From Escherichia phage vB_EcoM_PD328: a stretch of 59,156 nt of DNA. The stretch is taken from the sequence record ON922918; one strand, written 5' to 3'. Shown one piece after another: positions 1 through 59,156 of the stretch (within the stretch, counting starts at the first letter, position 1; each line of letters begins with the position of its first letter). The notes beneath the pieces were generated by a model, which made no database searches, was not told the origin of the DNA, and saw nothing but the letters and a program-made list of their open reading frames with translations. Made by a program: the position numbers and the translations under genes.

Positions 1-2
1 AC

Positions 3-1394
3 ATGCAGAAGCTCCAGGACTTACCGTTCCCAGCGCATTGGGCGCTGTCCATAGAGCAGATTGCTATTGTGCGCTTCTACTGTATTAACGACCTTGATAC
101 AACAATGGCTCTGTTTAACTCACTGGAAGAGCAAATCCATCTACGTGAGATTATGAGTGAAGAGTATAAAGTAGATCTTCGCTCTAAATCTGATGCACAA
201 ATTGCAGAAGCTGTAATCCGTCATGAGATGAAGCAAATGCTGGGCTTTGTACCACAGAAAGGGATGGTGGAAGTCGGTAGAACCTTTAGATACAATCCTC
301 CAGTGTGGTTAGGTTTCCAGACGCCACTAATGAAGTCCGTATTTCAGGTGGTGCTTGACAGTTACTTCCGAGTTGCAGAAGATGGTAAAATTAAGCAACC
401 ATCCACAATGAACTCTCTGAAGTTTACAATCAACCAGACAACTTACAACATGGGTATCGGTGGTCTGCACTCGTGCGAAGAGTTAATGGAGATTGTACCA
501 TCTGAAGACGAAGAGATGTGGGATGCTGACGTAACATCGTACTACCCAATCTGTATCATTAACCAGCAACTGTATCCTGAACACCTGGGCCCGCGCTTTA
601 TAGATATCTTCGTTAAGATCGTAGAACGACGTATTGCAGCTAAGATGGCTCATGACGATAAGACTGCACAAACTCTTAAGATCGTTATTAACGGTTCTTA
701 TGGTAAGTTTGGTTCACCGTTCTCTATTCTGTATGCACCGCATCTTATTATTCAGACCACATTGACAGGTCAGTTAGCTCTACTTATGCTCATTGAAACA
801 CTGGAGCTTAACGGTATCCAGGTTGTTAGTGCTAACACAGATGGTATCGTTATTAAACCTTGCAAAGCTAAGAAGCAATTAATGACTGATATCATTAAGT
901 GGTGGGAAGCGACAACTGGCTTTGAAATGGAACTGAATCAGTACCTGCGCCTTAATTCTGCAAACGTTAACAACTACGTCGCAATTAAGGCGGATGGTAA
1001 AGCCAAGCGTAAAGGTTGGTTCGCAGAGACAGGCCTTGCTAAGAACGCGGAAGGTGAGATCATCATGGATGCTGTGGTTAATCTTCTCCGTGACGGTACG
1101 CCAATTGCTAAAACTATCACAGAGTGTCAGGACATTCGTAAGTTTGTTTGTATCAAGACAGCTAATGGTGGAGCTGCGTGGAATAGTGAGCCATTAGGTA
1201 AGGTTGTTCGCTGGTACTATACAAAAGAAGAAGTACCTGAAATACTGATAGTCAAGAGTGGGGGTCGTGTCGGTAAGACAGCAGGGGGTAAACCAATGAT
1301 GGAACTCACTGACCAGTTACCGCCAGATCTCAACCACGAAGTATACATAGCTAAAGCGGAAAAATTGCTGGAAAAACTCGCATACGCCGCTTAA
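3..1394 (+). CDS. DNA polymerase, 3' part (gene begins at 58452 and wraps across the window join)
   Basis: Family-B-like polymerase motifs in translation: DVTSYYPICII (motif A-like), KIVINGSYGKFG (motif B-like), SANTDGIVI (motif C-like), KADGKAKRKGWF (KxY-like). In frame with the ORF that starts at 58452 once the 125-nt terminal duplication is accounted for. Confidence 0.75.
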   Translation: MQKLQDLPFPAHWALSIEQIAIVRFYCINDLDTTMALFNSLEEQIHLREIMSEEYKVDLRSKSDAQIAEAVIRHEMKQMLGFVPQKGMVEVGRTFRYNPPVWLGFQTPLMKSVFQVVLDSYFRVAEDGKIKQPSTMNSLKFTINQTTYNMGIGGLHSCEELMEIVPSEDEEMWDADVTSYYPICIINQQLYPEHLGPRFIDIFVKIVERRIAAKMAHDDKTAQTLKIVINGSYGKFGSPFSILYAPHLIIQTTLTGQLALLMLIETLELNGIQVVSANTDGIVIKPCKAKKQLMTDIIKWWEATTGFEMELNQYLRLNSANVNNYVAIKADGKAKRKGWFAETGLAKNAEGEIIMDAVVNLLRDGTPIAKTITECQDIRKFVCIKTANGGAAWNSEPLGKVVRWYYTKEEVPEILIVKSGGRVGKTAGGKPMMELTDQLPPDLNHEVYIAKAEKLLEKLAYAA

Positions 1395-1395
1395 T

Positions 1396-1432
1396 AAAAA
1401 GTGGGCCAATACATTTGTACTGGCCCACAATA
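1396..1432. terminator. bidirectional hairpin between convergent polymerase and tail-fibre-assembly genes
   Basis: GTGGGCCA...TGGCCCAC inverted repeat flanked by an A-run upstream and AATAAAAT downstream; lies between convergent stop codons. Confidence 0.5.
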
Positions 1433-1464
1433 AAATGCCCTAAAATGCCGTACGTTGCCTGCGC

Positions 1465-2043
1465 TTATTCTGGAGACTCAGGCCAGATAATATTCTGTGG
1501 ATCATTTTCATTTATGCGGTTGACAAGTACACGAAACTTTCTCCACGAATCCAACATTGAACTTTCTTCGTCAGTAGCTAGATTATAAGTTACAGCATCT
1601 TGTAAAATACTGATTTTATAATCTGCTAAATTAAGAAGATCTGTTTTGTGTTGTGTTGCATCTGCAACCGACTTAGCATGTTGTGCGTCCGGATCGTTTA
1701 CCCACATATTGCCGTTCCACTTCATGTGTTCACCATCGGGAGCGATATAAGTTACATTATCCGGAAGCGACCCAATTGTGGTTATTACTAAAGGAAGTCC
1801 AGTATCTTTATCATATACAACTTTCCCTCGGTGGTCTTCAAGTAAGATCCATACTTGACTTTCTGGTCTAAATATTGCCACGTGATTTTCTGGAGCCACT
1901 GGAGGCTCCATGTCTGTGCAACCTGCTGGAAGACCTGTGTTGGCTACTACATACGCTTCACGGGTTCCCACATATTCGCCAGTATCGCTGGAGTAGTCGT
2001 ACACGGTTACAGTCTGGTCTTCATTACTCATTTCAAAAGACAT
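1465..2043 (-). CDS. tail fibre assembly protein (Tfa-like chaperone)
   Basis: 192 aa; C-terminal region (KFRVLVNRI...IWPESP) resembles the conserved Tfa C-terminal domain; sits immediately downstream of the tail fibre gene, with ATG overlapping the fibre stop. Confidence 0.65.
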   Translation of the reverse strand: MSFEMSNEDQTVTVYDYSSDTGEYVGTREAYVVANTGLPAGCTDMEPPVAPENHVAIFRPESQVWILLEDHRGKVVYDKDTGLPLVITTIGSLPDNVTYIAPDGEHMKWNGNMWVNDPDAQHAKSVADATQHKTDLLNLADYKISILQDAVTYNLATDEESSMLDSWRKFRVLVNRINENDPQNIIWPESPE

Positions 2044-5000
2044 TAAGCAGCCCTCACAATATAGTTGAATGCAACGTTCTTGACAGTGTTTTCTGTGTTG
2101 CCAGTTGCGTTAACTGTAACACCGTGGCTGTGTGAACCTAAAGCGACTGTGTGACTATGAGCACCAATACCAACTGTATGGGTATGAGCACCAATACCAA
2201 CAGTATGTGCGTGAGCGCCTGCGCTTGCAGCAGTACCAGATATAGAGTGCGAATGTGCCCCAGAAGAAGAAGTTCCAAGCGTATTACCACCACCGGCGGA
2301 TCCTCTTATAGCACCAATACCAGGAGCGTTGTTACTTCCCGCATAAAGAGCGCTTGTGTGGCTGTGCGCACCGGCGGTGTTTGTGGAACCGCTCAAACTA
2401 TGCGTATGCGCACCAGTATTATTACTCGTTTTAGTACCGTAATCGAAACTACTTGTCCCTTTAGTACCGTAATCAAAGCTAGAAGTCGTTTTACTTCCAA
2501 GATCGACAGATGCAGTAGACGCAGTGTGGGTATGCGATTTCACACCATCCGCTTCTGTAGAAAGTACGTCACGACCGCTTGCAGGCTTACCTTTGATAGT
2601 TTGACCACGCATGTCTGGCAGTACGCCCGACGGGTATGCAGCAGCCAATTGAGGGTATGCAGCTTTGTCGAATTCCTGCCCTTGCATCACGATGTATCCG
2701 GACGGAGGTGTATCCGTAGGCCACGGTAATGGGACACCTACAGGTAAACTTTCAGCTACAGGAGGTGGGTTCTTTTTAGTGTAAATTTGATCCCAGCCTT
2801 CTTCGAAACCGTGACCATCACGCGATGTACGATACCAAAGACCGCCATTCCTATACGTAGCTCTTATCTGCAAAGAAGGTGTTGAGGAGACAGCATTTTG
2901 ATAGTAATGCACTACAAGGTCCGAGCTGCCCTTTCTCGCATGCTTATAGACACCAGATATAGCGTTCCATGGAACACTGTTATTGTCTATATCACCTCCT
3001 ACAGTAATAATACCTGTTTGTCCTAACGCAAACGCATTCACGTTTCTAGGTGGAATCGATATATCTCCACTACCATCAAAAAGCACATTAGCAATCCTAC
3101 GTGCTGTCTGTAGTTTGGTGGCAGTTGCAGCGTTACCAGTTGTGTTCTGATTACCCTGAATGTTGACGCCTGGAAGATTGACGTCAGCAGTACCGTCGAA
3201 TGAGGCGCCACCAATTTTACGCGCAGTTTGTAGCTTCGTAGCACTGGACGCGTTACCATTCACACCTTGACCGGCGTTCAATTTAGTGCCAATAGTGAAC
3301 TCACCAGTAGCGTTATCAATCATAAATGGTCTTAGATTGTTCCAACCACCGTATTGATCGCCTTTAGCAGTGAATAAAAGATATGTCTTGGTGCCGTCAT
3401 TGCGCCATAATGCACCGTAGTCCCCACCAATCATACGGACCTGATTTCCACCGCGAGCTACAATTTCATCATTAGCGTAGATTTTACGACCACTAATATC
3501 TACATCCGTGATGAGTGCGTGCGAACTATAAAACCCTTTACCATTCGAGAAATCAAGTATAGTATCGGCCTCAATACATTCTGTTTTAGGGTTTGTGGCG
3601 CCCCATTTGTAAGTTGATTGCCCGATAACATAATCGGCAGATGGTACAACAACAGATAAGCCTTCTTCTACATATACAGCAATAGGAAACGCTTCACCTT
3701 CAACATAGAACACAGAACACAGATCATCCGCTTTGTTACCCATCATGATAGAATGAATAGCACGCTCATTTGCGCTATATGCGTGAAACATCCCATAAGC
3801 ATATTTTCCTCTGTCAGTCCAACCACCGGGCATGACAAATCCGTTGAACTCGCAGTTGTTTAGTCTATGGTCTCCTGTTCTTGAACGTGTACTTATCGTC
3901 ACCCTAGATGCTAATTCATCAACGAATCCAGCAGAACGACGAATGACCACAGGATAAAACTTACCTGCTTCAACTCCTGCGGGAGCATTCACTGTCGAAA
4001 ACTTCATTCCCCGTTTAGCGGCCATATCAGTCTTGCTGGCAGCATTAATGTTACTTAGAAAGCGACCCTTGTCCGGTATATCTGCACCGTTCTGATTCTT
4101 CTGCAATGCACCGAGAGCTAAGTTAACAGTCTCGCGTAAACCAACGTTATCAATGAACAGTTGCTTATTAGGAATGTCAGCACCGTTCTGGTCTTTGGCC
4201 AACTTACTGTTAATAAGTGTGGTTATAGTCGTTGCAAAGTTTGGATCATCACCAAGAGCGTCAGCTAACTCTTTCAGAGTGTTTAACGCATCTGGTGCAT
4301 CACCAATCAGTGCGCTTATAATTTGGTGCACAAACTGAGTTGTGGCAATCTGATTGTTATTAACTTCAGGTGCTGGAGTTGGTGCCGTTGGTACACCAGT
4401 TAGAACAGGACTACTTAACGGAGCTTTAGTATTAGCAACGTCCATGACTGCTTTAACAGCTTTCGGTGTAGCTGCCAGGTTCTCGGCGGTGCTGTTAGTA
4501 TCATTGCTAAGACGAACGATACCTTTAGTAGTCAAGGACGCATCTTCAAGACCAATTGCATCAGCAATCTCTTCCGCACGTTCAGCAGCAGCTTCTGAAC
4601 GCAAGGCGGCAGACTCAGATCTTCCAGCTGATGTACCAGCATTAGTTTCTGACGCTTTAGCGTTGGTTTCGCTCGCTTTAGCTGCGGTAGCACTAGCGGC
4701 AGACTCACCGGCTTTGTTAGTCGCAGTCTGAGCGGAAGCTGCCGCATTAGTTTCAGACGTAGACGCTGAAGCTGCCTTCTGTGTTGCAACCGTCTCACTT
4801 GCCTTAGCTGCATTAGCTGCGGTCTGCGATTTACCAGCAGAAGTAGCGGACTCAACTGCACTTGCTTCGGATGCGGCCTTTGCTGCCTCAGCAGCTACTT
4901 TCGCCTGATTAGCAGTGGTTGCACTTGCAGACGCTTCTTTTGCTTTAGTATCAGCCAAAGTCGCATTATTAGCAGATGCAGTTTCTGATACTTTAGCATT

Positions 5001-5660
5001 GTTAGCCGCAGTAGTTGCGGCATTTTTGAGAGCTGTTACTTCAGCGACGCCCTCTTCTTTAATATGCTGCGTGTCGGTTTTTAATTGCTGGACTTCAGCC
5101 TTGAGTCCTTGCACAGCAGTAAGAGCTTGTTGAGCTGATGTAGCAGAACCAGCCGCAGCGTTCTTGGATTGCAATGCGGAAGACGCACTAGCAGCAGATT
5201 CCTGTTTTGACAGCAGAGCTGACGCTGCGTCCGTTGCAGCAGAGTTTTTACTTGTCTCCGCATTAAGCTCACTCTTCTTAGCATTAGCAGCTGATTCAGA
5301 CGCTTGCAATGCAAATTGCTCAGAGTTAGCCACCAGTTGCTTTATCTCCTGAAGTATTTCAGGTGTGGTTTCTTCTGGAGCCCATTTAGTAAGATATGCG
5401 TTAAGTGAACCGTTCTGGCTATCCGCATAGATTACAATGTCACCCGCTTTATATGGTTCCTTACCTTCTGGCCCAATGATAACCACATAATGCCCGGTGT
5501 TCACTGTGACGTCGTAAGCACCTTGCGAATCGGTCTTAAATACCGCTTTACTTCCACCTAGGACTACAATAGTATTGCTTCGTGCAAGTAAGAAGACGTT
5601 TGCATTGACGATTGGTTTGTTCAATCCATCAACTAAAATACCATGTAAACGAATTGCCAT
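2043..5660 (-). CDS. tail fibre protein (long, L-shaped/side fibre type)
   Basis: 1205 aa; long Ala/Ser/Thr-rich coiled-coil shaft; internal repeats of the [11 protein letters not shown] type; Gly-rich C-terminus with multiple HxH repeats (GAHTHT, GAHSHT, GSHSHG). Confidence 0.8.
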
Positions 5661-5746
5661 GAGTTGTGCCCTTATATAAGATCGGGGTTTACATCTTAAA
5701 TTATATCCCTATATAGTTGTTACACACAAACATAAAGGAGTTTGAA

Positions 5747-6025
5747 ATGAAGACTTTAATCTGCGCCATTATCCTTTCTATGACTGCTACGTTTGCTTAT
5801 GCGTCTGGCTCTTCCGGTGGTACTGGTGGTCCAGGTAATGGTGGAGCTGGTGGTTCATCATTAGGTGGGCATACTGGTGGAGTAAGCAACATTGAGCACC
5901 AGACTGTCATCTACGAAGGTACTACAGCCGGTAAAGCTAAAGCTGAATGGATGAAAGGTAAAAAAGTTAAACCGGATTGCTCACCAGCTATGAACCGCGT
6001 TGGTTGGTCCGAAGGTTGTAAATAA
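5747..6025 (+). CDS. small secreted protein of unknown function (candidate receptor-masking or superinfection-exclusion factor)
   Basis: 92 aa from the internal ATG (residue 11 of the track ORF); AAGGAG RBS upstream; N-terminal signal peptide MKTLICAIILSMTATFAYA; Gly-rich mature part with two C-terminal Cys; opposite strand to the flanking tail genes. Confidence 0.5.
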   Translation: MKTLICAIILSMTATFAYASGSSGGTGGPGNGGAGGSSLGGHTGGVSNIEHQTVIYEGTTAGKAKAEWMKGKKVKPDCSPAMNRVGWSEGCK

Positions 6026-6030
6026 TAAAT

Positions 6031-6055
6031 AAGGGCCTTTCGGCCCTTATTTTAT
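6031..6055. terminator. bidirectional rho-independent terminator
   Basis: AAGGGCC-TTTC-GGCCCTT hairpin followed by a T-run; between convergent stops at 6025 (+) and 6052 (-). Confidence 0.7.
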
Positions 6056-9000
6056 GAGTAAGTAAAGGATCCTGAACCTCTTGTTACAATCATTGTTGGA
6101 CTTTTTAACCATCTTTTAGTAGCTCCCTGCTTAAATACGATTTTTGCAGTTACAGTTGACGCAGTAACACCTCTAAAAGTAGCCATAACTGTACCAGACG
6201 TGGCCAACATACCACCTTCTGGATCACGAACAGATGTGCCTGCGGCTGCGCTTTTTGTAACACCATTCACGATGATCTCTACCCCTAGTAACGCCCCTGG
6301 ATAGTTAGGGACACCAGAAAGGTTAGCCATGACTGTAATGGTCTTAGTTGTATTAGCTGTATCCTTATACGTGATTGTACGCGACATGTCATATGTACTA
6401 CCTTCGCCGTATAAATCGTCAGCAACACCCATGTTGCATACATCACCAATGAAACTAGTAGCTTCTACAGTCCCTTTGAACTTACCGCTTGTTGCTTGTA
6501 TCTCACCAGTGAATCTACCGCCATTAGCGTATACTATACCTCTGACAGTTACGTTGTTTAATTCAGCATCCCCAGCTTTATTTAACTTCCAACCAGCAGA
6601 ACCAGCTACATAGTTGTTAGATTGAATATAGTTACCGATCTTAGCATTATCAATAGAGCCGTTCTCAATGAACGTCGCCTTCATAAACACTTGACCGTTC
6701 TTAACTGCAAATGCTAAATCCGCTGTGCTGTTAGTTGGGTTATAGATAGCAAAGTTATTAGCGTTCACCATAAAGTAGGATTGGATAGCTCCACCGGAAC
6801 CTTCCATACCCAACTGAATACCAGCAACGTATTTCTGACCTTTACTATCTACCTGGATCTTAGCGCCCCACTGAGCGTTAACGTTACCTTCAAGGTCTAC
6901 AACAGACTTACTGACTTCCTGTACGGTAGCTTTGACCACATCAATCTGTTGGCCGTTTGTCTCGATCAACTTACCTTGAGCATCTATTAACTGCCCCTGT
7001 TCATTGATTGTGACGCCTTGTTGCTGCACTTTACCGTCAACAAGGACTACGGATTGTTGTACTGTGTCAATCGTCTGAGTTAAGCGGCCCTCGGACGTCT
7101 CGATTTGGTTGTCCACATAACTCTTGACACCATCGCTAACGTTTCCAATCTCAGCCATAAGTTCTCTATAGGTGTTAGTACCTTTGAACTCTGTGTCAAT
7201 TTGTGGAATAAGGCCAGCAGCGTCAGTAAAGCATCTTGCAGCCACCTCTACAAAAGAAGACGAACCGAAGGCGTTAATCGCTCGCACGTACCAGTAATAA
7301 GTGTGGTCATTGAGCAGTCCTTCTGAAGTCCACGTTGTACCCATACCGGCACGGGTAGCCTGTTTCTCTACCACATCTACAGCGGCAGATGGTAATCTTG
7401 TTTCACCGGACGTCCAGAAATCATATTGTGTACTAACGTTCGCTAAATCTGCAGATTTTGGTTTCAGTGTTACTGCAAAGTAACCTTGCGTTACTTCAAC
7501 AGATGTAGGAGCAGAAGGTGCCTGAATGTTAAATTCAAGATATGCTTCTGGGCTGGTTGCACCAGTATATGCTACAGCTTTCACATGTGCTGTATAAGCA
7601 CCGCGAATAAGCCCCGTAATTCGCGTGCTCTGGCCCGGTACTTGCACCGTCAATACGGTAACACCATCTTTCTTAATTATTACGTTGTTGTACGCTACAG
7701 CCATTATATTTTGCCACGACAGTACACCCTGTACCACGTCGCTAATCTGTAGGACCTCATATTGTAGGTTCTGAGGTTGCATAGCGCCACCAGTAGGTAG
7801 ATCCACTAAATCCGGTCGGTCTACAGGTTTACCAATCGCATCGTCCCACAAGTCCGGGAAGTCTTGACGCACAGTTACAGTGACACCGCCTTTCGGGTCA
7901 AACTGCCACTTAATGACTCGCATCTCTACCTTGTTCATTCCAATATTAGGAATGTCAACGTAAACGTACATACCTGGACGGAAACGATACCCGCGCATGT
8001 TGCACGGTATTTCAATAGAACGTCCAATGCGTTTGCGTTTCAATGTCAAGTTAGACAGACGTTGTGCCTGGTATGGGCTTGTCACAAAACGATAGTCCAC
8101 GTCTTGTGTAATTTCCTGTCCATCTTGTTTTATCCATTCCGCAACACTTACAGGAGGAAAGTCTGCTTCCTGATAGTTTTGTAGAGGATCAATGTAAGTA
8201 CCTGTGATTGTATTGGTGCGTTCTTTAAAAGCCGTTTCAGGTGTAATTTTAATGTCGCCAGCAATACAACTCGTGTCAAGTGTTAGTTCAGGAGGACCAT
8301 AATATGCACCGACAAGAATACCATGTTTACCGCCAATATAAGTTAACTCTCCGCCACAAGCGTCGAGCATATCCTCCAGAATCTTAGATGGAGCTTCGTC
8401 AATATCAAACTCACCATTTATGGTGTAACGAGGTTCGAATGTATTGTCTGCGTTCCTTACACTTTCATCACAGATATTAGCAGCTTCTTTGAACTGGTCC
8501 CAAAGAATTGCATCATCAGAACGCTTTAAGTATACTCGCAAATAATCTAGAATGACTAGAGCTGCGTTATTGCTAAATACCATCTTACCAGTTCTAGGAT
8601 CTAATACTTTACGACCTTTCTTAAGGCATTTAACGTTAGGTAGACCGGACGGGAATTTTTCAGAATCGAAAACAAGGTTTAATTGCATCCAGCAAATACC
8701 TTTACCAATCATGTCGCTCTTCCATGATGGGCAACGATTCAACATGTCCTGACTAACTTTAGTAGGATTGTTATGTATTACATATGACGCTTTATCACCA
8801 AAACTTTCGATAGCGTCATCACCTAACCACACTTGTCCTACAGCCGTTAGTTCGTGGCCTGCCAATGCAAGAACCAACGTCAGCTTTTCATGGTTCTCAC
8901 CGTGTTTGTCTGGTTCCTGTACTCCCGGTTCCTCTTCCGCAAATACAAGTACACCACTAGATACAGTTGACCCATAAACTACTGTCCTGGATGCAGCAGC

Positions 9001-9195
9001 AGCACGAATAACCTGCTTGCGCTCACTCTGAGATGTATAGGAGTCAAAGTTATAGCTCTGAGTCTTTGTAAGTAGACTACCAGCAGCACTGGCAGCAATC
9101 CCTATCACAAGAGCTACAGTGGCTGGGATTACACCGACAGCGGCACCGACAGCGGCACCGATAGCAACTACGGCTCCGATTATTGCTGGTGGCAT
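6052..9195 (-). CDS. tail tip / host-specificity protein (lambda J-like central fibre)
   Basis: 1047 aa; position after the minor tail proteins; fibronectin-III-like segment (YYWYVRAINAFGSSSF); hydrophobic Gly/Ala-rich N-terminus. Confidence 0.65.
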   Translation of the reverse strand: MPPAIIGAVVAIGAAVGAAVGVIPATVALVIGIAASAAGSLLTKTQSYNFDSYTSQSERKQVIRAAAASRTVVYGSTVSSGVLVFAEEEPGVQEPDKHGENHEKLTLVLALAGHELTAVGQVWLGDDAIESFGDKASYVIHNNPTKVSQDMLNRCPSWKSDMIGKGICWMQLNLVFDSEKFPSGLPNVKCLKKGRKVLDPRTGKMVFSNNAALVILDYLRVYLKRSDDAILWDQFKEAANICDESVRNADNTFEPRYTINGEFDIDEAPSKILEDMLDACGGELTYIGGKHGILVGAYYGPPELTLDTSCIAGDIKITPETAFKERTNTITGTYIDPLQNYQEADFPPVSVAEWIKQDGQEITQDVDYRFVTSPYQAQRLSNLTLKRKRIGRSIEIPCNMRGYRFRPGMYVYVDIPNIGMNKVEMRVIKWQFDPKGGVTVTVRQDFPDLWDDAIGKPVDRPDLVDLPTGGAMQPQNLQYEVLQISDVVQGVLSWQNIMAVAYNNVIIKKDGVTVLTVQVPGQSTRITGLIRGAYTAHVKAVAYTGATSPEAYLEFNIQAPSAPTSVEVTQGYFAVTLKPKSADLANVSTQYDFWTSGETRLPSAAVDVVEKQATRAGMGTTWTSEGLLNDHTYYWYVRAINAFGSSSFVEVAARCFTDAAGLIPQIDTEFKGTNTYRELMAEIGNVSDGVKSYVDNQIETSEGRLTQTIDTVQQSVVLVDGKVQQQGVTINEQGQLIDAQGKLIETNGQQIDVVKATVQEVSKSVVDLEGNVNAQWGAKIQVDSKGQKYVAGIQLGMEGSGGAIQSYFMVNANNFAIYNPTNSTADLAFAVKNGQVFMKATFIENGSIDNAKIGNYIQSNNYVAGSAGWKLNKAGDAELNNVTVRGIVYANGGRFTGEIQATSGKFKGTVEATSFIGDVCNMGVADDLYGEGSTYDMSRTITYKDTANTTKTITVMANLSGVPNYPGALLGVEIIVNGVTKSAAAGTSVRDPEGGMLATSGTVMATFRGVTASTVTAKIVFKQGATKRWLKSPTMIVTRGSGSFTYS

Positions 9196-9630
9196 TTACA
9201 CCCTCCACGCGTCTGTAATTTCGACGTCCGTTAGTTTAAAGGTAACAACACCATTCGGACCCATTGCCCAAATGCAACCAGTCCACAGTACCCCAGCAGT
9301 TAAGCCAAGATCACCGTTAAATGTCACTACGTCACCGCGTTGAGCAAACTTTTTGTCTACACGAACTGGTAAGAATGAGTCCAGAACCATTGCAAGAGAT
9401 GTGTCTTTAACTCGTTTCAGCATAAAGCGTTTGCAGCTAATCTCCGAGTCATATTGACCAATAACTTCATCTGCAATCTTTGTACCATATTGAGCATCAA
9501 TACACTTAGCCGCAAAGATGCAGCAATCGTTTTGGCCCCATTGGAAAGGTACTTCTTTGAGGGAGTTAACTGTGGTCAGCAATCTCATCTGCCAACCTGG
9601 AGTCTTACTCGTAACTGAATCCTGGTGCAT
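9196..9630 (-). CDS. tail assembly protein with NlpC/P60-like motif (lambda K-like); start uncertain
   Basis: WGQNDCCIFAAKCIDAQYG motif; track ORF extends to 9846 but overlaps the upstream gene by 240 nt, so the internal ATG at 9630 (residue 73) was chosen; ATGs at 9678 and 9723 are alternatives. Confidence 0.4.
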   Translation of the reverse strand: MHQDSVTSKTPGWQMRLLTTVNSLKEVPFQWGQNDCCIFAAKCIDAQYGTKIADEVIGQYDSEISCKRFMLKRVKDTSLAMVLDSFLPVRVDKKFAQRGDVVTFNGDLGLTAGVLWTGCIWAMGPNGVVTFKLTDVEITDAWRV

Positions 9631-10189
9631 CTTTTTTACTTCCCCAATAGATTGAACGCTCCGCCATTTGTGCAACATATCTAAAGAAGCGATCTCCTGG
9701 ATGTAATCGTTGTTGGCTTTCATCCGTGTAACGATCCGGTATACCGGAAGACCACTTTTCAAATATATTTGACACCGTATATGTGATAGCGTTTGTTGTG
9801 CCCGCTTGCATTGCAGTATCACTAATAAAACCTTCAAAAAGGACATTGGCGTTAGTCACCTGCCCTCTTTCATCCATAGTAGCGATATAACATTTCACAT
9901 CGCGTCCTACGCAGTTTTCATTGAGTGTCTGCCCAACAAGTGTCATATCAAGTCCACTTAATGTAAGAGACATTGTACTTGCACTGGTAGTGTTCTCTTC
10001 TGTGACACCACCTACATCACCAAGATTACCAACACCAACGAATGTCTGTCCATCAATAGATAATACACCAGTACCGGAGTGGACTCTTGTTGTTCCTGAA
10101 TCAAAATGAATTGCAACTGCAATTATCATCGTGACACTAGGTTGTTCCATGGAGTCCAATAAAGAGTCACTAAACGGACTAAATATCAT
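9605..10189 (-). CDS. minor tail protein
   Basis: 194 aa ORF between tape measure and tip genes in a tightly packed tail module; no specific motif recognised. Confidence 0.45.
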   Translation of the reverse strand: MIFSPFSDSLLDSMEQPSVTMIIAVAIHFDSGTTRVHSGTGVLSIDGQTFVGVGNLGDVGGVTEENTTSASTMSLTLSGLDMTLVGQTLNENCVGRDVKCYIATMDERGQVTNANVLFEGFISDTAMQAGTTNAITYTVSNIFEKWSSGIPDRYTDESQQRLHPGDRFFRYVAQMAERSIYWGSKKDAPGFSYE

Positions 10190-10780
10190 TTAAAAAGTCT
10201 CCTCAAACTCTAACGTGAACGAGTTATTGAATGCAGGTTGTCGGGATACACCATTTGTGTTATCGGATAAGCGAAACAACCCAAACGGGTTTTCAGTCTC
10301 TATCTTAGCTCCGTCAGGTGGAACATTTCTTAACATCGGTGCGAAGTATACCGTAGCAAGACCACTCGCATCACTCCATACATCTTCGGTAACAAGTTTG
10401 AGTTCATTGTTGACAGTAATATAATCACCTTCTTGCAAAACAAGACGTTTAGCGAGCCAACCTCTTGACTGTATCTGTGTTCCGGTATTACTTGCACCTT
10501 TGACCACAGGTGTCCCGATTGCCGGGCGTCCCCATCTACCGAAGTCGTGCAACTTAATCATGCCAACCATACCATCCAACTTAGCGATAAGGACTTCTAA
10601 CTTTCGGGATTCCCAATCGTCCAAGTTATTGAATTTAAGACTCGCCTTCCAACGCGATCCTGGATATCCTACAACCTGTGAAGCCCCGTTGAAGGGACTT
10701 GTAAATTTTACAGAGTTAGATACGAGATCCCAGTCCATCGTAGAAGGTCTTAAGGCTTCAGGCCAGGTTAATATCGCCAT
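10190..10780 (-). CDS. minor tail protein
   Basis: 196 aa ORF immediately downstream of the tape measure gene; position-based call. Confidence 0.45.
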   Translation of the reverse strand: MAILTWPEALRPSTMDWDLVSNSVKFTSPFNGASQVVGYPGSRWKASLKFNNLDDWESRKLEVLIAKLDGMVGMIKLHDFGRWGRPAIGTPVVKGASNTGTQIQSRGWLAKRLVLQEGDYITVNNELKLVTEDVWSDASGLATVYFAPMLRNVPPDGAKIETENPFGLFRLSDNTNGVSRQPAFNNSFTLEFEETF

Positions 10781-10782
10781 CT

Positions 10783-13700
10783 TTACCCCAACGCTAATTT
10801 TCTGATTGATCCACGGTTAGCAAAGTCTTGGAGTACCATGTTATAACCTTGCTGGGCGCCATCTCTCGCAGCTTGCTGAACTGCGCTTTTCAAAGCTGCA
10901 TCACCATTACCCTGGATATTAAAGTTTTGGTTAATGATAACACCCCCACCCGAATTATTGCCAGTATTTGATTGGCCCTTCATAAAGTTAGTAAAGTCTG
11001 CGTTCTGTTGGGGACTAAGAACTCGTTCACCTTTGTTCAGAAGCCATGTACCCTCTTCTGGAACGTTCGCTATACCATCGTGAGCCATACCAGTAAGAGC
11101 GACACTGGATAATGTCGAAATAATGTTAGCACCAGCGGCTGCAATGGTTGCGTAGTTGGCCATTTTCTGCATCGGTGTCAGTGCTGTCGGGTCAGCTAAC
11201 ACCTGTGACAGTGCGGTAGTGATACTTAACATCGACTGTGCAATACTGAACGATTTAGACAGTGCGAACATAACTCTGTAAGCACCACTCGCATCATCAC
11301 CAGCAGCCGCCATAATTGTGGTCATTGACCCAGCCATAGAGCTCAGACTTTCAATATAAGCCATTGCCGTCTGGTTCTGTGCGAGCATCTGTTTCTGAGC
11401 GTACTTCAACTGAATGTCATGTCGTATGCGCTCGTAGTTCTCTTTGATAGCTGTTAGTTGCTCTTCTTTACCAGCAGCCAATTCAATCGCTGTTTCATAC
11501 TGAGATTTAAGTGTTGCAAGTTCGGCAGCTTCTTGATCGGCAGCTTGTCCAGCAGGGTTCAACTCAGATTGCATCTGCGCACGTTTTGTATAATAATCTG
11601 CCTCCAGATTTAATCTGGCTGTATACGCCTGTTGATCTGTCAATAAACCAGCTTCAAGCAACTGGTTTATTTCTTGCTGGGCTTCTTTGTATGCACGAAC
11701 CATTGCAACGCCCGGCTTATACTGTTCCGCCAGTTCTGCACGTTTCAAATCATATTTACGCTGAATAGCAAGTAATGCGTTCTGTAATTCTTCTTCAGAT
11801 GCTTTAGCTCGTTCAGCTTTATCGCGAATAGCACGAACTTCCGCTTCTTGCTGTAAGTTAAGACGCTGTAAACCAGTAGCACCACGCGCTTCCACACGTT
11901 CATACGCCTTATCCCATTGTTCAGCATAGCGTGCGGCAGCTTTATTGTCTTTCTTATTCTGACGCTCTTTTTCTTGCTGTTCATGGATCTTCTTCTGAGC
12001 GTCGTAGTTCTTTCCGGATAAATTGAGAAGTTCAACTAGTCCTTGCTGCTCATCTGTTAATACAGCAGTTGCGTCAGCATGGCCGCTGATATAGTTCTTA
12101 ATGAACTTTTCGTTTTCTTTATACTTCTTACCGAGAGCTGTCTGAGCATCTTTGAGGATACTTGCTTGTCGTGCGTGTCCAGACATCTTCAATTGAGCAA
12201 CATCTAACTCATTATTTTGAGCCTGAATTGCACTCACTAATTCCTGCGAACGACCGGCAGCAGAGCTGATGTTAATACTCAACTGCTCGTTTTCTGCTTT
12301 GAGTGCATCAGTATGACCCATTACAGCAGCAGTTAAATTGTTCAGCACAGTTGTTAAGTTAGATTTGATCTGTTGTGCTTTTTGCTCAAGAGTAGATATT
12401 TCACCAATCTTGATAGCAACATCACCTTCTAATTCCTTACGGTCTTTAGTGAGTCTGTTATACTCACTTGTTCCTTCAGTTGCTTCAGCTTGATAGCGGG
12501 TTACTGTACTAAGACGGTTCTTTAATTCAGCCAGCTCTCTGTTTTCAGCAGCAATCTGTTCGTCCAACGTAATAGCGGCACGTTGCAACTGAACACTAAG
12601 AGCTCGTTGTTGTTCAAGAGTTGTTTCTTTTAACTTGTTCTTTAAATCTTCTTGAGAGGAAGCAAGGTTCTGTGCATCCTGGACAGCTTGTTTACTGTTT
12701 TGACTCCACATGAACCATGCGGCAGCAGCCAATGTGACCACACCTACAGGTCCACCCATCAGTCCCATTACAGTCCGCAAGCCAGTCATGGTAACAGTAA
12801 GCACACGGGACGCTACGGTCGCGGCAGCCATACGCGCCTGCATGGTAGTCTGGGCAATAGCAACCGCTTCCGTAGCTTCGCGCACCTGCCGCGTATTCTG
12901 CATGTATGCGTTGAGTGTCGCTATACCTTTATAATACGTCTGATTGGCTTGTAATGCTGCCTGAATCTTGGTGCGCTCGGCTGCAACCTGTGCTAACGTT
13001 GCTTGTGCTTCGTTATAACGAGCTACTGCGGATCGTGTGATACCATCAATAGTCTTAATGTTTATAGCTGAGCTACTTGCCTGTATTGCATTGAGCTTAA
13101 TGAATGCTGCGATTTGTGCGGACAGCGCAGTGATCATTCGACCGCCAATAATAGCAGCAACACCGATTGCTGTATTAGACAGCAAGGTGAGGTGATCTGT
13201 AGCAGTTTCGATCACAGCACCCATTGAATTGACCACAGTTTGTACTGAGGTTGACGTTCCCGCGAATTTAATTAAGTTATTGTTCGCAATCTCCATTCGT
13301 TGTGAGAACGTTGGTATCGTACGAGCAAACTCATCATTGATAGTTGATGCAGCTTTAGAAATGGAGTTAATAACAACGTCTGCGGTCAATTGTCCGGTGT
13401 TAGCCATCTGGCGAAGACCAGCAGTACCAACACCAAGACCATCTGCAATCATCTTACCAAGACGAGGAGCCTGTTCCATTACAGAACGGAATTCGTCCCC
13501 ACGTAACACACCAGATTGCAGACCCTGTGAGAACTGGATAATAGCAGCAGTGGATTCCGCAGTGGTCGCACCAGAAACAATCATCGCTTTGTTAATTGTT
13601 TCAGTGATCTGAGCGACCTGTTTACCAGTCACGCCATACTGGTTCAGCGAACGTTCCATACGAGCATAAAGAGTTGACGTAGCTTCTAGGCTCGTACGAG

Positions 13701-14043
13701 TCCTTTGAGCGATACCAAATACACGCTCTTGGATATCAACCATCCGCTCGTTTGCAGAGTTGGCGTTAGCCAGTTTGTTTGTAACGTCCAGCCACGCATC
13801 CGATAACTTAGCAAGCCCACCGACGTAGGTTGTCAGTGTGGTTACAGTCATTACCGTATAGATTGCACTAATGGCATGATGGAATGCGTCAGCACTTGTA
13901 GCCGCACGTTGAAAACCATTCTCCATACGCGAGCTGACAGTCTCAACTCTTACACCTGCCGCTTGCAAGCGTCGCAGTGCTGTTTCAGCATTCTGGATAC
14001 CTTCAGCACGGACTCTAATGACGATGTCAGCTGCATCAGCCAT
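10783..14043 (-). CDS. tail tape measure protein
   Basis: 1086 aa, largely alpha-helical coiled-coil composition with hydrophobic central segments; located between the tail chaperone genes and the minor tail genes. Confidence 0.85.
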   Translation of the reverse strand: MADAADIVIRVRAEGIQNAETALRRLQAAGVRVETVSSRMENGFQRAATSADAFHHAISAIYTVMTVTTLTTYVGGLAKLSDAWLDVTNKLANANSANERMVDIQERVFGIAQRTRTSLEATSTLYARMERSLNQYGVTGKQVAQITETINKAMIVSGATTAESTAAIIQFSQGLQSGVLRGDEFRSVMEQAPRLGKMIADGLGVGTAGLRQMANTGQLTADVVINSISKAASTINDEFARTIPTFSQRMEIANNNLIKFAGTSTSVQTVVNSMGAVIETATDHLTLLSNTAIGVAAIIGGRMITALSAQIAAFIKLNAIQASSSAINIKTIDGITRSAVARYNEAQATLAQVAAERTKIQAALQANQTYYKGIATLNAYMQNTRQVREATEAVAIAQTTMQARMAAATVASRVLTVTMTGLRTVMGLMGGPVGVVTLAAAAWFMWSQNSKQAVQDAQNLASSQEDLKNKLKETTLEQQRALSVQLQRAAITLDEQIAAENRELAELKNRLSTVTRYQAEATEGTSEYNRLTKDRKELEGDVAIKIGEISTLEQKAQQIKSNLTTVLNNLTAAVMGHTDALKAENEQLSINISSAAGRSQELVSAIQAQNNELDVAQLKMSGHARQASILKDAQTALGKKYKENEKFIKNYISGHADATAVLTDEQQGLVELLNLSGKNYDAQKKIHEQQEKERQNKKDNKAAARYAEQWDKAYERVEARGATGLQRLNLQQEAEVRAIRDKAERAKASEEELQNALLAIQRKYDLKRAELAEQYKPGVAMVRAYKEAQQEINQLLEAGLLTDQQAYTARLNLEADYYTKRAQMQSELNPAGQAADQEAAELATLKSQYETAIELAAGKEEQLTAIKENYERIRHDIQLKYAQKQMLAQNQTAMAYIESLSSMAGSMTTIMAAAGDDASGAYRVMFALSKSFSIAQSMLSITTALSQVLADPTALTPMQKMANYATIAAAGANIISTLSSVALTGMAHDGIANVPEEGTWLLNKGERVLSPQQNADFTNFMKGQSNTGNNSGGGVIINQNFNIQGNGDAALKSAVQQAARDGAQQGYNMVLQDFANRGSIRKLALG

Positions 14044-14381
14044 TATTTACCTCCTTTATTATTTGATTGAGCGTGTTCTATAAGTTCTTGTTGACGCCTA
14101 ATATCAAACGCTTGTCGTTCAAGACAAATCTGTCGAATTAGTTCACGCTCTCTAAAATCAAGTTCTACACCTATATAATCTTGCCAGGCGTTAAATTCGC
14201 TGTAACTGAATTTATCACCATTATAAAAGTCAAGAAATAGCTTGTAAATGTATCTGAGTTCGTGTGGTACGGAGCTGGATTCATACTTTGCTAGTAAGGA
14301 GGGAGTCTTACCAGTGACTTTTTTAACGTGCTGGAGATGTTTAATTGTCGGAGTCTTACTGCCCGCTGGGCAACTGTACAA
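14043..14381 (-). CDS. tail assembly chaperone, frameshift extension (lambda T-like; expressed as G-T fusion)
   Basis: By track coordinates this ORF is in the -1 frame relative to the upstream chaperone ORF and lacks its own convincing start; a T-run lies at the 3' end of the upstream ORF. Confidence 0.45.
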   Translation of the reverse strand: MYSCPAGSKTPTIKHLQHVKKVTGKTPSLLAKYESSSVPHELRYIYKLFLDFYNGDKFSYSEFNAWQDYIGVELDFRERELIRQICLERQAFDIRRQQELIEHAQSNNKGGK

Positions 14382-14425
14382 TTGCCATTCGAGCAGTAAG
14401 TGATCAATTAGCTTTTCGCGGGATC

Positions 14426-14854
14426 TTAGAAAAAAAGGGAATCTTGCGCTGCCAGACGATTAATGTCGTCATATGCAAACGGGTTGTTATTAAAGAACTC
14501 CATCAGGTTGTCTTCGTTACATTCTTCTTCGAAGCTCCACGAAGCAACCAGCTTACAGAACGCTCGCATATTAATATCATCGAGCATGTCTTTATCAATC
14601 TTTTCAAAAGATCCGTTAGCAACGACAAGCGCACTAATCTGACGTTGTGCTTTTAAATCCGCTTGACGGAATTCTTCGCTGTGGCGGTTACGAATTTTCA
14701 ACCAATGACCTGTATCGCCCTGTCCTGGAAAAACAAGCGGGTAATGCAGCAGCGGAGCATTTTCTAATTTCTTTTTCAGGTTAAAGTCACGGAAAGATGC
14801 ACTAACAGCTTTCTTTGCAACTTCGGTGGATACTTGTTTGTTTTCTGAAGACAT
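14426..14854 (-). CDS. tail assembly chaperone (lambda G-like)
   Basis: 142 aa acidic protein between the major tail protein and tape measure genes; ends in a poly-T slippery stretch. Confidence 0.5.
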   Translation of the reverse strand: MSSENKQVSTEVAKKAVSASFRDFNLKKKLENAPLLHYPLVFPGQGDTGHWLKIRNRHSEEFRQADLKAQRQISALVVANGSFEKIDKDMLDDINMRAFCKLVASWSFEEECNEDNLMEFFNNNPFAYDDINRLAAQDSLFF

Positions 14855-14861
14855 AATCGTT

Positions 14862-14890
14862 CCTTAATAAAACGGGGTTTGCACCCCGTT
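14862..14890 (-). terminator. rho-independent terminator/attenuator downstream of the major tail protein gene
   Basis: AACGGGGT-TTGC-ACCCCGTT hairpin followed on the minus strand by a U-rich stretch. Confidence 0.55.
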
Positions 14891-14897
14891 CCAATTA

Positions 14898-16076
14898 TTA
14901 ACCAGCATTGACAGCAACCAGGCAAGGTGTGCTCGGTATGGTACGACCGTGTGAATCTGTTACTTCACATACATACTGACCGGCATCCGCCTCTTGTGCG
15001 TTAGCTTTAGTGTATGTCGCTTGTTTAGCTTCCGGAATAACAACACCACCTTTCTTCCATACATAGGTATAAGGTTCTTCGCCACCTTTGACCACAACTG
15101 AAAGGGTCAGCGTCTGCCCTTTAGTGATAGTCTTGTTTGCGGTAAGATCGGTCGTGAAAGACATCGGAGGAAGTTTGGTAATGCGAATGCTGTAACCTTC
15201 GTCCTGATCCAACAGACCAGTATAACTCATGTTCAGCATGATATCGCCTTCACCATCGATTGGACGAGGAGCTTCCGTAATCTTGATACGAGGCATACTG
15301 AAACGATAGCCAGCACCAGTAGTTCCGTCCAGGATGTCGATAGTCAGGTCACTTTCCTGTTCGTTCAGGAATTTACTACGCAGTTTGTTATCTTCGTAGT
15401 AGGCGGTCAGTGTACCACTAATCTGACGACGTTTAGAGCTTGGCTTAATGGAGAACTTGGAACCAACAACGAAGCGAGGCTCGATGCCGTTTTCAAGGTT
15501 AATAGCCATCTCAGTAATAACATCAACGGACACATCGCCCATAGCCAGCTTACCAGAGAAGCCATCCATAGGTGGTGTAGTCGTACGAGTGCCTTTACTT
15601 AGACCAGACGGCAGGGTAGCAGCTTGCTCCATTGTACGACCAACAATACCGAATTCTACGCCGGTGATAGCTTCAGCACTCACAGTAATTGCAAGACTGT
15701 TAACTTCACAACCGCGATAGATGGTATATGGGAAGTCCGTAATATCTGCGTTATAGTCGATAAAAGTAAAGGATTGGCGCTCGATGCCTGCGGTCAGCAC
15801 TTCACCCGCAAACGTACCACGTAATGCACCACCCAACAGGTCATCAAATGTCTCATAAGACAGTTCACCAGTTGCTGTACCTTCTACGTGACGAGCGCCA
15901 AGACGGAAATCCGCCACTTCCGCGTCATCCCGAATTTCTTCAGATTGCAGAGTAGCGACTTTAATATCAAGACCCGATTTAGTAGCACGAAAGACCTTCA
16001 GAGTTCCGCTAGACGGAGTGACACCGGAGGTCTGTTCTTTGATGTAATAGCTACTATAACGTGAACCTTCAGCCAT
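14898..16076 (-). CDS. major tail (tube) protein with C-terminal Ig-like domain
   Basis: 392 aa; position directly upstream of the chaperone genes; C-terminal Ig-like segment (TLTLSVVVKGGEEPYTYVWKKGG...GQYVCEVTDSHG). Confidence 0.7.
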   Translation of the reverse strand: MAEGSRYSSYYIKEQTSGVTPSSGTLKVFRATKSGLDIKVATLQSEEIRDDAEVADFRLGARHVEGTATGELSYETFDDLLGGALRGTFAGEVLTAGIERQSFTFIDYNADITDFPYTIYRGCEVNSLAITVSAEAITGVEFGIVGRTMEQAATLPSGLSKGTRTTTPPMDGFSGKLAMGDVSVDVITEMAINLENGIEPRFVVGSKFSIKPSSKRRQISGTLTAYYEDNKLRSKFLNEQESDLTIDILDGTTGAGYRFSMPRIKITEAPRPIDGEGDIMLNMSYTGLLDQDEGYSIRITKLPPMSFTTDLTANKTITKGQTLTLSVVVKGGEEPYTYVWKKGGVVIPEAKQATYTKANAQEADAGQYVCEVTDSHGRTIPSTPCLVAVNAG

Positions 16077-16078
16077 CG

Positions 16079-16546
16079 TTATATCCTCTGTTTAGGCTCA
16101 CGTGCGAGCCAGTAGATTGTTACATATTGAGCGTCCCAAACACCTTCAACACCACCGCGAGTGAAGTCTGCAATTGACGTTTGTCCACCTTGAGAAAACG
16201 TCTTTCTTGTCAGTCTTAACATGCAGCCGTCCGGTGCCTGGAGCTGTCTTGGTACACTAAAGATTTTACTCACATGGCCAAGAACAGCATTAGATTCTTC
16301 AATACCAGTATTCAATTGTGAATATACACCAATCTGTAAAAACCCACGCATTTCATTATCGCCATAAGGGCCTAACGTTACAGGGTCTTCACTGGATGGG
16401 GTATTGATGATCTTTAACCACACTTTAAAGCCGCTGGCATCAAATGTCAAGTTCTTCCACGCCATAGCGTGTGACATTTCAGCATAGTTATTCACTAAAT
16501 GTGATTTCAGGGTATCTTCGACCCATTGAAACGGATACGGGATCAT
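16079..16546 (-). CDS. tail completion / tail terminator protein (putative)
   Basis: 155 aa ORF in the head-tail joining block upstream of the major tail protein; positional inference only. Confidence 0.35.
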   Translation of the reverse strand: MIPYPFQWVEDTLKSHLVNNYAEMSHAMAWKNLTFDASGFKVWLKIINTPSSEDPVTLGPYGDNEMRGFLQIGVYSQLNTGIEESNAVLGHVSKIFSVPRQLQAPDGCMLRLTRKTFSQGGQTSIADFTRGGVEGVWDAQYVTIYWLAREPKQRI

Positions 16547-16962
16547 TTATCAAAGCTCCCAAGTTTAAATCCACTGAATGCTTGTCCACCTCTTGCGATG
16601 TTTTTACGCAACATACCGTTCGGGGCCTGCTTACTGTAACCCTCATATTCAATCTTTTGAGCATAAGGTTTACCGTTACCAAAATAAATATCCCAATCTT
16701 GATGGATTGGGAGATATCTTATTTTAGTAAACAATCTTTGTTTCGTAGCAACTCCGGACGGGTCTTCTGGTAGATTGTCCTCAATAAGGTCGGGTGATTT
16801 CTGTATCTGCCAGCTTCCGCGTAATCCACCGTCCTTAACAGGAGTGTCATCAACAACAGCACTAACGAAGCCATAAAGTCTTTGTTTTACCTCACCTGCG
16901 GCTTTTTGCATAGCTCTTAATTGAGCACTGGTAAATTGATCACGGAAGCTCTTCTTAGCCAT
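16543..16962 (-). CDS. head-tail connector protein (putative)
   Basis: 139 aa; overlapping start/stop with neighbours; positional inference. Confidence 0.35.
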   Translation of the reverse strand: MAKKSFRDQFTSAQLRAMQKAAGEVKQRLYGFVSAVVDDTPVKDGGLRGSWQIQKSPDLIEDNLPEDPSGVATKQRLFTKIRYLPIHQDWDIYFGNGKPYAQKIEYEGYSKQAPNGMLRKNIARGGQAFSGFKLGSFDK

Positions 16963-17336
16963 TAGGAACCGACCTTAACGTAACTAATGATTGTAGTTCC
17001 ACCCGCACCGATGGGCTCGACCGCATTGACCGTAAACGAGCGGCCTTTGTGGTCAATAAATTTAAAACCAATGCAGTCTTCTAAACTAATACCGTCCGGT
17101 TCATAAGTGATAAAGACCTTTTCACCTTGAAGAATTATGCTACCGTTTACGTTAGTTTTTGACTGCTCATCATAGAACAAGCGCAGTGGTACTTCCTGCT
17201 CCTTGAAAGTCGGAGCCCAAGGCTTTGATTCACTTCCCTCTTCTTTTACTTTGACAATGAGTGTTCCATCAAAACCAATCTCTTGGTCATTCAGCATCTC
17301 GTGCGCCATCGCAATAAACTCTGAGGCAATTGTCAT
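16962..17336 (-). CDS. head-tail connector protein (putative)
   Basis: 124 aa; translationally coupled to neighbours; positional inference. Confidence 0.35.
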   Translation of the reverse strand: MTIASEFIAMAHEMLNDQEIGFDGTLIVKVKEEGSESKPWAPTFKEQEVPLRLFYDEQSKTNVNGSIILQGEKVFITYEPDGISLEDCIGFKFIDHKGRSFTVNAVEPIGAGGTTIISYVKVGS

Positions 17337-17842
17337 CGCATTACTCCTTGTGATCCAGAGCTTCGCAGATAGTCATTTATCAAAGCCCAGAAACGTGGAT
17401 GTGGTGTTGCACTTTCTAACATAGCACTCTGACCGACTGCGTATTCAAGTGTCAGTGGACCAAGAACACGCTTTTTCAGTGCATAGTTGGTACTGTTACT
17501 TAATAACGGCTTACCGCTCTGCACCGTATCCGCGACCAGTTGGGCCTGTGCCCGCTTAATTGCTACAGGTATGGTGTTACCTGGAATCTTTACACCGTCG
17601 CTGTATAAGCCGCTGCGCGGGAACTGTAGCTCCTGATCTTGGTTAGTGCGCTTACCCTTATAGCGGTTAAGGCTCTCCATAAAATCCATAGCATTGATAA
17701 GCATAGGTTTCAACTTATCCTCTGCAGGAACTTTAATTCCACGGTCTTCTAAATACTGCGTAGCATATTCAACATCAATATAGCTATTTGCGTTAGGCAC
17801 ACAAGACCCATCTTCAACAATGATAGTCACAGCCATATGCAC
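17333..17842 (-). CDS. head completion / adaptor protein (putative)
   Basis: 169 aa; positional inference. Confidence 0.35.
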   Translation of the reverse strand: MHMAVTIIVEDGSCVPNANSYIDVEYATQYLEDRGIKVPAEDKLKPMLINAMDFMESLNRYKGKRTNQDQELQFPRSGLYSDGVKIPGNTIPVAIKRAQAQLVADTVQSGKPLLSNSTNYALKKRVLGPLTLEYAVGQSAMLESATPHPRFWALINDYLRSSGSQGVMR

Positions 17843-17843
17843 C

Positions 17844-18173
17844 TCAGGCGATATCTATTGTAGCATTAAGAATCTGACCGTCTGCGCTTATAATTTTAAT
17901 ATCATATCTTGCAGAGGACGATTTGTTGATTGTAAAGGTCTGCAAGTCAAACTGGTTTTGTGAAACCAATTCTTTATCTTTGAAGACCTGTACAACGTAA
18001 GGCGTCTGGCCATTCTGCCACGTCATAACGTAATCAGTATCTACGACACCTGTCGACGGAGGTGGTGTTACCCACCCCAGGACACCGCTTACAGGGTTCA
18101 ACGTGGCATCTCGACGACGTCTGTTACGTTGCATCATATGAAACAAGAACTTTTTGTCTGTTCGAAATGCCAT
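17844..18173 (-). CDS. hypothetical structural protein
   Basis: 109 aa ORF within the structural operon. Confidence 0.3.
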   Translation of the reverse strand: MAFRTDKKFLFHMMQRNRRRRDATLNPVSGVLGWVTPPPSTGVVDTDYVMTWQNGQTPYVVQVFKDKELVSQNQFDLQTFTINKSSSARYDIKIISADGQILNATIDIA

Positions 18174-18181
18174 ATGTCACC

Positions 18182-18853
18182 TTAACGAGTGCGGATACCG
18201 TTACGAACAACCATACGAGGTTGATTGACCACATGTGGTACTTGTGCCATTTGGTCGCGGAAAGATGCTAACGTGTGAGCCAGCTCTGTCTTAGGTTTAC
18301 GGCGTTCAATTTCCGTGTTGACTTTTGCGTACAGTTTAGCACGAGCTTCGACAAGTTCGTTCATTGCAGATAACATCTGGTTGTCTGCGTTGACTTGTTC
18401 CGAAAGAACTTTTTCATATTCTTTAAGCTCTTCCACAGAAACAGTGTCAAAGTCAATATCTGGAATATCTTTGAGCATTGCTTTGACTGCATCGCTCACG
18501 TTGACTTCTAAAGCTAATCGCGTAGTGACAATCGATTTACCGTTAACAGTTTCCTTATCTGCTTCAGCCTTAGATAAGGACTCATATTGTGCATTGTCGG
18601 TATCTGCAACAATTTCCGTCTGTTTGGTTTCCTGCAATGAGGAAGTGTCATGCTTTTCTTCATGTTCGACGTCCTCAATTACAGGATTTGAACGAGTGAA
18701 CCCAGGCGCAACAGAATTGACATCTTCTCGCGTGACGGATGGGCCAACTGTAAACTTCAATGCTTCAATTTTAGGCAGGCCATCGGCAGTCCAATGATTG
18801 TCATTCTCAACGTTGAGTTTACGAAGCCCTTCAATGATCTTGTCTTTCATCAT
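18182..18853 (-). CDS. hypothetical acidic protein (structural module)
   Basis: 223 aa, strongly acidic, helix-rich; between the capsid-associated genes and connector genes. Confidence 0.35.
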   Translation of the reverse strand: MMKDKIIEGLRKLNVENDNHWTADGLPKIEALKFTVGPSVTREDVNSVAPGFTRSNPVIEDVEHEEKHDTSSLQETKQTEIVADTDNAQYESLSKAEADKETVNGKSIVTTRLALEVNVSDAVKAMLKDIPDIDFDTVSVEELKEYEKVLSEQVNADNQMLSAMNELVEARAKLYAKVNTEIERRKPKTELAHTLASFRDQMAQVPHVVNQPRMVVRNGIRTR

Positions 18854-18861
18854 TCATTCCT

Positions 18862-18898
18862 CAAAATAAAGGGTGTTACAAGCGAAGTGTAACACCCT
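18862..18898 (-). terminator. rho-independent terminator
   Basis: About 12-bp stem (AAGGGTGTTACA...TGTAACACCCTT) followed on the minus strand by TTTATTTTG. Confidence 0.6.
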
Positions 18899-18922
18899 TT
18901 AAAACATCTAGCAATTTAACGT

Positions 18923-19384
18923 TTATGCTGCGGGAGCTGCGGACCAGGCTTGCGTTAACGCAGTTCCCGTAACTTCTGTCCCATAACTGTCTTCAACTGT
19001 ACAGTTGACACTGAACGTTTTACTCAGCATACCTTCCGGAGCCGTACCAGAGATTTTTGCTTTGTTAACGCCCGTGTTTTGAAGGGACAGCGCATCGCCA
19101 GTTCCAGGAGCAATTTTGAACTTATAGATATAAGAACCATCATCCTCTGGATCTACTTCTTTAGCACGGATGTAGAAAGTCAGTGGTGTACTTACTTTCA
19201 TAAGACCTTCAGGGATTGTATCTTGCCAACCACTTTCACCATCAGCTGAATACTGAACTTTACCTACAGTCTTAATCTTTGCTTTAGGTGTTGCATCTGA
19301 ACCGTGACGTTCATGACGTACATAACGACGATGTCTTGAATGACGTTGATAACGCATGTTTCCTCCTAACAAAAAAGGGACCAT
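18923..19384 (-). CDS. Ig-like domain protein (possible capsid decoration protein); start uncertain
   Basis: 153 aa; Arg/His-rich N-terminus then beta-rich Ig-like body; directly downstream of the major capsid gene; ATG at residue 10 (19357) is an alternative start. Confidence 0.4.
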   Translation of the reverse strand: MVPFLLGGNMRYQRHSRHRRYVRHERHGSDATPKAKIKTVGKVQYSADGESGWQDTIPEGLMKVSTPLTFYIRAKEVDPEDDGSYIYKFKIAPGTGDALSLQNTGVNKAKISGTAPEGMLSKTFSVNCTVEDSYGTEVTGTALTQAWSAAPAA

Positions 19385-19405
19385 ATAGGCCCCTTTAATT
19401 ACATG
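19373..19405 (-). terminator. rho-independent terminator after the major capsid gene
   Basis: AAAGGGGCC...GGTCCCTTT stem followed by a T-run on the minus strand. Confidence 0.5.
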
Positions 19406-19414
19406 GCTAAAGCA

Positions 19415-20518
19415 TTAAGCGTGTTCGCGAGTGATCAGGCGAGCAATCTTAATCTGTTTACGCTCAGGGAATACACGAGCCCAGTTGGTAGCAGTCTTCA
19501 GAGCGGCGTTATCCGGACCACCTTCAGCAGCAGTACCAACCCATGCGTGACCGACAGGGTGAATGATGTTTTCCCAGCGGTGGAACAGGATTTCAGAACC
19601 ACCACCTTTGTAGGATGCAGGTTTACGTTCAGTTTCAACAGGAACTTTCGGTGAACCAACACCTAACTGGAATGCACCACGACCGACCAGCCAAGTTTCG
19701 TACTTACCGCTGTCGTGAGGCATCATATCATCAACGATAACTTCACGGCCCATATAAGTCGGGATCATGACTTCAGCACGAGCATCCGGGATGAAGTCGA
19801 TCAGGTTCATCAGCTGCATACGCTGGTAGACCACACTGTGTACCATCATCATGGACAGGTCGTTCAGGGAGTCACCCATAGTACCAGCAGCCAGGATAAC
19901 ACCAGCCGGGTTGAAGTTAGTTACACCGTCAGTGAAAGTTGAACCAGAGATGTCATGGGTCATATCGTTCTGAACGTGAGTAGACTTCTTATCACCGGAA
20001 CCAGCCGGAGCAGCGGCGTTCATAGCAAACACACCACTTACAGTCGCAACGAATGCACGTTGCAGACGGCTCTGACGGTAGCTTGCCACCAGATTGATGA
20101 TAGCATCCAGCGGGTCAGGAGAGATCAAGCTGTCCAGCAGGTCTGCAGAACCCCAGGAATGGTTACGGGACAGACGGATCTGAATTTCACGCCCAGATTT
20201 GATACCACCAGGAGTAGAATCAGTTGAATCGCTTGCGCTTGAAACGTTTTCTTCGTCACGATCCAGGTCTTTGAAGAAACGCTGGTTAAAGGTAGTACCT
20301 TCACCCATCAATGCAGCGTTCAGACGTTCAGAGATCTCAATGGCACCAGACTGAATCAGTCGGGACTTTTCAGTTGTGCGGTTCTGCACATACGGTACGA
20401 AGATTTCTGGAACGATAACATCTGCAAGTTCAGTGATCGCACCACGACGAACAGCAGACAGAAGAATTGAATTAGTAGCTCGCAAATTAAGCATCGGAGC
20501 TGACAGAATTTTAGACAT
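19415..20518 (-). CDS. major capsid protein
   Basis: 367 aa from the internal ATG (residue 45 of the track ORF), which is preceded by a GGAGA RBS; position after scaffold and portal genes; followed by a terminator. Confidence 0.7.
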   Translation of the reverse strand: MSKILSAPMLNLRATNSILLSAVRRGAITELADVIVPEIFVPYVQNRTTEKSRLIQSGAIEISERLNAALMGEGTTFNQRFFKDLDRDEENVSSASDSTDSTPGGIKSGREIQIRLSRNHSWGSADLLDSLISPDPLDAIINLVASYRQSRLQRAFVATVSGVFAMNAAAPAGSGDKKSTHVQNDMTHDISGSTFTDGVTNFNPAGVILAAGTMGDSLNDLSMMMVHSVVYQRMQLMNLIDFIPDARAEVMIPTYMGREVIVDDMMPHDSGKYETWLVGRGAFQLGVGSPKVPVETERKPASYKGGGSEILFHRWENIIHPVGHAWVGTAAEGGPDNAALKTATNWARVFPERKQIKIARLITREHA

Positions 20519-20656
20519 GGTAGTCTCCGCAAAGTTAATCGATTTACTTTGGAACTCTACCGCCGTGGGAGGCTCCAATAATCCTTGATTGATCGGAGCC
20601 CGTGCTCCGGTTGATGTAAAACTAGCACCAACCGGAGGGAGTGTCAACAAATTTTA

Positions 20657-21535
20657 TTATTTTTTAACTGGACGTACTGGACGCTTCAAGTCTACGCCAA
20701 CCATGGCTGCAAGACGGCCTGCTTTTTCAGGGTTTTCACGCAGAATTTTACCCTGCTCAGTAAGGTTCCAACCTTCAGCACTCCACGGGTTCTTACCAGC
20801 GACGCCAGGAGTACGGGAGCCACCAGCACCACCGCCAACGTTTCCAGGGAACCAGTGTGGCTTCTTATCCTGGATATCCTGTAACCACATTTCTGGAGTG
20901 ATACCTGGCGTTACACCCACGCCGTCGCGAGTAACAACCTGACCGTCTTCGGTGAGCTCAAACAAACGAGAACCAATCAGCTCAACGTCGTCAATAGCTT
21001 CTGTGATCACTTTAGCAGACATCGCAGCCTTGCTCAGTGCGCTCTTAACGATGCGGTTCTTCTCTTTTGTGGTCAACTCTTCTACTTGCTTCTCATAAGT
21101 AGAAAGTTTGTTTTTCAGCTCGTCACGTTCACGCTCAAGCGGAGTCAACTTGTTACGAATACGCACGTTAATGATTTGTTCCAGCTTTTCATCATCAACT
21201 TTATCCGCACGCAATTTAAGCTCTTCGTATTCAGCGTCGCGCTGTAAAAGCTCATCAATATCACGTCCGTTCAGCTTACTTAGCTTACTCTTGACTGCTT
21301 TATGATCGTTACGTTCTTTTTCAAGTGCAGATTGCAACCTGTCAATATTCTGCTTACCGCCACCTTTTACGCCAGTGAGGATCCACTTATCACCTTCTTG
21401 GGAATAATACTCACGCGCGTTTTCCGGGATTTCGTCTTCAGAATTATATTCAAGTTCCAATGCACCAAAACGAGGCATGGACTGGAAGAAGCCAGCGGAA
21501 TAAGCTACCGCTAGATGAATGTGATACTTGTTCAT
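20657..21535 (-). CDS. scaffolding protein (putative)
   Basis: Helical, charged coiled-coil protein (ERNDHKAVKSKLSKL, LERERDELKNKLSTYEKQVEEL) between portal and capsid genes; start taken at residue 10 of the track ORF. Confidence 0.5.
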   Translation of the reverse strand: MNKYHIHLAVAYSAGFFQSMPRFGALELEYNSEDEIPENAREYYSQEGDKWILTGVKGGGKQNIDRLQSALEKERNDHKAVKSKLSKLNGRDIDELLQRDAEYEELKLRADKVDDEKLEQIINVRIRNKLTPLERERDELKNKLSTYEKQVEELTTKEKNRIVKSALSKAAMSAKVITEAIDDVELIGSRLFELTEDGQVVTRDGVGVTPGITPEMWLQDIQDKKPHWFPGNVGGGAGGSRTPGVAGKNPWSAEGWNLTEQGKILRENPEKAGRLAAMVGVDLKRPVRPVKK

Positions 21536-21645
21536 AAAATTCTCCATTGTGGACCGTTCCACTAAAAAGCGCGATAGACCGTTCTACCGCGCTATAAAGA
21601 CTAATACATCATTAAGAATGAAGCAACTATTTTTTACTCAAACCT

Positions 21646-23172
21646 TTATTTATTGGCGTTTTCATTCCCCGTTTGTTCTCCAGTTGTTTGCTGGATTTGG
21701 TTCTGGTCATTCTTAACTTGAGGTAGAAGGAATGGATATTCTTCACGTTCTTTCTCAAGTCGTTCCATCTCTTCTTCAAACGTCAAAGAGGTCATTCCCT
21801 TATCCTGCAACCAGTTGTGCATAGACTCAGCACACAACGGAGCACCAAGATTCTTAGCAGTCTGTACCTGCACCAGTTCCTGACCTTCGATGTTAGCTTT
21901 GCTGAAGTCAAGGTTAGGTGTAACTTTAACTTCTTCAGGATCAAGACCCATCCATATAGCACAGATACGAAGGATTTTTTCTAATGCAGCAGCACCAGTC
22001 TTAGCGATACCGACCAGTGAAGCAGTCTTGGTAATAAGACGTGTTTCCAGTGCATCGCCAGACTCTTGAGCAGCACTCTCTGAACTGGTCAAATGTCCAG
22101 AGCGGGCCTGAGCGTCTTTATGATCAGCTTCAAGTGCTTTACGTTGTTCCGGTAAACCTTGTGAGTTAGTGCCGATGTATTTAGCATCGCCATCTGGAGA
22201 TACATCAATACGAGCTCCAGCACCAACACGAACAGGCGCTTTATCATCAATTGCGTCACTATTCGTAATACCACCACGAACAACCAGCGTATCCTGGCTC
22301 TGCATAAACAAAGCCTGTCGATAATCAGCTTCACCCTGATAGATGGAAATACATCTGTTTGCTAATGCAAGTAGCGGTGGCTTATCTGGTTCTGGCACTA
22401 AGTCCATAGCGTTACAGAATACGAAAGGTATCTGCTCAAGTGGAGTACCTTTATATTGAGGGACTACAACATCAGAGCTTACTTCTTCTGGTTCGTCATC
22501 CTCACCAGGAAGCAATTCTGTCATGTACTGCCCGTACACGTAACCGCTATCCGATGGTTCATCTACAGTGGCACTTCCAAGAACAAGAACTCGGTATTGA
22601 ACTTTATAAGTCCAATCAAATGAAGTCTTGTCCATTACATCTTTAGACTCATCTAATACGACTAGGTTAAGATTAACTGAACCAAGATCGTCTTCACCAT
22701 CATCCCAGTTTCGTATACTTAACGCTTCGTATACCGCGATGTACGGCAGCGTGTCGCGGGTACTTCCCGCTGGCAGCTCCAACAGAAGGCCAAGACGACC
22801 ATCGCGTAGCTGTAGCTCGTTTATGCGGCGTAGCAACTGGTCTAAACTTTCGCGCTTGCTGGTAGCAGCCTGACGAAGTGGTTCCATTGCTGAAGGCAAC
22901 TGGATAATAGCTGCCTTACTATGCAACATACCACCGTGGTTGATTACGGCATCCGCCACATATTCCGGGAACACCGCACGTTCTTTATAATCATTATAAC
23001 GAGTATAGCCATCTTCGCCTGGTTTCATACCGTCATAACGCATAGCAGGTGTCGGTGGAAGATACAAAGTACCTTGAGCCTTAATGTGGTCAGCTCCAAG
23101 GAAACAGTCTCGCATCTTCAACCATAATGCACTAAACTGTAAATATTTAGGATGAACCGAAGAAATGGCCAT
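21646..23172 (-). CDS. portal protein
   Basis: 508 aa ORF immediately downstream of the large terminase gene; size and position typical of a portal. Confidence 0.6.
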   Translation of the reverse strand: MAISSVHPKYLQFSALWLKMRDCFLGADHIKAQGTLYLPPTPAMRYDGMKPGEDGYTRYNDYKERAVFPEYVADAVINHGGMLHSKAAIIQLPSAMEPLRQAATSKRESLDQLLRRINELQLRDGRLGLLLELPAGSTRDTLPYIAVYEALSIRNWDDGEDDLGSVNLNLVVLDESKDVMDKTSFDWTYKVQYRVLVLGSATVDEPSDSGYVYGQYMTELLPGEDDEPEEVSSDVVVPQYKGTPLEQIPFVFCNAMDLVPEPDKPPLLALANRCISIYQGEADYRQALFMQSQDTLVVRGGITNSDAIDDKAPVRVGAGARIDVSPDGDAKYIGTNSQGLPEQRKALEADHKDAQARSGHLTSSESAAQESGDALETRLITKTASLVGIAKTGAAALEKILRICAIWMGLDPEEVKVTPNLDFSKANIEGQELVQVQTAKNLGAPLCAESMHNWLQDKGMTSLTFEEEMERLEKEREEYPFLLPQVKNDQNQIQQTTGEQTGNENANK

Positions 23173-23184
23173 CTGTTGAACTCC

Positions 23185-24783
23185 TTATGTCCCCACAGTC
23201 TTACCGACACTACCGCCACGTGCTTCGTTGGCTATACGATAACGAGCTTCGTCAGCAATGTGGTCTTCAGAATCAGTATCGATATCATCAAGATCATCTT
23301 CGTCTCTAGCAAGAGTTGGAACAAGATCTATAAAGTGATGACAGTTGTCAAAAATAAACATAGAAGGTCTTTCACGTAGAGCGGCAACCTTAGGATCCGG
23401 AATTGAAGCAGCTAAATATTCCCGCATTCGTTTCCAACCTGCTTTACGTGATCCAGGAGATTTATCACTTCGAATCCACTGTACACCAGGATAAGACCGA
23501 CCATTGATAGTTATTGGCTTAGACATTGTTGCTGCGGTACTGTTACCGTCTTTAACGTCCCAAATGCTGTTATCAGCAGGTCCTGGAACTACGCGACCGT
23601 ATAAACCAGCTTCAATTTCCCTGACGATGATACCACGAGCAATTTCAGAATCCAATAATCTTAAACCTTCGTTCGGTTTCCCGTTAGTACCATACCACTC
23701 CATGATCCTAAACAAGTCACCTCGTACAGTTCGTACACGACGCCCATTCGGATACACGATATCACTACCATCACTTCTTGCCCACCAACCGACAGAGAAT
23801 GGTTTACTTGAGCCCCAGTCAAATGATCTATCAATTCTCCAAGAGTGAGGTATTGGGAATGGTTTGACCACATGTATATTCTGGCGCCACAGGTCATCGA
23901 ACATACCACCGGACGTGATATCCCAGCTACCACCGAGCCACGCCATGCGGAGGTTAGGATCGTCAATGTTTACAAGCTGTGCAACATACTCAGGTGTTAA
24001 GTTTCGGTTCTCTCTGTATGAACCAAATATATGGCAGCGAGTACGAACTACGTCTTCCCGTTTCTGTGTACGCGGGTTGAATACGTTCGTTACTTCCTTC
24101 TTCATTGACCCAAGCGGGCAAGAGTTAATAAAATACTTCTTGACCCAGTTATGTCCAACTCCAAATGGGTTAGTCGTAGAAAAGATCTGCAACGGCAAAG
24201 GTGGCAGTATGAACTGCATTGCGTATTCGTGGTCAGGTTGAACGAGGACAAGACGCCCAGTTCGTTGATACACATCACCGTCAATAATTATTGGGTTTTC
24301 TTCCGCAACAAAGGATGTACGGTTACAGGACTTCATCGCTTCATAAAGCCCACTGTCTGGATATTTAGTTAATTCGTTCCATCCAATAAATGGAAATTCC
24401 TGACCGTGGTACAGCCAGTAATCCTTAGGCTTTTTAGCAACACGGAACATTAGTTCTTCACCGCTAGGCCATACCCATTTATAATCTGACTTGGAAGATA
24501 AGAACTTACAACCGTCATTAAATTCAGGAAACCAACGTTGTGACTTTGCTACTAAGTCATCTAAGTTTTTGTATTCTCGGTCAAAAATGATACCGCGCCA
24601 GTGTTTCCCGTACCCCATGCCAACATAACGACGAAAACGCATCAACTGCGCATCAGTCTTTCCAGGACCACGAGTACCGTGATAAAGGATCTCATCGGCT
24701 GGGCAACTCAGTGCCAGCACCTGAGATCCTGGATGTGGTTTCCATACTACCTTAGTGGACGGTGTCTGAATCATTGAGTCCAT
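23185..24783 (-). CDS. terminase large subunit
   Basis: 532 aa; N-terminal Walker A (HGTRGPGKT); followed by the portal gene. Confidence 0.8.
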   Translation of the reverse strand: MDSMIQTPSTKVVWKPHPGSQVLALSCPADEILYHGTRGPGKTDAQLMRFRRYVGMGYGKHWRGIIFDREYKNLDDLVAKSQRWFPEFNDGCKFLSSKSDYKWVWPSGEELMFRVAKKPKDYWLYHGQEFPFIGWNELTKYPDSGLYEAMKSCNRTSFVAEENPIIIDGDVYQRTGRLVLVQPDHEYAMQFILPPLPLQIFSTTNPFGVGHNWVKKYFINSCPLGSMKKEVTNVFNPRTQKREDVVRTRCHIFGSYRENRNLTPEYVAQLVNIDDPNLRMAWLGGSWDITSGGMFDDLWRQNIHVVKPFPIPHSWRIDRSFDWGSSKPFSVGWWARSDGSDIVYPNGRRVRTVRGDLFRIMEWYGTNGKPNEGLRLLDSEIARGIIVREIEAGLYGRVVPGPADNSIWDVKDGNSTAATMSKPITINGRSYPGVQWIRSDKSPGSRKAGWKRMREYLAASIPDPKVAALRERPSMFIFDNCHHFIDLVPTLARDEDDLDDIDTDSEDHIADEARYRIANEARGGSVGKTVGT

Positions 24784-25303
24784 TTAAAGTATCCTCTTGC
24801 AGCTTAGTCTGAGACTCCCCAGCAACCCTTTCCCAATCGTCCATAGAACCGACCATAGGAACCAGCATAACACCAGTAGATACACCAACATCCATCTTCT
24901 GTTGCTTAGGAGCTTCAAATCCAAAGATGCTACATAATTGTTTATATGCAGCAACACGAGCAGCTTGAGAAGATCCAGGACCACGATAAGTGGATTCAAA
25001 TCTAAGACCTTCAATGATGCGCTGGCGCTCTTGTTCTATTTCATATTTGCGGTCACGTTCAGCACTTCTTGCTTTCTGCTGTTGAAGTTCTTTGATTCGT
25101 CTTTGGCAATAGCTATCATCCTGAAAACGTTTGGCATAATCAAACGCCATTGCGGAGCTCATACCAACACGTTTACACGCATTAACCCAATCATAATCGA
25201 ACAGATATTCTTCAACGACAGAGTCACGTATAGCCATCTCTTCTTTAGTGAGATCGGCTTCGTATTCGATGCTACGTGTCCAAGGTAGAATAGGCTTTAC
25301 CAT
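24752..25303 (-). CDS. terminase small subunit (putative)
   Basis: 183 aa from the ATG at residue 20 of the track ORF (AGGAG RBS upstream); overlaps the start of the large terminase gene. Confidence 0.5.
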   Translation of the reverse strand: MVKPILPWTRSIEYEADLTKEEMAIRDSVVEEYLFDYDWVNACKRVGMSSAMAFDYAKRFQDDSYCQRRIKELQQQKARSAERDRKYEIEQERQRIIEGLRFESTYRGPGSSQAARVAAYKQLCSIFGFEAPKQQKMDVGVSTGVMLVPMVGSMDDWERVAGESQTKLQEDTLNGLNDSDTVH

Positions 25304-25383
25304 AACGTTACTCCTGTCGATTCTTGACACGAATATAAGCGGTGGATTAATTAATTGCAAGGGTTATAGTAAATGTCAATAAA

Positions 25384-25423
25384 AAGCCCGCTCGATATAA
25401 ATTCAAGGAGCGGGCTTTACTTA
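25384..25423 (-). terminator. rho-independent terminator between lysis genes and terminase genes
   Basis: AAAGCCCGCTC...GAGCGGGCTTT stem followed on the minus strand by TTTTATTG. Confidence 0.55.
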
Positions 25424-25432
25424 TAAACCAAT

Positions 25433-25675
25433 CTACATCTCTGTTTTAGGAATGTACATTATCTCCTGGATGTCTTGTCTCATTTGTTCGACCTTATTGA
25501 CCACATATACAGGTGGTGTTGAAGGTTGCAAATTTACCCTGTGTCTCTTGTGCATCTGATCAATGGCGATAGCACTGACTCCGATTTGTGTAAGTCCAAT
25601 CATCATATAGATGAAAAGCAGTCGTGGTTTCTTACACAATATAAGAAGATCATTGATGAAATGACGCATAATCAA
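25433..25675 (-). CDS. small membrane protein (lysis-associated, possible holin/antiholin)
   Basis: 80 aa with one predicted transmembrane segment (LLFIYMMIGLTQIGVSAIAI); adjacent to the lysis cassette. Confidence 0.3.
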   Translation of the reverse strand: MIMRHFINDLLILCKKPRLLFIYMMIGLTQIGVSAIAIDQMHKRHRVNLQPSTPPVYVVNKVEQMRQDIQEIMYIPKTEM

Positions 25676-25980
25676 CCTCTTTCCTTTTCTCGGTCATATG
25701 CTTGCGTTTTTCTCTGTAGAAACTTTAGCATGGTTCTTGAACCTGACCAAGATAACACGCCTATGAACGCCCCACTGAGCCCAAGTGGGACACCATGTTC
25801 CACGTTAATTACACCTATCAAGAAACCAAAGAATGCAGAAAAAGCACCCTCTTGAATGAAGGAGCTGAGTCTGAACCTTTCTTTAGCATCATGGGTTCTT
25901 GCAGCGTAGCCAAGGGAACCCCCTACCATCGCAATGGCAGTGAGAATAAAGACTATATTCCAATCCCAGTTCGGCGACAC
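25672..25980 (-). CDS. holin (putative)
   Basis: 102 aa with two to three hydrophobic transmembrane segments and a charged C-terminus; directly downstream of the endolysin gene. Confidence 0.45.
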   Translation of the reverse strand: MSPNWDWNIVFILTAIAMVGGSLGYAARTHDAKERFRLSSFIQEGAFSAFFGFLIGVINVEHGVPLGLSGAFIGVLSWSGSRTMLKFLQRKTQAYDREKERG

Positions 25981-25993
25981 TTATAACCCCTTA

Positions 25994-26428
25994 CTATGCC
26001 ATATGGATACCCGCGAGCAAGACTTCATCAGAATAAGGTTGCACACCGTTCTCATGTTTGATAATCGCCTTCACGATCGCAAGCATGAGCTTATCATCGG
26101 TCAATGAAATCGGCTGTTCTGCACCAACACCACAAGCCTTAGACACGGATTGAATATAGGCTTCAGTGTTATTTTCATTCGGCGGAGCCCAGCGTGAAAT
26201 AATTTCCCGTACAGTGTCAATCCCTTTATTACCGACGCGCTTCATCCCTTCGCGGTTCCGGTAGTTTAGTAGAATGCGCGCAATGGCGCGAATACCGTAT
26301 TTTACATCGATAAATTGACAGAAAGAACGATCAGTTCGTTTGTCTTCTGGAACAAGACCTTTCCAGTTATCACCCCAACGAATATTTCCCGGATTGTTAT
26401 TCCGGATACCTCGTGGTTGCACAGTCAT
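25994..26428 (-). CDS. endolysin (putative peptidoglycan hydrolase)
   Basis: 144 aa soluble protein between spanin and holin candidates; NNPGNIRW motif; function inferred mainly from cassette context. Confidence 0.45.
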   Translation of the reverse strand: MTVQPRGIRNNNPGNIRWGDNWKGLVPEDKRTDRSFCQFIDVKYGIRAIARILLNYRNREGMKRVGNKGIDTVREIISRWAPPNENNTEAYIQSVSKACGVGAEQPISLTDDKLMLAIVKAIIKHENGVQPYSDEVLLAGIHMA

Positions 26429-26519
26429 AAAAAAGCTCCATTCAGTTAAACCGAATAGAGCATAGTTGAATTATCACACGCACACAATCAATTATGTGCA
26501 ATTAGGATGGAACGTTTAG

Positions 26520-26864
26520 TTACGCAATCCGGCAAGGACTTTGCAGTTTATCACCGTTCTTTACGCGGATTTCGCATTGCATCATACTGTAGTTCGCACT
26601 GCTCGCCGGCAAGACGATACTTTTCAGCCTCTTCTGCCATTTGTCTGTATTCTGTGACGCTTTCTGAATACAGTTCGGTGAGCACACGGGCGATCTGGGC
26701 GGTTGTCTTGCTGTCGGGCTGAGGGCCGGTAGCGTCACCGAGGTACTTACGGATGGTTGTGATTTCGTTGTGCAACCTGTCATTAGTAGCACGATAATCA
26801 TTAAGATCGGCAACCAAAGACTCAATGCGAGATTGGTACTGGCGTTCGATAACGTCTTTCTCAT
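26520..26864 (-). CDS. o-spanin (Rz1-like outer-membrane lipoprotein), embedded in the i-spanin gene
   Basis: Alternative frame inside the i-spanin ORF; signal peptide ending in lipobox LMTGC; Pro-rich mature part with a C-terminal Cys. Confidence 0.6.
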   Translation of the reverse strand: MRKTLSNASTNLALSLWLPILMIIVLLMTGCTTKSQPSVSTSVTLPALSPTARQPPRSPVCSPNCIQKASQNTDKWQKRLKSIVLPASSANYSMMQCEIRVKNGDKLQSPCRIA

Positions 26865-27051
26865 ACGCTCTTCTTTTCTCCTCCTCGAAATCAATCGCTT
26901 TCTGAGTTTCTTTTTGGTACGACACACCGGCATCGAAACCCTCCTTTCTAGCTGTTTCTATGGCATTGTCATAAGCCCAGTTGGCTAGAATAACAATTAG
27001 GACAAGTGGTATCCAAGGTGCAACCAAACCGATTATTTTTCTAAGGAGCAT
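26551..27051 (-). CDS. i-spanin (Rz-like)
   Basis: 166 aa; N-terminal transmembrane segment (IIGLVAPWIPLVLIVILANW) followed by a charged coiled-coil periplasmic domain. Confidence 0.6.
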   Translation of the reverse strand: MLLRKIIGLVAPWIPLVLIVILANWAYDNAIETARKEGFDAGVSYQKETQKAIDFEEEKRRAYEKDVIERQYQSRIESLVADLNDYRATNDRLHNEITTIRKYLGDATGPQPDSKTTAQIARVLTELYSESVTEYRQMAEEAEKYRLAGEQCELQYDAMRNPRKER

Positions 27052-27260
27052 ACCTTCTCACCAATTCCCATAGACAAGTATTGAATCGCAAGAAGAAATG
27101 CTATAGCTTCCTTCGTATCCCCTAAGTCTTTAAGGGTCTTGAACGTATCTTCAAGTTGCTGCACGTACTTCTCGAATTGTGGTAAGGCATCAATCTCAGC
27201 AGCAGCTCCGCGCATATACACTCTTGCAGCCGCTAATTGTGCGTCAGAAGTATCACTCAT
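27033..27260 (-). CDS. hypothetical protein
   Basis: 75 aa ORF in the minus-strand early block. Confidence 0.3.
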   Translation of the reverse strand: MSDTSDAQLAAARVYMRGAAAEIDALPQFEKYVQQLEDTFKTLKDLGDTKEAIAFLLAIQYLSMGIGEKVCSLEK

Positions 27261-27472
27261 GATATTCTCCAGATTACACTATTTCGAATTTCATCATTCC
27301 AAACGTATTTCCCCTTCTCGCCATTTTTATAGGATGGAACAGAAAAAACGGAGGAACTTGGATATAGATCTGATGTTGTTAAGCGTATACGCTTACCGTC
27401 AAAAGGTCCACCAACACAAAGGAACAGACCAGTCTTAGGTTTCTTCAAAATGGTTCCTCCTCGTCTGTACAC
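27257..27472 (-). CDS. hypothetical protein
   Basis: 71 aa ORF overlapping its neighbours by 4 nt. Confidence 0.3.
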   Translation of the reverse strand: MYRRGGTILKKPKTGLFLCVGGPFDGKRIRLTTSDLYPSSSVFSVPSYKNGEKGKYVWNDEIRNSVIWRIS

Positions 27473-27939
27473 TGAGCCATTTTAAGAGTATAAGCTACGT
27501 CATAGAAGTCAACACCCTGACCACAGCTATCGCAGTAATGGCAGGCCAATCTCACAGCTTCTTCTGCGCCGCAACCTGCCGCCATTGTACCCATCAAGAA
27601 CTCAAACGCACTACCCTCGGCAATAAATTCGTTAGTGTCTGGTAGACCCAATTTACCATCGCCGTAGATAGGATACACGACAAGTTCCTGCGTCACTGCA
27701 ATACCATAACGGGAATCTGGATTCATATCCGAGAAAGGTTCTTTACGTCCACGAACCGTAGTTTTCAGATGTTCTACAATGTCATTTACAGGACGTAGTT
27801 TACCAGACATTGCAACAAGACACAGTCCAACCCCTGGAATATTGACAGTATGAACTTTATTCGTAGTTGTTGCAATATTACCCCATGTGACCTGACGATC
27901 CACAGCCAGTATACCATCACGATAAGCAATTGCGGTCAT
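27445..27939 (-). CDS. HslV/proteasome-beta-like Ntn-hydrolase peptidase (putative)
   Basis: Starts MT-AIAYRDGILAVDRQVTWGN, paralleling the HslV N-terminus (MTTIVSVRRNG...GDGQATLGN) with Thr as residue 2; later GSAFEF...GxGVDFY resembles the HslV GSGG region. Confidence 0.5.
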   Translation of the reverse strand: MTAIAYRDGILAVDRQVTWGNIATTTNKVHTVNIPGVGLCLVAMSGKLRPVNDIVEHLKTTVRGRKEPFSDMNPDSRYGIAVTQELVVYPIYGDGKLGLPDTNEFIAEGSAFEFLMGTMAAGCGAEEAVRLACHYCDSCGQGVDFYDVAYTLKMAQCTDEEEPF

Positions 27940-28289
27940 ATTAAACGCCCATATATGTGATAAATTTTATAAGCAGTGGAAAGACCAATATTGAATTCTC
28001 TCGCTGCAACCTGAAATCTATTCTCTTTACCAGTGTAATTTCTGAGAAATTGATAAATTTCCTCTTTATCCATGTGTCTGTTTCGCACAAGTGTTGGCGA
28101 CCAAAGCCGGCGCATTTCGAGCGTAGCCGCGAATCTTCGCTTGATCTGAGCTACTGTACCAACGTACCAATACTTTGCCCCATTTTGCCCAATAGCCGCG
28201 TGGACGCACCGCGGCGTACCTGTTTTAGCGAACTTGCGCTTTGCAAATTCACACGCGAGTTCCGCATTGTCAAAACGTTGCAAGCCCAT
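27936..28289 (-). CDS. hypothetical protein (possible DNA-binding)
   Basis: 117 aa basic protein; C-terminal segment (GLSTAYKIYHIYG) could form a helix-turn-helix. Confidence 0.3.
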   Translation of the reverse strand: MGLQRFDNAELACEFAKRKFAKTGTPRCVHAAIGQNGAKYWYVGTVAQIKRRFAATLEMRRLWSPTLVRNRHMDKEEIYQFLRNYTGKENRFQVAAREFNIGLSTAYKIYHIYGRLI

Positions 28290-28292
28290 AAA

Positions 28293-28733
28293 TCACCCCG
28301 GCAATATAATTTCGTAATCAATCAGGAAAGACCGCAGAGGATACGCCAGATCGTTACCCTCTGCAACGTGGTCATAGGAATAGTATTGTTTCCCTTGCAG
28401 ACCTTTACATGGGTCATATACCTTAACATCACCGAAGCGAGCGTCAATAATGATCTGATGGAAAAGTCCAGGTAGCTGCAAAGAGGGTACAGTCGCAAGA
28501 TACAAGCGCCCAGGTCGAATCTGGTGCATACCAGCAGTGATATGCGGCTGTGCAAAGACACCATGCTTATACAGATAGTTCGACACGTCAGTAAAACCAT
28601 GAATATAATCATTTGTGAACTCGTCATACACCTGCTCAGGGTCTTTGTCAAGAAGCATAGCAAGGCAGGTAGGGATGCAAGCCATTATGCTTTTCTGAGT
28701 TTTATGCTTGATTGGGTCATTGATAGTAATCAT
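28293..28733 (-). CDS. papain-like cysteine peptidase, C39-like (putative)
   Basis: N-terminal QKSIMACIPTCLAMLL resembles the C39 peptidase Q...C...CLAM active-site region; downstream His (HQIIIDARFGD) and Asp candidates. Confidence 0.4.
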   Translation of the reverse strand: MITINDPIKHKTQKSIMACIPTCLAMLLDKDPEQVYDEFTNDYIHGFTDVSNYLYKHGVFAQPHITAGMHQIRPGRLYLATVPSLQLPGLFHQIIIDARFGDVKVYDPCKGLQGKQYYSYDHVAEGNDLAYPLRSFLIDYEIILPG

Positions 28734-29071
28734 TAGAACACTTCCTTAAACAAATCAAATTTAACATGCTCGTAGATTTTATTCAGCTGAGTCAGCTTAC
28801 GAATAAATTCTTTACTGGTATTCTCGTCAATTGCACAGGTATCCGTCTGGATCTTCCATGTGTCGGAACGCAAGCGAAGCAGGAACGAACCGTTCGGGTA
28901 AACCGTCTTCGCTTCTGGCATATAGTGCAGAATACAGGATATCGTCCCTTCAGGTGGTATAAGAACAATATAAGTATCATTCACGTCGCTGTGACTAATA
29001 ATCCAACCGCTCTGCAACAAAGCATCCCGGAGCTGGCAATACATTTTCGGAATAACGATATCTTTGGCCAT
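28733..29071 (-). CDS. hypothetical protein
   Basis: 112 aa ORF, translationally coupled to neighbours. Confidence 0.3.
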   Translation of the reverse strand: MAKDIVIPKMYCQLRDALLQSGWIISHSDVNDTYIVLIPPEGTISCILHYMPEAKTVYPNGSFLLRLRSDTWKIQTDTCAIDENTSKEFIRKLTQLNKIYEHVKFDLFKEVF

Positions 29072-29436
29072 TATTGTACTTCCACAATTAATAATTCACC
29101 ATGACGTACACGAGCAAGTTCGTATAAATCTTGTTTCTGCGCAATGTCCAATTGGCAATCAAGGATTGCAATATCACAATGGAAGCCACTCGTACGAATG
29201 ACAGTGTCTTCATATGAGGCTTTGTGATAAGAAACCAAACGAATGTGGAAACGATCAAACTGTACTACGGACGACTCACGCGACAGTTGCACACAGCGAA
29301 CGAATTCAGGATCTTCACGCAACACTTCTTCGAGCTGGCGGCGATAATCATTATTCGGACACAAAGTAAAAGCGATGCGATCGTCTTTCAACTGTGGCCT
29401 CAACATAGACCAGGCTTTAACTATATTCTCGTTCAT
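29071..29436 (-). CDS. hypothetical protein (first gene of the minus-strand early operon)
   Basis: 121 aa ORF adjacent to the divergent control region. Confidence 0.3.
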   Translation of the reverse strand: MNENIVKAWSMLRPQLKDDRIAFTLCPNNDYRRQLEEVLREDPEFVRCVQLSRESSVVQFDRFHIRLVSYHKASYEDTVIRTSGFHCDIAILDCQLDIAQKQDLYELARVRHGELLIVEVQ

Positions 29437-29941
29437 ATAACCCCCTTTAACGTTAACGGAATAACTATAGCAGGATACGCAAGTTGATTAACATACGTGA
29501 TCGCAACAATTAATAACCACAGTTAGTCGTCTCGTGTGCTTTAATTCATGATGCCGCAAATCAGCTACGCATACCGGCAAACCGAATATTGTAATCGTCT
29601 CTCGAGTATTTACATACGGAACTAGCTTCATACGAACAATATAGGACAGGTGAGGTGGGGATACAAAGTGTCTAGTGACGAGATAATCTACAAACGATGA
29701 ATCCTTGGCAGAGATCTAAGAGCCGCCCCGCGGCGTTACTATAACGTCCCGTGATCGTCAGTGAGGTGATTGTTACGTCATGTGACTGTCGCGCGCTCTA
29801 TTGTAACGTTGTTTATTATTACACGCGTTATTATTTTTTATTTGATTAGTGTGCTATCTATCGCATGACTATATTATACCGTCCAGTATAATTACATCTG
29901 TTACTATCTACCTGCCCACTATGTGCTGTCTATGTATGTGC

Positions 29942-30008
29942 TACCTGGTATTTCCTGCGCGTGCTGTTACCTGGTATTTTCGACACGCTCGCGCTACCTG
30001 GTATTTCC
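29942..30008. repeat. three direct repeats of TACCTGGTATTTYC in the divergent intergenic region
   Basis: Copies at about 29942, 29968 and 29995 with 26-27 bp periodicity, each preceded by GTGCT. Confidence 0.6.
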
Positions 30009-30089
30009 GGCACACCGTCTACCGTATAGTCCCGGATGTTATTATTATGAAACACAACTAAAAAAGTTCTAAAATAATGCAGATAATAG

Positions 30090-30118
30090 TTGCATCTGAT
30101 ACCCTGCTGTCATATTAT
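30090..30118 (+). promoter_or_regulatory. sigma70-type early promoter (TTGCAT-17 bp-TATTAT)
   Basis: Near-consensus -35 and -10 hexamers with a 17-bp spacer, about 75 nt upstream of the first plus-strand gene. Confidence 0.55.
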
Positions 30119-30193
30119 AAACGCGTGGGGTAAAGGGGGTTTTCAAGCGGGACACGGGTTCCGCGCCCGCTTCACCCGAAGGGAGATTGCATT

Positions 30194-30499
30194 ATGTCCA
30201 TTATCTACTTACCGCGTTCTATGTCCCAGTCCATGATCACCAAACGTATTATCGGCAAGCGCCTGCACCAACTGGGCCTTACTGCGGAAAAGGTTAACGG
30301 GGATTGGGATTTCGACGAGTATCTGGTAATGCTCCCGGGCAACGAAAAATATTCCAGCACCGCGTTGTATATTCGCATTAACGAGGACGGCACTGTCAGC
30401 TCTTATAGCGTAATGTATGGTAGACCAGTATGTCAAGCGAATAGCCTTTGGTCTGTGTTCTGCTTTATTACAATGATAGCGAAAGCTATCCAACAATAA
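30194..30499 (+). CDS. hypothetical early protein (paralogue of the 32116 gene)
   Basis: 101 aa; shares SQSMITKRIIGKR with the 32116 protein (NQSMITRRIIGKR) and a conserved Y...DG.V...GR.V segment. Confidence 0.5.
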   Translation: MSIIYLPRSMSQSMITKRIIGKRLHQLGLTAEKVNGDWDFDEYLVMLPGNEKYSSTALYIRINEDGTVSSYSVMYGRPVCQANSLWSVFCFITMIAKAIQQ

Positions 30500-30575
30500 T
30501 AGCGTGCTAATGGTTGCCCATTGTTACAGTGGGCTCCCACTAGCAATCCGCTAGATCAACATGGAGATAATCACA

Positions 30576-31055
30576 ATGGTTACTATCACCCGCGTAGCAA
30601 AAGACGCTCGCTTTTTCACCAACATGTCTAACGCTCGCCGCGCCTTAAAAAAGGTTCTGGATGTAGACACTGCGACAGCTAATAGCTTTATTCACCAGGA
30701 ACCGCACGAGGACGGTGGCCGCTACTGGTTCAGCGAAAGCGCGGTTAATAAGGCAGCTAACGATCTGGTTGAAGCTGATAAAGCGACTGTCGTGGAAGTG
30801 ACCACACAACAAGCTCCAACCGCTCCCGTTAAAAGTAAAACGCGCAGCGAAACGCGCAACGGGGTCCGCCGGCCCATTAAAGGTAAATGCGCAGACGTTT
30901 GGAACGCTCTGGATAATATGTTGCCTAATGGTGTGCCAACTATTGGTAACGTCCGTGACCTTGCGAAAGCTAATGGTTGGAATATTAATAATGCAACGAT
31001 TGAATTCTACGCATGGCGTAAATTCCACGGGCTCAATAATAAAGGGGGTAACTAA
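30576..31055 (+). CDS. hypothetical protein
   Basis: 160 aa from the second ATG (GGAGA RBS); no recognised motif. Confidence 0.4.
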   Translation: MVTITRVAKDARFFTNMSNARRALKKVLDVDTATANSFIHQEPHEDGGRYWFSESAVNKAANDLVEADKATVVEVTTQQAPTAPVKSKTRSETRNGVRRPIKGKCADVWNALDNMLPNGVPTIGNVRDLAKANGWNINNATIEFYAWRKFHGLNNKGGN

Positions 31056-31133
31056 TTATGTTCTACTTATTAGCGTTCTTGGTATTCGGTGCTCCAATAG
31101 TTGCGGGTCTGTATTATACGGAGGGCAAATAAT

Positions 31134-31319
31134 ATGGAAACTATAGTTCTGAATTGCTGGGTTGACCTGGACGAACACGAATATTGCGTGAATATTAACA
31201 ACGGACCAGTCCCGGACGTGACTTTCGCATCCTATGACGAAATGGATGCGTATGTAAAAGGTTTCCGCGAGTGCGCTCGCATTGCAAATATTAACGTGAC
31301 TGTAATTTTACCGGAGTGA
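31134..31319 (+). CDS. hypothetical protein
   Basis: 61 aa from the ATG after a GAGG RBS. Confidence 0.3.
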   Translation: METIVLNCWVDLDEHEYCVNINNGPVPDVTFASYDEMDAYVKGFRECARIANINVTVILPE

Positions 31320-31324
31320 TTATC

Positions 31325-31591
31325 ATGCGTAAAGCTAACAAGAATTCTTTCGTTGAAATGGCTCGTGTTGTTCTCAACCGTCAGTCCTTCTACCTGTACC
31401 ACCGTCACGAATTTGATCTGTGGACTGAAGAGGAAACGTGCTGCCAGTACGAGATCCATACACGGAATGGTGTAATATTCACTTCCAGTAATTATCCGGA
31501 AGTTAAAGAATACTGGGACAAGCTGATCGCTGAAGCGTATGCTGAATTCCAGAAGCAAACTATTTACCCGATGGGCCTTCGCGCTGAGTAA
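31325..31591 (+). CDS. hypothetical protein
   Basis: 88 aa ORF, tightly packed. Confidence 0.35.
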   Translation: MRKANKNSFVEMARVVLNRQSFYLYHRHEFDLWTEEETCCQYEIHTRNGVIFTSSNYPEVKEYWDKLIAEAYAEFQKQTIYPMGLRAE

Positions 31592-31626
31592 TTATTAACG
31601 TCAACATAATTTAAGGAGTGACTATC

Positions 31627-31872
31627 ATGGCCCAAGCTATTATCACAAAATTCGTGAACCCAACTGCCGCTCGTGCTCCGCGCGTAAAAGCAACCGGCTG
31701 GAGCGGTTCTGTAACTATCACATGGCGTGACGATCTGGGCGTTTACGGCAACCACCGCGCAGCAGCGGAGGAGCTGATAAATAAGTTTAACGTTAAAGCG
31801 GGCGTTGAATTTGGGATCCTTGCTGGTGGTGAGCTCCCGGATCAAAGTGGTTACGCGTTTATCGTTCAATAA
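31627..31872 (+). CDS. hypothetical early protein (paralogue of the 32403 gene)
   Basis: 81 aa; AAGGAG RBS; shares a ...AAAEEL...N...ILAGGELPD pattern with the 32403 protein (AAAQELL...ILGVGTLPD). Confidence 0.45.
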   Translation: MAQAIITKFVNPTAARAPRVKATGWSGSVTITWRDDLGVYGNHRAAAEELINKFNVKAGVEFGILAGGELPDQSGYAFIVQ

Positions 31873-31882
31873 GGGGATAATC

Positions 31883-32047
31883 ATGGAACGCAACTATTTC
31901 CAGCTTATTTATCGCGGTCGTTGCTATCACATCCGCAACAAGTTTCGCAACCTGACCCGCGATCAACTTGAGTACGCTATTAATCTGGTTGGTGATGGTC
32001 ACTTCGCTACACTATCAGAAGCGTTAGAATATGTGTCCGCTGAGTGA
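31883..32047 (+). CDS. hypothetical small protein
   Basis: 54 aa from the ATG after an AAGGGG RBS. Confidence 0.3.
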   Translation: MERNYFQLIYRGRCYHIRNKFRNLTRDQLEYAINLVGDGHFATLSEALEYVSAE

Positions 32048-32115
32048 CATATACATTGCCCATAGTAACAGTGGGCAATAATATGCACTTCGCATAGTTA
32101 ACTGAGGAAACTATT

Positions 32116-32373
32116 ATGTCTACAATATTAAACCAGTCCATGATCACTCGTCGCATTATTGGAAAACGTATAGCTAATCTTGCGACTATCACCGCAGAGC
32201 TGGAAACTTTCGGTAATAACGCGCGCAAATATCGCGTCCGTTGCAATGGTCTTAACGTTTATTTAACAGTGTTCAACGACGGTAGAGTTCACGCGGAACT
32301 GCATACTATGGGCCGCCTGGTTGCAACCGCGTCCACGCTGGTGGGCTTCATCAACCTGTTAAAAAGCTGCTAA
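32116..32373 (+). CDS. hypothetical early protein (paralogue of the 30194 gene)
   Basis: 85 aa; N-terminal motif NQSMITRRIIGKR shared with the 30194 protein. Confidence 0.5.
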   Translation: MSTILNQSMITRRIIGKRIANLATITAELETFGNNARKYRVRCNGLNVYLTVFNDGRVHAELHTMGRLVATASTLVGFINLLKSC

Positions 32374-32402
32374 CTTTTAAAATTGTAACGGAGGTAAATA
32401 AT

Positions 32403-32651
32403 ATGAACGCTATCCATGTCAAAGCACTAGCACCGACTCAATCCAAAGGTATGCGCTTCAAAGCGGTCGGCCTCGGTATGTGCGCAGTAACTGCAAACGA
32501 CTACAACCTCAACGGTGAAGCGAACGCGGCTGCCGCTGCCCAGGAGTTACTGGACAACTACAATATGCAGAACCAGTCGCTTCAACTTAAAATACTTGGA
32601 GTTGGTACGCTTCCAGATAATACCTGGGCGGTACTATTAACCTGTAAATAA
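32403..32651 (+). CDS. hypothetical early protein (paralogue of the 31627 gene)
   Basis: 82 aa; conserved pattern shared with the 31627 protein. Confidence 0.45.
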   Translation: MNAIHVKALAPTQSKGMRFKAVGLGMCAVTANDYNLNGEANAAAAAQELLDNYNMQNQSLQLKILGVGTLPDNTWAVLLTCK

Positions 32652-33689
32652 CTTCTAACTGCATTATATAATCCGCGCCCTGTTGAAGTCCAACGGGGCG
32701 CTTTCGTTTTTGTACCCGCACCACCTCCCCGCGCTACCCTGCTGACCACATGTTACTCACCCATAACTCCACCATTCGCGCTCTAAGAGCGTAAACCCTT
32801 CCTCCGTATATTACCATTGACACAAATATAGTCGCCTTATACGCGCTTACAGCGATCCACTCCCTGCATCCCTGTACGCGATTTGGGGGCATTTTCACCC
32901 CTCGCTGCCACCCTTACACCGATCCAACCGCTTTATCGCGCTACGTGCCCCGTTTTCGCGGCTATTTTCGCTTTATGGGCGACCCGCTACACCGATCTCA
33001 GCCACCCAACCTCACCGAAAAGCCACCTTTCACCGAAAAATCCGGCATTTATACCATAAAATAGAATCGTTTTCGGGCTACAAAATTTCAAACTCAAAAA
33101 TCCGATTCGCTCCGAGAGTCACTTCAACAAAAATCGCTTGCAATCCAATTTTATTTTGTGTTAGACGCACGGGCACGCATTATGCGCAGGCGCCAGGCTC
33201 TGCCCTGTCTACTGACGAGCCAAATTTATAAAGTTCATAAATTCGTATATTTTCGCGTAATATACGAAATGAAAGGAGGTAAGTGCATGAAAAATAAGGT
33301 AAAAATGTGTATATGTGTGTATTTATATAAATTTTATAAAGATTTTTTGTTTTTTGAGTTGTCTACTGACGACCCTACGAGACCCCTTTATAAAATTTAT
33401 AAATTCACACGTTCCCCCCAACCCTCAAAATTTTCCCTTGTTTTTCATACACTTCGCTTCGCCGTTTCGTATATTGCTGGGTCTTTATAAATTGTGCATT
33501 TTTTCACCGATCTTTATAAATGTACAATTTCTCACCTTCAGACTGTTGTAATTTTTGCAAAAGCAAAAACTTTGCATATACAAAACACCGCAAAACATCA
33601 CAGTTGCAAATAGCAAAAACTTTGCATAAATTAAAACTTGGCAACTGAATTTCAAAATCAGTCGATTTATTATTATCAAGGGTGAGGTT
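32652..33689. repeat. about 1 kb non-coding repeat-rich region (candidate replication origin or regulatory/ncRNA locus)
   Basis: No credible ORF on either strand; GC-rich left part with repeated ACACCGATC and CACCGAAAA motifs; AT-rich right part with at least 7 copies of TTTATAAA-type palindromes and two copies of GCAAAAACTTTGCATA. Confidence 0.5.
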
Positions 33690-34310
33690 ATGCGCAATCG
33701 TAAAATTGAAATAACACACGCACACGTACAAGAAATGTTCGGTTACGACGAAGTGATGTACGCCAAAGCGGTAGCTATATTAGAGCAACATAATGATAGC
33801 CTAAGTAATGTGGTCAAAGCATGGAAGGAGGCTGGCCTCGTGTTGCGGCCGAATGCGGTCAAGACGCTGGACGACGGGCGGAAGTATATGTGCTGGTCGG
33901 CTCCGGTGTTGGGGATGATGTTCACTATCGACATCTACTTCGCATACTGGTTGTTAGAGGTGGATTGTGTGATTCCGCTCGACAAGTATATGCGCAGTAA
34001 AGGGTTCAATAGTTGCTTTGATGTTTGCTCTGACACGGAAGGTAACGGTGTTATGATCCTGGGCTTTAAGTGGGTGGATGATAAGTGTGAAATAAGGCCG
34101 CTGCGATATCCACGTGGTAAAGCGCGTCGTGCATATATCGAAGACGGTATTGTTCATTGGTGCAATGTAACGAAGCGTCGAATTAGCACTAACCACATTG
34201 CTCATATCAAAGAGTGCCTCGTTAGACTTCAGACGAATAATAGTGGTAATGTGCAGTTACAGAAAGAATTGCAAGAACTCATTGAGTACATTGATCAGTT
34301 CGGAGCGTGA
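33690..34310 (+). CDS. hypothetical protein
   Basis: 206 aa ORF, Cys-rich, no recognised motif. Confidence 0.45.
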   Translation: MRNRKIEITHAHVQEMFGYDEVMYAKAVAILEQHNDSLSNVVKAWKEAGLVLRPNAVKTLDDGRKYMCWSAPVLGMMFTIDIYFAYWLLEVDCVIPLDKYMRSKGFNSCFDVCSDTEGNGVMILGFKWVDDKCEIRPLRYPRGKARRAYIEDGIVHWCNVTKRRISTNHIAHIKECLVRLQTNNSGNVQLQKELQELIEYIDQFGA

Positions 34311-34311
34311 G

Positions 34312-34581
34312 ATGGCTGACAAACAAGATCTGCTTCCTAAGTGGTATCCAGATTATCGTAAGTCGGATACTTTGATGCGTATTCAGTTTATCTTGGATCA
34401 CCAGACTGACTTTTCATTGCATTTAAGGGAAGAGCTCAAAGAAACGGATGTGAAGAACCTGTGGGCCATTAAGAAACGTCTTCGTTTACGGAAACATCTT
34501 GATGACCTGCATAAAGTTATGCAGAAACTTATACGGTACATAATCCGTATTGAACAATCGCGTGAGATTTGGAGGAAGTGA
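34312..34581 (+). CDS. hypothetical protein
   Basis: 89 aa from the ATG after a GGAG RBS. Confidence 0.35.
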   Translation: MADKQDLLPKWYPDYRKSDTLMRIQFILDHQTDFSLHLREELKETDVKNLWAIKKRLRLRKHLDDLHKVMQKLIRYIIRIEQSREIWRK

Positions 34582-34586
34582 CGAGA

Positions 34587-34919
34587 ATGATTAAGTTAAA
34601 ATGGTACGTGGATCCTGAGCCGACAGGGCCATACAGGTCTTTCCAACGTAGAGGATGGCCGACTTGTTACAATGGTAATCCTGATAAAGAAGATTGCGAT
34701 GTGCTTGCAACCATTGTTAGTCTTAACCGTGATGGGTATGAAGGTTATTACGCAAGGGCGACTGACTTACGTCTGAAAGTCCGTATATACTTCAAGGTTG
34801 GCGGAGAACACCGCACGGGACTCTCTAAAGAAGAGTTCAGTAGCATTGCTGAAGCAAAGGCGTGGCTTAAAACCTTCTACAAGAATAACCCTCAATACTA
34901 TCCATTTAAGGAGAAGTAA
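34587..34919 (+). CDS. hypothetical protein
   Basis: 110 aa from the ATG after a GGAGG RBS. Confidence 0.4.
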   Translation: MIKLKWYVDPEPTGPYRSFQRRGWPTCYNGNPDKEDCDVLATIVSLNRDGYEGYYARATDLRLKVRIYFKVGGEHRTGLSKEEFSSIAEAKAWLKTFYKNNPQYYPFKEK

Positions 34920-35269
34920 TGGAAACGGTAAGCAATTCACCTTTATATAAAGCAAAGGTGCGACTCCTTGAACAAGCTAAACAAGCAAGCCTGCATACAA
35001 ATCCTGATTTACTTGACGCTATTGTGAATGCGATGGAAGTTATGGACGCGGCGGACTTCCTGCTGCATCGTGTGTCGCACGTCGCCAAGGCTTTAGGTTA
35101 CACGGGTAATGTCGAAGATTTTCAAAGTGCGTTCGAATACCTTATGCGTAACCGCGAGAAGGCGCTGGTGGTGGATCGTCAATATCAACTTATCAAAAAT
35201 AAATCGAAGGTCGAACGTCTACTTCGTGAGACTTTGGAAATAGTAACGGGAGGTGAAGATGCAAATTAA
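34919..35269 (+). CDS. hypothetical protein
   Basis: 116 aa ORF with overlapping stop/start to its neighbour. Confidence 0.4.
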   Translation: METVSNSPLYKAKVRLLEQAKQASLHTNPDLLDAIVNAMEVMDAADFLLHRVSHVAKALGYTGNVEDFQSAFEYLMRNREKALVVDRQYQLIKNKSKVERLLRETLEIVTGGEDAN

Positions 35270-35645
35270 TCTTACTCAGAAGGCTGTGCGATACTTCGGT
35301 GAAGTGTTCTTTGTTCCAGTGTGGGCGAAATACCTTGCGGTAGACGAGGACGGTACTTTAACTGCATTTGAGAATGAACCTCAGTGGTGTGAGTGTATTG
35401 ACGGCGATGGTTTTTGGGTATTGACCGAGCCAGGTATTGAAATCGACATCTGCTATAACGTAGATCTTGAAGGCATGGACTTCAAAGAAACGTGTGTTAA
35501 TATAGACTATAAAGTAAGCGACAATCCTCATGACCACACTGAATGGTTCGAGCGTATGCGCAAAGGTGAATATAAGCGCGAATTCCTTGGAGAATGTACA
35601 TCAGAATGTGGTCAACTGAATAAAGAAGGTGATAAGGATGAGTAA
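35259..35645 (+). CDS. hypothetical protein
   Basis: 128 aa from the ATG after a GGGAGG RBS. Confidence 0.4.
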   Translation: MQINLTQKAVRYFGEVFFVPVWAKYLAVDEDGTLTAFENEPQWCECIDGDGFWVLTEPGIEIDICYNVDLEGMDFKETCVNIDYKVSDNPHDHTEWFERMRKGEYKREFLGECTSECGQLNKEGDKDE

Positions 35646-35853
35646 AGAACTCCAGACTCCGTTAACCCAAGAAGAAATCGATATTCTTCAGACCGACATC
35701 CTTACTTTATGCAAGCGTATTAAAGACGCGTATGAAGAAGGATTATTTGATAAGCAATGGAACCAGGAAGTTCAGACAGATGAACAACTGTGGAACGCGT
35801 CTACTGCGAAACTTATCCATGACGCATTGATCAAACAAGCTATGGAGCAATAA
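35638..35853 (+). CDS. hypothetical protein
   Basis: 71 aa from the ATG at residue 4 of the track ORF. Confidence 0.35.
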   Translation: MSKELQTPLTQEEIDILQTDILTLCKRIKDAYEEGLFDKQWNQEVQTDEQLWNASTAKLIHDALIKQAMEQ

Positions 35854-35855
35854 TT

Positions 35856-36125
35856 ATGATTACAGCACAAGAAGCTCGTACAAATAGTGAAAACTTGGAT
35901 ACCAGTGCATATCTTGATGATTTGGATAAATGGATTACTAAAGCGTCTCTAGATGGCAGGGATCATATTAAATTATTTAAAAAGCCATATAGTGAAATTG
36001 GTAGTCCTAATGCACGTCCTGTAATGAGAAAGGTGACTGAACAACTGGTATCATTTGGATATACGATCTCATATAAGCAACCATTGAGTCAGATGGATAC
36101 TGAAAGTGTAGAAATTTTATGGTAA
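35856..36125 (+). CDS. hypothetical protein
   Basis: 89 aa ORF. Confidence 0.35.
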   Translation: MITAQEARTNSENLDTSAYLDDLDKWITKASLDGRDHIKLFKKPYSEIGSPNARPVMRKVTEQLVSFGYTISYKQPLSQMDTESVEILW

Positions 36126-36140
36126 TTGTGAAGGTAATAT

Positions 36141-36539
36141 ATGCTAGTCAAACTCGTTGTTGATGTTAAATTTGAAGAACCAATTAAAGGTCAAAATATC
36201 CATACTTTGGAAATTGGCTCTTTTAATACCGATAAATTAATCAAAGGGAAGCTACCTGCTTTAGACTTACCGTGTGATATTGACCACAGACTACCAGCTG
36301 AGTCAACCGCTAAAGTCCGTGGAAATGGGCGTATCCTGTCTTTTGCTGATTCTATGAAAGATTGGGAAGATTTAAAATTTATTGTTAGCGCACGTATATT
36401 AAAGACCGAATATAAAGTAGCTTCTGATAATTATATGAAACACTTTTATCCGAGAATAATTTTTAAAGATCGTATAAATATCTCTAAAGAAGAGATAACG
36501 TGCCAACCTATCGCTTGTCGCTGGGTCTTAGTACCATAA
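36141..36539 (+). CDS. hypothetical protein
   Basis: 132 aa ORF. Confidence 0.35.
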   Translation: MLVKLVVDVKFEEPIKGQNIHTLEIGSFNTDKLIKGKLPALDLPCDIDHRLPAESTAKVRGNGRILSFADSMKDWEDLKFIVSARILKTEYKVASDNYMKHFYPRIIFKDRINISKEEITCQPIACRWVLVP

Positions 36540-36612
36540 TCTGCAGGGGGTTAACCCCCTGCGATCCATCAGTATATACTATGTGTGTCCTAATGGATCG
36601 TAGGAGAATAAC

Positions 36613-36849
36613 ATGTCAGATTTAATTACCGTTCACTATTATGGTTCAGATGTAGAAGTACCAAAAGACACAAGATATATTGCAACAGATTCTGATGGTT
36701 GCGTGTACGCATTTAATAATGACAAGCCCGTCTTTAATGAAAAGGTCGGTACATGGTGTGTTTACACGAATTCTTTTAAGCTGGTAGATGTTAACTTTGA
36801 TGTTGTACCATCCCGTTCGTTATTTGAAATTAATCCCGCTACGTTTTAA
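36613..36849 (+). CDS. hypothetical protein
   Basis: 78 aa ORF. Confidence 0.35.
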   Translation: MSDLITVHYYGSDVEVPKDTRYIATDSDGCVYAFNNDKPVFNEKVGTWCVYTNSFKLVDVNFDVVPSRSLFEINPATF

Positions 36850-36858
36850 GGTAATAAC

Positions 36859-39408
36859 ATGCTGGAACTTTTTCCTCAAGAAATTAAACAATACGAACAG
36901 TGGGCTGTCTGCGGTTTTCATCCAGGTACATCATCAGAAAAACAACCTTATGTATGGGACGATGATTTAGGGGATATGGTCCCACTTCGTAAAGACGGCA
37001 ACGATAAAAAACCGTCTAACTTGCATTTACTAATGTCCTTTGAAGATGCGGAACGTTGTATTCGTTACTATAACGAAATCGGTCATAATCTGCGTCTAGG
37101 TTTCTATCTACTTCCAAGTGATCCGTTCTGTTGTATAGACATGGATATTAAAGACACCATGTCTGAAATGGAAAAGAAAGTTGCTGGCGAGCGATATAAG
37201 AAGATTGTTGAATCGTTCCACAGTTATACGGAAATTTCCAGAAGCGGTGATGGGTTGCATACATGGATTTATTCCATCCCTCAAGCTGGTAAGCGCCGTG
37301 ATGGTGTAGAGGTATATTCGCAGTATCGCTTTATTATCTGTACAGGTGATCACTGGGATGTTACTCCGCGTACTGTGTCCGGTGCTCCAGGTAGTGAAAG
37401 CGAAGGATATATTGCTAATCTCATTCATCAACTTATGTCAGAGATGAGTGAAATTAATGAATCCGATGGCTTCCAAATGTTGGAACTTACTGAAGAAGAT
37501 TTCAGTAATGATCCATATGCAATGGAGGATCAGGATGTTTATATCCAGTTATGCGAACAAGAAAACGGAACGTTGTTTAAACAGCTATGGGAAGGTCGTT
37601 GGAGAGCTGAAGAAGTTGATACTTCTATCGGTGAACGCTGTTTCCCTTCTCAGTCTGAAGCAGAATTTGCATTAATTGACTTTCTTTGCTTTAAGAGTAA
37701 GTACAATTTCCAGGTAAGACGTCTATTCATGTATTCACCAATGAGTAGTCGTTACGATGATTCACGTCGTATGCCTGGTGAAAAAATTAAGCGTCCGTAC
37801 CACCTGGATAGAATGATTCGCAACTATCGCTACGATGCCCATGTTAAATCTATGGGACTTATGCAGATAGTTCAGAATAACGTTAATGCAGCTATAGAGC
37901 GCACGGAGAAACTGCGTCAGGCAACTACACCAGAACGCCCACCTGAAGAGGTGTTGACCACAGATGGTAATTACACTGAAGAACAGGCAGACGGTTTAGC
38001 TTGGCCTCCAGGATTTATGGGCGAGGTTGCTCGTAATATGTATAAAGCGAGCTTGTTGCCTATTAAAGACATTAGTATTCTGTCTGCTCTTGCTTTATTT
38101 AGTGGTATGTGCGGTAAGGCGTGGAACACAGTTACACGAAGCGGTCTGAACAACTACTTTGTATTAATTGCACGTTCTGGTATTGGTAAAGAAGCGTTTC
38201 GCTCTAACATTGAAACCATTCTTTCTCAGGTGTCCAATTATGGCGGTCAGGACGGCCAGCAGATATTCGGTATTGAACGTGTTTTAGATACTAGTACCTA
38301 TGCGTCTGATGCTGCATTGCGCAAAGACGTCATTATGGATACATCGGTTATGTCTTGTGGCTCATCCATTAACTATAAGACTGAAGTCGGCGCGTTTTTC
38401 CGTAACGGTAAGATGGAAGTCGGTAAAGCTAAAGATATTATGGATGAAATGCTTTCCCTTTACGATAAGGGGCATTTCTATGCTTTCTCTGGTGGTTCAA
38501 AGCACTCTAGCAAAGATAATACAACCGCTGGTGGTAAGGTCAAGGCATATAGTTTTGCAGGTGAAACTACACCGGATGAATTTTACGGGAACGTTGATGA
38601 CCGCATGATGTCGAGTGGTTTTATGTCTCGTATTATTGCATGGGAATGTACAGCTAACAGGCCACTAATGAATAAGAGTATGCTCCTGGAATATCCAGAA
38701 GCAATTCTGCGCACTATTGGAGCTATCTATAAACAAGCTGTGCGTATTATGTCAGGGACTGCTCCATGTTATGTTGAAATGGAAGCAGAGGTACACGAAG
38801 CGTTTGATAACCTTGATAATGTTGTTGCGAAGTTCCTGAATAGCGGTAATGACGGTGAACAGGTACAGGATGAAGTAATTCGTCAGATGTACACAAGAAA
38901 GGCGTTGAAGGTATTGCGTATCGCCTCCCTTCTTGCTGTAGCGGATAACAGTGAGCGTCCTATTGTTACTATGGAACATTATCGTTGGGCTGAGTCATTT
39001 ATTGATCAGGGTAACGAGCGTTTCTTAGAGAAGCGTAATAGTGGGCAGATTGGCTCTACAGATAGTACCAGTCGTGAGAAAATAATGCTCAACTCTATCA
39101 AGAAGTTCTTGGATGGGGAAGTTAAAGCTGGCGTGTATAAACGGTTCCCGATGTTCAAGGGTGCGTTTATTGTTGCACGGAGTGACTTATGTACTTATTG
39201 TAGACAATTTAAAGCGTTCAAGCAGACAAGAAATGACAACATCCTGCAAGTCATAGACAATACAATCTATGGTTTAATGTCTATGGAAGTTCTTACTGAG
39301 ATGAGGCCAATGGACTTTTCAAGTTTCTTCGGTGCTGAGTTTACACCACCGAGAATGAAATGTTATTTGGTAGACATTGAAAGAATGAACGAGATTATTA
39401 AGTTATAA
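36859..39408 (+). CDS. DNA primase, AEP/PrimPol-like, with large C-terminal domain (putative primase-helicase)
   Basis: 849 aa; N-terminal region has a DxD-type motif (FCCIDMDIKD) typical of archaeo-eukaryotic primase folds; central degenerate P-loop-like ARSGIGKE; largest protein of the replication block. Confidence 0.45.
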   Translation: MLELFPQEIKQYEQWAVCGFHPGTSSEKQPYVWDDDLGDMVPLRKDGNDKKPSNLHLLMSFEDAERCIRYYNEIGHNLRLGFYLLPSDPFCCIDMDIKDTMSEMEKKVAGERYKKIVESFHSYTEISRSGDGLHTWIYSIPQAGKRRDGVEVYSQYRFIICTGDHWDVTPRTVSGAPGSESEGYIANLIHQLMSEMSEINESDGFQMLELTEEDFSNDPYAMEDQDVYIQLCEQENGTLFKQLWEGRWRAEEVDTSIGERCFPSQSEAEFALIDFLCFKSKYNFQVRRLFMYSPMSSRYDDSRRMPGEKIKRPYHLDRMIRNYRYDAHVKSMGLMQIVQNNVNAAIERTEKLRQATTPERPPEEVLTTDGNYTEEQADGLAWPPGFMGEVARNMYKASLLPIKDISILSALALFSGMCGKAWNTVTRSGLNNYFVLIARSGIGKEAFRSNIETILSQVSNYGGQDGQQIFGIERVLDTSTYASDAALRKDVIMDTSVMSCGSSINYKTEVGAFFRNGKMEVGKAKDIMDEMLSLYDKGHFYAFSGGSKHSSKDNTTAGGKVKAYSFAGETTPDEFYGNVDDRMMSSGFMSRIIAWECTANRPLMNKSMLLEYPEAILRTIGAIYKQAVRIMSGTAPCYVEMEAEVHEAFDNLDNVVAKFLNSGNDGEQVQDEVIRQMYTRKALKVLRIASLLAVADNSERPIVTMEHYRWAESFIDQGNERFLEKRNSGQIGSTDSTSREKIMLNSIKKFLDGEVKAGVYKRFPMFKGAFIVARSDLCTYCRQFKAFKQTRNDNILQVIDNTIYGLMSMEVLTEMRPMDFSSFFGAEFTPPRMKCYLVDIERMNEIIKL

Positions 39409-39445
39409 AAAAAAAATGGGCGCTATATGCGCCCATTATATTATT
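39407..39445. terminator. bidirectional rho-independent terminator
   Basis: A10 run, TGGGCGC-TATAT-GCGCCCA hairpin, then T/A-rich tail; between convergent stops at 39408 (+) and 39441 (-). Confidence 0.65.
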
Positions 39446-39671
39446 CATGCAATTCTAAGAAACCGCATACGACATATTCAAACATTTCATCATAATCCGG
39501 TGTTGAAAAGTCTCCAACGTGATACTCACCTTTCTCAAACGTAACCACAGTTGAAGAGTTCATGTATGTGTACTTAATCTTGTGAGTTCCGTCTATGCAG
39601 TTGTGTGAGAATTCCTCTGACTTGTTCATTGCATTTCTGATGTTTCTTTTTACAAGATCTTGGTGAGTCAT
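39441..39671 (-). CDS. hypothetical protein (isolated minus-strand gene within the plus-strand block)
   Basis: 76 aa ORF ending at the bidirectional terminator. Confidence 0.35.
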   Translation of the reverse strand: MTHQDLVKRNIRNAMNKSEEFSHNCIDGTHKIKYTYMNSSTVVTFEKGEYHVGDFSTPDYDEMFEYVVCGFLELHE

Positions 39672-39769
39672 TTTGTGTTCCTCCGCTTACAAACTGTATA
39701 ATACATACTATAGAGCATTTCCTTAGGAATGCAATAGGTATCAAGAATTATTTTACGTCCGAGGGTCAA

Positions 39770-40048
39770 ATGTCCAGTTACAATCTAGCAGCTATTAAAA
39801 TTGTGTACGGCGCTCTATACCAGGATGAAGAATTCCCAGGCATTGAGCAGGCAATTAAAAGAATCAAGTCCAATCGTGTTGACTCGGAACAACTGTTCGC
39901 CTATGCTTTAGCCATAAGTAAGAACGAGGTCCGTCCTTACTATGAAACGCTGTCACGCCAGTTACGAAGTGTAATAGAAGAACGTGACTTAATGCGGCAC
40001 TGTGGATACACCTTCTTAACCGGTAGAGCCATACGTGTCAGCAAATAA
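39770..40048 (+). CDS. hypothetical protein
   Basis: 92 aa ORF. Confidence 0.35.
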   Translation: MSSYNLAAIKIVYGALYQDEEFPGIEQAIKRIKSNRVDSEQLFAYALAISKNEVRPYYETLSRQLRSVIEERDLMRHCGYTFLTGRAIRVSK

Positions 40049-40065
40049 ATGAAAGGAGTTAAAAC

Positions 40066-40263
40066 ATGCAAAAGCATCAACCTCTATATAAAGTCCGTCG
40101 TCTTGGTGGTGGTCTCTACGCAGTAGAGCGCAATAAACGTTCTATTACAATCGTCAGTGTTAAAGTGGGATTACGTAAATTCTACAGCGTTCCTAATTGT
40201 TCGCCCTTGTTACCAACACTGCGCGACGCTGTGTTGTATGTACTTACTGGTGCGTTCTTTTAA
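40066..40263 (+). CDS. hypothetical protein
   Basis: 65 aa ORF with RBS. Confidence 0.3.
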   Translation: MQKHQPLYKVRRLGGGLYAVERNKRSITIVSVKVGLRKFYSVPNCSPLLPTLRDAVLYVLTGAFF

Positions 40264-40299
40264 CTTCCAGTTTGTCATTAAAGATTTAAGGAGTGGGCG

Positions 40300-40521
40300 A
40301 TGGGTAAATTAAAAACGACAATTTATACTAAAAAATCTCTTGAGGGATTCATGCAACATCTGGCTGAGTTGGGTCTGAGTGTGTATGGGCCTTGTATGAA
40401 GGATGAGGTCGAGTACCCTTCCTTGATGGACTACAATGTCGAAGATATTATTAATCGACGTAAACGTATCCAGGACGATAGCTTATTTTTTGTGGATGAT
40501 ATCACATTAATTGATGATTAG
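40300..40521 (+). CDS. hypothetical protein
   Basis: 73 aa ORF with GGAG RBS. Confidence 0.35.
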   Translation: MGKLKTTIYTKKSLEGFMQHLAELGLSVYGPCMKDEVEYPSLMDYNVEDIINRRKRIQDDSLFFVDDITLIDD

Positions 40522-40537
40522 GACACTGGAGAAATAA

Positions 40538-40747
40538 ATGGCCTTTATATACTGCGATGAGTGCGAAGCTGGTATGGATCGACCTTCTCAGAGGGAAGTG
40601 TTAACTAACCAGTACATCTGTCCGAATTGCGGTTCTAATCAATCACATCGTATAGATGAAGACACTAAGTCCGAGTATATTGATAGATTATTGACACGAA
40701 TTGAAATAATTGAAGATAAACTAGGTATAATTTCTGATAAATATTGA
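40538..40747 (+). CDS. zinc-ribbon protein (putative)
   Basis: 69 aa with CxxC...CxxC (CDEC...CPNC). Confidence 0.4.
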   Translation: MAFIYCDECEAGMDRPSQREVLTNQYICPNCGSNQSHRIDEDTKSEYIDRLLTRIEIIEDKLGIISDKY

Positions 40748-40758
40748 GGAGAAATAAT

Positions 40759-40983
40759 ATGTGTGATAAATTTGAAGAAATGATGACTATGATAGACGAG
40801 AGAATGTTAGTGTCTCTGGCAATCATTGAAGCAGCGCAGAATTCCTTCATTGAAGCCTATCGTTTATGTAAACCAGAATCCTCGTTAGATGAAATTGAGA
40901 AAGCCTGGCAGAAATCAAATACATGTAGCATGTTGGGGCATCTTATGATGGGCGAAGAACAACCTAAAGAGAATCTACACTAA
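40759..40983 (+). CDS. hypothetical protein
   Basis: 74 aa from the ATG at residue 6 of the track ORF. Confidence 0.3.
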   Translation: MCDKFEEMMTMIDERMLVSLAIIEAAQNSFIEAYRLCKPESSLDEIEKAWQKSNTCSMLGHLMMGEEQPKENLH

Positions 40984-41291
40984 TGCCCAGCAGAATATAC
41001 AAAGTGTTAGGATGGAAGCCTTATACTTTTCGCTCAAACTACAACAAGGAAATGAAGTGTATACGATGCCCAAAGTGTGGTCACACTGAGTTTACAGAGA
41101 CTGTTGTAGCTCAAGTTGATGGTTACTATTCTCCTGTGTGCGAGTCACAGATTAATTGTAATCATTGTGGGCAAGAGGTAAACTATTGGGCATATGGTTA
41201 CTACGAACCGCATCATATGGTTGCAGATCGTAGCATGTCCATGTTAATTAATCGTATTGAAGCTAAATTAAGGAGAATTAGTTTACCATGA
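40983..41291 (+). CDS. zinc-finger protein (putative)
   Basis: 102 aa with CxxC pairs (CIRCPKC ... CNHC). Confidence 0.4.
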   Translation: MPSRIYKVLGWKPYTFRSNYNKEMKCIRCPKCGHTEFTETVVAQVDGYYSPVCESQINCNHCGQEVNYWAYGYYEPHHMVADRSMSMLINRIEAKLRRISLP

Positions 41292-41467
41292 GTAAGAAAA
41301 CCGATATCCGCAATCGCAATGCCGCTATTACTGCTTATCGTATGCGGGAGAAAGGTTTTACTTATAACCACATTGCTGAACATCTTGGCAAGAAGCCACA
41401 TCAAATTAAATCGCTCATTCTGTTAGGTGAGCGCCTGGAATCTTTAAATGAGGAGACGACACAATGA
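41288..41467 (+). CDS. small helix-turn-helix protein (putative)
   Basis: 59 aa ORF not in the track (below its length cutoff), read by eye: MSKKTDIRNRNAAITAYRMREKGFTYNHIAEHLGKK...; HTH-like FTYNHIAEHLG; start and stop overlap neighbours. Confidence 0.3.
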   Translation: MSKKTDIRNRNAAITAYRMREKGFTYNHIAEHLGKKPHQIKSLILLGERLESLNEETTQ

Positions 41468-41739
41468 ATGTAACTGTACGCCAGCCTAATAAGAAAGAAA
41501 TGGACATGATGATTGGCTTTACTATGCCTGCGCCACTTGTACATATCGGAGCGTTATTACGCTGCACAAACGCGAACACGCGGCGCTTTACGCATAACTC
41601 CGTGTATAAAGTTCACCGCACGGTACACAATGCCCGTAGCGGCCTACCTTTGCCTGTGGTACGCGATGATGACGGGCTGGAAGTTGTTTGCACTTCGCTG
41701 TCATTTTCTATGGGCCATTGGCAAAAATGTACGGTATGA
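41464..41739 (+). CDS. hypothetical protein
   Basis: 91 aa ORF. Confidence 0.3.
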   Translation: MNVTVRQPNKKEMDMMIGFTMPAPLVHIGALLRCTNANTRRFTHNSVYKVHRTVHNARSGLPLPVVRDDDGLEVVCTSLSFSMGHWQKCTV

Positions 41740-41880
41740 CCTGTGAATTCTGACGAATTCGTGTATTGTAATCAAACACGTAAACAGGTTAACATTATTT
41801 GCGAGAGTGGTTGGTAGATTACCCCTTTTCGAAGGCTGTCTCTCGCTGACATGTTATTATCTATTATATGCTTCGCTTTC

Positions 41881-41908
41881 GGGGGTACTTGTGTACCCCC
41901 TATTTTTT
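41881..41908 (+). terminator. rho-independent terminator
   Basis: GGGGGTAC-TTGT-GTACCCCC hairpin followed by TATTTTTT. Confidence 0.65.
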
Positions 41909-41925
41909 AGATGGAGATTTATAAC

Positions 41926-42387
41926 ATGGGAGCTAATCCTCGTACTAAAGGTCAGACAGGCGAGCGTGAGATTTGTAAATTCTTTAATGATATCTACGAA
42001 GAAGTTTACGCCGCTCTTGGAATGACTTATCCAGAAAAGCCCATAGCACAGCGTAACCAGAATCAGAGTGCCGTAGGTGGTTGCGATATCACAAATACCT
42101 GTTTCTATGCGGTGGAAGTTAAACGCCAGGAACAGTTATCAATTAACACATGGTGGGCACAGTGTGTTAAGAGTGCATTAGAAGCAGACAAGTTTCCAGT
42201 TCTTATGTACCGTCAGAATAAAAAGCCCTGGCGCGTAGTCCTGTATATGAACCCTATCATGCTTTTCGCTGATGAAGCGAGACATCACCCCGAAGATCCG
42301 CCGAGATGTGAAATATCCCTGGAAGATTTTCGGATAATCTTTAAATCACACGCTTATGAATATATTAAGAGGAACGGTCATGCCTAA
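41926..42387 (+). CDS. PD-(D/E)xK nuclease, VRR-NUC/Hjc-like (putative)
   Basis: 153 aa; GGCDI ... FYAVEVKRQ fits a D...E-x-K nuclease core. Confidence 0.4.
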   Translation: MGANPRTKGQTGEREICKFFNDIYEEVYAALGMTYPEKPIAQRNQNQSAVGGCDITNTCFYAVEVKRQEQLSINTWWAQCVKSALEADKFPVLMYRQNKKPWRVVLYMNPIMLFADEARHHPEDPPRCEISLEDFRIIFKSHAYEYIKRNGHA

Positions 42388-42904
42388 GAAAGACGATATG
42401 TCTAATGTTATTAAAGATGCAACTGTCAAAGGTACTATTGCAGTCGAAGACGGTGCTGTGAAAGGTATCACTGTGGAACAGCTAATTGTGGAGCTTCTTA
42501 CTGACACTGCTCAAATGCCACGATTTGCTACTCCTGGTTCTATGTGCTTCGACATCTACGCGGATGAACCTGAACCTGTGACAATCTATGCTGGTCGTGC
42601 GTACACGTTCAACACGGGTATTAAGTTGCAGATCCCTCATGGTTATGGCATGGAAGTCTATTCACGTAGCGGTCATGGGTTTAAACACGGGATTCGTTTA
42701 GGTAACTGTATTGGTATCATTGATCACGATTACCGTGATGAGTTGAAAATACGTCTGCACAACGACTCTTATGCACCTTACACGGTCCAGGTTGGCGAAC
42801 GTATTGCACAGGCGCGTCTTGTGGAGCTGGTTCGTATGCGTATTGTTTCTGGTGTAGTAGAAGAAACAAATCGCGGTGGTTTTGGTTCTACTGGTAAGTT
42901 GTAA
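42380..42904 (+). CDS. dut: dUTP diphosphatase (dUTPase)
   Basis: Conserved dUTPase motifs: RSGHGFKHGIRLGNCIGIIDHDYRDE and C-terminal RGGFGSTG. Confidence 0.75.
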   Translation: MPKKDDMSNVIKDATVKGTIAVEDGAVKGITVEQLIVELLTDTAQMPRFATPGSMCFDIYADEPEPVTIYAGRAYTFNTGIKLQIPHGYGMEVYSRSGHGFKHGIRLGNCIGIIDHDYRDELKIRLHNDSYAPYTVQVGERIAQARLVELVRMRIVSGVVEETNRGGFGSTGKL

Positions 42905-42979
42905 TCATACTTAGGGGTATTTACAAGGAATTTAATTCTAAGTATTATACCCCTACTAGCAAACAACGAGGGCGATAAC

Positions 42980-43405
42980 ATGGTCCAGTTACCAGAAATG
43001 AACTTAACTGAAGAGCAGAAATACGAACTTCTTTATAAGTGGTATTCTAAGAAAGAAGAATTAGCCAAGGTGCAAGCGCAAGAACGCGCACTGCGTCAAA
43101 GTGTAGTTAGCGTCTTCTTTCCTGATGGTCTTAACGAAAATACTAATAAGATCAAACTTGATACAGGTGACGATCTTGTTGTTACTCAACCTTATACGCG
43201 TAAAGTCGATAAGGCGATCTTTAGTCAAATCTTACCAGATCTTATTGAAGCTGGTGTGGATGTCAACGAAGTTACTGAAACTAAAGTGGAACTCCGTGTG
43301 GCTGCATATCGTAAGCTGACAGCTGAACAGTTGGCGATCTTTGACGAATGCGTGACCACAACTCCAGGTTCTCCACAAGTTAAGATCGCTGTTAAGAAGG
43401 GTTGA
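42980..43405 (+). CDS. hypothetical protein
   Basis: 141 aa ORF. Confidence 0.4.
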   Translation: MVQLPEMNLTEEQKYELLYKWYSKKEELAKVQAQERALRQSVVSVFFPDGLNENTNKIKLDTGDDLVVTQPYTRKVDKAIFSQILPDLIEAGVDVNEVTETKVELRVAAYRKLTAEQLAIFDECVTTTPGSPQVKIAVKKG

Positions 43406-43996
43406 ATGCTCATCACGATAATATCGGATGCGTCGTTCTGTCACCGTACTAAATGTGGAGGCTATGGAATTTGGGTAGCCTCCAAACGGGGTAAGAAGGC
43501 TTTTGGTGGCCCTGCACATGGTCACACGGATAATACCGTAGTTGAATGTATTGCAGTAGCTAACGGTTTATATCACGGTATAGAGGCTGGACTTATCTAC
43601 ACAAACGACGTTATATTGTTTCAGACGGATTGCAAAGCAGCTATCCACATGTTCGAAGGTAAACGTCCACCAAGAGGAGAAGAGCAACAGATTTATAAAT
43701 GGTTCATGGATACTATTGTTGAGAATAGGCTTAGTTTCCAGTTCCGTCATGTTAAAGGTCATTCAGGTAGGATGGATTCCCGTAGCCTTGCACAAGACAA
43801 GTGCGATGAAATTGCGGGTATGCACATGCGAACAGGTAGACGTCGCATGGACTACGATAAATTGAAAGTAGATACAGCAAAATCCGTTATTCCTAAACCG
43901 AAGAAAGTTAACATTGAGAAACAGCAATCTTGGGTTAGGAAGTTAAAACTTCTTGTTCGGGAACACACAAAGGTAAATTTCAATGGCTCGATTTAA
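43406..43996 (+). CDS. ribonuclease H
   Basis: RNase HI-like catalytic residues in order: ISDASF (Asp), VVECIAV (Glu), FQTDCKA (Asp), HVKGHSG, DKCDEIA. Confidence 0.65.
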   Translation: MLITIISDASFCHRTKCGGYGIWVASKRGKKAFGGPAHGHTDNTVVECIAVANGLYHGIEAGLIYTNDVILFQTDCKAAIHMFEGKRPPRGEEQQIYKWFMDTIVENRLSFQFRHVKGHSGRMDSRSLAQDKCDEIAGMHMRTGRRRMDYDKLKVDTAKSVIPKPKKVNIEKQQSWVRKLKLLVREHTKVNFNGSI

Positions 43997-44927
43997 ACCT
44001 TATCTAGCAACAGATTGGGATTCAGCTAAACAGAAATATCCCGTAGGCGTCATGCCTAAAATTGACGGAGTTCGTGGGATGAAACCGTTTGGGGAGCTTG
44101 TTGGGCGAAGTCTTAAATCTTTTGCAAATAAGCAGGTCGCAAAGGTATTTGGATCTTCCATTTACGATGGCATGGACGGTGAGCTTGCCGTTGGAGAAGA
44201 AACGGACTTTGACTTATGTCGTAAGACAAGTAGTGCAACATCTAAAATTGAAGGTGAATACGTTTGGACGTGGCATGTATTTGATTTGTGTGAACCAAGC
44301 GTTGCACATCTGCCGTACAAAGAGCGGTACGACATGCTTAAGAAGTATGTGGACGAATGCCATGCTAACGGTGAGTTGATGGACGTGAAGGTTGTGCCGT
44401 TGTATGTGGTCAACAACGAACAAGAACTCCTGGAGTGGGAAAATATTTGGCTTGATATGGGGTACGAAGGTGTAATCATTCGTGACCTTGAAGCAAAATA
44501 TAAATGGGGTCGTAGTACGCAGCGTGAAGGCGGTTATCTCCGCATTAAACGTTTCACTGATGGTGAAGGTGAGATCATTCGTATCATCGAAGGTTGCACC
44601 AATGCAAATGAGGCTCAGATTAACGAATTAGGACAGACGTTCCGTTCATCCCATCAGGAAAATATGATTCCAAATGGTATGGTTGGCTCATTTGATGTAC
44701 GTGTGCTTACAGTACCAGAAGGACTCGAAGATCTTATTGAAGTCGGGCAAGAGATGCGTGTAGGTGCTGGTCGTCTTACGCACGAAGAACGTAAATATTA
44801 CTTTGAGCATCCTGATGAATTTATTGGGAAGATTTCTAAATGGAAATTCTTTGCTCACGGTATGAAGGACAAATTGCGTATTCCTACGCATCAAAGTTTC
44901 CGTGATCCAACGGATATTAGTGAATAA
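43983..44927 (+). CDS. ATP-dependent DNA ligase
   Basis: Motif I KIDGVRG (active-site Lys), DGELAV, EGVIIR and LRIKR motifs in canonical order. Confidence 0.8.
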   Translation: MARFKPYLATDWDSAKQKYPVGVMPKIDGVRGMKPFGELVGRSLKSFANKQVAKVFGSSIYDGMDGELAVGEETDFDLCRKTSSATSKIEGEYVWTWHVFDLCEPSVAHLPYKERYDMLKKYVDECHANGELMDVKVVPLYVVNNEQELLEWENIWLDMGYEGVIIRDLEAKYKWGRSTQREGGYLRIKRFTDGEGEIIRIIEGCTNANEAQINELGQTFRSSHQENMIPNGMVGSFDVRVLTVPEGLEDLIEVGQEMRVGAGRLTHEERKYYFEHPDEFIGKISKWKFFAHGMKDKLRIPTHQSFRDPTDISE

Positions 44928-44991
44928 TCACGTTTGCATTCAGGGTAATTGGGTCCTAGTATTGCAGCCGTAACCACACAAGAGGTAACTT

Positions 44992-45738
44992 ATGCAATTT
45001 ACAACTACCGCTCAAGCAGTTCTGGACACTGGTGTTAAGATGCTTGTGTATGGTGAATCTGGTATGGGTAAGACCATGCTTACAGCAACTCTTCCAAGAC
45101 CGTTGCTGATTTCTGCGGAGTCTGGGCTTTTATCTTTAACACCGAATAACATTGCTCGTGTATTTGGTGAAAACAGACCAGATATCTGCTACGATATTCC
45201 AACCATCACGGTTGAAAATATCCAGGATGTAGAGCAGGCTTATGTTTGGGCGACTAACCCTGCAAACAATCCTGTAGGTGAAGATGGTTTACCGCGCTTT
45301 CAGTCTCTTGCGCTGGATTCACTTACTGAGATTGCTGAAAAGTGCCTTAACAATGCGAAGCGTACTGTGAAAGATCCGCGTCAGGCTTATGGGGATCTTA
45401 TTGAGAAGATGCAAACTTTAGTTCGCGCTTTTCGAGATATCCCTGGACTTAACGTGTACATGGCAGCTAAAATGTCCCGTAACAAGGACGAGTTGACAGG
45501 TATTACGTCTTACGGTCCTTCTATGCCTGGTGCAAAATTAGGTCCAGAATTACCATACTTTTTTGACGAAGTGTTCAAAATTAGTGTTGGTAAAGACCAA
45601 AATACTCAAGCAGATTTTCGTTATCTGCTGACCAGACCAGATCTGTCAAATGTATGTAAAGATCGTTCTGGTTCGTTAGAACAGATGGAATATCCACATC
45701 TTGGTGCAATCATTAACAAAATCAAAGGGGTACAATAA
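44992..45738 (+). CDS. RecA-like AAA ATPase (Sak4-like recombination protein, putative)
   Basis: 248 aa; Walker A GESGMGKT near the N-terminus; Walker B-like LALD; size typical of phage Sak4-type ATPases. Confidence 0.5.
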   Translation: MQFTTTAQAVLDTGVKMLVYGESGMGKTMLTATLPRPLLISAESGLLSLTPNNIARVFGENRPDICYDIPTITVENIQDVEQAYVWATNPANNPVGEDGLPRFQSLALDSLTEIAEKCLNNAKRTVKDPRQAYGDLIEKMQTLVRAFRDIPGLNVYMAAKMSRNKDELTGITSYGPSMPGAKLGPELPYFFDEVFKISVGKDQNTQADFRYLLTRPDLSNVCKDRSGSLEQMEYPHLGAIINKIKGVQ

Positions 45739-46664
45739 TGGCCGGTTTAGGAATGCAATTTAACGCTGGACAACACGCAGAGCGTCAACACAATAGCTTG
45801 ATGCCCGCTGGTTGGTATGTTGTTCAGATTGTAAACTCTGAAATCAAACCGACTAAAACTCCAGGCGGTGCGCGTCTGAATCTTCAGTTTAAGATTATGC
45901 AGGGTGATTTTGCTGGTCGTGTAATGTTTGGCGGTTACAACGTCAAGAACGCGAACCCTGTCGCTGTACAGATTGCAATGGAAGAACTGGCAGAGCTGTC
46001 CCGTGCTGTTAAAGTTCCAGTTTGGAACGATACCGAACAACTGCACGGTATTCCGTTCAACCTGAAAGTGAAAGTTCGTCAGCAACCTGGCTATGAGCCA
46101 AACAACGAACCTCAGATTTATCAAGCAATTGATAATATGGAAGGTGTTGTATACGCAACTAAGGCGGACATGGCTAACCTGCCTAAATCAACTCCGGCAG
46201 CGGCAGCACAGTCTCCAGCATTTGGTGGTGGTGCGTTCGGTGGTACTCAGCAGCCACAGCAGCAACCGCAGCAGGGTTTCCCTGGTGCATTTGGGCAGCA
46301 GCCGCAGCAACAGCAGCAGCAGCAGCAACCTCAGACTCAGGGGTTCCAGCAGCAAGTACAGCAACAACAGCCGCAGCAGCCGGTACACCAACAGCAGCAA
46401 CCGCAGCAGTCTGGAACAGTTGATTTTAACAGTGCGGCACAATCTCAACCGTGGGTTAATGGTGCTCAGCAGCAGACTCAGCAGCAACCTAACTGGGCAA
46501 CTCAGCAGGTACAGCCTGGAGCAGAGCAACCACAAACTCAAGCTCAGAATACTGGTACTGCTAACCATGCAGAACCTGAAGTCCAGGATGATATCGCTAA
46601 AGCAGCTCAGACCAAGACTCCACCATGGAAACGTTCCACTGAAGGCGATGACGCTGCACAGTAA
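45738..46664 (+). CDS. hypothetical protein with Gln/Pro-rich low-complexity linker (possible ssDNA-binding protein)
   Basis: Folded N-terminal domain of about 150 aa, then a Gly/Gln/Pro linker encoded by CAG/CAA repeats (46250-46420), then an acidic C-terminus; architecture resembles bacterial SSB but lacks a DIPF tip. Confidence 0.4.
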   Translation: MAGLGMQFNAGQHAERQHNSLMPAGWYVVQIVNSEIKPTKTPGGARLNLQFKIMQGDFAGRVMFGGYNVKNANPVAVQIAMEELAELSRAVKVPVWNDTEQLHGIPFNLKVKVRQQPGYEPNNEPQIYQAIDNMEGVVYATKADMANLPKSTPAAAAQSPAFGGGAFGGTQQPQQQPQQGFPGAFGQQPQQQQQQQQPQTQGFQQQVQQQQPQQPVHQQQQPQQSGTVDFNSAAQSQPWVNGAQQQTQQQPNWATQQVQPGAEQPQTQAQNTGTANHAEPEVQDDIAKAAQTKTPPWKRSTEGDDAAQ

Positions 46665-46683
46665 TTAAAAATCATGTTATAAT

Positions 46684-46710
46684 AAAGCTCCTCCGGGAGC
46701 TTTATTTTTC
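46684..46710 (+). terminator. rho-independent terminator
   Basis: AAAGCTCC-TCCG-GGAGCTTT hairpin followed by ATTTTTC. Confidence 0.65.
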
Positions 46711-46726
46711 TATATAGGGTTATGAT

Positions 46727-47677
46727 ATGCCACATTTTTATCCTGCTACTAAGACAATGGAGTTATTCAATGACTGTATTGAACGAGATCAAGGATCCGC
46801 TTACAGAGTATGGCTCGGAAAAGTATTACCGCATATTGAAGACGCATATCGAGAGGGAGATGGCGGATTCCGTTCGCATCTTGGGATTAGTCTTATCGGG
46901 CAAGAATGTAGTAGAGCAATCTTCTACGGATGGAGATGGGCAACTAAACCACACTTTAACGGTAAAACCTTACGTCTATTCAATCGCGGGCATCTTGAAG
47001 AAGGTCGTTTCGTGGCCTTACTACTTACCGCCGGTATGCAAGTCATCCAACAAGACGAAAATGGCAGCCAGTATCGAGTCAGCTATCTCAACGGGCACTT
47101 TGGATCTGCAATAGATGGTATTGTCATTGGTTGCCCTGACATGCCACAACCTTCTACACCAATCTTGACGGAAATGAAAACGCACAATAACGATTCGTTC
47201 AAGAAACTTGTCGTTAATGGTGTGATGGAATCCAAATGGGAGCACTATGTTCAGATGCAGGAATACATGTTGTATTATGGACTCCCAGCCGCTCTTTATA
47301 TTGCAGTTAATAAGAACACGGATGAGATTTGGGCAGAGCTTGTACCGTTTGATAAAGAAACCGCAGAACGCTACAAAGACCGTGGATTTGTAATTGCACT
47401 AGCAGAATGCCCACCACCTAAGATCAATGAAAGTAAATCCTACTATAAATGCAAATGGTGTGACCACAAGGCGGTGTGCCATAACAACAAAATGCCTGAA
47501 GTTAACTGCCGTACATGTAAACACTCATACCCGCTTGAAGATGGAACCTGGAGATGTGCAATTAAGGTAGCTTCCGCTACTGCATACATCACCGATGGAA
47601 CAGAAGGTGTGTTAACGAAGGAAGATCAGATGGCAGCATGTGGTCAATACGAAGCAGCAGATTATTACGGTGAGTAA
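46727..47677 (+). CDS. PD-(D/E)xK exonuclease, Cas4/RecB-like with predicted Fe-S cysteine cluster
   Basis: IDGIV ... TEMKTH fits D...E-x-K; Cys at GQECSRA plus C-terminal CKWCDHKAVC (C-x2-C-x5-C) matches the four-cysteine arrangement of Cas4/AddB-type nucleases. Confidence 0.5.
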   Translation: MPHFYPATKTMELFNDCIERDQGSAYRVWLGKVLPHIEDAYREGDGGFRSHLGISLIGQECSRAIFYGWRWATKPHFNGKTLRLFNRGHLEEGRFVALLLTAGMQVIQQDENGSQYRVSYLNGHFGSAIDGIVIGCPDMPQPSTPILTEMKTHNNDSFKKLVVNGVMESKWEHYVQMQEYMLYYGLPAALYIAVNKNTDEIWAELVPFDKETAERYKDRGFVIALAECPPPKINESKSYYKCKWCDHKAVCHNNKMPEVNCRTCKHSYPLEDGTWRCAIKVASATAYITDGTEGVLTKEDQMAACGQYEAADYYGE

Positions 47678-49681
47678 ATGTTCAAACTACGTGATTATCA
47701 GCAAGAAGCTGTAAATAGTACATTGCGCTATTTTATCAAGCATGGTGAAAAGTCAGGAAATCCTGTTATCTTGTTGCCTACAGGGACTGGTAAGTCCCTT
47801 GTAATTGCTGGTCTATTAAAGACAATTCATGATAATTGGGGTAGTACCCGCATGATGGTAATTACTCACGTAAAAGAATTGATAGACCAGAACCACGATA
47901 AGTTCAAGAAGTTATGGCCTGAAGCACCGACTGGTATTTATAGTGCTGGTATGGGTCGCAAGGATAAGAACGCAATGATAACGTTCGCAGGTATTCAGTC
48001 TGTTGCAAAACAAGCTAAATACTTTGAGGACGTTGATATTATTATAGTGGACGAATGTGACCTTATTAGTCCAAATCAGCAAACAAGTTATCAGAAGTTC
48101 TTTGCACATATCCGTGAAAAGAACCCATATCTAAAGATTATCGGTCTTACTGCTACAAGCTGGCGTCTTGGTTTTGGTTCTATTATCAAAGATGACTATG
48201 CTCCTAATGCTCTATTTGATGAAATCGTATTTAACGCGTGTACTGTAGAGTGCTTCAACTGGTTTATTGATGAAGGTTATCTGGTTCCATTAGTACCACG
48301 TAAAACAAAGAAAGAGTATGATGTAAGTGGTGTTCATACTCGAGGCGGTGAGTTCATTGAAAGTGAACTTCAGAAGGTTGTAAACGACCCTGATGTAACA
48401 CGCCATTTGTTAGATGATGCGATTAGTATTGCGGAAGAAGAGGGCAGAATGAGTTGGCTTATCTTTTGTGCTGGTGTAGACCATGCAAAAGATGTAAAAG
48501 ACTATCTCAATGAACGCGGTATTAGTTGCGAAGTTGTAACTGGTGATACACCGAAAGCCTTGCGTGACCAGTACCTCATTGACTTTAAAGCTGGTCGTTT
48601 GCAGGCAATAGCGAACAACAACGTATTGACCACAGGCTTTGACCATCCTGGTCTTGACTTGATAATTGGTATGCGCCCGTCCCAATCTTCCCGCTTATGG
48701 GTTCAGATGCTTGGACGTGGTACTCGACCTGATTATGCTGATGGTTTTGATTTGACCACAACGGAAGGTCGTTTGCAAGCTATCTCCGCTTCGCATAAAC
48801 AGAACTGTCTTGTACTAGACTATGCGGGTAATACAAGACGTCTTGGACCTATTAACGACCCTGTAATTCCTAAGCGTCCAGGGCAGAAAGGAAAGTCCGC
48901 TGCACCTGTTAAAGAATGCCCGGTATGTAAAACCTGGAACCATGCGTCGGTTCGCTATTGTGGTGGGTTAAAACCATTCGATACAAGCAGTATGTCCCAT
49001 GAAGAAATACTCTATCTTCAAGGATTAGGGTATACCATTACAAATAATAAAGCGTGTCGTGCTGGTTATTGCGGTCATGAGTTTACTTTTGAGAAGAAAC
49101 TGATGGCGAGTGCTAGTACGAAAGCTATTATCAAGAATGATTTACCAGTCACTGAGGTATTGAAAGTTGATATGGTGAGTTACTATCGTCATGAGAACAG
49201 GGGTGACCGTTCTAAGCCACCAACACTTCGTGTCGATTATCTTTGTGGCTCACAAACTATTCAACAATATATTTGTCTGTTCCATACTGGCTTTGCAGGC
49301 AAGAAAGCGCGTAACTGGTGGCGCGAGCATTGCAGCTTGGCAATCCCAGCCAACATTGACGAAGCTCTTAATGTGGTCAGCCAACTCCGTGTACCGACGC
49401 ACATCTATGTCAACTTGAAGGGTAAGTTCCCTGAAGTGTTGAATAGTTGTTATGACGGTAGTGAGTTTGGTAAGAAAGAAGCAACTAATGAACGTCCGGT
49501 TGTACAAATCGCGGCAATGAATGGCTTGTCCCAGTTTGGTGGAAGTTATACGAATAAGTTTGATGAAGACGAGCAGACTGATTCTCGTACGACAGTGTTG
49601 CATTCTACGTCTAATCAACCTATTCTTACTGGTAACGGTAAAGAGCTACCACCAGATTTTGATGACGACATTCCATTTTGA
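47678..49681 (+). CDS. SF2 DEAD/DEAH-box-type helicase with SSB-like C-terminal tail
   Basis: Walker A LPTGTGKS, motif II VDECDL, helicase C-domain motifs; protein ends ...LPPDFDDDIPF, identical to the conserved C-terminal tip of E. coli SSB. Confidence 0.7.
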   Translation: MFKLRDYQQEAVNSTLRYFIKHGEKSGNPVILLPTGTGKSLVIAGLLKTIHDNWGSTRMMVITHVKELIDQNHDKFKKLWPEAPTGIYSAGMGRKDKNAMITFAGIQSVAKQAKYFEDVDIIIVDECDLISPNQQTSYQKFFAHIREKNPYLKIIGLTATSWRLGFGSIIKDDYAPNALFDEIVFNACTVECFNWFIDEGYLVPLVPRKTKKEYDVSGVHTRGGEFIESELQKVVNDPDVTRHLLDDAISIAEEEGRMSWLIFCAGVDHAKDVKDYLNERGISCEVVTGDTPKALRDQYLIDFKAGRLQAIANNNVLTTGFDHPGLDLIIGMRPSQSSRLWVQMLGRGTRPDYADGFDLTTTEGRLQAISASHKQNCLVLDYAGNTRRLGPINDPVIPKRPGQKGKSAAPVKECPVCKTWNHASVRYCGGLKPFDTSSMSHEEILYLQGLGYTITNNKACRAGYCGHEFTFEKKLMASASTKAIIKNDLPVTEVLKVDMVSYYRHENRGDRSKPPTLRVDYLCGSQTIQQYICLFHTGFAGKKARNWWREHCSLAIPANIDEALNVVSQLRVPTHIYVNLKGKFPEVLNSCYDGSEFGKKEATNERPVVQIAAMNGLSQFGGSYTNKFDEDEQTDSRTTVLHSTSNQPILTGNGKELPPDFDDDIPF

Positions 49682-49688
49682 GGCTTAT

Positions 49689-49928
49689 ATGGCAAAAATG
49701 ACTTTTAGGAGTAATGACCATTTACCAGAAGAAGGTGAATGGAAGACTTTTAAAGAGTGGGAAGAGTTAGGCTATGGTGTAATTAAAGGTGAAAGAGCTA
49801 AACGGTTTATTCACGGTGTTGCAGTTTTTCACGAAAGTCAAGTAATCAATATTGAAGACGAGTTCGAAAAATATAAACGTGAAGAACTGCAAGGAATGTA
49901 TTGCGGACCAGAATGGTGGAAGGATTAA
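49689..49928 (+). CDS. hypothetical protein
   Basis: 79 aa from the ATG at residue 57 of the track ORF. Confidence 0.35.
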   Translation: MAKMTFRSNDHLPEEGEWKTFKEWEELGYGVIKGERAKRFIHGVAVFHESQVINIEDEFEKYKREELQGMYCGPEWWKD

Positions 49929-50651
49929 ATGTATATCTTAGTTGATTATGATCGGATGCAGGTATTAGCCAAACATCCAAACTTCCAACGTCTTCATGAG
50001 TATGGAATTCTGTGTTGTAGCGAAAGCTCTGTAGTCCTTCCGTTGGAAGTTGAAGAACTGTATAAAGAGTTTGATGATGTGCAAATGCAACTCTTGTACA
50101 TCAACTTAACGGGTAACAAGCAAGGTGCTTTATATCCAAAGAAAATGATCAGTAAGATCATTCATTATTTTTTAAATGAGATACCGGAGACAGTAATAGA
50201 TGCGGATGTGGCTGAACAAGCGGACTGGGCAATTGCTAGTAATAAAGAGGGTGAGTGCATGTACCGCGAAGGCAGCTCTGTTCCAGATTTGGGGGAGGAG
50301 CCTAATATTCAAGTACGGAATGATAGTTCATTGGAATCCACCATCATTGACGGCCCAACCGTACAAACAAACATGGGCATACAACGGGCATGGACACCGA
50401 CAAAAGAGCGGCAAGGTACTAGCACACCGGCAACCGAAAAACGTGCCGCAACGTCGCGTACAGCCGGCACTCGCGATATTATTTTCGCTATTGCTGACGA
50501 AATGTGGAAAGAAGCTGGTGAACCTCGTGACAAGAAGGAAATCCTTCAGCTTAGAAAACAAATGATGGATCGTTTAGAGGCACAAGGTGTGAAGCGTAAT
50601 ACATCAAGTAATACATTAGGGGTCTGGGTAAAAGAACGTGGCTTAAATTAA
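49929..50651 (+). CDS. hypothetical protein
   Basis: 240 aa ORF; basic C-terminal region. Confidence 0.4.
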   Translation: MYILVDYDRMQVLAKHPNFQRLHEYGILCCSESSVVLPLEVEELYKEFDDVQMQLLYINLTGNKQGALYPKKMISKIIHYFLNEIPETVIDADVAEQADWAIASNKEGECMYREGSSVPDLGEEPNIQVRNDSSLESTIIDGPTVQTNMGIQRAWTPTKERQGTSTPATEKRAATSRTAGTRDIIFAIADEMWKEAGEPRDKKEILQLRKQMMDRLEAQGVKRNTSSNTLGVWVKERGLN

Positions 50652-50663
50652 TTAACTAAAATA

Positions 50664-50692
50664 TTGCATAGTTCTTTTAGAGGGGTTATAGT
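50664..50692 (+). promoter_or_regulatory. sigma70-type promoter (TTGCAT-17 bp-TATAGT)
   Basis: Near-consensus hexamers with a 17-bp spacer, about 55 nt upstream of the 50748 gene. Confidence 0.55.
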
Positions 50693-50747
50693 GCAACCAC
50701 TTAGAACGTAGTTCACAACCAATAACCACACTGTGAGGATTTAAATC

Positions 50748-51572
50748 ATGGCTAAAGAGAAAACTCCAGAGCAACTGGAAGCAGAAGAAGCAGCAAAGAA
50801 AGCAGCAAAAGAAGCTGAAGCAAAGAAAAAACGTGAAGCTGAAGAAAAAGCAGCACGTGAATTGCAGGCTAAAGTTGATGCCGCAATGAACGAAGCCACT
50901 GCCGGTTACAATGTGATCGAAGGTGTTGTGTCCGCTGTTAAAGAACAGTTTGACACTCTGCACGAAGGTTCGTTGCTGGACGAAGTTAAAGCAGTTGAAG
51001 GCGTAGTTACCGCTCAACTGAAGACCGCTAAAGAAGGTCTGAAAGCTGTTAAAGCAGCAGCACGTAAAGTTAAAGACAACGATCAACTGAAAACTGCCGT
51101 TGCAGCATCTGAAGATCTGGTTTCCGGTGTTGAAGCCACTCTGAAAGATGTTAAAGGCCGTGTATCCGCTGCCCGCGAAGCCACTAAAGCCGCTGAAAAA
51201 GCGAAACGTGACGCTGAACGCGCTGAGAAGAAACGTCTGCAAGACGAAGAGCGCGCTCGTAAAGCAGCAGAACGCGAAGCTAAGAAAGAGCCGGAACAGA
51301 ACGGTATTCGTAAGCCTGGTGTTGGTACTCTGTGCCGTGCTGCATGGGACATCTTTGATGCTGTTACCCTGGAGCTGGGCCAGACTGCACCGATCAGCTA
51401 CGTTCTGCCGGTTGCACTGGACAAAGGCCTGAACGAAGCGAACGTCAAAGCAGAATACGCTCGCTGGAAGAAATACATGGGCATTACTGGTCGCGTATCA
51501 GTTCCAGTACCTGCTAATATTGCACAGGCGGCCGCTAACGTAGAAATTCCGTCTCAGAAATCTGCAGAGTAA
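50748..51572 (+). CDS. Lys/Ala/Glu-rich coiled-coil protein of unknown function
   Basis: 274 aa; highly charged helical N-terminal two-thirds, distinct C-terminal domain of about 90 aa; own promoter and terminator; codon usage typical of highly expressed genes. Confidence 0.45.
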   Translation: MAKEKTPEQLEAEEAAKKAAKEAEAKKKREAEEKAARELQAKVDAAMNEATAGYNVIEGVVSAVKEQFDTLHEGSLLDEVKAVEGVVTAQLKTAKEGLKAVKAAARKVKDNDQLKTAVAASEDLVSGVEATLKDVKGRVSAAREATKAAEKAKRDAERAEKKRLQDEERARKAAEREAKKEPEQNGIRKPGVGTLCRAAWDIFDAVTLELGQTAPISYVLPVALDKGLNEANVKAEYARWKKYMGITGRVSVPVPANIAQAAANVEIPSQKSAE

Positions 51573-51596
51573 TCTGTAGACACTTCGGAAACTCAG

Positions 51597-51622
51597 AAGG
51601 GGCATTTACTGCCCCTTTGTTA
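51597..51622 (+). terminator. rho-independent terminator
   Basis: AAGGGGCA-TTTAC-TGCCCCTT hairpin followed by TGTTATC. Confidence 0.5.
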
Positions 51623-51640
51623 TCTTACCCCGAGGTTCAA

Positions 51641-52405
51641 ATGTTTGCACAAGCCATTATCGCCCACCACTGGGCTCAAGCCAAATTTGGAAATCATATG
51701 AAAATTATTAATACTCAGGAACCTGAGAAGTTAGTTCGTGAACGTGGTATTCTTGACGTACATTCCATTTTTCATACCATTCAAGGCGAAGGCCCATTTT
51801 GTGGTCAACCTGCCGTATTCGTTCGATTAGCTGGTTGTAACCTGCAATGCCCAGGTTGCGATACAAACTATACGTCCAATCGTAAGAAAATGAGTCACAG
51901 TGATATTTGGCAAGAAATTGTTCGTGTCACTGGTGAAGCCAAGACTAAATTAGTTGTCATTACTGGTGGCGAACCTTTCCGTCAACCTGAAGTTGCTAAT
52001 TTTATCAACTACCTTATTGATATGAAAGGATATCGTGTGCAGGTTGAAACTAACGGAACTATGCCTATCCCGCGTGAACTCAACTATAACTGTGTGGTAG
52101 TATGTAGTCCTAAGGCAGCAAAGATTCACCCTAGCGTTTCCGCTCGAGCAAATGCTTTCAAATATGTAATGAAAAGCGGAAACGTCAACGAGGAAGATGG
52201 ATTACCGTTGCAGGCACTGGATCACCGTGCAACACCATTTATCGCACGTCCGCCTGTACACTTTAAAGGTAATATTTATCTTCAGCCTATGGATGAACAG
52301 GACGACGATGCTAATAAAGCAAACGCTCAAGCTGTCGTTAAATACGCAATGAAACATAATTATATCGTGCAATTGCAAGTTCATAAGTATTTAGGGGTTG
52401 AGTGA
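51641..52405 (+). CDS. queE: 7-carboxy-7-deazaguanine synthase (QueE, radical SAM)
   Basis: N-terminal HTIQGEGPFCGQPAVFVRLAGCNLQCPGCDT (QueE-type cysteine cluster) and VVITGGEPF; start taken at the ATG at residue 9 of the track ORF. Confidence 0.75.
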   Translation: MFAQAIIAHHWAQAKFGNHMKIINTQEPEKLVRERGILDVHSIFHTIQGEGPFCGQPAVFVRLAGCNLQCPGCDTNYTSNRKKMSHSDIWQEIVRVTGEAKTKLVVITGGEPFRQPEVANFINYLIDMKGYRVQVETNGTMPIPRELNYNCVVVCSPKAAKIHPSVSARANAFKYVMKSGNVNEEDGLPLQALDHRATPFIARPPVHFKGNIYLQPMDEQDDDANKANAQAVVKYAMKHNYIVQLQVHKYLGVE

Positions 52406-52656
52406 TGCGTGTAAAAGCTCTGTTTAAGACTACTAAAGTTATTGAGTTTCATGGTATTAAATTGACAGTTCCAAATTGGGTCACCTATCTTGCTTGTGAT
52501 AAAAACGGAACTCTGATGGGTTATGAAGGCGGGCCAATACATTGTAATGTGGAATATGGTCGTTGGGTTCCTGATATTGATGTTGGTTATTACGAGAAGA
52601 TTGCAAAAGTTGATCTTGAAGGGTTAGATTGGACTCGAACGTTGATTAAGGTATAG
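52402..52656 (+). CDS. hypothetical protein
   Basis: 84 aa ORF, start overlaps the QueE stop. Confidence 0.35.
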   Translation: MMRVKALFKTTKVIEFHGIKLTVPNWVTYLACDKNGTLMGYEGGPIHCNVEYGRWVPDIDVGYYEKIAKVDLEGLDWTRTLIKV

Positions 52657-52773
52657 AATGAAGTTATACGTTTTTGAAAACGCGTGGATGATCCCTGCCG
52701 CTAATGATCATTATGCGGGCGACGGTCAGCGTGCTAAAAGATACAATGTGTTCAACTAATAAGGTAAATTATT

Positions 52774-53526
52774 ATGATCAAATATGTCCAATTACTTGGT
52801 GAGATTGTTCCAGAAGATGTATTGAATAAGTGTCTGTTCGATGAAGACGGATTTGTAAAACATTATGTAGATACACCTTCACAGTTTGCATCTCACTCGG
52901 CTCTTGGATTTGTAATTCGAGCTGGATATGCAGTGGATGTGTTGAACGACATGAGTCCTACAGTCACTGTTTTTGTTGAAGGTATGGACGTACATGATCT
53001 TATGAATTTAAAGACCGTTTATAATACTCACGTCACGCCACCACGTAATGCACTTTACAAATGGCGTATCAATACTTCTGTTAGCAGAAGCCAGAAAGCA
53101 GCAGAAGAGAATGCCAAGAAGTATACGACATCTACTCAGAAATTAGCTTGTATGATGGACGATCTACTTAAAAACGCCTTTAAAGTTGAGCGGGACAAAG
53201 AAGGTGAGCCAGAAGTATTCATTAATGAAGCATTAATTAAAAAGGATCGTATCCAGGAGATTAAAGCTCCGCGTCCGAATAAATATATGCGCAAAATTAA
53301 AACTTTTGAATCGCATGATATTAACGGTAGCCCGATTGAAATTGATGTATGGGTTGACGTGTACGACGTAATTAAAGCATTCAATGTAACCAGTGGGCCC
53401 ATGCAACATACACTGAAGAAAGTGCTGTGTGCTGGTGAGCGCGGTCATAAAGACTTGCTGCAAGACCTCAACGACATTATTGCATCCGTTGAGCGTGAAA
53501 TTGAAATGGTTAAGGAAGGTAATTAA
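52774..53526 (+). CDS. hypothetical protein
   Basis: 250 aa ORF between queE and the Gat-QueC gene; no recognised motif. Confidence 0.4.
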   Translation: MIKYVQLLGEIVPEDVLNKCLFDEDGFVKHYVDTPSQFASHSALGFVIRAGYAVDVLNDMSPTVTVFVEGMDVHDLMNLKTVYNTHVTPPRNALYKWRINTSVSRSQKAAEENAKKYTTSTQKLACMMDDLLKNAFKVERDKEGEPEVFINEALIKKDRIQEIKAPRPNKYMRKIKTFESHDINGSPIEIDVWVDVYDVIKAFNVTSGPMQHTLKKVLCAGERGHKDLLQDLNDIIASVEREIEMVKEGN

Positions 53527-53527
53527 T

Positions 53528-54943
53528 ATGTGCTCTATCTTTGGTGTTATTACTAACGGTCAACCTGAAAGTCTTATCATTCGTAACGATATCAATGATC
53601 TTATTAAGGCTAGTATCAACCGTGGTCGTGACGGTCTTGGTGTACGCTTTACGCATGGTGACCACAGTATGCACCCGCAACGTATCGTCAGTGTCGGTAA
53701 GCAAACATCGCTGGAACGTCTTGTTAAAGTCGGGCGCATTACATCTCACGCTGGAGCTATTGGTAGCTTCACAATGATTGGTAACGCTCGCGCCGAACCG
53801 ACTACAGAGTGGGTTATTGACAAGAATGAGTGGGACCAGCAACCGTATCATATGGATGGTTGGACTATTGTTCATAACGGTACTATTGCGAACGATAAAG
53901 ACCTTCGTACCTATGCACTACAGACTAAAATTGATAGTGCTGCCATTGTTGAACAGTTAGCAGAATGTACACTTTCAGCGGATGAAATGTGTTTGTCTGA
54001 CTTTAATTACCTGTACAGTGTATTTCATGAAGTTATTCGTAAATTGAAAGGTAGCTTCGCAATCCTTGCAACACATGATTCCTTTCCGGGATGTGTGTTT
54101 ACAGCATGTAATTATCGTCCAATCTGGATCGGTAAGACTGATACTGGTATGTATTTCGCCAGCCAGGAAGACATGCTACCAACCCGTGCGATTAAGCAGA
54201 TGCTGAAACCTTATTCATGTAATGTGGTTACATCTACTGATGTATGCAATGAAGTTGATCTTATTCCAAATAAACAGACTCAACGCGCGTTAGTTGTCGC
54301 CAGTGGTGGCATGGACAGCACGGTGGCAGCTCAGATGTGCAAGTCCAATGGTCTGGAAGTCACTCTGATTAACTTCCAGTATGGTTGTCGTGCAGAAACT
54401 AATGAGTTAAAGGCTATTCGTAAGATTGCGGAAGTGATGGAAGTTCCGTTAGTTGAGTTCCCAATTCCAATCTACGATAAGAAAGACAGCCCGTTATTTG
54501 ATCAAGATGCTGCAATTGCTGGTGGCGAAGAAGGTGCTGAGTTTGCCCACGAATGGGTTCCAGCTCGTAACCTTGTGATGCTTTCTGTTGCTACTGCATA
54601 CGCAGAAGCTAACGGTTTCGACTATATTGTTCTTGGTAACAACCTAGAAGAAGCTGGAGCCTATCCGGACAACGAGCCTGAGTTTATTAACCGCTTTAAT
54701 CAGGTGCTACCATTCGCTGTAGGCGACGGTAAGCGCGTTGAAGTGCTCATGCCTGTAGGTAACTTAATGAAGCATGAAATTGTCGCTACAGGCCTGCGTT
54801 TAGGGGCCCCGCTTGAGCACACCTGGAGCTGTTACCGTAACGGGGATTTGCATTGTGGTACTTGCGGCCCTTGCATGATGCGTCGGACTGCGTTTAATAT
54901 TAATAACGCACAAGAAGTTATTAAATACGAAAGCGAGGCGTAA
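53528..54943 (+). CDS. queC: glutamine amidotransferase-QueC fusion protein (Gat-QueC)
   Basis: Starts MCSIFGV (N-terminal Cys nucleophile of class II amidotransferases); C-terminal half has the QueC PP-loop VVASGGMDST and zinc-binding CYRNGDLHCGTCGPC. Confidence 0.75.
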   Translation: MCSIFGVITNGQPESLIIRNDINDLIKASINRGRDGLGVRFTHGDHSMHPQRIVSVGKQTSLERLVKVGRITSHAGAIGSFTMIGNARAEPTTEWVIDKNEWDQQPYHMDGWTIVHNGTIANDKDLRTYALQTKIDSAAIVEQLAECTLSADEMCLSDFNYLYSVFHEVIRKLKGSFAILATHDSFPGCVFTACNYRPIWIGKTDTGMYFASQEDMLPTRAIKQMLKPYSCNVVTSTDVCNEVDLIPNKQTQRALVVASGGMDSTVAAQMCKSNGLEVTLINFQYGCRAETNELKAIRKIAEVMEVPLVEFPIPIYDKKDSPLFDQDAAIAGGEEGAEFAHEWVPARNLVMLSVATAYAEANGFDYIVLGNNLEEAGAYPDNEPEFINRFNQVLPFAVGDGKRVEVLMPVGNLMKHEIVATGLRLGAPLEHTWSCYRNGDLHCGTCGPCMMRRTAFNINNAQEVIKYESEA

Positions 54944-55267
54944 ATGAATAAATTGAGCAGCTTGGCAAGGATGGGTATAGCCCACAAGTGTTTCGGTAAT
55001 CCAATTCCTCAACAGGCTTATGATTTAATCGAAGCCGTTGAAGAAGCTATTTTGGACTTCAATCCTCAGTTGAAAGTGAATAAAGAAATTTACAAAGGAC
55101 ATAAATCACTTGAAGACATGATTAAAAGTCACATATCCGTATGGCGAGATGCGTTAGAAAAACTACATGAAGAGTCAACAGAACCGGATGATATAAGTTA
55201 TTATGCTCATGAACTTAGAGCACTCGCAGAGATTGAAGCAGCAGTTAAAGCAAAGTTAGGAGAATAA
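54944..55267 (+). CDS. hypothetical protein
   Basis: 107 aa ORF between the queC and queD homologues. Confidence 0.35.
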   Translation: MNKLSSLARMGIAHKCFGNPIPQQAYDLIEAVEEAILDFNPQLKVNKEIYKGHKSLEDMIKSHISVWRDALEKLHEESTEPDDISYYAHELRALAEIEAAVKAKLGE

Positions 55268-55268
55268 A

Positions 55269-55790
55269 ATGGGTTACACTGTTATTCGTTCACATGAGAT
55301 TTGCGCTGGTCATCGTGTTGTAGGGCATGAAAGTAAATGTCGCCACCTTCACGGTCACAACTATAAGTTCCATTTTAAAGTTGCGCCGAAGAAGACATTG
55401 TCGGAAGGTTACGTTAAGTCTGTAAGTGGATTTGCTCTAGAAGGATCCTTGGACGATGTAGGTCGCGTTATCGACTTTAGTGTGGTTAAAACTACACTCT
55501 GCCAATGGTTGGAAGATAACTGGGATCATAAGTTCCTGCATTGGAATCGTGATAATTTGATTGACGCTTTAAAAATTGCAGCAAGTCGCCCGAGTTGCCC
55601 TCTGGAACATGAAGACCATGAGCATTTCTTAAACTCGTTGGTAGCTTTACCATTCAACCCAACTGCGGAAAACTTAGCTGCATATATGGTTGACGTAATT
55701 GGTCCTCAACTGCTTGACCAATATGGTGTTGAATTGGTAGAATGCACCATTGAAGAAACGTCCAAATGTCATGTTAACTATTGCAAATAA
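55269..55790 (+). CDS. queD: 6-carboxy-5,6,7,8-tetrahydropterin synthase (QueD-like)
   Basis: CAGHRVVGHESKCRHLHGHNY zinc-binding Cys/His pattern typical of QueD/PTPS. Confidence 0.7.
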   Translation: MGYTVIRSHEICAGHRVVGHESKCRHLHGHNYKFHFKVAPKKTLSEGYVKSVSGFALEGSLDDVGRVIDFSVVKTTLCQWLEDNWDHKFLHWNRDNLIDALKIAASRPSCPLEHEDHEHFLNSLVALPFNPTAENLAAYMVDVIGPQLLDQYGVELVECTIEETSKCHVNYCK

Positions 55791-55816
55791 TTGACCACAC
55801 AAGGAAACTGCAAACC

Positions 55817-56431
55817 ATGAATGAATTTACAAAGATGACAAACCGAGCAGAAATTTCGCACAGTATTGAAAAGATTTTAAAGTTGATTGAAGGTGGCGAT
55901 GACTTGCGTGAAGGTTTAGTTGAAACTCCATTGCGCGTCGCTAAAGCATTTGAGACGTGGTTCGGGGGTTATTCTGTCGATATCGCATCCCTGTTCAAGA
56001 CATTTGAAGATGGTGGGGAAAACTGCGATGAAATGGTCATCGTCCGTGATATCCCTGTCTACAGTCATTGTGAGCATCATATGGCTCCTATTATTGGTCA
56101 TGCTGTGGTCGGGTATGTCCCGAATGGAAAAATTGTTGGCCTAAGTAAGTTATCTCGTGTGGTTGATGCTTTTAGCCGTCGTTTGCAAGTTCAGGAGCGT
56201 CTGACTAACCAGATTGCGGATGCTATCGTGGAACACTTAGACCCAAAAGCTGTGTGTGTTTACATTGATGCAAAACATATGTGTATGGAGTCGCGCGGTG
56301 TTAAACAAGTGTGTGGAAGCTCAACCATTACTAAAGCATTCCGTGGGCGTACTGCATTGGGCGATGGTGTATTACCTGATGTGACGGGTGACACATGGCG
56401 TCGGGAATTTCTTGAAGCGTGTAAAAAGTAA
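55817..56431 (+). CDS. folE: GTP cyclohydrolase I (FolE)
   Basis: Conserved SHCEHHMAP active-site motif and GTP cyclohydrolase I-like flanking regions; start at the ATG at residue 13 of the track ORF. Confidence 0.75.
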   Translation: MNEFTKMTNRAEISHSIEKILKLIEGGDDLREGLVETPLRVAKAFETWFGGYSVDIASLFKTFEDGGENCDEMVIVRDIPVYSHCEHHMAPIIGHAVVGYVPNGKIVGLSKLSRVVDAFSRRLQVQERLTNQIADAIVEHLDPKAVCVYIDAKHMCMESRGVKQVCGSSTITKAFRGRTALGDGVLPDVTGDTWRREFLEACKK

Positions 56432-56466
56432 CTGATTTGCGAATCATACATTATCTTTAATATAAT

Positions 56467-56491
56467 AAGCGCCTACGGGCGCTTATTTGTT
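56467..56491 (+). terminator. rho-independent terminator between folE and the DpdA-like gene
   Basis: AAGCGCC-TACG-GGCGCTT hairpin followed by ATTTGTT. Confidence 0.6.
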
Positions 56492-56500
56492 AGGTGAACA

Positions 56501-57454
56501 ATGCACAGAGAAGACATCAACTATACCTTTCAGATTTATATGGCTGCCGTGTATACGAACAGCTATAAACCGGGAATGAACCGCTATGTTAAACTCAACG
56601 AACAAGAAAAACGTGTTGTCGAAAATATTCCAAACATTCTTGAATCCTGGCACTACGTTGGAAAGCAATCATATGTTGATGCCATGCGTGCCGATGGGGC
56701 CAAGATATTCCTCGACTCCGGAGCGTTCTCAGCTTACACTTTGGGAGTTACGTTATCAGTTAAAGAATACTGCGATTATATCCAACGAAACATAGATATC
56801 ATTCGTGTAGAGGATGGTTCACTTATGGCTTCTGTACTCGATGGTATCGGAGATCCACTTCAAACGTGGCGCAACCAGGAAGAGATGGAAGCCAGGGGTG
56901 TAAGACCTTTACCATGCTTCCACGCGGGTGAACCTTTTGAATACCTGGACCATTATGTGCGAAATTATGAATACATCACTCTTGGTGGTCTTGTTGGAGC
57001 GAGTACACAACAACTCCAGGTATGGTTGGACAGGGTATGGGATAAACACCTTGTGGACGGTAGTGGGCGCGCGAAGATTAAAGTTCACGGATTTGGTATT
57101 ACGTCCCGTCCACTTATGGAGCGTTACCCGTGGTACTCTTGTGACTCATCCTCCTGGATCCAATCTGCAGCGTTCGGTGCTATTGAAACGCCTAAATGGG
57201 GGCCAATGCAGGTATCAGAAAAGTCTCCGTCACGTCACTATCAAGGGCAGCATATTTGTAACCTTTCAGAAATAGAACAGAATAACGTTCTACGCTACTT
57301 AGAGGAGTCAGGTTTCACATACGAGCGACTTTCAACGATATACGAATCACGCGCTGCATATAATTTATGGGCGTATGGTGTGGTCAACGCTATGATTCTT
57401 GCTAACCACAATGGGAAGTTCAACGAACGTCTCCAGGATTTATTTGACGAGTAA
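56501..57454 (+). CDS. dpdA: DpdA-like 7-deazaguanine DNA transglycosylase (TGT superfamily)
   Basis: TGT-fold-like motifs IFLDSGAFSA and VHGFG; immediately downstream of the preQ0 biosynthesis genes. Confidence 0.6.
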   Translation: MHREDINYTFQIYMAAVYTNSYKPGMNRYVKLNEQEKRVVENIPNILESWHYVGKQSYVDAMRADGAKIFLDSGAFSAYTLGVTLSVKEYCDYIQRNIDIIRVEDGSLMASVLDGIGDPLQTWRNQEEMEARGVRPLPCFHAGEPFEYLDHYVRNYEYITLGGLVGASTQQLQVWLDRVWDKHLVDGSGRAKIKVHGFGITSRPLMERYPWYSCDSSSWIQSAAFGAIETPKWGPMQVSEKSPSRHYQGQHICNLSEIEQNNVLRYLEESGFTYERLSTIYESRAAYNLWAYGVVNAMILANHNGKFNERLQDLFDE

Positions 57455-57462
57455 GGTTACTT

Positions 57463-58455
57463 ATGGATTTACTTGATGCTTTAAAGTTTGTTCAGGGTTC
57501 TGTAGCTAAGAAAGAACTCCAGGAAGGTTTAACTCACTTCCGTATTGTTGATGGTACTGTTCGCGGGTTCAACGGAACTATTTCATTGTGTAGCCCAGTA
57601 CCTTTGAACATTGACTGTACACCGAAAGCTGAACCAATGCTCAAGGCTATTGCAGCATGTGACGAAGCTGTACAGATGACAATGTTAGCGAACGGTAAGT
57701 TGAGCATTAAGTCTGGTGGCTTTAAGGTTAGTGTAGATACTCTTCAGAAACCAACTGCACACGTAGAGCCAGAAGGAACGATTCACGAAATAGACGGTCA
57801 GCTTTTTCTTAACGGTTTAAGCCGCGTAACGCCGTTTATAAGCGACGATGCTTCCCGCCCGTGGTCTTGTGGCGTGCTGGTAAAACAGGGCAGCATGTAC
57901 GCGACCAACAACGCTAGTATTATACAATATTGGTTCGGTGCTGTGTTCCCTGTTGATTGTGTTGTACCACGTATGGCCATCAAAGAATTATTGCGCATTA
58001 AAAAGCCACCAGTAAGAATTCAATGTACAGATACCAGTATGACATTTCACTACGAAGACGGTTGCTGGTTGCGTACCCAATTGCTGGAATTAAAGTGGCC
58101 CAACATTGACAAGATAATTGAGCGTACAGAAAAGGGGTCTGACGTCTATACGCTTGATACTGAACTTTTTAACTGCTTAGAGAAAATAAAACCGTTCTGT
58201 GAACGTGATGGGCGTATTTATATGGAAAATGGCGTCGTGCGTACCCATTACAACGAGCTGGACGGTGCTAGTGCAATGTTCCGTGAATCCAAGTCAATTG
58301 GCGTGTATAATATAGATCTTATTATGCAGTTGAAAGGACTTGCAACGGATTGGGACGCTTCTCGTTTCAATGAAAAGGACGAAAGGGGTCTTTCAACTCC
58401 TATTATTTTTTATGGTGAAAATCTACGTGGGGTAATTGTAGGATTTCGTCTATGA
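57463..58455 (+). CDS. DNA polymerase sliding clamp, beta-clamp (DnaN)-like (putative)
   Basis: 330 aa; pattern similarity to bacterial beta clamp over three repeated domains; directly upstream of, and overlapping by 4 nt, the DNA polymerase gene. Confidence 0.45.
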   Translation: MDLLDALKFVQGSVAKKELQEGLTHFRIVDGTVRGFNGTISLCSPVPLNIDCTPKAEPMLKAIAACDEAVQMTMLANGKLSIKSGGFKVSVDTLQKPTAHVEPEGTIHEIDGQLFLNGLSRVTPFISDDASRPWSCGVLVKQGSMYATNNASIIQYWFGAVFPVDCVVPRMAIKELLRIKKPPVRIQCTDTSMTFHYEDGCWLRTQLLELKWPNIDKIIERTEKGSDVYTLDTELFNCLEKIKPFCERDGRIYMENGVVRTHYNELDGASAMFRESKSIGVYNIDLIMQLKGLATDWDASRFNEKDERGLSTPIIFYGENLRGVIVGFRL

Positions 58456-59156
58456 GAAAAGATGCTATTGGTTTCTTTTGGGAGGATTTACCTCCCGCTA
58501 AGAAAGAGAAGAAACAGAAAGTAAAACGTCAACCAGTTGAAAGGGTATGGGAGCGCCCAGACTACCTTCCAGGTCTTGATGCAGCAATGCGTTTTGCAGC
58601 TAACGATCCGCGTATGACAGACGGTGAGTTAGTGGAGATGTATTTTGCACAAGAAACGTTCGTATACGATATCGAATGCTATAAGAACTATTTTCTTGTA
58701 GCGTTTAAAGGGGTTAAGTTCGGTAAGGTTTATTATCTAGAAATGACTGCCGGTCAGACACTTGACACGGAAAAGTATGAATGGATAATGAAGAACTTTC
58801 GTACCGTTGGTTTCAACTCAAGAAACTACGATAATACGATGACATTCCTTGCCATTGCGGGTCTGACTGTTGACAAGCTGAAAGAAGCAAGTGACAGGAT
58901 GATCCAGGAAGAGTGGGCCCCGTGGGACGTTCTCAACAGTTTTGGTGTGGAGCAGTTTTGGATTGACCACATTGACGTTCAAGAAGTAGCGCCTGGCTTC
59001 GGTTCACTGAAGCTGTATGGTGGCCGTATGCACATGCAGAAGCTCCAGGACTTACCGTTCCCAGCGCATTGGGCGCTGTCCATAGAGCAGATTGCTATTG
59101 TGCGCTTCTACTGTATTAACGACCTTGATACAACAATGGCTCTGTTTAACTCACTG
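58452..59156 (+). CDS. DNA polymerase, 5' part (continues at position 3 across the window join)
   Basis: ORF runs to the window end with no stop; contains an exonuclease-I-like FVYDIE motif; last 125 nt identical to the first 125 nt and in frame with the 3..1394 ORF. Confidence 0.7.
   Translation, partial: MRKDAIGFFWEDLPPAKKEKKQKVKRQPVERVWERPDYLPGLDAAMRFAANDPRMTDGELVEMYFAQETFVYDIECYKNYFLVAFKGVKFGKVYYLEMTAGQTLDTEKYEWIMKNFRTVGFNSRNYDNTMTFLAIAGLTVDKLKEASDRMIQEEWAPWDVLNSFGVEQFWIDHIDVQEVAPGFGSLKLYGGRMHMQKLQDLPFPAHWALSIEQIAIVRFYCINDLDTTMALFNSL

Follow-up and report, generated by a model that had tools for sequence, protein, structure and literature searches.

Fusions of a class II glutamine amidotransferase (GAT) to QueC were first found in Crenarchaeota and recognized there as an alternative type of archaeosine synthase, which yields G+ in tRNA when expressed in E. 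coli (PMC5485725, PMC6884629). In phages, the clustering of dpdA and gat-queC in phage 9g prompted a prediction and then its mass-spectrometric proof, with 25% of dG present as dG+ (PMC5699537), and published similarity networks place the Gat-QueC proteins of phages and archaea in one cluster (PMC6884629). The two groups have the same domain architecture and differ in their target, which is tRNA via arcTGT for the archaeal enzymes and DNA via DpdA for the phage enzymes. Hutinet et al. (2019) concluded that, with Gat-QueC in place of QueC, dG+ becomes the DNA base instead of dPreQ0 (PMC6884629), and phages of the genus Nonagvirus withstand restriction-modification systems of types I and II in vivo (PMC8594841). 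A search of the post-2019 literature for biochemical or structural studies of Gat-QueC yielded restatements only, and a 2026 paper on the QueC family does not treat the GAT-QueC fusion (PMC13329287). The same net chemistry, the conversion of the preQ0 nitrile to a formamidine, is carried out by ArcS/RaSEA and QueF-L, which are proteins unrelated to Gat-QueC that act on preQ0 already in tRNA. The arrangement of domains, in turn, is that of AsnB and the beta-lactam and carbapenam synthetases, where an Ntn (Cys1) glutaminase is followed by a PP-loop ATP pyrophosphatase. In such synthetases, ammonia attacks a carboxylate that the PP-loop domain has activated, and an ammonia tunnel between the two domains is established for the AsnB family. 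Gat-QueC is unlike the AsnB type in having a QueC-type synthetase domain with a zinc site and a deazapurine substrate.

We analyzed a gene in a 59,156-nt stretch of DNA from Escherichia phage vB_EcoM_PD328 (the whole stretch is referred to here as the window). This gene is very probably the gat-queC of a Nonagvirus and would encode an enzyme with two functions in the pathway by which the phage itself makes dG+ from GTP (FolE, QueD, QueE, Gat-QueC, and DpdA). The enzyme is thus already known as a named, published, and experimentally characterized protein of 9g-like coliphages, given its 97% identity to the tested 9g Gat-QueC, the 99% identity of the accompanying DpdA, and the annotation of the BASEL collection, in which Nonagvirus records label the orthologue 'dPreQ0 and archaeosine synthase Gat-QueC'. 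Specifically, 454 of 470 residues are shared with 9g Gat-QueC (AHN84522), which is of equal length, and the 16 substitutions are mostly conservative, with none of them in the catalytic motifs. The gene and its upstream signal are as follows:

53528–54943, + strand: gat-queC, a 471-aa fusion (open reading frame and translation, identity to 9g AHN84522, match to phrog_10428)
53512–53519, + strand: Shine-Dalgarno-like sequence AAGGAAGG, 8 nt 5' of the gat-queC ATG (read from the sequence)

The gene is a single open reading frame that begins ATG-TGC (MCSIFGV), with the stop codon included in the end coordinate, and its product matches phrog_10428 from end to end (E = 1.5e-286). A preliminary description of this DNA had placed a Cys directly after the initiator Met, a reading that depends on the choice of start codon. 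Upstream of the ATG, the frame remains open for another 33 codons, as far as a GTG at 53429; a mechanical list of open reading frames gives 504 aa for this reason, and some database homologues of Gat-QueC are likewise given as 493–542 aa. Both observations would fit an annotation artefact, in which the gene starts elsewhere or consists of two genes, leaving neither a Met-Cys N-terminus nor a fusion. We give this next to no credence, since the additional codons fall within the preceding gene, whose TAA stop (53524–53526) ends 1 nt before the gat-queC ATG, the ATG has its own Shine-Dalgarno-like site, and the GAT and QueC domains follow one another without an intervening stop codon. Moreover, the Met-Cys N-terminus is found in all 54 aligned homologues, with identities down to 52%, and also in the fusions of phages of six other host genera (Klebsiella, Alteromonas, Xanthomonas, Pseudomonas, Providencia, and Microbacterium). 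We therefore rejected the GTG at 53429 as the start, on account of its position within the preceding gene and the conservation of Met-Cys, and found no sign of another or a downstream start, so that Cys does directly follow Met.

The N-terminal half carries the following features:

53528–54262, + strand: class II (Ntn) glutamine amidotransferase domain, residues ~1–245 (Pfam, profile, and structural model)
53531–53533, + strand: Cys2 codon TGC (Cys invariant in 54/54 homologues and aligned with Cys1 of GlmS 4amv)

In this half, Pfam GATase_7 scores 29.1 bits over residues 96–217 (gathering cut-off, 25 bits), and positions 1–199 of the NCBIfam GlmS model align to residues 1–218 (E = 3e-11). A profile built from nine phage N-terminal halves matches the E. 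coli GlmS glutaminase domain (1xff, E = 5e-8) and, more weakly, PurF; in the alignment made with the same profile, Met-Cys stands opposite the Met-Cys of E. coli GlmS 4amv (Cys1). Across the 54 homologues, the invariant residues of the glutaminase half comprise C2, RGRDG (32–36), N86 and RAEPTTE (88–94) within NxRAEPTTE, H116-N-G-T119 and A121-N-D123 within HNGTxAND (116–123), and D136-S137. The catalytic set of class II amidotransferases is present in full (C2, R32-G-R-D35, H116-N-G118, and D136) and lines up with its counterparts in GlmS. On the precedent of GlmS and PurF, we take C2 to be the nucleophile, the R32 region to supply the Arg of the RGxD motif, HNG to provide the Asn-Gly oxyanion hole, and D136 to bind the amino group of the substrate. 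Cys2 is thus the predicted N-terminal nucleophile of the Ntn glutaminase after removal of Met1. Together, the GATase_7 match, the GlmS profile, and the fold described below bear out the earlier assignment of this half to the class II amidotransferases. Membership of the AsnB or GlmS family was considered and rejected, because the glutaminase half alone matches and the scores lie far under the cut-offs; for the AsnB model TIGR01536, for instance, Gat-QueC reaches 28.1 bits against a cut-off of 267.1, with only the GAT part matching. As judged from these scores, AsnB is an analogue of Gat-QueC in architecture and mechanism and not a member of the same family.

The C-terminal half had been described beforehand as a QueC with an SGGMDS PP-loop and a Cys-rich zinc site, and profile scores and invariant residues agree on both:

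54284–54943, + strand: QueC (PP-loop ATP pyrophosphatase) domain, residues ~253–471 (Pfam, NCBIfam, solved QueC structures, and structural model)
54302–54319, + strand: PP-loop SGGMDS, S259–S264 (S, G, G, D, and S invariant in 54 homologues)
54830–54874, + strand: zinc site C435-x7-C443-x2-C446-x2-C449 (four Cys invariant in 54 homologues and aligned with the Cys cluster of solved QueC structures)

Pfam QueC matches residues 253–458 (E = 1.4e-56), the NCBIfam QueC model TIGR00364 scores 151.6 bits, just above its cut-off of 150.3, and the solved QueC structures 2pg3 and 3bl5 match with E-values of 6e-13 and 3.5e-11, respectively. Canonical QueC proteins have five signatures, namely SGGxDS, YxQxHxxE, VPxRN, YPDC, and C(x)8CxxCxxC (2026 survey, PMC13329287). 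The fused half retains SGGxDS and VPxRN, the latter as VPARN (344–348), which is invariant in the 54 homologues. In place of YxQxHxxE, we observed Y285-G-C-R-A289-E-T-N-E293, with Cys (26/54) or Ser (28/54) at the Gln position and Ala at the His position in all 54 homologues. YPDC is also absent, its place being taken by Y379-P-D-N382, with Asn in 54 out of 54, and the first spacer of the zinc site has 7 residues instead of 8, with all four Cys present. Stand-alone QueC proteins (3bl5, 2pg3, and that of Seuratvirus) share with Gat-QueC the fold, the SGGxDS and VPxRN motifs, and the zinc site of four Cys. They lack the GAT domain, their product ends at preQ0, and they keep the canonical Gln and His, YPDC, and C-x8-C where Gat-QueC has YG(C/S)RA..E, YPDN, and C-x7-C. 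As read from the alignment, these departures are a small addition to the literature that we found. They may be connected with the additional step that forms the amidine or with the entry of ammonia.

A structural model agrees with the domain calls on the two-domain GATase-QueC fusion that the preliminary description had proposed. The AlphaFold2 model, made with the alignment of 54 database homologues, is a confident two-domain fold (mean pLDDT 86.6, pTM 0.81), in which the N-terminal half superposes on the GlmS glutaminase 1xff_A (TM 0.77, rmsd 3.4 Å) and the C-terminal half on Bacillus subtilis QueC 3bl5_A (TM 0.79). Carbapenam synthetase 1q15 is also among the fold matches of the model. Separately, we observed that pLDDT falls below 50 in a single segment of the model, the invariant LEEAGAY (373–379) that leads up to YPDN in chain order; such a stretch would fit a mobile loop.

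We then compared the surroundings of the gene with those in 9g. The neighboring features are:

51641–52405, + strand: queE, 7-carboxy-7-deazaguanine synthase, radical SAM (Pfam Radical_SAM and Fer4_12; QueE-like phrog_2076, E = 1.9e-69; position as 9g_00008)
54944–55267: 107-aa open reading frame between gat-queC and queD
55269–55790, + strand: queD, 6-carboxytetrahydropterin synthase (Pfam PTPS, E = 7e-21; synteny with 9g_00005)
55817–56431, + strand: folE, GTP cyclohydrolase I (Pfam GTP_cyclohydroI, E = 3e-62; synteny with 9g_00004)
56501–57454, + strand: dpdA, DNA 7-deazaguanine transglycosylase (316/317 aa identical to 9g DpdA AHN84519; phrog_887, E = 2e-98)

The ATG chosen as the start of queE is the one that agrees with the 254-aa 9g protein, and the ATG of folE gives 204 aa, equal in length to its 9g counterpart. 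The neighbors are the same in 9g, with queE upstream and queD, folE, and dpdA downstream, except that 9g lacks the 107-aa open reading frame. As had been noted beforehand, there is no stand-alone QueC: tblastn searches of the 59,156-nt window with either half of Gat-QueC returned no second copy, and gat-queC replaces a stand-alone queC within the folE-queD-queE-dpdA cluster. The gat-queC DNA is 92–95% identical to 17 phage records of 9g-like E. coli and Salmonella phages that share the gene order, and the last 19 kb of the window are collinear with 9g-like records at ~94%. The records examined among the 17 belong to the genus Nonagvirus, subfamily Queuovirinae, and its sequence makes the window a genome of this same well-described genus, of which it is a typical member. 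Full-length GAT-QueC fusions are found more widely, in 65 phage records and in hundreds of metagenomic sequences, many of the latter on contigs of 55–68 kb, a length similar to that of the phage genomes discussed here. None of the 120 top-scoring database matches, few of which are named, bears an archaeal name, and the archaeal kinship rests on the literature cited above.

What the pathway makes can be judged from the experiments on 9g. With 9g dpdA alone, 84–790 dPreQ0 per 10^6 nt were measured in E. coli, compared with 22,750–45,000 dG+ per 10^6 nt (9–18% of plasmid G) when gat-queC was added (PMC6884629). The dG+ yield was about the same in a ΔqueC host, and EcoRI resistance, a proxy for modification, was lost in ΔqueD (PMC6884629). 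In E. coli, 9g Gat-QueC together with DpdA is enough to yield dG+ in DNA, and Gat-QueC stands in for the host QueC in this role. With 9g gat-queC, dPreQ0 was at or below detection and dG+ was the product, and dADG was below detection in all of the 9g constructs, at <6 per 10^6 nt (PMC6884629). The preliminary description had suspected a final base other than plain preQ0, and the formation of dG+ in DNA by the 97%-identical 9g protein together with DpdA supports this; of the two candidates it had named, an amidated (ADG) and an archaeosine-type base, archaeosine is favored and ADG is not. It is thus on the mass spectrometry of 9g that we reject both ADG and plain preQ0 as the final base, and, reasoning from the 97%-identical orthologue, the phage of the window almost certainly carries dG+ DNA.

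Two simpler outcomes were weighed against these data. The GAT domain might merely feed ammonia to an ordinary QueC reaction, with preQ0 as the product and dPreQ0 as the DNA base, given that ordinary QueC requires ammonia (PMC13329287) and that glutaminases serve many PP-loop enzymes for this purpose only. We consider this very unlikely, because the 97%-identical orthologue makes dG+ with dPreQ0 at or below detection, and because the sister genus Seuratvirus, which does make dPreQ0, has a plain 235-aa QueC with canonical motifs and an identity of only 29%. Alternatively, the loss of the His and the Cys of two canonical motifs could in principle impair dehydration, so that the enzyme would halt at the amide and leave the DNA with dADG, the base of Campylobacter phage CP220 and the QueC* phages. 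This we find scarcely credible, as the dADG level quoted above for all 9g constructs is to be set against dG+ in the tens of thousands.

We propose that the pathway to dG+ proceeds as follows. With Met removed, the free amino group and the thiol of Cys2 would hydrolyze glutamine to release ammonia, and the QueC domain would use ATP to take 7-carboxy-7-deazaguanine (CDG) through the amide to the nitrile level (preQ0). Further glutamine-derived ammonia would then be added to give the formamidine, archaeosine (G+). DpdA would swap guanine in the phage DNA for the deazaguanine base, bringing about a quarter of G to dG+, and the dG+ in the DNA would block many restriction enzymes of types I and II. 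Orthology to 9g shows that Gat-QueC provides both the QueC function and amidine formation and that DpdA places the base in DNA. By analogy with AsnB, we infer that ammonia is passed inside the protein to the QueC site.

As for the order of the last steps, we lean towards formation of the amidine on the free base, before insertion by DpdA, because no preQ0 pool is released, the protein has no nucleic-acid-binding module, and the family is acidic. Specifically, 9g gat-queC does not rescue Q in the tRNA of ΔqueC (PMC6884629), which argues that no free preQ0 pool usable by QueF is released. The two domains make up the whole of Gat-QueC, with no nucleic-acid-binding module recognized by Pfam or in the model, and all 54 homologues are acidic (net charge −4 to −25; −15.5 for the protein of the window, with a pI of 5.25). 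In the other order, Gat-QueC would make preQ0, DpdA would insert it, and Gat-QueC would then amidate dPreQ0 in DNA to dG+, in parallel to the action of ArcS and QueF-L on preQ0 in tRNA. This order accords with the ability of 9g DpdA to insert preQ0 unaided (PMC6884629), with the wording of a later paper in which DpdA1 is the enzyme 'which inserts preQ0 into DNA', and with the fact that the archaeal enzymes for which Gat-QueC can be exchanged do their work once insertion into tRNA has taken place (PMC6884629, PMC5485725, PMC5699537). We regard it as a real possibility with a somewhat less than even chance, since the missing complementation of ΔqueC for Q speaks against a free release of preQ0, the modified base is ~30–500 times more abundant when Gat-QueC is present, and the whole family is strongly acidic and without a DNA-binding domain.

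Formation of the amidine on the free base, which we prefer, could also take a more specific form, which we put forward tentatively and consider unlikely as it stands. Here, Gat-QueC would never release preQ0; in a remodeled pocket, glutamine-derived ammonia would attack the ATP-activated amide or the bound nitrile, and free G+ would be handed to DpdA for insertion in place of preQ0. The remodeling would consist in the replacements of Gln by Cys or Ser, His by Ala, and Cys by Asn in two canonical motifs, which are fixed across the fusion clade. If the G+ base were indeed made directly, the question of whether the amidine forms before or after insertion would be settled, and the mechanism of Gat-QueC would differ from that of ArcS and QueF-L, which act on nucleic acid.

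The order and chemistry of amidine formation are a matter of the whole family and not of this sequence alone. For the phages themselves, dG+ in Nonagvirus genomes is a shield against many restriction enzymes of types I and II, and the gene therefore matters for host range and for phage engineering, all of which is on record in the literature on 9g and related phages.

We found that the QueC half of Gat-QueC, the 471-aa fusion of a GAT domain to QueC encoded at window 53528-54943 (+), departs from two of the canonical motifs of the QueC family (PMC13329287), and that a conserved segment lies directly ahead of the second:

54380-54406, +, Y285-E293: YG(C/S)RA..E in place of the canonical YxQxHxxE
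54644-54664, +, residues 373-379: the LEEAGAY segment, directly ahead of YPDN
54662-54673, +, Y379-N382: YPDN in place of the canonical YPDC

Both altered motifs are fixed in all fusion homologues examined (54 out of 54). In contrast, solved QueCs keep the Q, H and C of YxQxHxxE and YPDC, and these three residues are likewise retained at the corresponding positions of the stand-alone QueC of Seuratvirus, the sister genus that makes dPreQ0. Within LEEAGAY, E374-Y379 are invariant in the alignment of the 54 homologues and L373 is conserved in at least 90%. In the AlphaFold model, pLDDT falls below 50 only at residues 373-379, which may therefore form a mobile active-site or interdomain loop.

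The open gat-queC frame continues for 33 codons 5' of the true ATG (window 53429-53527, +), and ORF callers could therefore over-extend the gene. Several database homologues are given as 493-542 aa, and these lengths may reflect mis-starts from the open upstream frame.

When the 19 kb at window 40000-59156 were compared with deposited phages, the highest DNA identity to any of them was ~94-95% (BRET, JenP1 and SE1). Within the collection searched, no record is identical to vB_EcoM_PD328, a Nonagvirus that may lie near the species boundary. Elsewhere in the window, a 308-aa ORF (45738-46664, +) has a long, low-complexity, Gln/Pro-rich C-terminal half with QQQQ runs.

Three further ORFs lie beside gat-queC and its cluster neighbours queE and queD:

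52402-52656, +, 84-aa ORF with a 4-nt overlap with the queE stop codon
52774-53526, +, 250-aa protein of unknown function between queE and gat-queC
54944-55267, +, 107-aa ORF between gat-queC and queD

The 84-aa ORF matches phrog_1972 (unknown function), and FritzHoffmann has a comparable small ORF after queE. A Pfam search with the 250-aa protein gave no match; it matches phrog_18443 (E 1.7e-150), and its C-terminal ~120 aa are common to several other unannotated PHROGs. Its counterpart in Enterobacteria phage 9g is 9g_00007, whereas Alteromonas phage R7M lacks the protein at this position and queE adjoins gat-queC directly. The ATG of the 107-aa ORF immediately adjoins the gat-queC stop codon, and its match to phrog_24659 (unknown function) is confined to residues 44-107. 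Where the window has this single ORF, 9g has no gene, Klebsiella phage vB_Kpn2-P2 has two small ORFs and FritzHoffmann has three. The gat-queC-queD interval looks like a variable slot within the modification cluster.

Follow-up and report, generated by a model that had tools for sequence, protein, structure and literature searches.

A terminator-like hairpin overlapped by a promoter-like site between folE and dpdA in a Nonagvirus genome, and its counterparts in related phages

Introduction

In Escherichia phage vB_EcoM_PD328 (ON922918), the genes for the synthesis of a 7-deazaguanine base (queE, gat-queC, queD and folE) lie directly upstream of dpdA, the gene of a 7-deazaguanine DNA transglycosylase, which is itself followed by the genes of a sliding-clamp-like processivity factor and of a family B DNA polymerase (polB). 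Is dpdA transcribed with the genes that make the base, or with those of the clamp and the polymerase? An earlier note on this DNA had proposed the latter, on the grounds that a hairpin followed by a T-run sits between folE and the DpdA-like gene, so that base synthesis and DNA insertion may be transcribed separately. The question was examined in the window, that is, the whole stretch of 59,156 nucleotides that was analyzed, which is a complete, circularly assembled Nonagvirus genome (phage 9g-like, Queuovirinae).

The base-synthesis orthologues of phage 9g have been tested functionally, and 9g DpdA together with Gat-QueC puts dG+ into DNA (PMC6884629). The 9g enzyme is classed as DpdA1, and the modification of DNA follows replication (PMC10516641). 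The share of the genome that is protected from restriction should therefore depend on the timing of DpdA relative to the supply of the base and to the polymerase. If the junction between folE and dpdA combines a terminator and a promoter, the level of the transglycosylase would be set together with that of the replisome and independently of the base-making enzymes, and the expression of both would be insulated from the base-synthesis genes. The gap is also a small, invariant and well-delimited part that lends itself to reuse, and a hot spot for the insertion of homing endonuclease genes.

From the features described below, we lean slightly towards the following reading: a leaky terminator would end the base-synthesis block, and an overlapping promoter would restart transcription for dpdA, the clamp gene and polB. 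The terminator part of this reading deserves more confidence than the combination, while the chances of the promoter part seem about even.

The genes on both sides of the gap

The coordinates of the genes and signals are collected in Table 1. Over 55700-57600, the window shares 88-95% identity with HdK1, JenK1, 9g, JenP2, BRET, SE1 and others. The first 125 nt of the genome repeat its last 125 nt; since the two ends of the window share this sequence, polB crosses the junction and continues at 126-1394.

The identities that had been given to the genes around the hairpin are borne out: FolE matches PF01227, the DpdA-like product is 99.7% identical to 9g DpdA at the amino acid level over 317 aa, and the next two genes encode the phrog_947 clamp and PolB. 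The start codon of dpdA is the one annotated in 9g, JenK1 and others. The dpdA product matches no Pfam family at E ≤ 0.001 (one chance-level, non-TGT match, with an E-value of 0.1, appears when the threshold is relaxed to E ≤ 1), and no NCBIfam family at E ≤ 0.01. Solved structures gave no hit with a meaningful E-value either, and phrog_887 is the only family that it matches. The silence of the curated profiles mirrors the contents of the libraries and carries less weight than the near-identity to 9g DpdA.

The 69 nt between folE and dpdA form the only sizeable gap in this neighborhood. Only 8 nt separate dpdA from the clamp gene, the stop of which overlaps polB by 1 nt, and a scan that tolerates overlap of stem and T-run lists no terminator-like site among these three genes. 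The same gene order is kept across genera (see below). The proposal that dpdA is co-transcribed with the clamp and polymerase genes is thus supported by the gene layout.

Table 1. Features of the window discussed in the text (positions counted from the first nucleotide).
Feature	Position	Strand	Remarks
TATAAT hexamers abutting terminator stems	32667, 46678 (TGTTATAAT), 56461	+	
274-aa ORF	50748-51572	+	upstream of the 51596-51618 hairpin, with queE beyond
Upstream bracket hairpin	51596-51618	+	GAAGGGGCA-UUUAC-UGCCCCUU, then UGUUAUCUU; between the 274-aa ORF and queE
7-deazaguanine base-synthesis block, queE to folE	51641-56431	+	Pfam Radical_SAM, QueC plus GATase, PTPS, GTP_cyclohydroI
queE	51641-52405	+	followed by two unknown ORFs before gat-queC
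gat-queC	53531-54943	+	followed by a 107-aa ORF before queD
queD	55269-55790	+	base-synthesis block
folE	55817-56431 (stop 56429-56431)	+	PF01227 at 2.7e-62; NCBIfam FolE
Sigma-70-type promoter-like site	56437-56466	+	TTGCGA (56437-56442), 18-nt spacer, TATAAT (56461-56466)
Terminator-like hairpin, 10-bp stem	56464-56487	+	AAUAAGCGCC (56464-56473) pairs with GGCGCUUAUU (56478-56487)
U-rich tract	56483-56491	+	TTATTTGTT, the 9 nt that follow the last G-C pair, 7 of them T; shared in part with the A-U base of the stem
Shine-Dalgarno AGGTGA	56492-56497	+	upstream of the dpdA ATG (56501-56503)
dpdA, DpdA1-type 7-deazaguanine DNA transglycosylase, 317 aa	56501-57454	+	phrog_887 at 2e-98
Sliding-clamp-like processivity factor	57463-58455	+	phrog_947 at 8.5e-82; weak TIGR00663 dnaN match
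Family B DNA polymerase (polB), first part	58455-59156	+	phrog_1252 at 4.4e-64; the HdK1 orthologue has 1974 nt

The hairpin downstream of folE

The first nucleotide of the hairpin lies 33 nt past the folE stop and 3 nt before position 56467, where the stretch described in the earlier note begins. Five A-U pairs form the base of the stem and five G-C pairs its top, which is closed by a UACG loop at 56474-56477, giving a C(UACG)G tetraloop of the UNCG type. The 32-nt hairpin segment has a folding energy of −16.0 kcal/mol (z = −4.92), and none of 200 shuffled sequences folds equally well. The T-run that had been described is there, but it is imperfect: an A and a G interrupt it (UUAUUUGUU). The first five nucleotides of the tract are able to pair with the upstream A-tract. 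In the genome of ESCO3, the substitution G56489A lengthens the T/A run.

The stricter of two terminator scans, which counts the A-U pairs as stem, does not list the site, given the interruptions of the T-run and its overlap with these pairs; the second scan, which let the T-run overlap the A-U base, lists it. Hairpins of this strength are more frequent than expected by chance. On the + strand of 27950-59156, four strong hairpins were found (ΔG ≤ −15, at least six T in eight), compared with zero in each of 40 dinucleotide shuffles of the same region, and six of the seven + strand hits of the overlap-tolerant scan are intergenic.

Rho-independent terminators of the canonical kind in E. coli and its phages have a G+C-rich stem, a C(UNCG)G loop and an A-tract that pairs with the downstream U-tract. 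The hairpin resembles them in its stem, its loop, the pairing of its A- and U-tracts and its location after a stop codon; it differs from them in its interrupted U-tract, and in that the 5' base of its stem doubles as a TATAAT hexamer. In its anatomy, it looks like an ordinary intrinsic terminator. RNA 3' ends are predicted to fall within the U-tract, but the interruption of the latter makes read-through likely and the stop incomplete.

Six intergenic sites with a hairpin and a T-run are found on the early strand, at 32675, 39415, 41881, 46681, 51596 and 56464. The fifth (−14.3 kcal/mol, z −4.25) is listed by both terminator scans, and it is annotated as a terminator at the equivalent position of HdK1; Seurat also has a terminator upstream of queE. 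The hairpins at 51596 and 56464 flank the block from queE to folE exactly, an arrangement that is annotated alike in Seurat.

The terminator alone is a routine annotation and is already known from sister genomes. In GenBank, HdK1 and HdSG1 are annotated with a "putative transcriptional terminator, -15.90" at the homologous site, which was predicted with ARNold (Korf et al. 2019, PMC6563267), and the SP8 record has one too. The sequence at this position is identical in these three genomes and in the window (AATAAGCGCCTACGGGCGCTTATT). In Seurat (Seuratvirus), a terminator is annotated after folE at the equivalent junction, but the hairpin is a different one. All these annotations are software predictions. 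They are limited to the terminator, and mention neither the promoter-like site, nor the invariance, the bracketing of the block and the recurrence across genera. What is new here is the maintenance of the signal in many lineages, the bracketing of the base-synthesis module and, probably, a promoter built into the terminator.

Recurrence of the junction in other phages

The order folE, gap, dpdA, clamp, polB is found in Seuratvirus, Craquatrovirus, Nipunavirus, Iggyvirus, Amoyvirus, MiCath and MMDA13. Scanning IMG/VR with an alignment of DpdA gave 80 further loci, and folE is upstream of dpdA in 87 loci out of 88. Twenty-two distinct hairpins were curated and, with one left out because it escaped the search pattern (that of MiCath, L017), 21 were analyzed. 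They are unrelated in sequence and start 10-37 nt past the folE stop, and most of them are followed by five to eight T within the next 9 nt. A compensatory change distinguishes two of the lineages, with AAGGGCC/GGCCCTT in L096 and AAGGCCC/GGGCCTT in L097.

In about 17 distinct lineages (MMDA13, for example), folE abuts dpdA, with no gap and no hairpin, and other lineages have inserted ORFs at this junction. Separate transcription is thus not required by the pathway. A signal after folE is thus common and independently maintained, but it is not obligatory. The idea that base synthesis and DNA insertion are transcribed separately is therefore only partly upheld: the anatomy of the terminator, the 21 unrelated hairpins at the same place and the bracketing hairpin at 51596 argue for it, whereas the interrupted U-tract and the gapless lineages argue against a strict separation.

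Conservation among Nonagvirus genomes

In an alignment of 13 Nonagvirus genomes, none of the 24 columns of the hairpin varies, and only 7 of the 69 columns of the gap do; four of these seven lie in the last 12 nt and vary in FritzHoffmann only, in which an inserted ORF replaces the ribosome-binding region. By comparison, 37-65% of the third codon positions of the flanking genes are variable. Invariance of the same degree as in the hairpin is seen in the 32 nt that precede it, and the invariant block extends from about 56388, 45 nt into folE, to 56510. The invariance of the hairpin leaves no room for covariation within the genus.

The gap also separates genes which differ in their divergence, about 14% for queD and folE versus 4-6.6% for dpdA and the clamp gene. 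Recombination or homing at a mosaic boundary, rather than selection on a signal, could account for part of the invariance of the gap. Near-identity among the window, 9g and JenP1 is also found at the other terminator-bearing gaps; as their flanks are nearly identical too, they give little information on whether the invariance of the folE-dpdA gap is special.

ORFs encoding endonucleases are present between the hairpin and dpdA in SP8, SE1, JenP1, FritzHoffmann and NP1. The genomes that have such an insertion have a divergent dpdA 5' end.

A promoter-like site that overlaps the stem

The earlier note did not mention that a sigma-70-type promoter-like site overlaps the hairpin; such a promoter would give dpdA a start of its own. 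The site shares with the stem the last three nucleotides of its −10 hexamer, with which the stem begins. The site has 10 of 12 matches to the consensus (six of six for TATAAT, four of six for TTGCGA), with a suboptimal 18-nt spacer and no TGn extension. When scored with a position weight matrix, it ranks seventh on the + strand of the whole window and is the best intergenic site. The score alone is not decisive, since six + strand sites located in coding or antisense sequence do equally well. Similarly, a lax promoter scan found no more sites than in shuffled sequences and is thus uninformative alone. Among the 13 Nonagvirus genomes, the site does not vary, save for one change in the spacer in JenP1.

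The comparison of genera is more informative about the elements of the site. In seven genera, the best site of the gap is in the top 0.01-0.1% of its locus. A hexamer with at least five of six matches to TATAAT is found in 19 of the 21 lineages that have a hairpin, compared with 5.4 expected from shuffled sequences, and it sits 1-10 nt before the G-C core of the stem or in the loop. A TTG is present 16-18 nt upstream of the hexamer in 11 of 20 lineages; in several Pseudomonas-type lineages, this −35 TTG lies within conserved Leu-Ala codons of folE. Terminators of the late arm were used as controls. Five out of ten also have a five-of-six hexamer beside the stem, so the A/T-rich flanks of terminators inflate the count of hexamers; the control hexamers have a TTG at −35 in none of six cases. 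It is therefore the −35 TTG that separates the folE-dpdA junctions from the late-arm controls.

The position of the hexamer relative to the stem differs between lineages. In NP1, R7M, L096 and L098, the geometry is the same as in the window. The hexamer is within the loop in PSTCR4, L032, L081 and Seurat. In L045, L055 and L082, it is located about 10 nt upstream of the stem, and the T-run is weak. The hairpin would be present in the new RNA of these three lineages, so their weak T-runs fit a model in which transcription otherwise starts inside the hairpin.

Proposed mechanism and alternative explanations

The 69-nt gap may be a compact junction of two transcription units. A polymerase coming from the queE-folE block would transcribe the stem-loop and its U-rich tail, and part of these complexes would be released. 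A host sigma-70-type promoter would use the same DNA, with its −35 element in the gap and its −10 element extending into the 5' arm of the stem. As the −10 element runs into this arm, the start is expected at about 56471-56475 (6-9 nt past the −10), that is, inside the hairpin. The RNA made from this promoter would lack the 5' arm, so the terminator could not form in it and termination would not occur. It would carry the Shine-Dalgarno sequence and read through dpdA, the clamp gene and polB, which would constitute the last unit of the early arm. As a more general proposal, in most DpdA1 phages that have a gap after folE, the terminator would contain, in its stem or its loop, the −10 element of a promoter, so that the incoming RNA is stopped while the new RNA starts inside the signal and escapes it; the chances of this conserved two-in-one signal fall a little short of even.

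Could the hairpin act alone? A leaky terminator (attenuator) would lower the flux into dpdA, the clamp gene and polB, which would be expressed by read-through, and the TATAAT would be a by-product of an A/T-rich flank. This explanation accounts for the imperfect U-tract, for the hexamers beside half of the late-arm terminators and for the sites of equal score within coding sequence, and the gapless lineages show that expression of dpdA by read-through works. It also agrees with the analysis of phage 9g, the authors of which predicted a single promoter for the entire 28-kb early arm (PMC4276943). One early promoter and six terminators require read-through, antitermination or internal promoters from which transcription restarts. 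The A-tract logic fails, however, for the four lineages in which the hexamer is in the loop, and a by-product would not be expected to have a TTG at the right −35 spacing in more than half of the junctions and in none of the controls, nor would 32 nt upstream of an attenuator have to be as invariant as the hairpin. We therefore consider an attenuator without a promoter unlikely. Another way of combining the two elements is to place the start upstream of the stem, in which case the hairpin would be either a stabilizing 5' stem-loop or a switch that produces a short RNA by premature termination. Indeed, 42 terminators located within 5' UTRs were mapped by ONT-cappable-seq in Pseudomonas phages, with short and long modes of transcription (PMC10914365), and the three lineages with a hexamer well before the stem would have the hairpin in their transcript. 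The geometry of the window is contrary to this explanation: the −10 element overlaps the stem by 3 nt, and a start 6-9 nt further on falls in the 5' arm or in the loop. The same is true of the four lineages that share this geometry, and a hairpin downstream of the start is thus quite improbable here.

The conservation of the gap could have a cause that is unrelated to transcription. Exchange and endonuclease insertion may keep the 120-nt block 56388-56510 uniform, and the hairpin would then be incidental, or would insulate the inserted gene. The endonuclease ORFs are indeed exactly between the hairpin and dpdA, they go along with a divergent dpdA 5' end, the gap parts the more divergent genes from the less divergent ones, and the invariance enters synonymous sites of folE. 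Yet a recombination or homing junction leaves unexplained why unrelated genera have a hairpin and a hexamer at this place both with and without an endonuclease gene, and the other terminator gaps of this genome share the same anatomy without any insertion polymorphism. It is very improbable as the main explanation of the junction; it is compatible with the combination of terminator and promoter that we favor, and both may coexist. The last family of explanations involves regulators that bind the nucleic acid: a preQ1-type riboswitch, another RNA family, or a palindromic repressor operator over the promoter. The product of the pathway, preQ0, is related to known riboswitch ligands, and a perfect 10-bp inverted repeat with a 4-bp center, over the −10 element and the expected start, is in a typical position for an operator. 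But the Rfam covariance models gave no match at the gathering threshold in the whole window, and in 56300-56650 they gave only sub-threshold terminator stems of sRNAs (17-23 bits, compared with thresholds of 54-70). Regarding an operator, the six hairpins of this genome and the 21 of its relatives all have T-rich tails and share no sequence, so they have no operator in common. A riboswitch or an operator is thus largely excluded, known RNA families being largely refuted, and the probability that remains for this group is minimal.

Relation to other phage systems

The transcript maps available for comparison come from other phages, since the literature searched contained none for Nonagvirus, Seuratvirus, Nipunavirus or other Queuovirinae, and a phrase search for published cases of a promoter within a terminator gave nothing usable. 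The Pseudomonas phages mapped by ONT-cappable-seq (PMC10914365), which include no member of the Queuovirinae, resemble the window in that their early regions have several terminators, and promoters and terminators are close together. They differ from it in that their terminators are downstream of the start, in the 5' UTR, while the start expected in the window is inside the hairpin.

In early operons of the lambda type, internal terminators are overcome by antitermination. The window is similar to these operons, in that a long early arm is ascribed to one promoter and has several intrinsic terminators. Neither an N- or Q-like protein nor a phage sigma factor was detected; two candidate ORFs of 76 aa and 121 aa, to which notes in RefSeq point, were checked, and they match families of unknown function only and nothing in Pfam.

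Minimum-energy folds had suggested that the upstream flank sequesters the dpdA Shine-Dalgarno sequence. This idea was rejected, since the flank has no effect on the pairing probability in 16 lineages: the mean pairing of the Shine-Dalgarno sequence is 0.59 in the full-length RNA, 0.61 in an RNA that starts inside the hairpin and 0.61 in an RNA with a shuffled flank.

The TATAAT hexamer is infrequent in the early arm: there are only 11 on the + strand of 27950-59156, three of which abut terminator stems. The two-in-one design proposed for the folE-dpdA junction would recur at 32667-32712 and at 46678-46712 of this genome.

Mosaic boundary and endonuclease insertions around dpdA

A mosaic boundary lies in the region that runs from queD to the clamp gene. 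Across 13 Nonagvirus genomes, queD and folE diverge by an average of about 14%, and changes at their first and second codon positions are numerous. The difference is 6.6% for dpdA and 4% for the clamp gene. The invariant folE-dpdA gap is the border between the high-divergence queD/folE segment and the lower-divergence dpdA/clamp segment.

The surroundings of dpdA are also a hot spot for the insertion of homing endonucleases. The interval between dpdA and the hairpin that precedes it (the predicted terminator of the gap) holds an endonuclease VII/HNH-like ORF (phrog_1035) in SP8, FritzHoffmann, SE1 and JenP1, and a gene annotated "homing endonuclease" in NP1. In ESCO3, an HNH gene (PF13392) separates dpdA from the clamp gene. 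The window has no endonuclease gene at either the hairpin-dpdA or the dpdA-clamp site. The start ATGCACA is common to dpdA and the inserted ORF in SP8, SE1 and JenP1, but not in FritzHoffmann. The first 150 nt of dpdA are strongly divergent, in a version common to SP8, SE1 and JenP1, which are genomes that carry the endonuclease ORF. This divergent start may be a cleavage-resistant variant of the target or a co-conversion tract.

Upstream, an additional ORF of 107 aa, which belongs to a family of unknown function (phrog_24659), lies between gat-queC and queD. The spacing of these two genes is only 1-2 nt in the 9g, HdK1 and JenK1 records; small ORFs precede queD in BRET (330 nt), ChristophMerian and FritzHoffmann.

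Location of the features (window coordinates, except for the relatives' loci)
Feature	Position	Strand
Identical ends	1-125; 59032-59156	
Near-palindrome, two copies	30514-30534; 32056-32076	
TATAAT-hairpin-T-run units	32667-32712; 46678-46712	
Symmetric hairpin	39415-39437	
76-aa ORF	39441-39671	-
Inverted repeat	42915-42958	
107-aa ORF	54944-55267	
Mosaic boundary, region	55269-58455	
Second stem-loop, folE-dpdA gap	56433-56446	
Equivalents of insertion sites	56500; 57455-57462	
Divergent dpdA start	56518-56650	
Inserted endonuclease ORFs, within relatives' loci	L002 3802-4290; L005 2764-3303; L010 1789-2283; L011 1786-2274; L012 1780-2268; L015 2555-2998	

Other hairpins and promoter-like sites

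Immediately 3' of the folE stop codon, the gap contains a second, smaller stem-loop (UGAUU-UGCG-AAUCA), which shares sequence with the -35-like hexamer. Like the main hairpin, this stem-loop is invariant in the Nonagvirus genomes, except for one change in FritzHoffmann. The design of the folE-dpdA unit, in which TATAAT is followed by a strong hairpin and a T-run, recurs twice in the early arm. In the unit at 46678, the -10 is of the extended type (TGTTATAAT) and the hairpin loop is UCCG; the sequence of this unit resembles that of the folE-dpdA unit. Elsewhere, the inverted repeat AGGGGTAT / ATACCCCT surrounds TTTACA-17-TATTAT, the second best of the intergenic promoter-like sites, and no T-run follows this repeat.

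Between the primase gene (+ strand) and a lone 76-aa ORF of the opposite strand lies a symmetric hairpin, which is flanked by an A-run at one end and by a T-rich tail at the other. The RefSeq note on the 9g orthologue of this ORF reads "similar with transcription elongation factors"; in profile searches its sole match is phrog_17131, a family of unknown function.

Window ends and a repeated near-palindrome

Comparison of the two ends of the window reveals an identity of 125 nt, and polB runs on from 59156 into 126-1394. The window is therefore a circular assembly, opened within polB.

The gaps of the early arm contain two copies of a 21-nt near-palindrome, TTGCCCATnGTwACAGTGGGC, compared to an expected number of 0. 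The second copy fills the spacer from TTGCCC to TAATAT, in the manner of an operator that overlies a promoter.

Follow-up and report, generated by a model that had tools for sequence, protein, structure and literature searches.

The polymerase gene and its surroundings

A gene for a family-B DNA polymerase (PolB) lies across the two ends of the window, by which we mean the whole 59,156-nucleotide stretch of Escherichia phage vB_EcoM_PD328 DNA (ON922918) that was analysed and that is 94-96% identical to the DNA of Nonagvirus phages. The genes, the motifs and their coordinates are summarized in Table 1. The first and last 125 bp of the window are identical and represent the overlap left by assembling a genome that is circular or permuted; the unique circular length after removal of the duplicate is 59,031 bp. 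When the overlap was counted once, the open reading frame started with ATG at 58452, continued in frame past the window end and stopped at the TAA of 1392-1394, giving 657 amino acid residues; the codon at position 3 repeats that at 59034 (Met195). When the window end was joined directly to position 1, the frame shifted and a stop codon followed after 252 residues; we discarded this join and removed the 125-bp overlap instead. The preliminary description of this DNA, made from the letters alone, had reported an open reading frame from 58452 that spans the window join with about 657 residues. Our stitching gave the same result, and the length indicates that the overlap had been handled correctly, since the naive join gives only 252 residues.

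The start codon overlaps the stop codon of the upstream gene, that of the clamp-like processivity factor, as ATGA, and AGGA is located 7 nt upstream of the ATG. The start is also backed by conservation, with G7, W10 and D12 invariant in 81 homologues. The order of clamp gene and polymerase gene is found in phages Seurat and PaMx42 as well. On the other side of the gene, a terminator scan scored the hairpin as a minus-strand one, in accordance with the position of the T-run (one found, 0.2 expected). The cluster for modified dG (dG+) that adjoins the polymerase gene is represented in the window by DpdA, FolE, QueD, Gat-QueC and QueE.

Table 1. Features of the polymerase locus and related genes in the window
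Feature	Position	Strand	Remarks
Large primase	36859..39408		phrog_3022, E = 1e-244
DpdA	56501..57454		Part of the dG+ cluster adjoining PolB
Clamp-like DNA polymerase processivity factor, 330 aa	57463..58455	+	phrog_947, E = 8.5e-82; so annotated in SE1
PolB 5' part, aa 1-235	58452..59156	+	Contains Exo I and Exo II
Exo I, D73-I-E75	58668..58676	+	D73 and E75 invariant in 121 sequences
Exo II, N122-S-R-N-Y126-D127	58815..58832	+	D127 invariant in 121 sequences
Exact duplicate of 59032..59156	1..125	+	Re-encodes aa 195-235, including Exo III
Exo III, Y220-C-I-N-D224	78..92	+	Y220 and D224 invariant in 121 sequences
PolB 3' part, aa 236-657 and TAA (1392..1394)	126..1394	+	Contains motifs A, B and C; phrog_1252
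Motif A, D368-A-D370-V-T-S-Y-Y-P	522..548	+	D370 is the predicted metal-binding Asp
Motif B, K420-I-V-I-N424-G-S-Y-G428	678..704	+	Aligned to motif B of 1s5j, Pol II and Pol alpha
Motif C, S470-A-N472-T473-D474-G475	828..845	+	SANTDG, canonical YGDTDS
KxY-motif equivalent, N517-N518-Y519	969..977	+	Aligned to KKNY of 1s5j; N517 and Y519 invariant
GC-rich hairpin	1401..1428	.	12-bp stem, 7 GC pairs; between PolB stop and convergent gene
Convergent gene downstream of PolB	1465..2043	-	

Catalytic motifs of the polymerase

The three exonuclease motifs, Exo I (DxE), Exo II (Nx2-3(F/Y)D) and Exo III (Yx3D), are all present, in this order and N-terminal to the polymerase domain, which is the arrangement expected of a PolB. 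Motif A (DxxSLYPS) appears as D370-V-T-S-Y-Y-P, with D370, Y375 and P376 invariant, and motif B follows the pattern Kx3NSxYG (canonical KxxxNSxYG), with K420, N424, G425 and G428 invariant. The situation is different in motif C, where the stretch SANTDGIVI is encoded at 828..854. In phmmer and hmmsearch alignments with PDB sequences, N472-T-D474 was placed on the DTD of Sso Dpo1, E. coli Pol II and Pol alpha. The codon AAC at 834..836 (N472) corresponds to the first Asp of YGDTDS and the codon GAT at 840..842 (D474) to the retained Asp, so that the Thr and the second Asp are kept and the first Asp is replaced by Asn. The profile searches and PDB alignments agree in this respect with the preliminary description, which had noted the replacement of one canonical acidic residue by Asn. 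The canonical Lys of the KxY motif is likewise replaced by Asn (NNY). Each of the residues N, T, D and G of motif C was invariant in all 121 aligned homologues (44-99% identity), and N472 is therefore not a sequencing error. The invariant catalytic set comprises D73, E75, D127, Y220, D224, D370, K420, N424, G428 and D474.

In solved ternary complexes of PolBs, the metal ligands are the Asp of motif A and the second Asp of motif C, and we take D474 to be the equivalent of the latter. Standard two-metal catalysis via D370 and D474 is the most likely mode of action of this polymerase. In RB69 polymerase, D411, D621 and D623 have been described as a 'catalytic triad' with a direct or indirect part in the binding of metal (PMC3792054), and by analogy the loss of the first motif-C Asp may still alter metal handling. 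Our literature search for the biochemistry of RB69 D621A found nothing relevant, and our view of the first Asp is accordingly based on this general statement, on the ligands in the solved complexes and on what PMC7544198 says of piPolB and PolB2. We also considered D368, two residues before D370, as an obligatory compensating carboxylate, comparable to the D(K/R) idea for PolB2. D368 is present in 118 of the 121 homologues (D370 in 121), and an extra Asp at this position was found in seven of ten distant lineages. This role of D368 was rejected, because the residue is absent in Ln-9, Efquatrovirus L1, pKp383, LW32 and HelPrimPolB, all of which are without the first motif-C Asp. It is conceivable, but in our view rather unlikely, that Asn472, NNY and the frequent extra Asp at motif A -2 together define a functionally distinct active-site variant. 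Such a variant would be common to the whole crAss-like/9g-like PolB assemblage, which here amounts to over 1,100 records from phages and thousands of proteins from metagenomes, and divalent-metal handling, fidelity or primer-terminus contacts would possibly be altered in it.

Note that the loss of one motif-C Asp once led to the prediction that PolB2 is inactive (PMC7544198). The same loss, together with the replacement of the KxY Lys, could suggest an inactivated or specialised PolB, for instance one of the translesion type like archaeal PolB2 or a structural pseudo-polymerase like the C-terminal half of Pol epsilon. However, the remaining catalytic residues, those of the polymerase as well as those of the exonuclease, do not vary among sequences of 44-99% identity, whereas PolB2 has lost its Exo motifs. 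Moreover, this is the single DNA polymerase annotated in the near-identical genome of SE1, a processivity factor accompanies it, and tblastn showed it to be retained in over 1,100 records from phages. An inactivated or specialised enzyme is therefore very unlikely. 

The open reading frame very probably encodes the ordinary replicative PolB of a 9g-like (Nonagvirus) coliphage, with Asn472 as a signature of its assemblage that is unrelated to dG+. The protein would be the single replicative, primer-dependent PolB of the phage, predicted to be catalytically active and to have an intact 3'-5' proofreading exonuclease. Its probable partners are the clamp-like processivity factor, with which it is co-translated, and the SF2 helicase and primase of the same genome.

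Distribution of the NTD motif and the modified-dG question

NTD was found in ten further phages (Seurat, PaMx42, RcGingersnap, Ln-9, crAss cr4_1, Sasha, Vibrio 138, Efquatrovirus L1, pKp383 and Barba) and also in Acinetobacter B9, Flavobacterium FPSV-D5 and Lactococcus LW32, giving 13 further lineages in all. These lineages include crAss-like phages and phages of Leuconostoc, Enterococcus, Vibrio, Klebsiella, Acinetobacter, Rhodobacter and Pseudomonas. An apparent 'SADTG' of Pseudomonas phage PIP (Nipunavirus) was disregarded; the polymerase region of this record is divided into many small open reading frames and looks frameshifted. The earlier proposal of a divergent polymerase lineage was borne out, and NTD occurred in all the members that we sampled from a very broad assemblage of phage PolBs. 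The replacement of the first motif-C Asp by Asn472 is most likely an ancient and fixed signature of this assemblage, including crAssphage, as far as the aligned sequences suggest.

The preliminary description had also proposed that the Asn is an adaptation to a modified-dG template, in other words to copying or making 7-deazaguanine (dG+) DNA. The location of the polymerase gene next to the dG+ cluster, and the modification of G in both Nonagvirus and Seuratvirus, are in line with this proposal. However, NTD is invariant across all sampled lineages, and its invariance in the clade is independent of the modification genes. We examined the complete genomes of three NTD-bearing phages, Ln-9 (Leuconostoc), PaMx42 (Pseudomonas) and vB_EfS_L1 (Enterococcus), for modification genes, and none of DpdA, FolE, QueD, QueC and QueE was detectable in any of the three. 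PaMx42 has the same module of Cas4 exonuclease, helicase, clamp and PolB as the window, without the dG+ cluster. In 9g, dG+ has been associated with DpdA, and 7-deazaguanines were reported not to inhibit polymerases (PMC6884629). Since NTD is clade-wide and includes genomes without 7-deazaguanine genes, the proposal is unsupported and we regard it as highly improbable. The lack of any sign of polymerase adaptation to dG+ DNA in our results is consistent with the link to DpdA and with the tolerance of polymerases to 7-deazaguanines.

For the window itself the motif finding matters little, and the useful results are the negative ones. At the level of the assemblage, a lineage which is among the most abundant phage polymerase lineages and includes crAssphage has a non-canonical motif C, apparently without biochemical characterisation: our non-exhaustive literature search found no biochemically characterised member of the crAss-type/9g-type PolB clade. 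An easily grown coliphage of the 9g type would lend itself well to biochemical work on NTD-bearing PolBs.

Family assignment and comparison with known polymerases

The protein matched phrog_1252 'DNA polymerase' in PHROGs (E = 8e-228). Its AF2 model (pLDDT 91.8, pTM 0.86) has the PolB fold, with its N-terminal, Exo, palm, fingers and thumb domains, and resembles archaeal PolB, Pol II and Pol alpha; in a Foldseek search of the PDB with this model the top 50 matches were all family-B polymerases with a probability of 1.00 and E-values down to 1.7e-15. The PDB sequence matches with E < 0.1 were also all PolBs, except for one thymidine phosphorylase (E = 0.09). The Pfam PolB models remained below the gathering threshold (PF03175, 15.8 and 25.8 bits; PF00136, 11.7 and 23 bits, for score and threshold, respectively) because the lineage is divergent from those models. 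The assignment to family B, which had been made in the preliminary description, thus rests on PHROGs, the PDB alignments and the fold, and the sub-threshold Pfam scores were not used.

The best Pfam match was DNA_pol_B_2 (PF03175, E = 0.0068), which could point to a protein-primed PolB of the phi29/PRD1 type, whose hallmarks are the TPR1/TPR2 insertions, a terminal protein and linear DNA bearing inverted terminal repeats. However, this match covers only 40 residues around motif B and is below the threshold, the structural neighbours in the Foldseek top 50 are PolBs that depend on a primer, both a large primase and a clamp are encoded in the genome, a terminal protein is annotated in none of the relatives examined, and the assembly closes on itself; we regard a protein-primed enzyme as very improbable. 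That the family was mis-assigned, with NTDG as a non-catalytic segment of a family-A or other fold, was a concern of the preliminary description to which the sub-threshold Pfam scores and the annotation of some related records as 'DNA polymerase I' (PSV3) might lend weight, but the chance of this is next to nil: NTD aligns with DTD, and the Exo motifs I-III as well as motifs A and B have the pattern and order of family B. The family-A signature, with a DYSQIELR-like motif A, RxxAKxxNFGxxYG as motif B and HDE as motif C, does not apply to the protein; Pfam DNA_pol_A gave no match even at E <= 1, and no family-A structure occurred among the PDB sequence matches or the top 50 Foldseek matches.

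The gene is the already known DNA polymerase gene of Nonagvirus, and the motif deviation has also been described in the PolB literature (PMC7544198). The same gene is annotated as 'DNA polymerase' in the Nonagvirus phages JenP1, SE1, BRET and 9g (Queuovirinae). The protein is 99.2% identical in amino acid sequence to that of the JenP1 gene (tblastn) and 99% identical to that of P0001 (8 substitutions in 657 residues), the differences within Nonagvirus being few and conservative, and the SE1 polymerase also has 657 residues. These relatives share the order DpdA, clamp and polymerase, although SE1 has an extra 561-bp open reading frame between clamp and polymerase, which is absent from the window. 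The canonical solved PolBs (Sulfolobus Dpo1, 1s5j; 9°N, KOD and Tgo of Thermococcales; E. coli Pol II; Pol alpha) have the same fold, with Foldseek E-values of about 1e-15 to 1e-12, share the Exo-plus-Pol architecture, and are alignable in motifs B and C. In contrast, they are only 11-14% identical to the window PolB, which has SANTDG in place of YGDTDS and NNY in place of KxY, and which is shorter, with 657 residues compared with about 760-850.

Deviation of motif C is accepted within PolB for the crAss-like, HelPrimPolB, piPolB, PolB2 and PolB_SITDG groups (PMC7544198), and a non-canonical motif C does therefore not exclude membership in PolB. The piPolBs and archaeal PolB2 are without the first MotifC Asp, as the window PolB is, but form separate PolB clusters. 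The piPolBs are highly active despite the missing Asp (PMC7544198), and PolB2, with degenerate Exo motifs unlike the intact ones here, is described as acting in translesion synthesis (PMC7544198; PMC8764526). HelPrimPolB of actinophages (for example, Gordonia phage Rickmore and Arthrobacter phage Arcadia) shows weak homology (phrog_4210, E = 6.5e-25; hmmsearch, E = 6e-22 and 9e-16) and likewise lacks the first motif-C Asp, but has KTDS, with Lys and not Asn at this position. It is a protein of about 1,300 residues annotated as 'DNA primase/polymerase', with an N-terminal helicase and PrimPol fusion (PMC7544198), whereas the window PolB is a stand-alone protein.

In motif C the window PolB corresponds to the crAss-like PolBs, a divergent group of the EpsilonN-like clade in which MotifC and KxY are profoundly different from those of the other EpsilonN-like PolBs (Kazlauskas et al. 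2020, PMC7544198). Both deviations occur in the window PolB (NTDG and NNY), and the crAssphage entry in the supplement of that study reads SANTDGIVIK, letter-for-letter the same motif C. In a pairwise comparison by tblastn, crAss-like phage cr4_1 matched with E = 1e-44 and was 26% identical across 80% of the query length. The true Crassvirales enzymes are only about 26% identical to the window PolB, and we infer that the 9g-type enzymes probably belong inside the named crAss-like group.

The polymerase gene and its family

The window is a Nonagvirus genome (9g-like, Queuovirinae). Its ends are duplicated, positions 1..125 being an exact copy of 59032..59156 (125 bp). The duplication is an assembly overlap of a circular or permuted genome, so that the genome, closed into a circle with the repeat counted once, measures 59,031 bp and features near either end occur twice. 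The polymerase ORF begins with ATG at 58452, preceded by AGGA; this start shares ATGA with the stop codon of the gene before it, and the frame leaves the window end. The Met195 codon at 59034 reappears at position 3, and the preliminary description was therefore right in continuing the ORF in frame there; stitched with the overlap counted once, the two halves hold a frame of 657 aa ending with TAA at 1392-1394. A naive end-to-start join gives a frameshift and a stop after 252 aa. The polymerase gene converges on the following minus-strand gene, and between the two lies a GC-rich hairpin with a 12-bp stem, which was scored by the scan as a minus-strand intrinsic terminator and may terminate both transcription units. 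In Salmonella phage SE1, an extra 561-bp hypothetical ORF (gp86; locus L001, 10864..11424) separates the processivity-factor and polymerase genes, whereas in the window the two overlap directly (58452..58455).

Features of the window and motifs of the polymerase
Feature	Window positions	Residues or family
Motif C	828..845	S470-A-N472-T-D474-G
Hairpin	1401..1428	
Minus-strand gene	1465..2043	
Large primase	36859..39408	
SF2 helicase	47678..49681	
Conserved ORF	49929..50651	phrog_7864
Conserved ORF	50748..51572	phrog_11298
QueE-like radical SAM protein	51617..52405	
Conserved ORF	52774..53526	phrog_18443
Gat-QueC	53429..54943	
ORF	54944..55267	
QueD	55269..55790	
FolE	55781..56431	
DpdA	56501..57454	
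Clamp-like processivity factor	57463..58455	phrog_947 (E 8.5e-82)
N-terminal peptide	58452..58571	1-40
Exo I		D73-I-E75
Exo II		N122..Y126-D127
Exo III		Y220..D224
Motif A		D370-VTSYYP
Motif B		K420-IVINGSYG

The DNA of the polymerase region is 94-96% identical to that of JenP1, SE1, BRET, JenK1 and 9g, Nonagvirus relatives whose records name the gene DNA polymerase or 'DNA polymerase B region'. At the protein level, identity is 99.2% to the JenP1 gene product and 99% to the database cluster P0001, and the protein matched phrog_1252 'DNA polymerase' in PHROGs (E 8e-228). Its scores against the Pfam models of family-B DNA polymerases (PolBs) were below threshold, owing to the divergence of the lineage. 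In a sequence search of the PDB, the significant matches were family-B polymerases, the best being Sulfolobus Dpo1 (1s5j, E 9e-9); the family profile searched against PDB sequences also matched, with E values near 1e-5, E. coli Pol II and Pol alpha. In every PDB alignment (Dpo1, Pol II, Pol alpha), the query 'ANTDG' was aligned on 'GDTDS'. The AlphaFold2 model, built from an alignment of 81 sequences, has high confidence (mean pLDDT 91.8, pTM 0.86). When it was compared with PDB structures by Foldseek, the 50 best matches were all PolBs (Pyrobaculum, 9°N, KOD, Tgo, Pfu, Pol II, Pol alpha, ASFV; probability 1.00, E 1e-15 to 1e-12). These alignments and the predicted fold confirmed the assignment to family B and excluded a family-A polymerase, the outcome that had been named as refuting it; the suggestion of a divergent polymerase lineage was correct, and the motifs reported at the outset, including the motif C variant, are all present in the 657-aa ORF.

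The N-terminal peptide is strongly conserved, with G7, W10, D12, W33 and P40 invariant in the 81 sequences. The first ~20 residues have low confidence in the model (10-residue block means of 48, 65, 82 and 88), and tblastn matches to PaMx42-type relatives begin at about residues 42-55, leaving the peptide uncovered. It could bind a partner, for example the clamp, helicase or primase.

Distribution of the motif C variant

A protein search gave 7,938 significant homologues with 8,000 candidates scored. In the best 120 homologues and the query (44-99% identity), N472, T473, D474 and G475 are invariant, as are D370, K420, N424, G428 and the exonuclease carboxylates. The polymerase gene was detected by tblastn in 1,124 of 50,697 phage records, from many host genera. 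Motif C, read from polymerases extracted from individual phage lineages, is SANTDG in Seurat (Seuratvirus); SGNTDG in PaMx42 (Septimatrevirus) and RcGingersnap (Casjensviridae); QVNTDG in Leuconostoc phage Ln-9; QANTDG in cr4_1 (crAss-like) and Sasha (Sashavirus); QCNTDG in Vibrio phage 138 (unclassified) and Barba (Barbavirus); QSNTDC in vB_EfS_L1 (Efquatrovirus); QTNTDG in pKp383 (Jedunavirus) and Lactococcus LW32 (Teubervirus); QSNTDG in Acinetobacter B9 (unclassified); and QINTDG in Flavobacterium FPSV-D5 (Fipvunavirus). NTD is present in all of these lineages, and the Asn is thus an ancient trait that is fixed across a very large assemblage of phage PolBs. The KxY motif is replaced by (V/I)N(N/S/D)Y in all lineages read. 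The weakest relatives are actinophage proteins of ~1,300 aa that carry the label 'DNA polymerase' or 'DNA primase/polymerase'; these HelPrimPolB-type fusion polymerases, from Gordonia phage Rickmore and Arthrobacter phage Arcadia, have KTDS, in which the first Asp is likewise missing and Lys takes its place.

Two records have interrupted genes. In Pseudomonas phage PIP (Nipunavirus; OR687155.1, 31435..37277), the polymerase region is annotated as a series of very small 'DNA polymerase B region' ORFs and matches the family profile as five fragments in different frames, which looks like a frameshift-ridden record rather than biology. The FPSV-D5 gene (MW442825.1, 39311..44316) lies in two ORFs that differ in frame and are separated by a gap; its Exo part begins near locus position 1186 and the part for palm and thumb near 3183, which suggests an intervening element or a frameshift.

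The deazaguanine genes and the replication module

Genes of the pathway for 7-deazaguanine-modified DNA (dG+) are present just upstream of the polymerase (compare the SE1 annotation). The proposal that the Asn is an adaptation to modified dG was not supported: the NTD polymerase was detected in Ln-9, PaMx42 and vB_EfS_L1, whose whole genomes gave no match (E<=0.01) to QueE, Gat-QueC, QueD, FolE or DpdA, in agreement with their annotations. Published work agrees: in phage 9g, dG+ is associated with DpdA and takes the place of up to 27% of dG, and polymerases are reported not to be inhibited by 7-deazaguanines (PMC6884629). In PaMx42 (locus L013, 23972..29951), the Cas4 exonuclease, helicase, clamp and PolB genes, homologous to those of the window, are contiguous without dG+ genes, whereas in Nonagvirus the deazaguanine cluster (51617..57454) lies between helicase and clamp. 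This arrangement suggests that the cluster was inserted into an older replication module, one in which the polymerase already carried NTD.

Two ORFs within the cluster, 52774..53526 and 54944..55267, have no assigned function. The three conserved ORFs in or beside this region gave no Pfam match, or matched only PHROGs of 'unknown function'; the C-terminal half of 52774..53526 matched an ATPase PHROG weakly.

Proposed function and comparison with known polymerases

The exonuclease site and motifs A and B are intact, and the second motif C Asp is kept. The clamp-like gene adjoins the polymerase gene, primase and helicase genes are present, and the near-identical SE1 genome is annotated with a single DNA polymerase. 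The enzyme would be the replicative, primer-dependent, proofreading polymerase of the phage, with two-metal catalysis probably through D370 and D474. In PolBs of established structure (RB69, phi29, Pol delta and archaeal enzymes), the metals are bound by the motif A Asp and the second motif C Asp. For RB69, D411, D621 and D623 have been described as a triad that takes part 'directly or indirectly' in binding metal (PMC3792054). Because Asn, isosteric with Asp, keeps the ability to hydrogen-bond, the loss of one charge at the second-shell first position is plausibly tolerated. D368, two residues ahead of the motif A Asp, occurs in 118 of 121 close homologues; as an obligatory compensating carboxylate it was rejected, being missing from several NTD or KTD lineages.

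The gene and its motif deviation are real but already known: annotated polymerases of Nonagvirus phages share 99% identity with the gene, and the deviation is on record in the PolB literature. A non-exhaustive literature search found no biochemical characterisation of any enzyme in the assemblage. Other PolB groups also lack the first Asp, namely PolB_SITDG, B2/G2 and the primer-independent piPolBs, and the last polymerise efficiently; archaeal PolB2 has a single conserved motif C Asp (Kazlauskas et al. 2020, PMC7544198), and a PolB2 enzyme is reported to act in translesion synthesis (PMC8764526). Kazlauskas et al. assign the 'crAss-like' group to the EpsilonN-like PolB clade, within which it is divergent and departs strongly in MotifC and KxY; a crAssphage sequence in their supplementary dataset reads SANTDGIVIK, identical to the motif in the window (PMC7544198).

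Follow-up and report, generated by a model that had tools for sequence, protein, structure and literature searches.

A divergent phage-encoded beta-type sliding clamp gene overlapping the gene of its partner B-family DNA polymerase, with a candidate N-terminal clamp tether on the polymerase

The window analysed here, the whole stretch of 59,156 nucleotides from Escherichia phage vB_EcoM_PD328 (ON922918), carries at 57463..58455 on the + strand a gene of 330 codons (start ATG 57463, stop TGA 58453-58455) whose product is a predicted beta-type clamp, DnaN-like and with three domains, and a putative DNA polymerase processivity factor. A dpdA-like gene (56501..57454) lies directly upstream, and its TAA stop is overlapped by a Shine-Dalgarno-like AAGG read from the sequence at 57453..57456 (+), 6 nt before the clamp ATG. 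The downstream neighbour on the same strand is a B-family DNA polymerase gene starting at ATG 58452, so that the clamp stop and the polymerase start share the four bases ATGA at 58452..58455; its Shine-Dalgarno sequence AGGA, likewise read from the sequence (58440..58443, +), sits 8 nt ahead of this ATG, within the 3′-terminal part of the clamp gene. The sequence-only reading had described a DnaN-like gene directly upstream of a polymerase gene with a 4-nt overlap, and this layout was confirmed. Together, the ATGA overlap and the embedded Shine-Dalgarno sequence suggest that translation of the two genes is coupled.

The first 235 codons of the polymerase gene (58452..59156, +) run off the end of the window. 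Positions 1-125 of the window repeat positions 59032-59156, and these identical ends indicate that the window represents a single genome, complete at about 59,031 bp and cut open within the polymerase gene. Owing to this terminal repeat of 125 nt, the polymerase reading frame resumes at 126..1394 (+), giving a protein of 657 aa in total with NTDG as motif C. The region around the clamp gene showed 94-96% DNA identity with 17 genomes of Nonagvirus (Queuovirinae), among them Enterobacteria phages 9g, JenP1, JenP2 and JenK1, Salmonella phage SE1 and Escherichia phage ChristophMerian. The window holds the entire genome of a Nonagvirus of the 9g/JenP1 type. A 7-deazaguanine gene cluster is located between the helicase and clamp genes in Nonagvirus.

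The clamp protein is 100% identical to JenP1 gp31, named ‘DNA polymerase processivity factor’ in RefSeq, and the GenBank records of relatives carry the name ‘DNA polymerase (III) beta subunit’. The 9g genome paper mentions ‘two DNA polymerase subunits’ (PMC4276943), and ORF30 of Pantoea phage Vid5, which is about 46% identical to the window clamp, was reported as a PolIII-beta homologue with an HHpred match of 100% to 3T0P_B (PMC6266253). Phage homologues of PolIII-beta have also been surveyed as a class (Kazlauskas & Venclovas 2011/2016, PMC3201878, PMC4889955). Since the gene was already annotated and homology was published for a relative, the presence of a clamp next to the polymerase is a correct but ordinary and already known finding. 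Our search of the literature retrieved no experimental or biochemical study of this clamp family.

The evidence from the single sequence was weak. Pfam gave no family match to the protein even at E≤10, the beta-clamp domains PF00712, PF02767 and PF02768 included, and the best match in the PDB was a beta clamp with a marginal E-value of 0.2. The NCBIfam model TIGR00663 (dnaN) was matched at E 8.7e-6 with 24.9 bits, far below its curated cut-off of 137.65 bits, so that the DnaN-like similarity noticed in the sequence-only reading is real but does not make the protein a cellular DnaN orthologue. At the family level the evidence was stronger. PHROG 947, ‘DNA polymerase processivity factor’, matched at E 8.5e-82, with residues 2-330 aligned on profile positions 11-365 of 368. 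A profile built from 61 homologues and searched against the PDB, a check that had been proposed against the DnaN family, retrieved only beta sliding clamps above noise (E 3.9e-6 to 6.4e-5). One unrelated adhesin appeared in the same search at E 0.077. Comparison of the family profile with E. coli DnaN by hhalign gave 85-94% probability in local and global runs; the global run misaligned domain I, and we used only the domain II/III and C-terminal correspondences, which agree with the local run. The similarity to DnaN was significant in the profile search against the PDB, in hhalign and by the TIGR00663 E-value, and as judged from these scores the protein is a divergent phage homologue, too diverged to be called a cellular DnaN orthologue.

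We regard structure prediction as the decisive test of beta clamp identity. An AlphaFold2 model of the monomer computed with the 61-homologue alignment reached a mean pLDDT of 92.6 and a pTM of 0.87, and showed three domains with a repeating strand/helix pattern and two helices per domain, i.e. three tandem DNA-clamp domains (each beta-alpha-beta3 twice) per chain, forming half a ring. When this model was compared with the PDB using Foldseek, the top 50 matches were all bacterial beta clamps, with E-values down to 6e-20, TM-scores of 0.72-0.78 and sequence identities of 13-18%. On this predicted structure the protein is a three-domain DnaN-type clamp, as the sequence-only reading had supposed. 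Two other types were considered and rejected, their defining characters being absent from the protein: the PCNA/T4 gp45 type (two domains, ~230-260 aa, trimer) and the loader-free herpesvirus UL42/UL44 type (basic DNA-binding face or raised pI). The half-ring fold of the model and the acidic pI of the protein point to a head-to-tail dimeric ring that would encircle DNA.

The most conserved positions of the family could be aligned with positions of the bacterial clamp. In beta clamps, partners bind a hydrophobic cleft between domains II and III, which is completed by the C-terminal strand, and in E. coli beta the same cleft is bound by the delta subunit of the DnaX complex. The most conserved block of the phage family (residues 128-150, DDASRPWSCG...ATNN, 57844..57912, +) has its invariant columns, in the 61-homologue alignment, at D129, A130, R132, G137, A147, T148, N149 and N150, and was aligned by hhalign with E. 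coli beta 149-174 (QDVRYYLNG...ATDG). The invariant pair W212-P213 (58096..58101, +) corresponds to F241-P242 of E. coli beta, P242 being a cleft residue, and the C-terminal strand LRGVIVGFRL (residues 321-330, 58423..58452, +), with invariant R322, G323 and G327, was aligned in the global hhalign run with the E. coli beta C-terminus YVVMPMRL. In this profile alignment of moderate confidence, the family-invariant positions thus fall on E. coli beta 149-157, 171-174, 241-242 and 360-366, segments which we take, from known beta-peptide structures, to form the partner-binding cleft, C-terminal strand included. One difference is the NN of the phage clamp at the cleft position equivalent to G174-H175 of E. 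coli beta.

The 657-aa polymerase is 99% identical to that of JenP1 and matched PHROG 1252, ‘DNA polymerase’, at E 8e-228. Its best sequence match in the PDB was Sulfolobus PolB1 (1s5j, E 9e-9), followed by E. coli Pol II and Pol alpha with marginal E-values of 0.05-0.6. B-family membership was judged on the presence of Exo I-III, motif A (DxxSxYP), a KxxxNSxYG-like motif B and motif C (NTDG), and all of these could be recognised: Exo I-III as YDIE, NSRNYD and YCINDLD, motif A as DVTSYYP, motif B as KIVINGSYGKFG and motif C as ANTDG. By these motifs, the clamp is partnered by a B-family polymerase of small size. The sequence NTDG characterises the ‘PolIIphages’ subgroup of PolB (Kazlauskas & Venclovas 2011, PMC3201878).

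Homologues of the clamp were found by tblastn in 316 phage records, from phages of Pseudomonas, Escherichia, Stenotrophomonas, Vibrio, Xanthomonas, Rhizobium and other hosts, and an exhaustive profile search returned 3510 cluster representatives at E≤1e-3, 893 of them at E≤1e-30. These matches, together with that to PHROG 947, exclude that the clamp ORF is a chance reading frame, and they make bacterial-type clamps common in mid-sized siphoviruses; the 2011 survey counted them in only 12 phages (PMC3201878). Of 80 related IMG/VR loci, 76 had the clamp gene directly upstream of a same-strand polymerase gene, which was of the B family in 71 and of the A family in 5; in a further three of the 80 the clamp gene was followed by polymerase ORFs cut by contig ends. 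Among the 70 loci where the spacing could be measured, clamp and polymerase genes overlapped by 1, 4 or 11 nt in 39, were separated by a gap within 70 nt in 10, and by 147-1224 nt in the remaining 21, where the gaps most likely correspond to inserted ORFs. The order is kept at larger distances: Lokivirus (Shy, IME_AB3), Septimatrevirus (UF_RH1) and Xanthomonas phage XAJ2, whose clamps are 22-26% identical to that of the window, also encode the clamp and then the polymerase, within a module formed in these distant genera by Sak4/RecA, SSB, Cas4-like exonuclease, helicase, clamp and polymerase. This conservation of gene order supports a link between clamp and polymerase.

Clamp binding usually involves a short hydrophobic motif at one end of a polymerase, attached through a flexible tether. 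The phage polymerase opens with such a candidate, residues 1-12 (MRKDAIGFFWED, 58452..58487, +), followed by a Lys/Pro-rich linker (LPPAKKEKKQKVKRQPV, 58488..58538, +) with low information per column and variable length; in seven loci (L016, L018, L022, L023, L033, L055 and L056) the linker contains an insertion of about 45 aa. Across 59 distinct N-termini of clamp-adjacent polymerases the motif pattern R-x-D-[AS]-[IL]-G-[LF]-F-W-x-D was essentially invariant, with 4.1-4.3 bits each for R, D, G, F, W and D, and the motif was present in every polymerase N-terminus examined among the clamp loci. Motif, Lys/Pro linker and a W-x-x-P-x-Y-L-P segment together make up an N-terminal module of about 60 aa.

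In the loci compared, the distribution of this module follows the clamp. The five loci with an A-family polymerase after the clamp (L047, L054, L070, L074 and L077), identified by Pfam DNA_pol_A at E 1e-57 to 1e-64 plus DNA_pol_A_exo1, encode polymerases that open with the same module, e.g. MRNDSIGLFWEDIPVAK...IPPTPDTGWVRPTYFPDL. Conversely, the PolB homologues of Klebsiella phage phi_270, Rhodobacter phage RcSalem and Xanthomonas phage FoX4 start directly with ExoI and lack the module, and no clamp gene was found within 3.5 kb of these three PolB genes. The complete genomes of phi_270 and RcSalem contained no member of the clamp family (best E 0.68); in the positive control for this genome-wide search, the window gave E 6.7e-153. 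In a fourth PolB homologue, that of Enterococcus phage LY0323, the place of the module is taken by an unrelated N-terminal region. Being present on A-family polymerases and missing from PolB with no clamp gene nearby, the module seems tied to the clamp and not to the polymerase fold.

The core of the motif also resembles a known clamp ligand. E. coli Pol II ends in QLGLF (MG1655 polB gene), which is its C-terminal beta-binding motif, and the phage cores ALGLF, SLGLF and AIGFF ([AS][IL]G[LF]F) are close to it. Polymerases of the distant clades start with MFFDD, MFFND or MSLFD, and several of them end with SSLFD, ALSFF or DLFED after a Lys-rich stretch; these sequences may be variations on one theme, placed at either end of the protein. 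The other window proteins contained neither a GFFW motif nor a terminal QLxLF-like motif; an internal QLNLVF in a tail protein was considered as a clamp motif and taken as a chance occurrence. Canonical beta-binding motifs begin with a Gln that is missing from the phage motif, which also has an additional invariant Trp and Asp; the phage motif could bind something other than the clamp. We nevertheless consider it probable, from its conservation and distribution, that the N-terminal module serves as a clamp tether.

The same observations bear on two other uses of the clamp. It might act mainly on the host, either as a decoy titrating the host loader and beta-binding proteins or by forming mixed dimers with host beta, and would then stop the host's replication or capture its factors instead of serving the phage polymerase. 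The coupling of clamp and phage polymerase is however tight and evolutionarily persistent: their order and overlap are conserved across genera, and the N-terminal module accompanies the clamp even where the polymerase family changes, which makes a decoy unlikely. Mixed dimers are likewise unlikely given an identity of only about 14% to E. coli beta, and we regard a host-directed role as very improbable. Alternatively, the clamp could chiefly serve other phage DNA enzymes, such as ligase, RNase H or, most obviously, the DpdA-like transglycosylase, an enzyme for the insertion of 7-deazaguanine into DNA; its service to the polymerase would then be secondary. The clamp gene does sit between the dpdA-like and polymerase genes, and clamps in general act as tool-belts for several enzymes (PMC9690074). 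Yet the clamp-then-polymerase order also occurs in phages without 7-deazaguanine genes near the clamp, and no comparable motif was found in DpdA or in any other non-polymerase protein of the window; a primary role with DpdA is unlikely on both counts, and we give hardly any credence to this explanation.

Ring clamps require a loader. The JenP1 annotation lists no such protein in the 50 kb considered of its 60.8-kb record, a portion that covers all early and replication genes. Strict Walker A motifs were found in the genome only in the large terminase TerL and in the Sak4-like protein, and the unknown early ORFs, compared with PHROGs and Pfam, gave no AAA+, DnaX or HolA/B clamp-loader match. 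One of them, ORF 52774..53526, showed a weak C-terminal match to an ‘ATPase’ PHROG and no Pfam domain, and a novel phage loader of unrecognisable sequence is possible among such genes. The sequence-only reading had proposed that a phage with its own clamp would be less dependent on host processivity factors. This holds for the clamp itself but not for its loading: since no gene for a clamp loader was detected, reliance on that of the host probably persists.

The herpesvirus factors UL44 and UL42 bind DNA directly and without a loader. A protein with the clamp fold that worked in a similar way, as an open dimer or monomer binding DNA by itself, would account for the absent phage loader, and the Lys/Arg-rich N-terminal tails of the distant homologues from Shy, XAJ2 and UF_RH1 could bind DNA. 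Orphan clamps of viruses have been proposed either to borrow the host loader or, as basic non-ring factors, to bind DNA directly, and pI was used to separate these two modes (Kazlauskas & Venclovas 2011, PMC3201878). The window clamp has a pI of 5.84, against 5.25 for E. coli beta; the median of the phage family is 5.5-5.8. Under the published criterion, such an acidic pI predicts a ring that needs a loader; it argues against a UL44-like mode, as does the much closer fit of the protein to beta clamps, and we consider loader-independent binding unlikely. With an acidic clamp and no phage loader found, the likeliest arrangement is a closed ring, the host DnaX complex most likely opening and loading it.

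Taken together, these data lead us to an explanation that we hold to be probable as a whole. Two three-domain clamp chains would close into a six-domain ring around duplex DNA, clamp and B-family polymerase being made together from the overlapping genes. The host DnaX (gamma/tau) clamp-loader complex would open the ring and place it at primer ends, and the clamp would then hold the polymerase on primed DNA, allowing processive copying of the ~59-kb genome. Host polymerases dock on beta through QL[SD]LF-type motifs; the phage polymerase is proposed to dock by its extreme N-terminus, with the motif of residues 1-12, on its flexible Lys/Pro-rich linker, inserting between domains II and III of the clamp, where the conserved cleft lies.

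A more specific proposal, which we put forward tentatively and at somewhat less than even confidence, is that the ~60-aa segment is a portable tether swapped between B- and A-family polymerases while the clamp stays constant, and that the clamp is an orphan ring parasitising the host DnaX loader. If so, thousands of siphoviruses of 40-60 kb would use a hybrid replicase made of a phage polymerase, a phage beta clamp and a host loader. The clamp itself is known, and its manner of use may not have been described before. What the present analysis adds is evidence for a putative N-terminal tether module common to B- and A-family polymerases and the argument for a host loader, in siphoviruses whose bacterial-type clamps travel without a loader. 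Should the tether and the dependence on the host loader both hold, these phages would offer a compact and tractable model for the loading of a foreign clamp by a host loader, and also for the movement of clamp-binding peptides between polymerase families and the separation of a phage replicase from host beta-clamp traffic.

The window clamp belongs to the same gene family as the PHROG 947 clamps of Queuovirinae and related siphoviruses (9g, JenP1, CAjan/Seurat, Vid5). It differs from bacterial DnaN, as represented by E. coli beta and the Eubacterium rectale clamp (PDB 3T0P), by an identity of 12-18% and a length shorter by about 36 residues; no dnaX, holA or holB was found in its genome, and the neighbouring polymerase is of the B family (sometimes the A family) and not Pol III alpha. 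Like the clamps of Bacillus phage 0305phi8-36, Ma-LMM01 and RSL1, it is a phage-encoded clamp of bacterial type, in a class of which some members are loader-less and pose the same question of how the clamp reaches DNA. The orphan clamp of 0305phi8-36 however has a raised pI and is predicted to bind DNA directly, whereas the window family is acidic, and Ma-LMM01 and RSL1, both larger than 150 kb, encode a PolIII-gamma homologue and PolA, in contrast to the 59-kb window phage with its PolII-like ‘NTDG’ PolB. In T4, a trimeric clamp, gp45, is loaded by gp44/62 and bound by the C-terminal clamp-binding tail of gp43; the window phage resembles this system in combining a phage-encoded clamp with a B-family polymerase held by a short peptide at one of its ends, here a candidate. 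It resembles E. coli Pol II in pairing a B-family polymerase with a beta clamp, and the core of the candidate motif, [AS][IL]G[LF]F, is similar to QLGLF, but the phage motif lacks the Gln, has invariant Arg, Asp, Trp and Asp residues, and stands at the N-terminus on a Lys/Pro linker, a location for which the N-terminal QLSLPL motif of Hda provides a precedent.

At five of the IMG/VR loci with a homologue of the DnaN-like sliding clamp (L047, L054, L070, L074 and L077), the gene downstream of the clamp homologue encodes an A-family polymerase instead of a B-family one. These A-family enzymes nevertheless retain the N-terminal module of about 60 aa, and at these loci it looks as though the polymerase was swapped while the clamp-side module was kept. 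Beyond the N-terminal motif (polymerase residues 1-12), our candidate clamp tether, and 3' of the Lys/Pro-rich linker that follows it, we identified a second conserved segment, P-P-E-x-x-W-x-x-P-D-Y-L-P-G-L, at polymerase residues ~30-50 (window 58539-58601). B-family and A-family versions have this segment in common, and it might touch the clamp a second time or serve to bind another replisome partner. The polymerases of seven loci (L016, L018, L022, L023, L033, L055 and L056) have an insertion of about 45 aa, placed after the N-terminal motif and before the remaining protein, with the sequence …DYKTEKKQxLLxEEGWxQVFPGFWAE…. A second GFW-like element was observed inside this insertion.

The spacing of the clamp and polymerase genes was also variable, with 147-1224 nt of extra DNA separating them at 21 of 70 loci, among them L004 (Salmonella phage SE1-like). 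Directly upstream of the clamp gene lies a DNA modification cluster of the 7-deazaguanine (archaeosine) type (window 51617-57454), comprising genes for a radical-SAM QueE-like protein (51617..52405), Gat-QueC (53429..54943), QueD (55269..55790), FolE (55781..56431) and, as its last member, a DpdA-like transglycosylase (56501..57454), for which no Pfam match was found at E<=0.1. Extra ORFs were also seen between folE and dpdA in relatives, and the gp33 region of the near relative JenP1 belongs to this set of observations. The additional DNA at both places, clamp-polymerase and folE-dpdA, may represent insertions of the homing-endonuclease type; a figure legend in the paper on Pantoea phage Vid5 lists an HNH gene for the corresponding region (PMC6266253).

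Two other ORFs were considered. The first (window 52774-53526, 250 aa, PHROG 18443) showed no Pfam domain, and its C-terminal part weakly matches a PHROG labelled 'ATPase'; it is the only candidate in the early region, and a faint one, for an unrecognised accessory ATPase. The second (window 49521-49928, 135 aa) overlaps the end of the helicase gene. It resembles the N-terminal, anti-restriction domain of ArdC below threshold, scoring 20.5 bits (E 5.8e-4) where the cut-off is 22.6. At the window ends, the 125 nt at window 1-125 are identical to those at 59032-59156: the window is an assembly of ~59,031 bp, circularly closed or terminally redundant, whose opening point falls within the DNA polymerase gene.

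Unlike the window clamp, which has no such extension, the distant clamp homologues of phages Shy, UF_RH1, XAJ2 and IME_AB3 (L084-L087) carry Lys/Arg-rich N-terminal tails of 20-50 aa, and the polymerases of these four phages bear short FFDD/SLFD motifs at the N-terminus and SLFD/LSFF-like motifs at the C-terminus.
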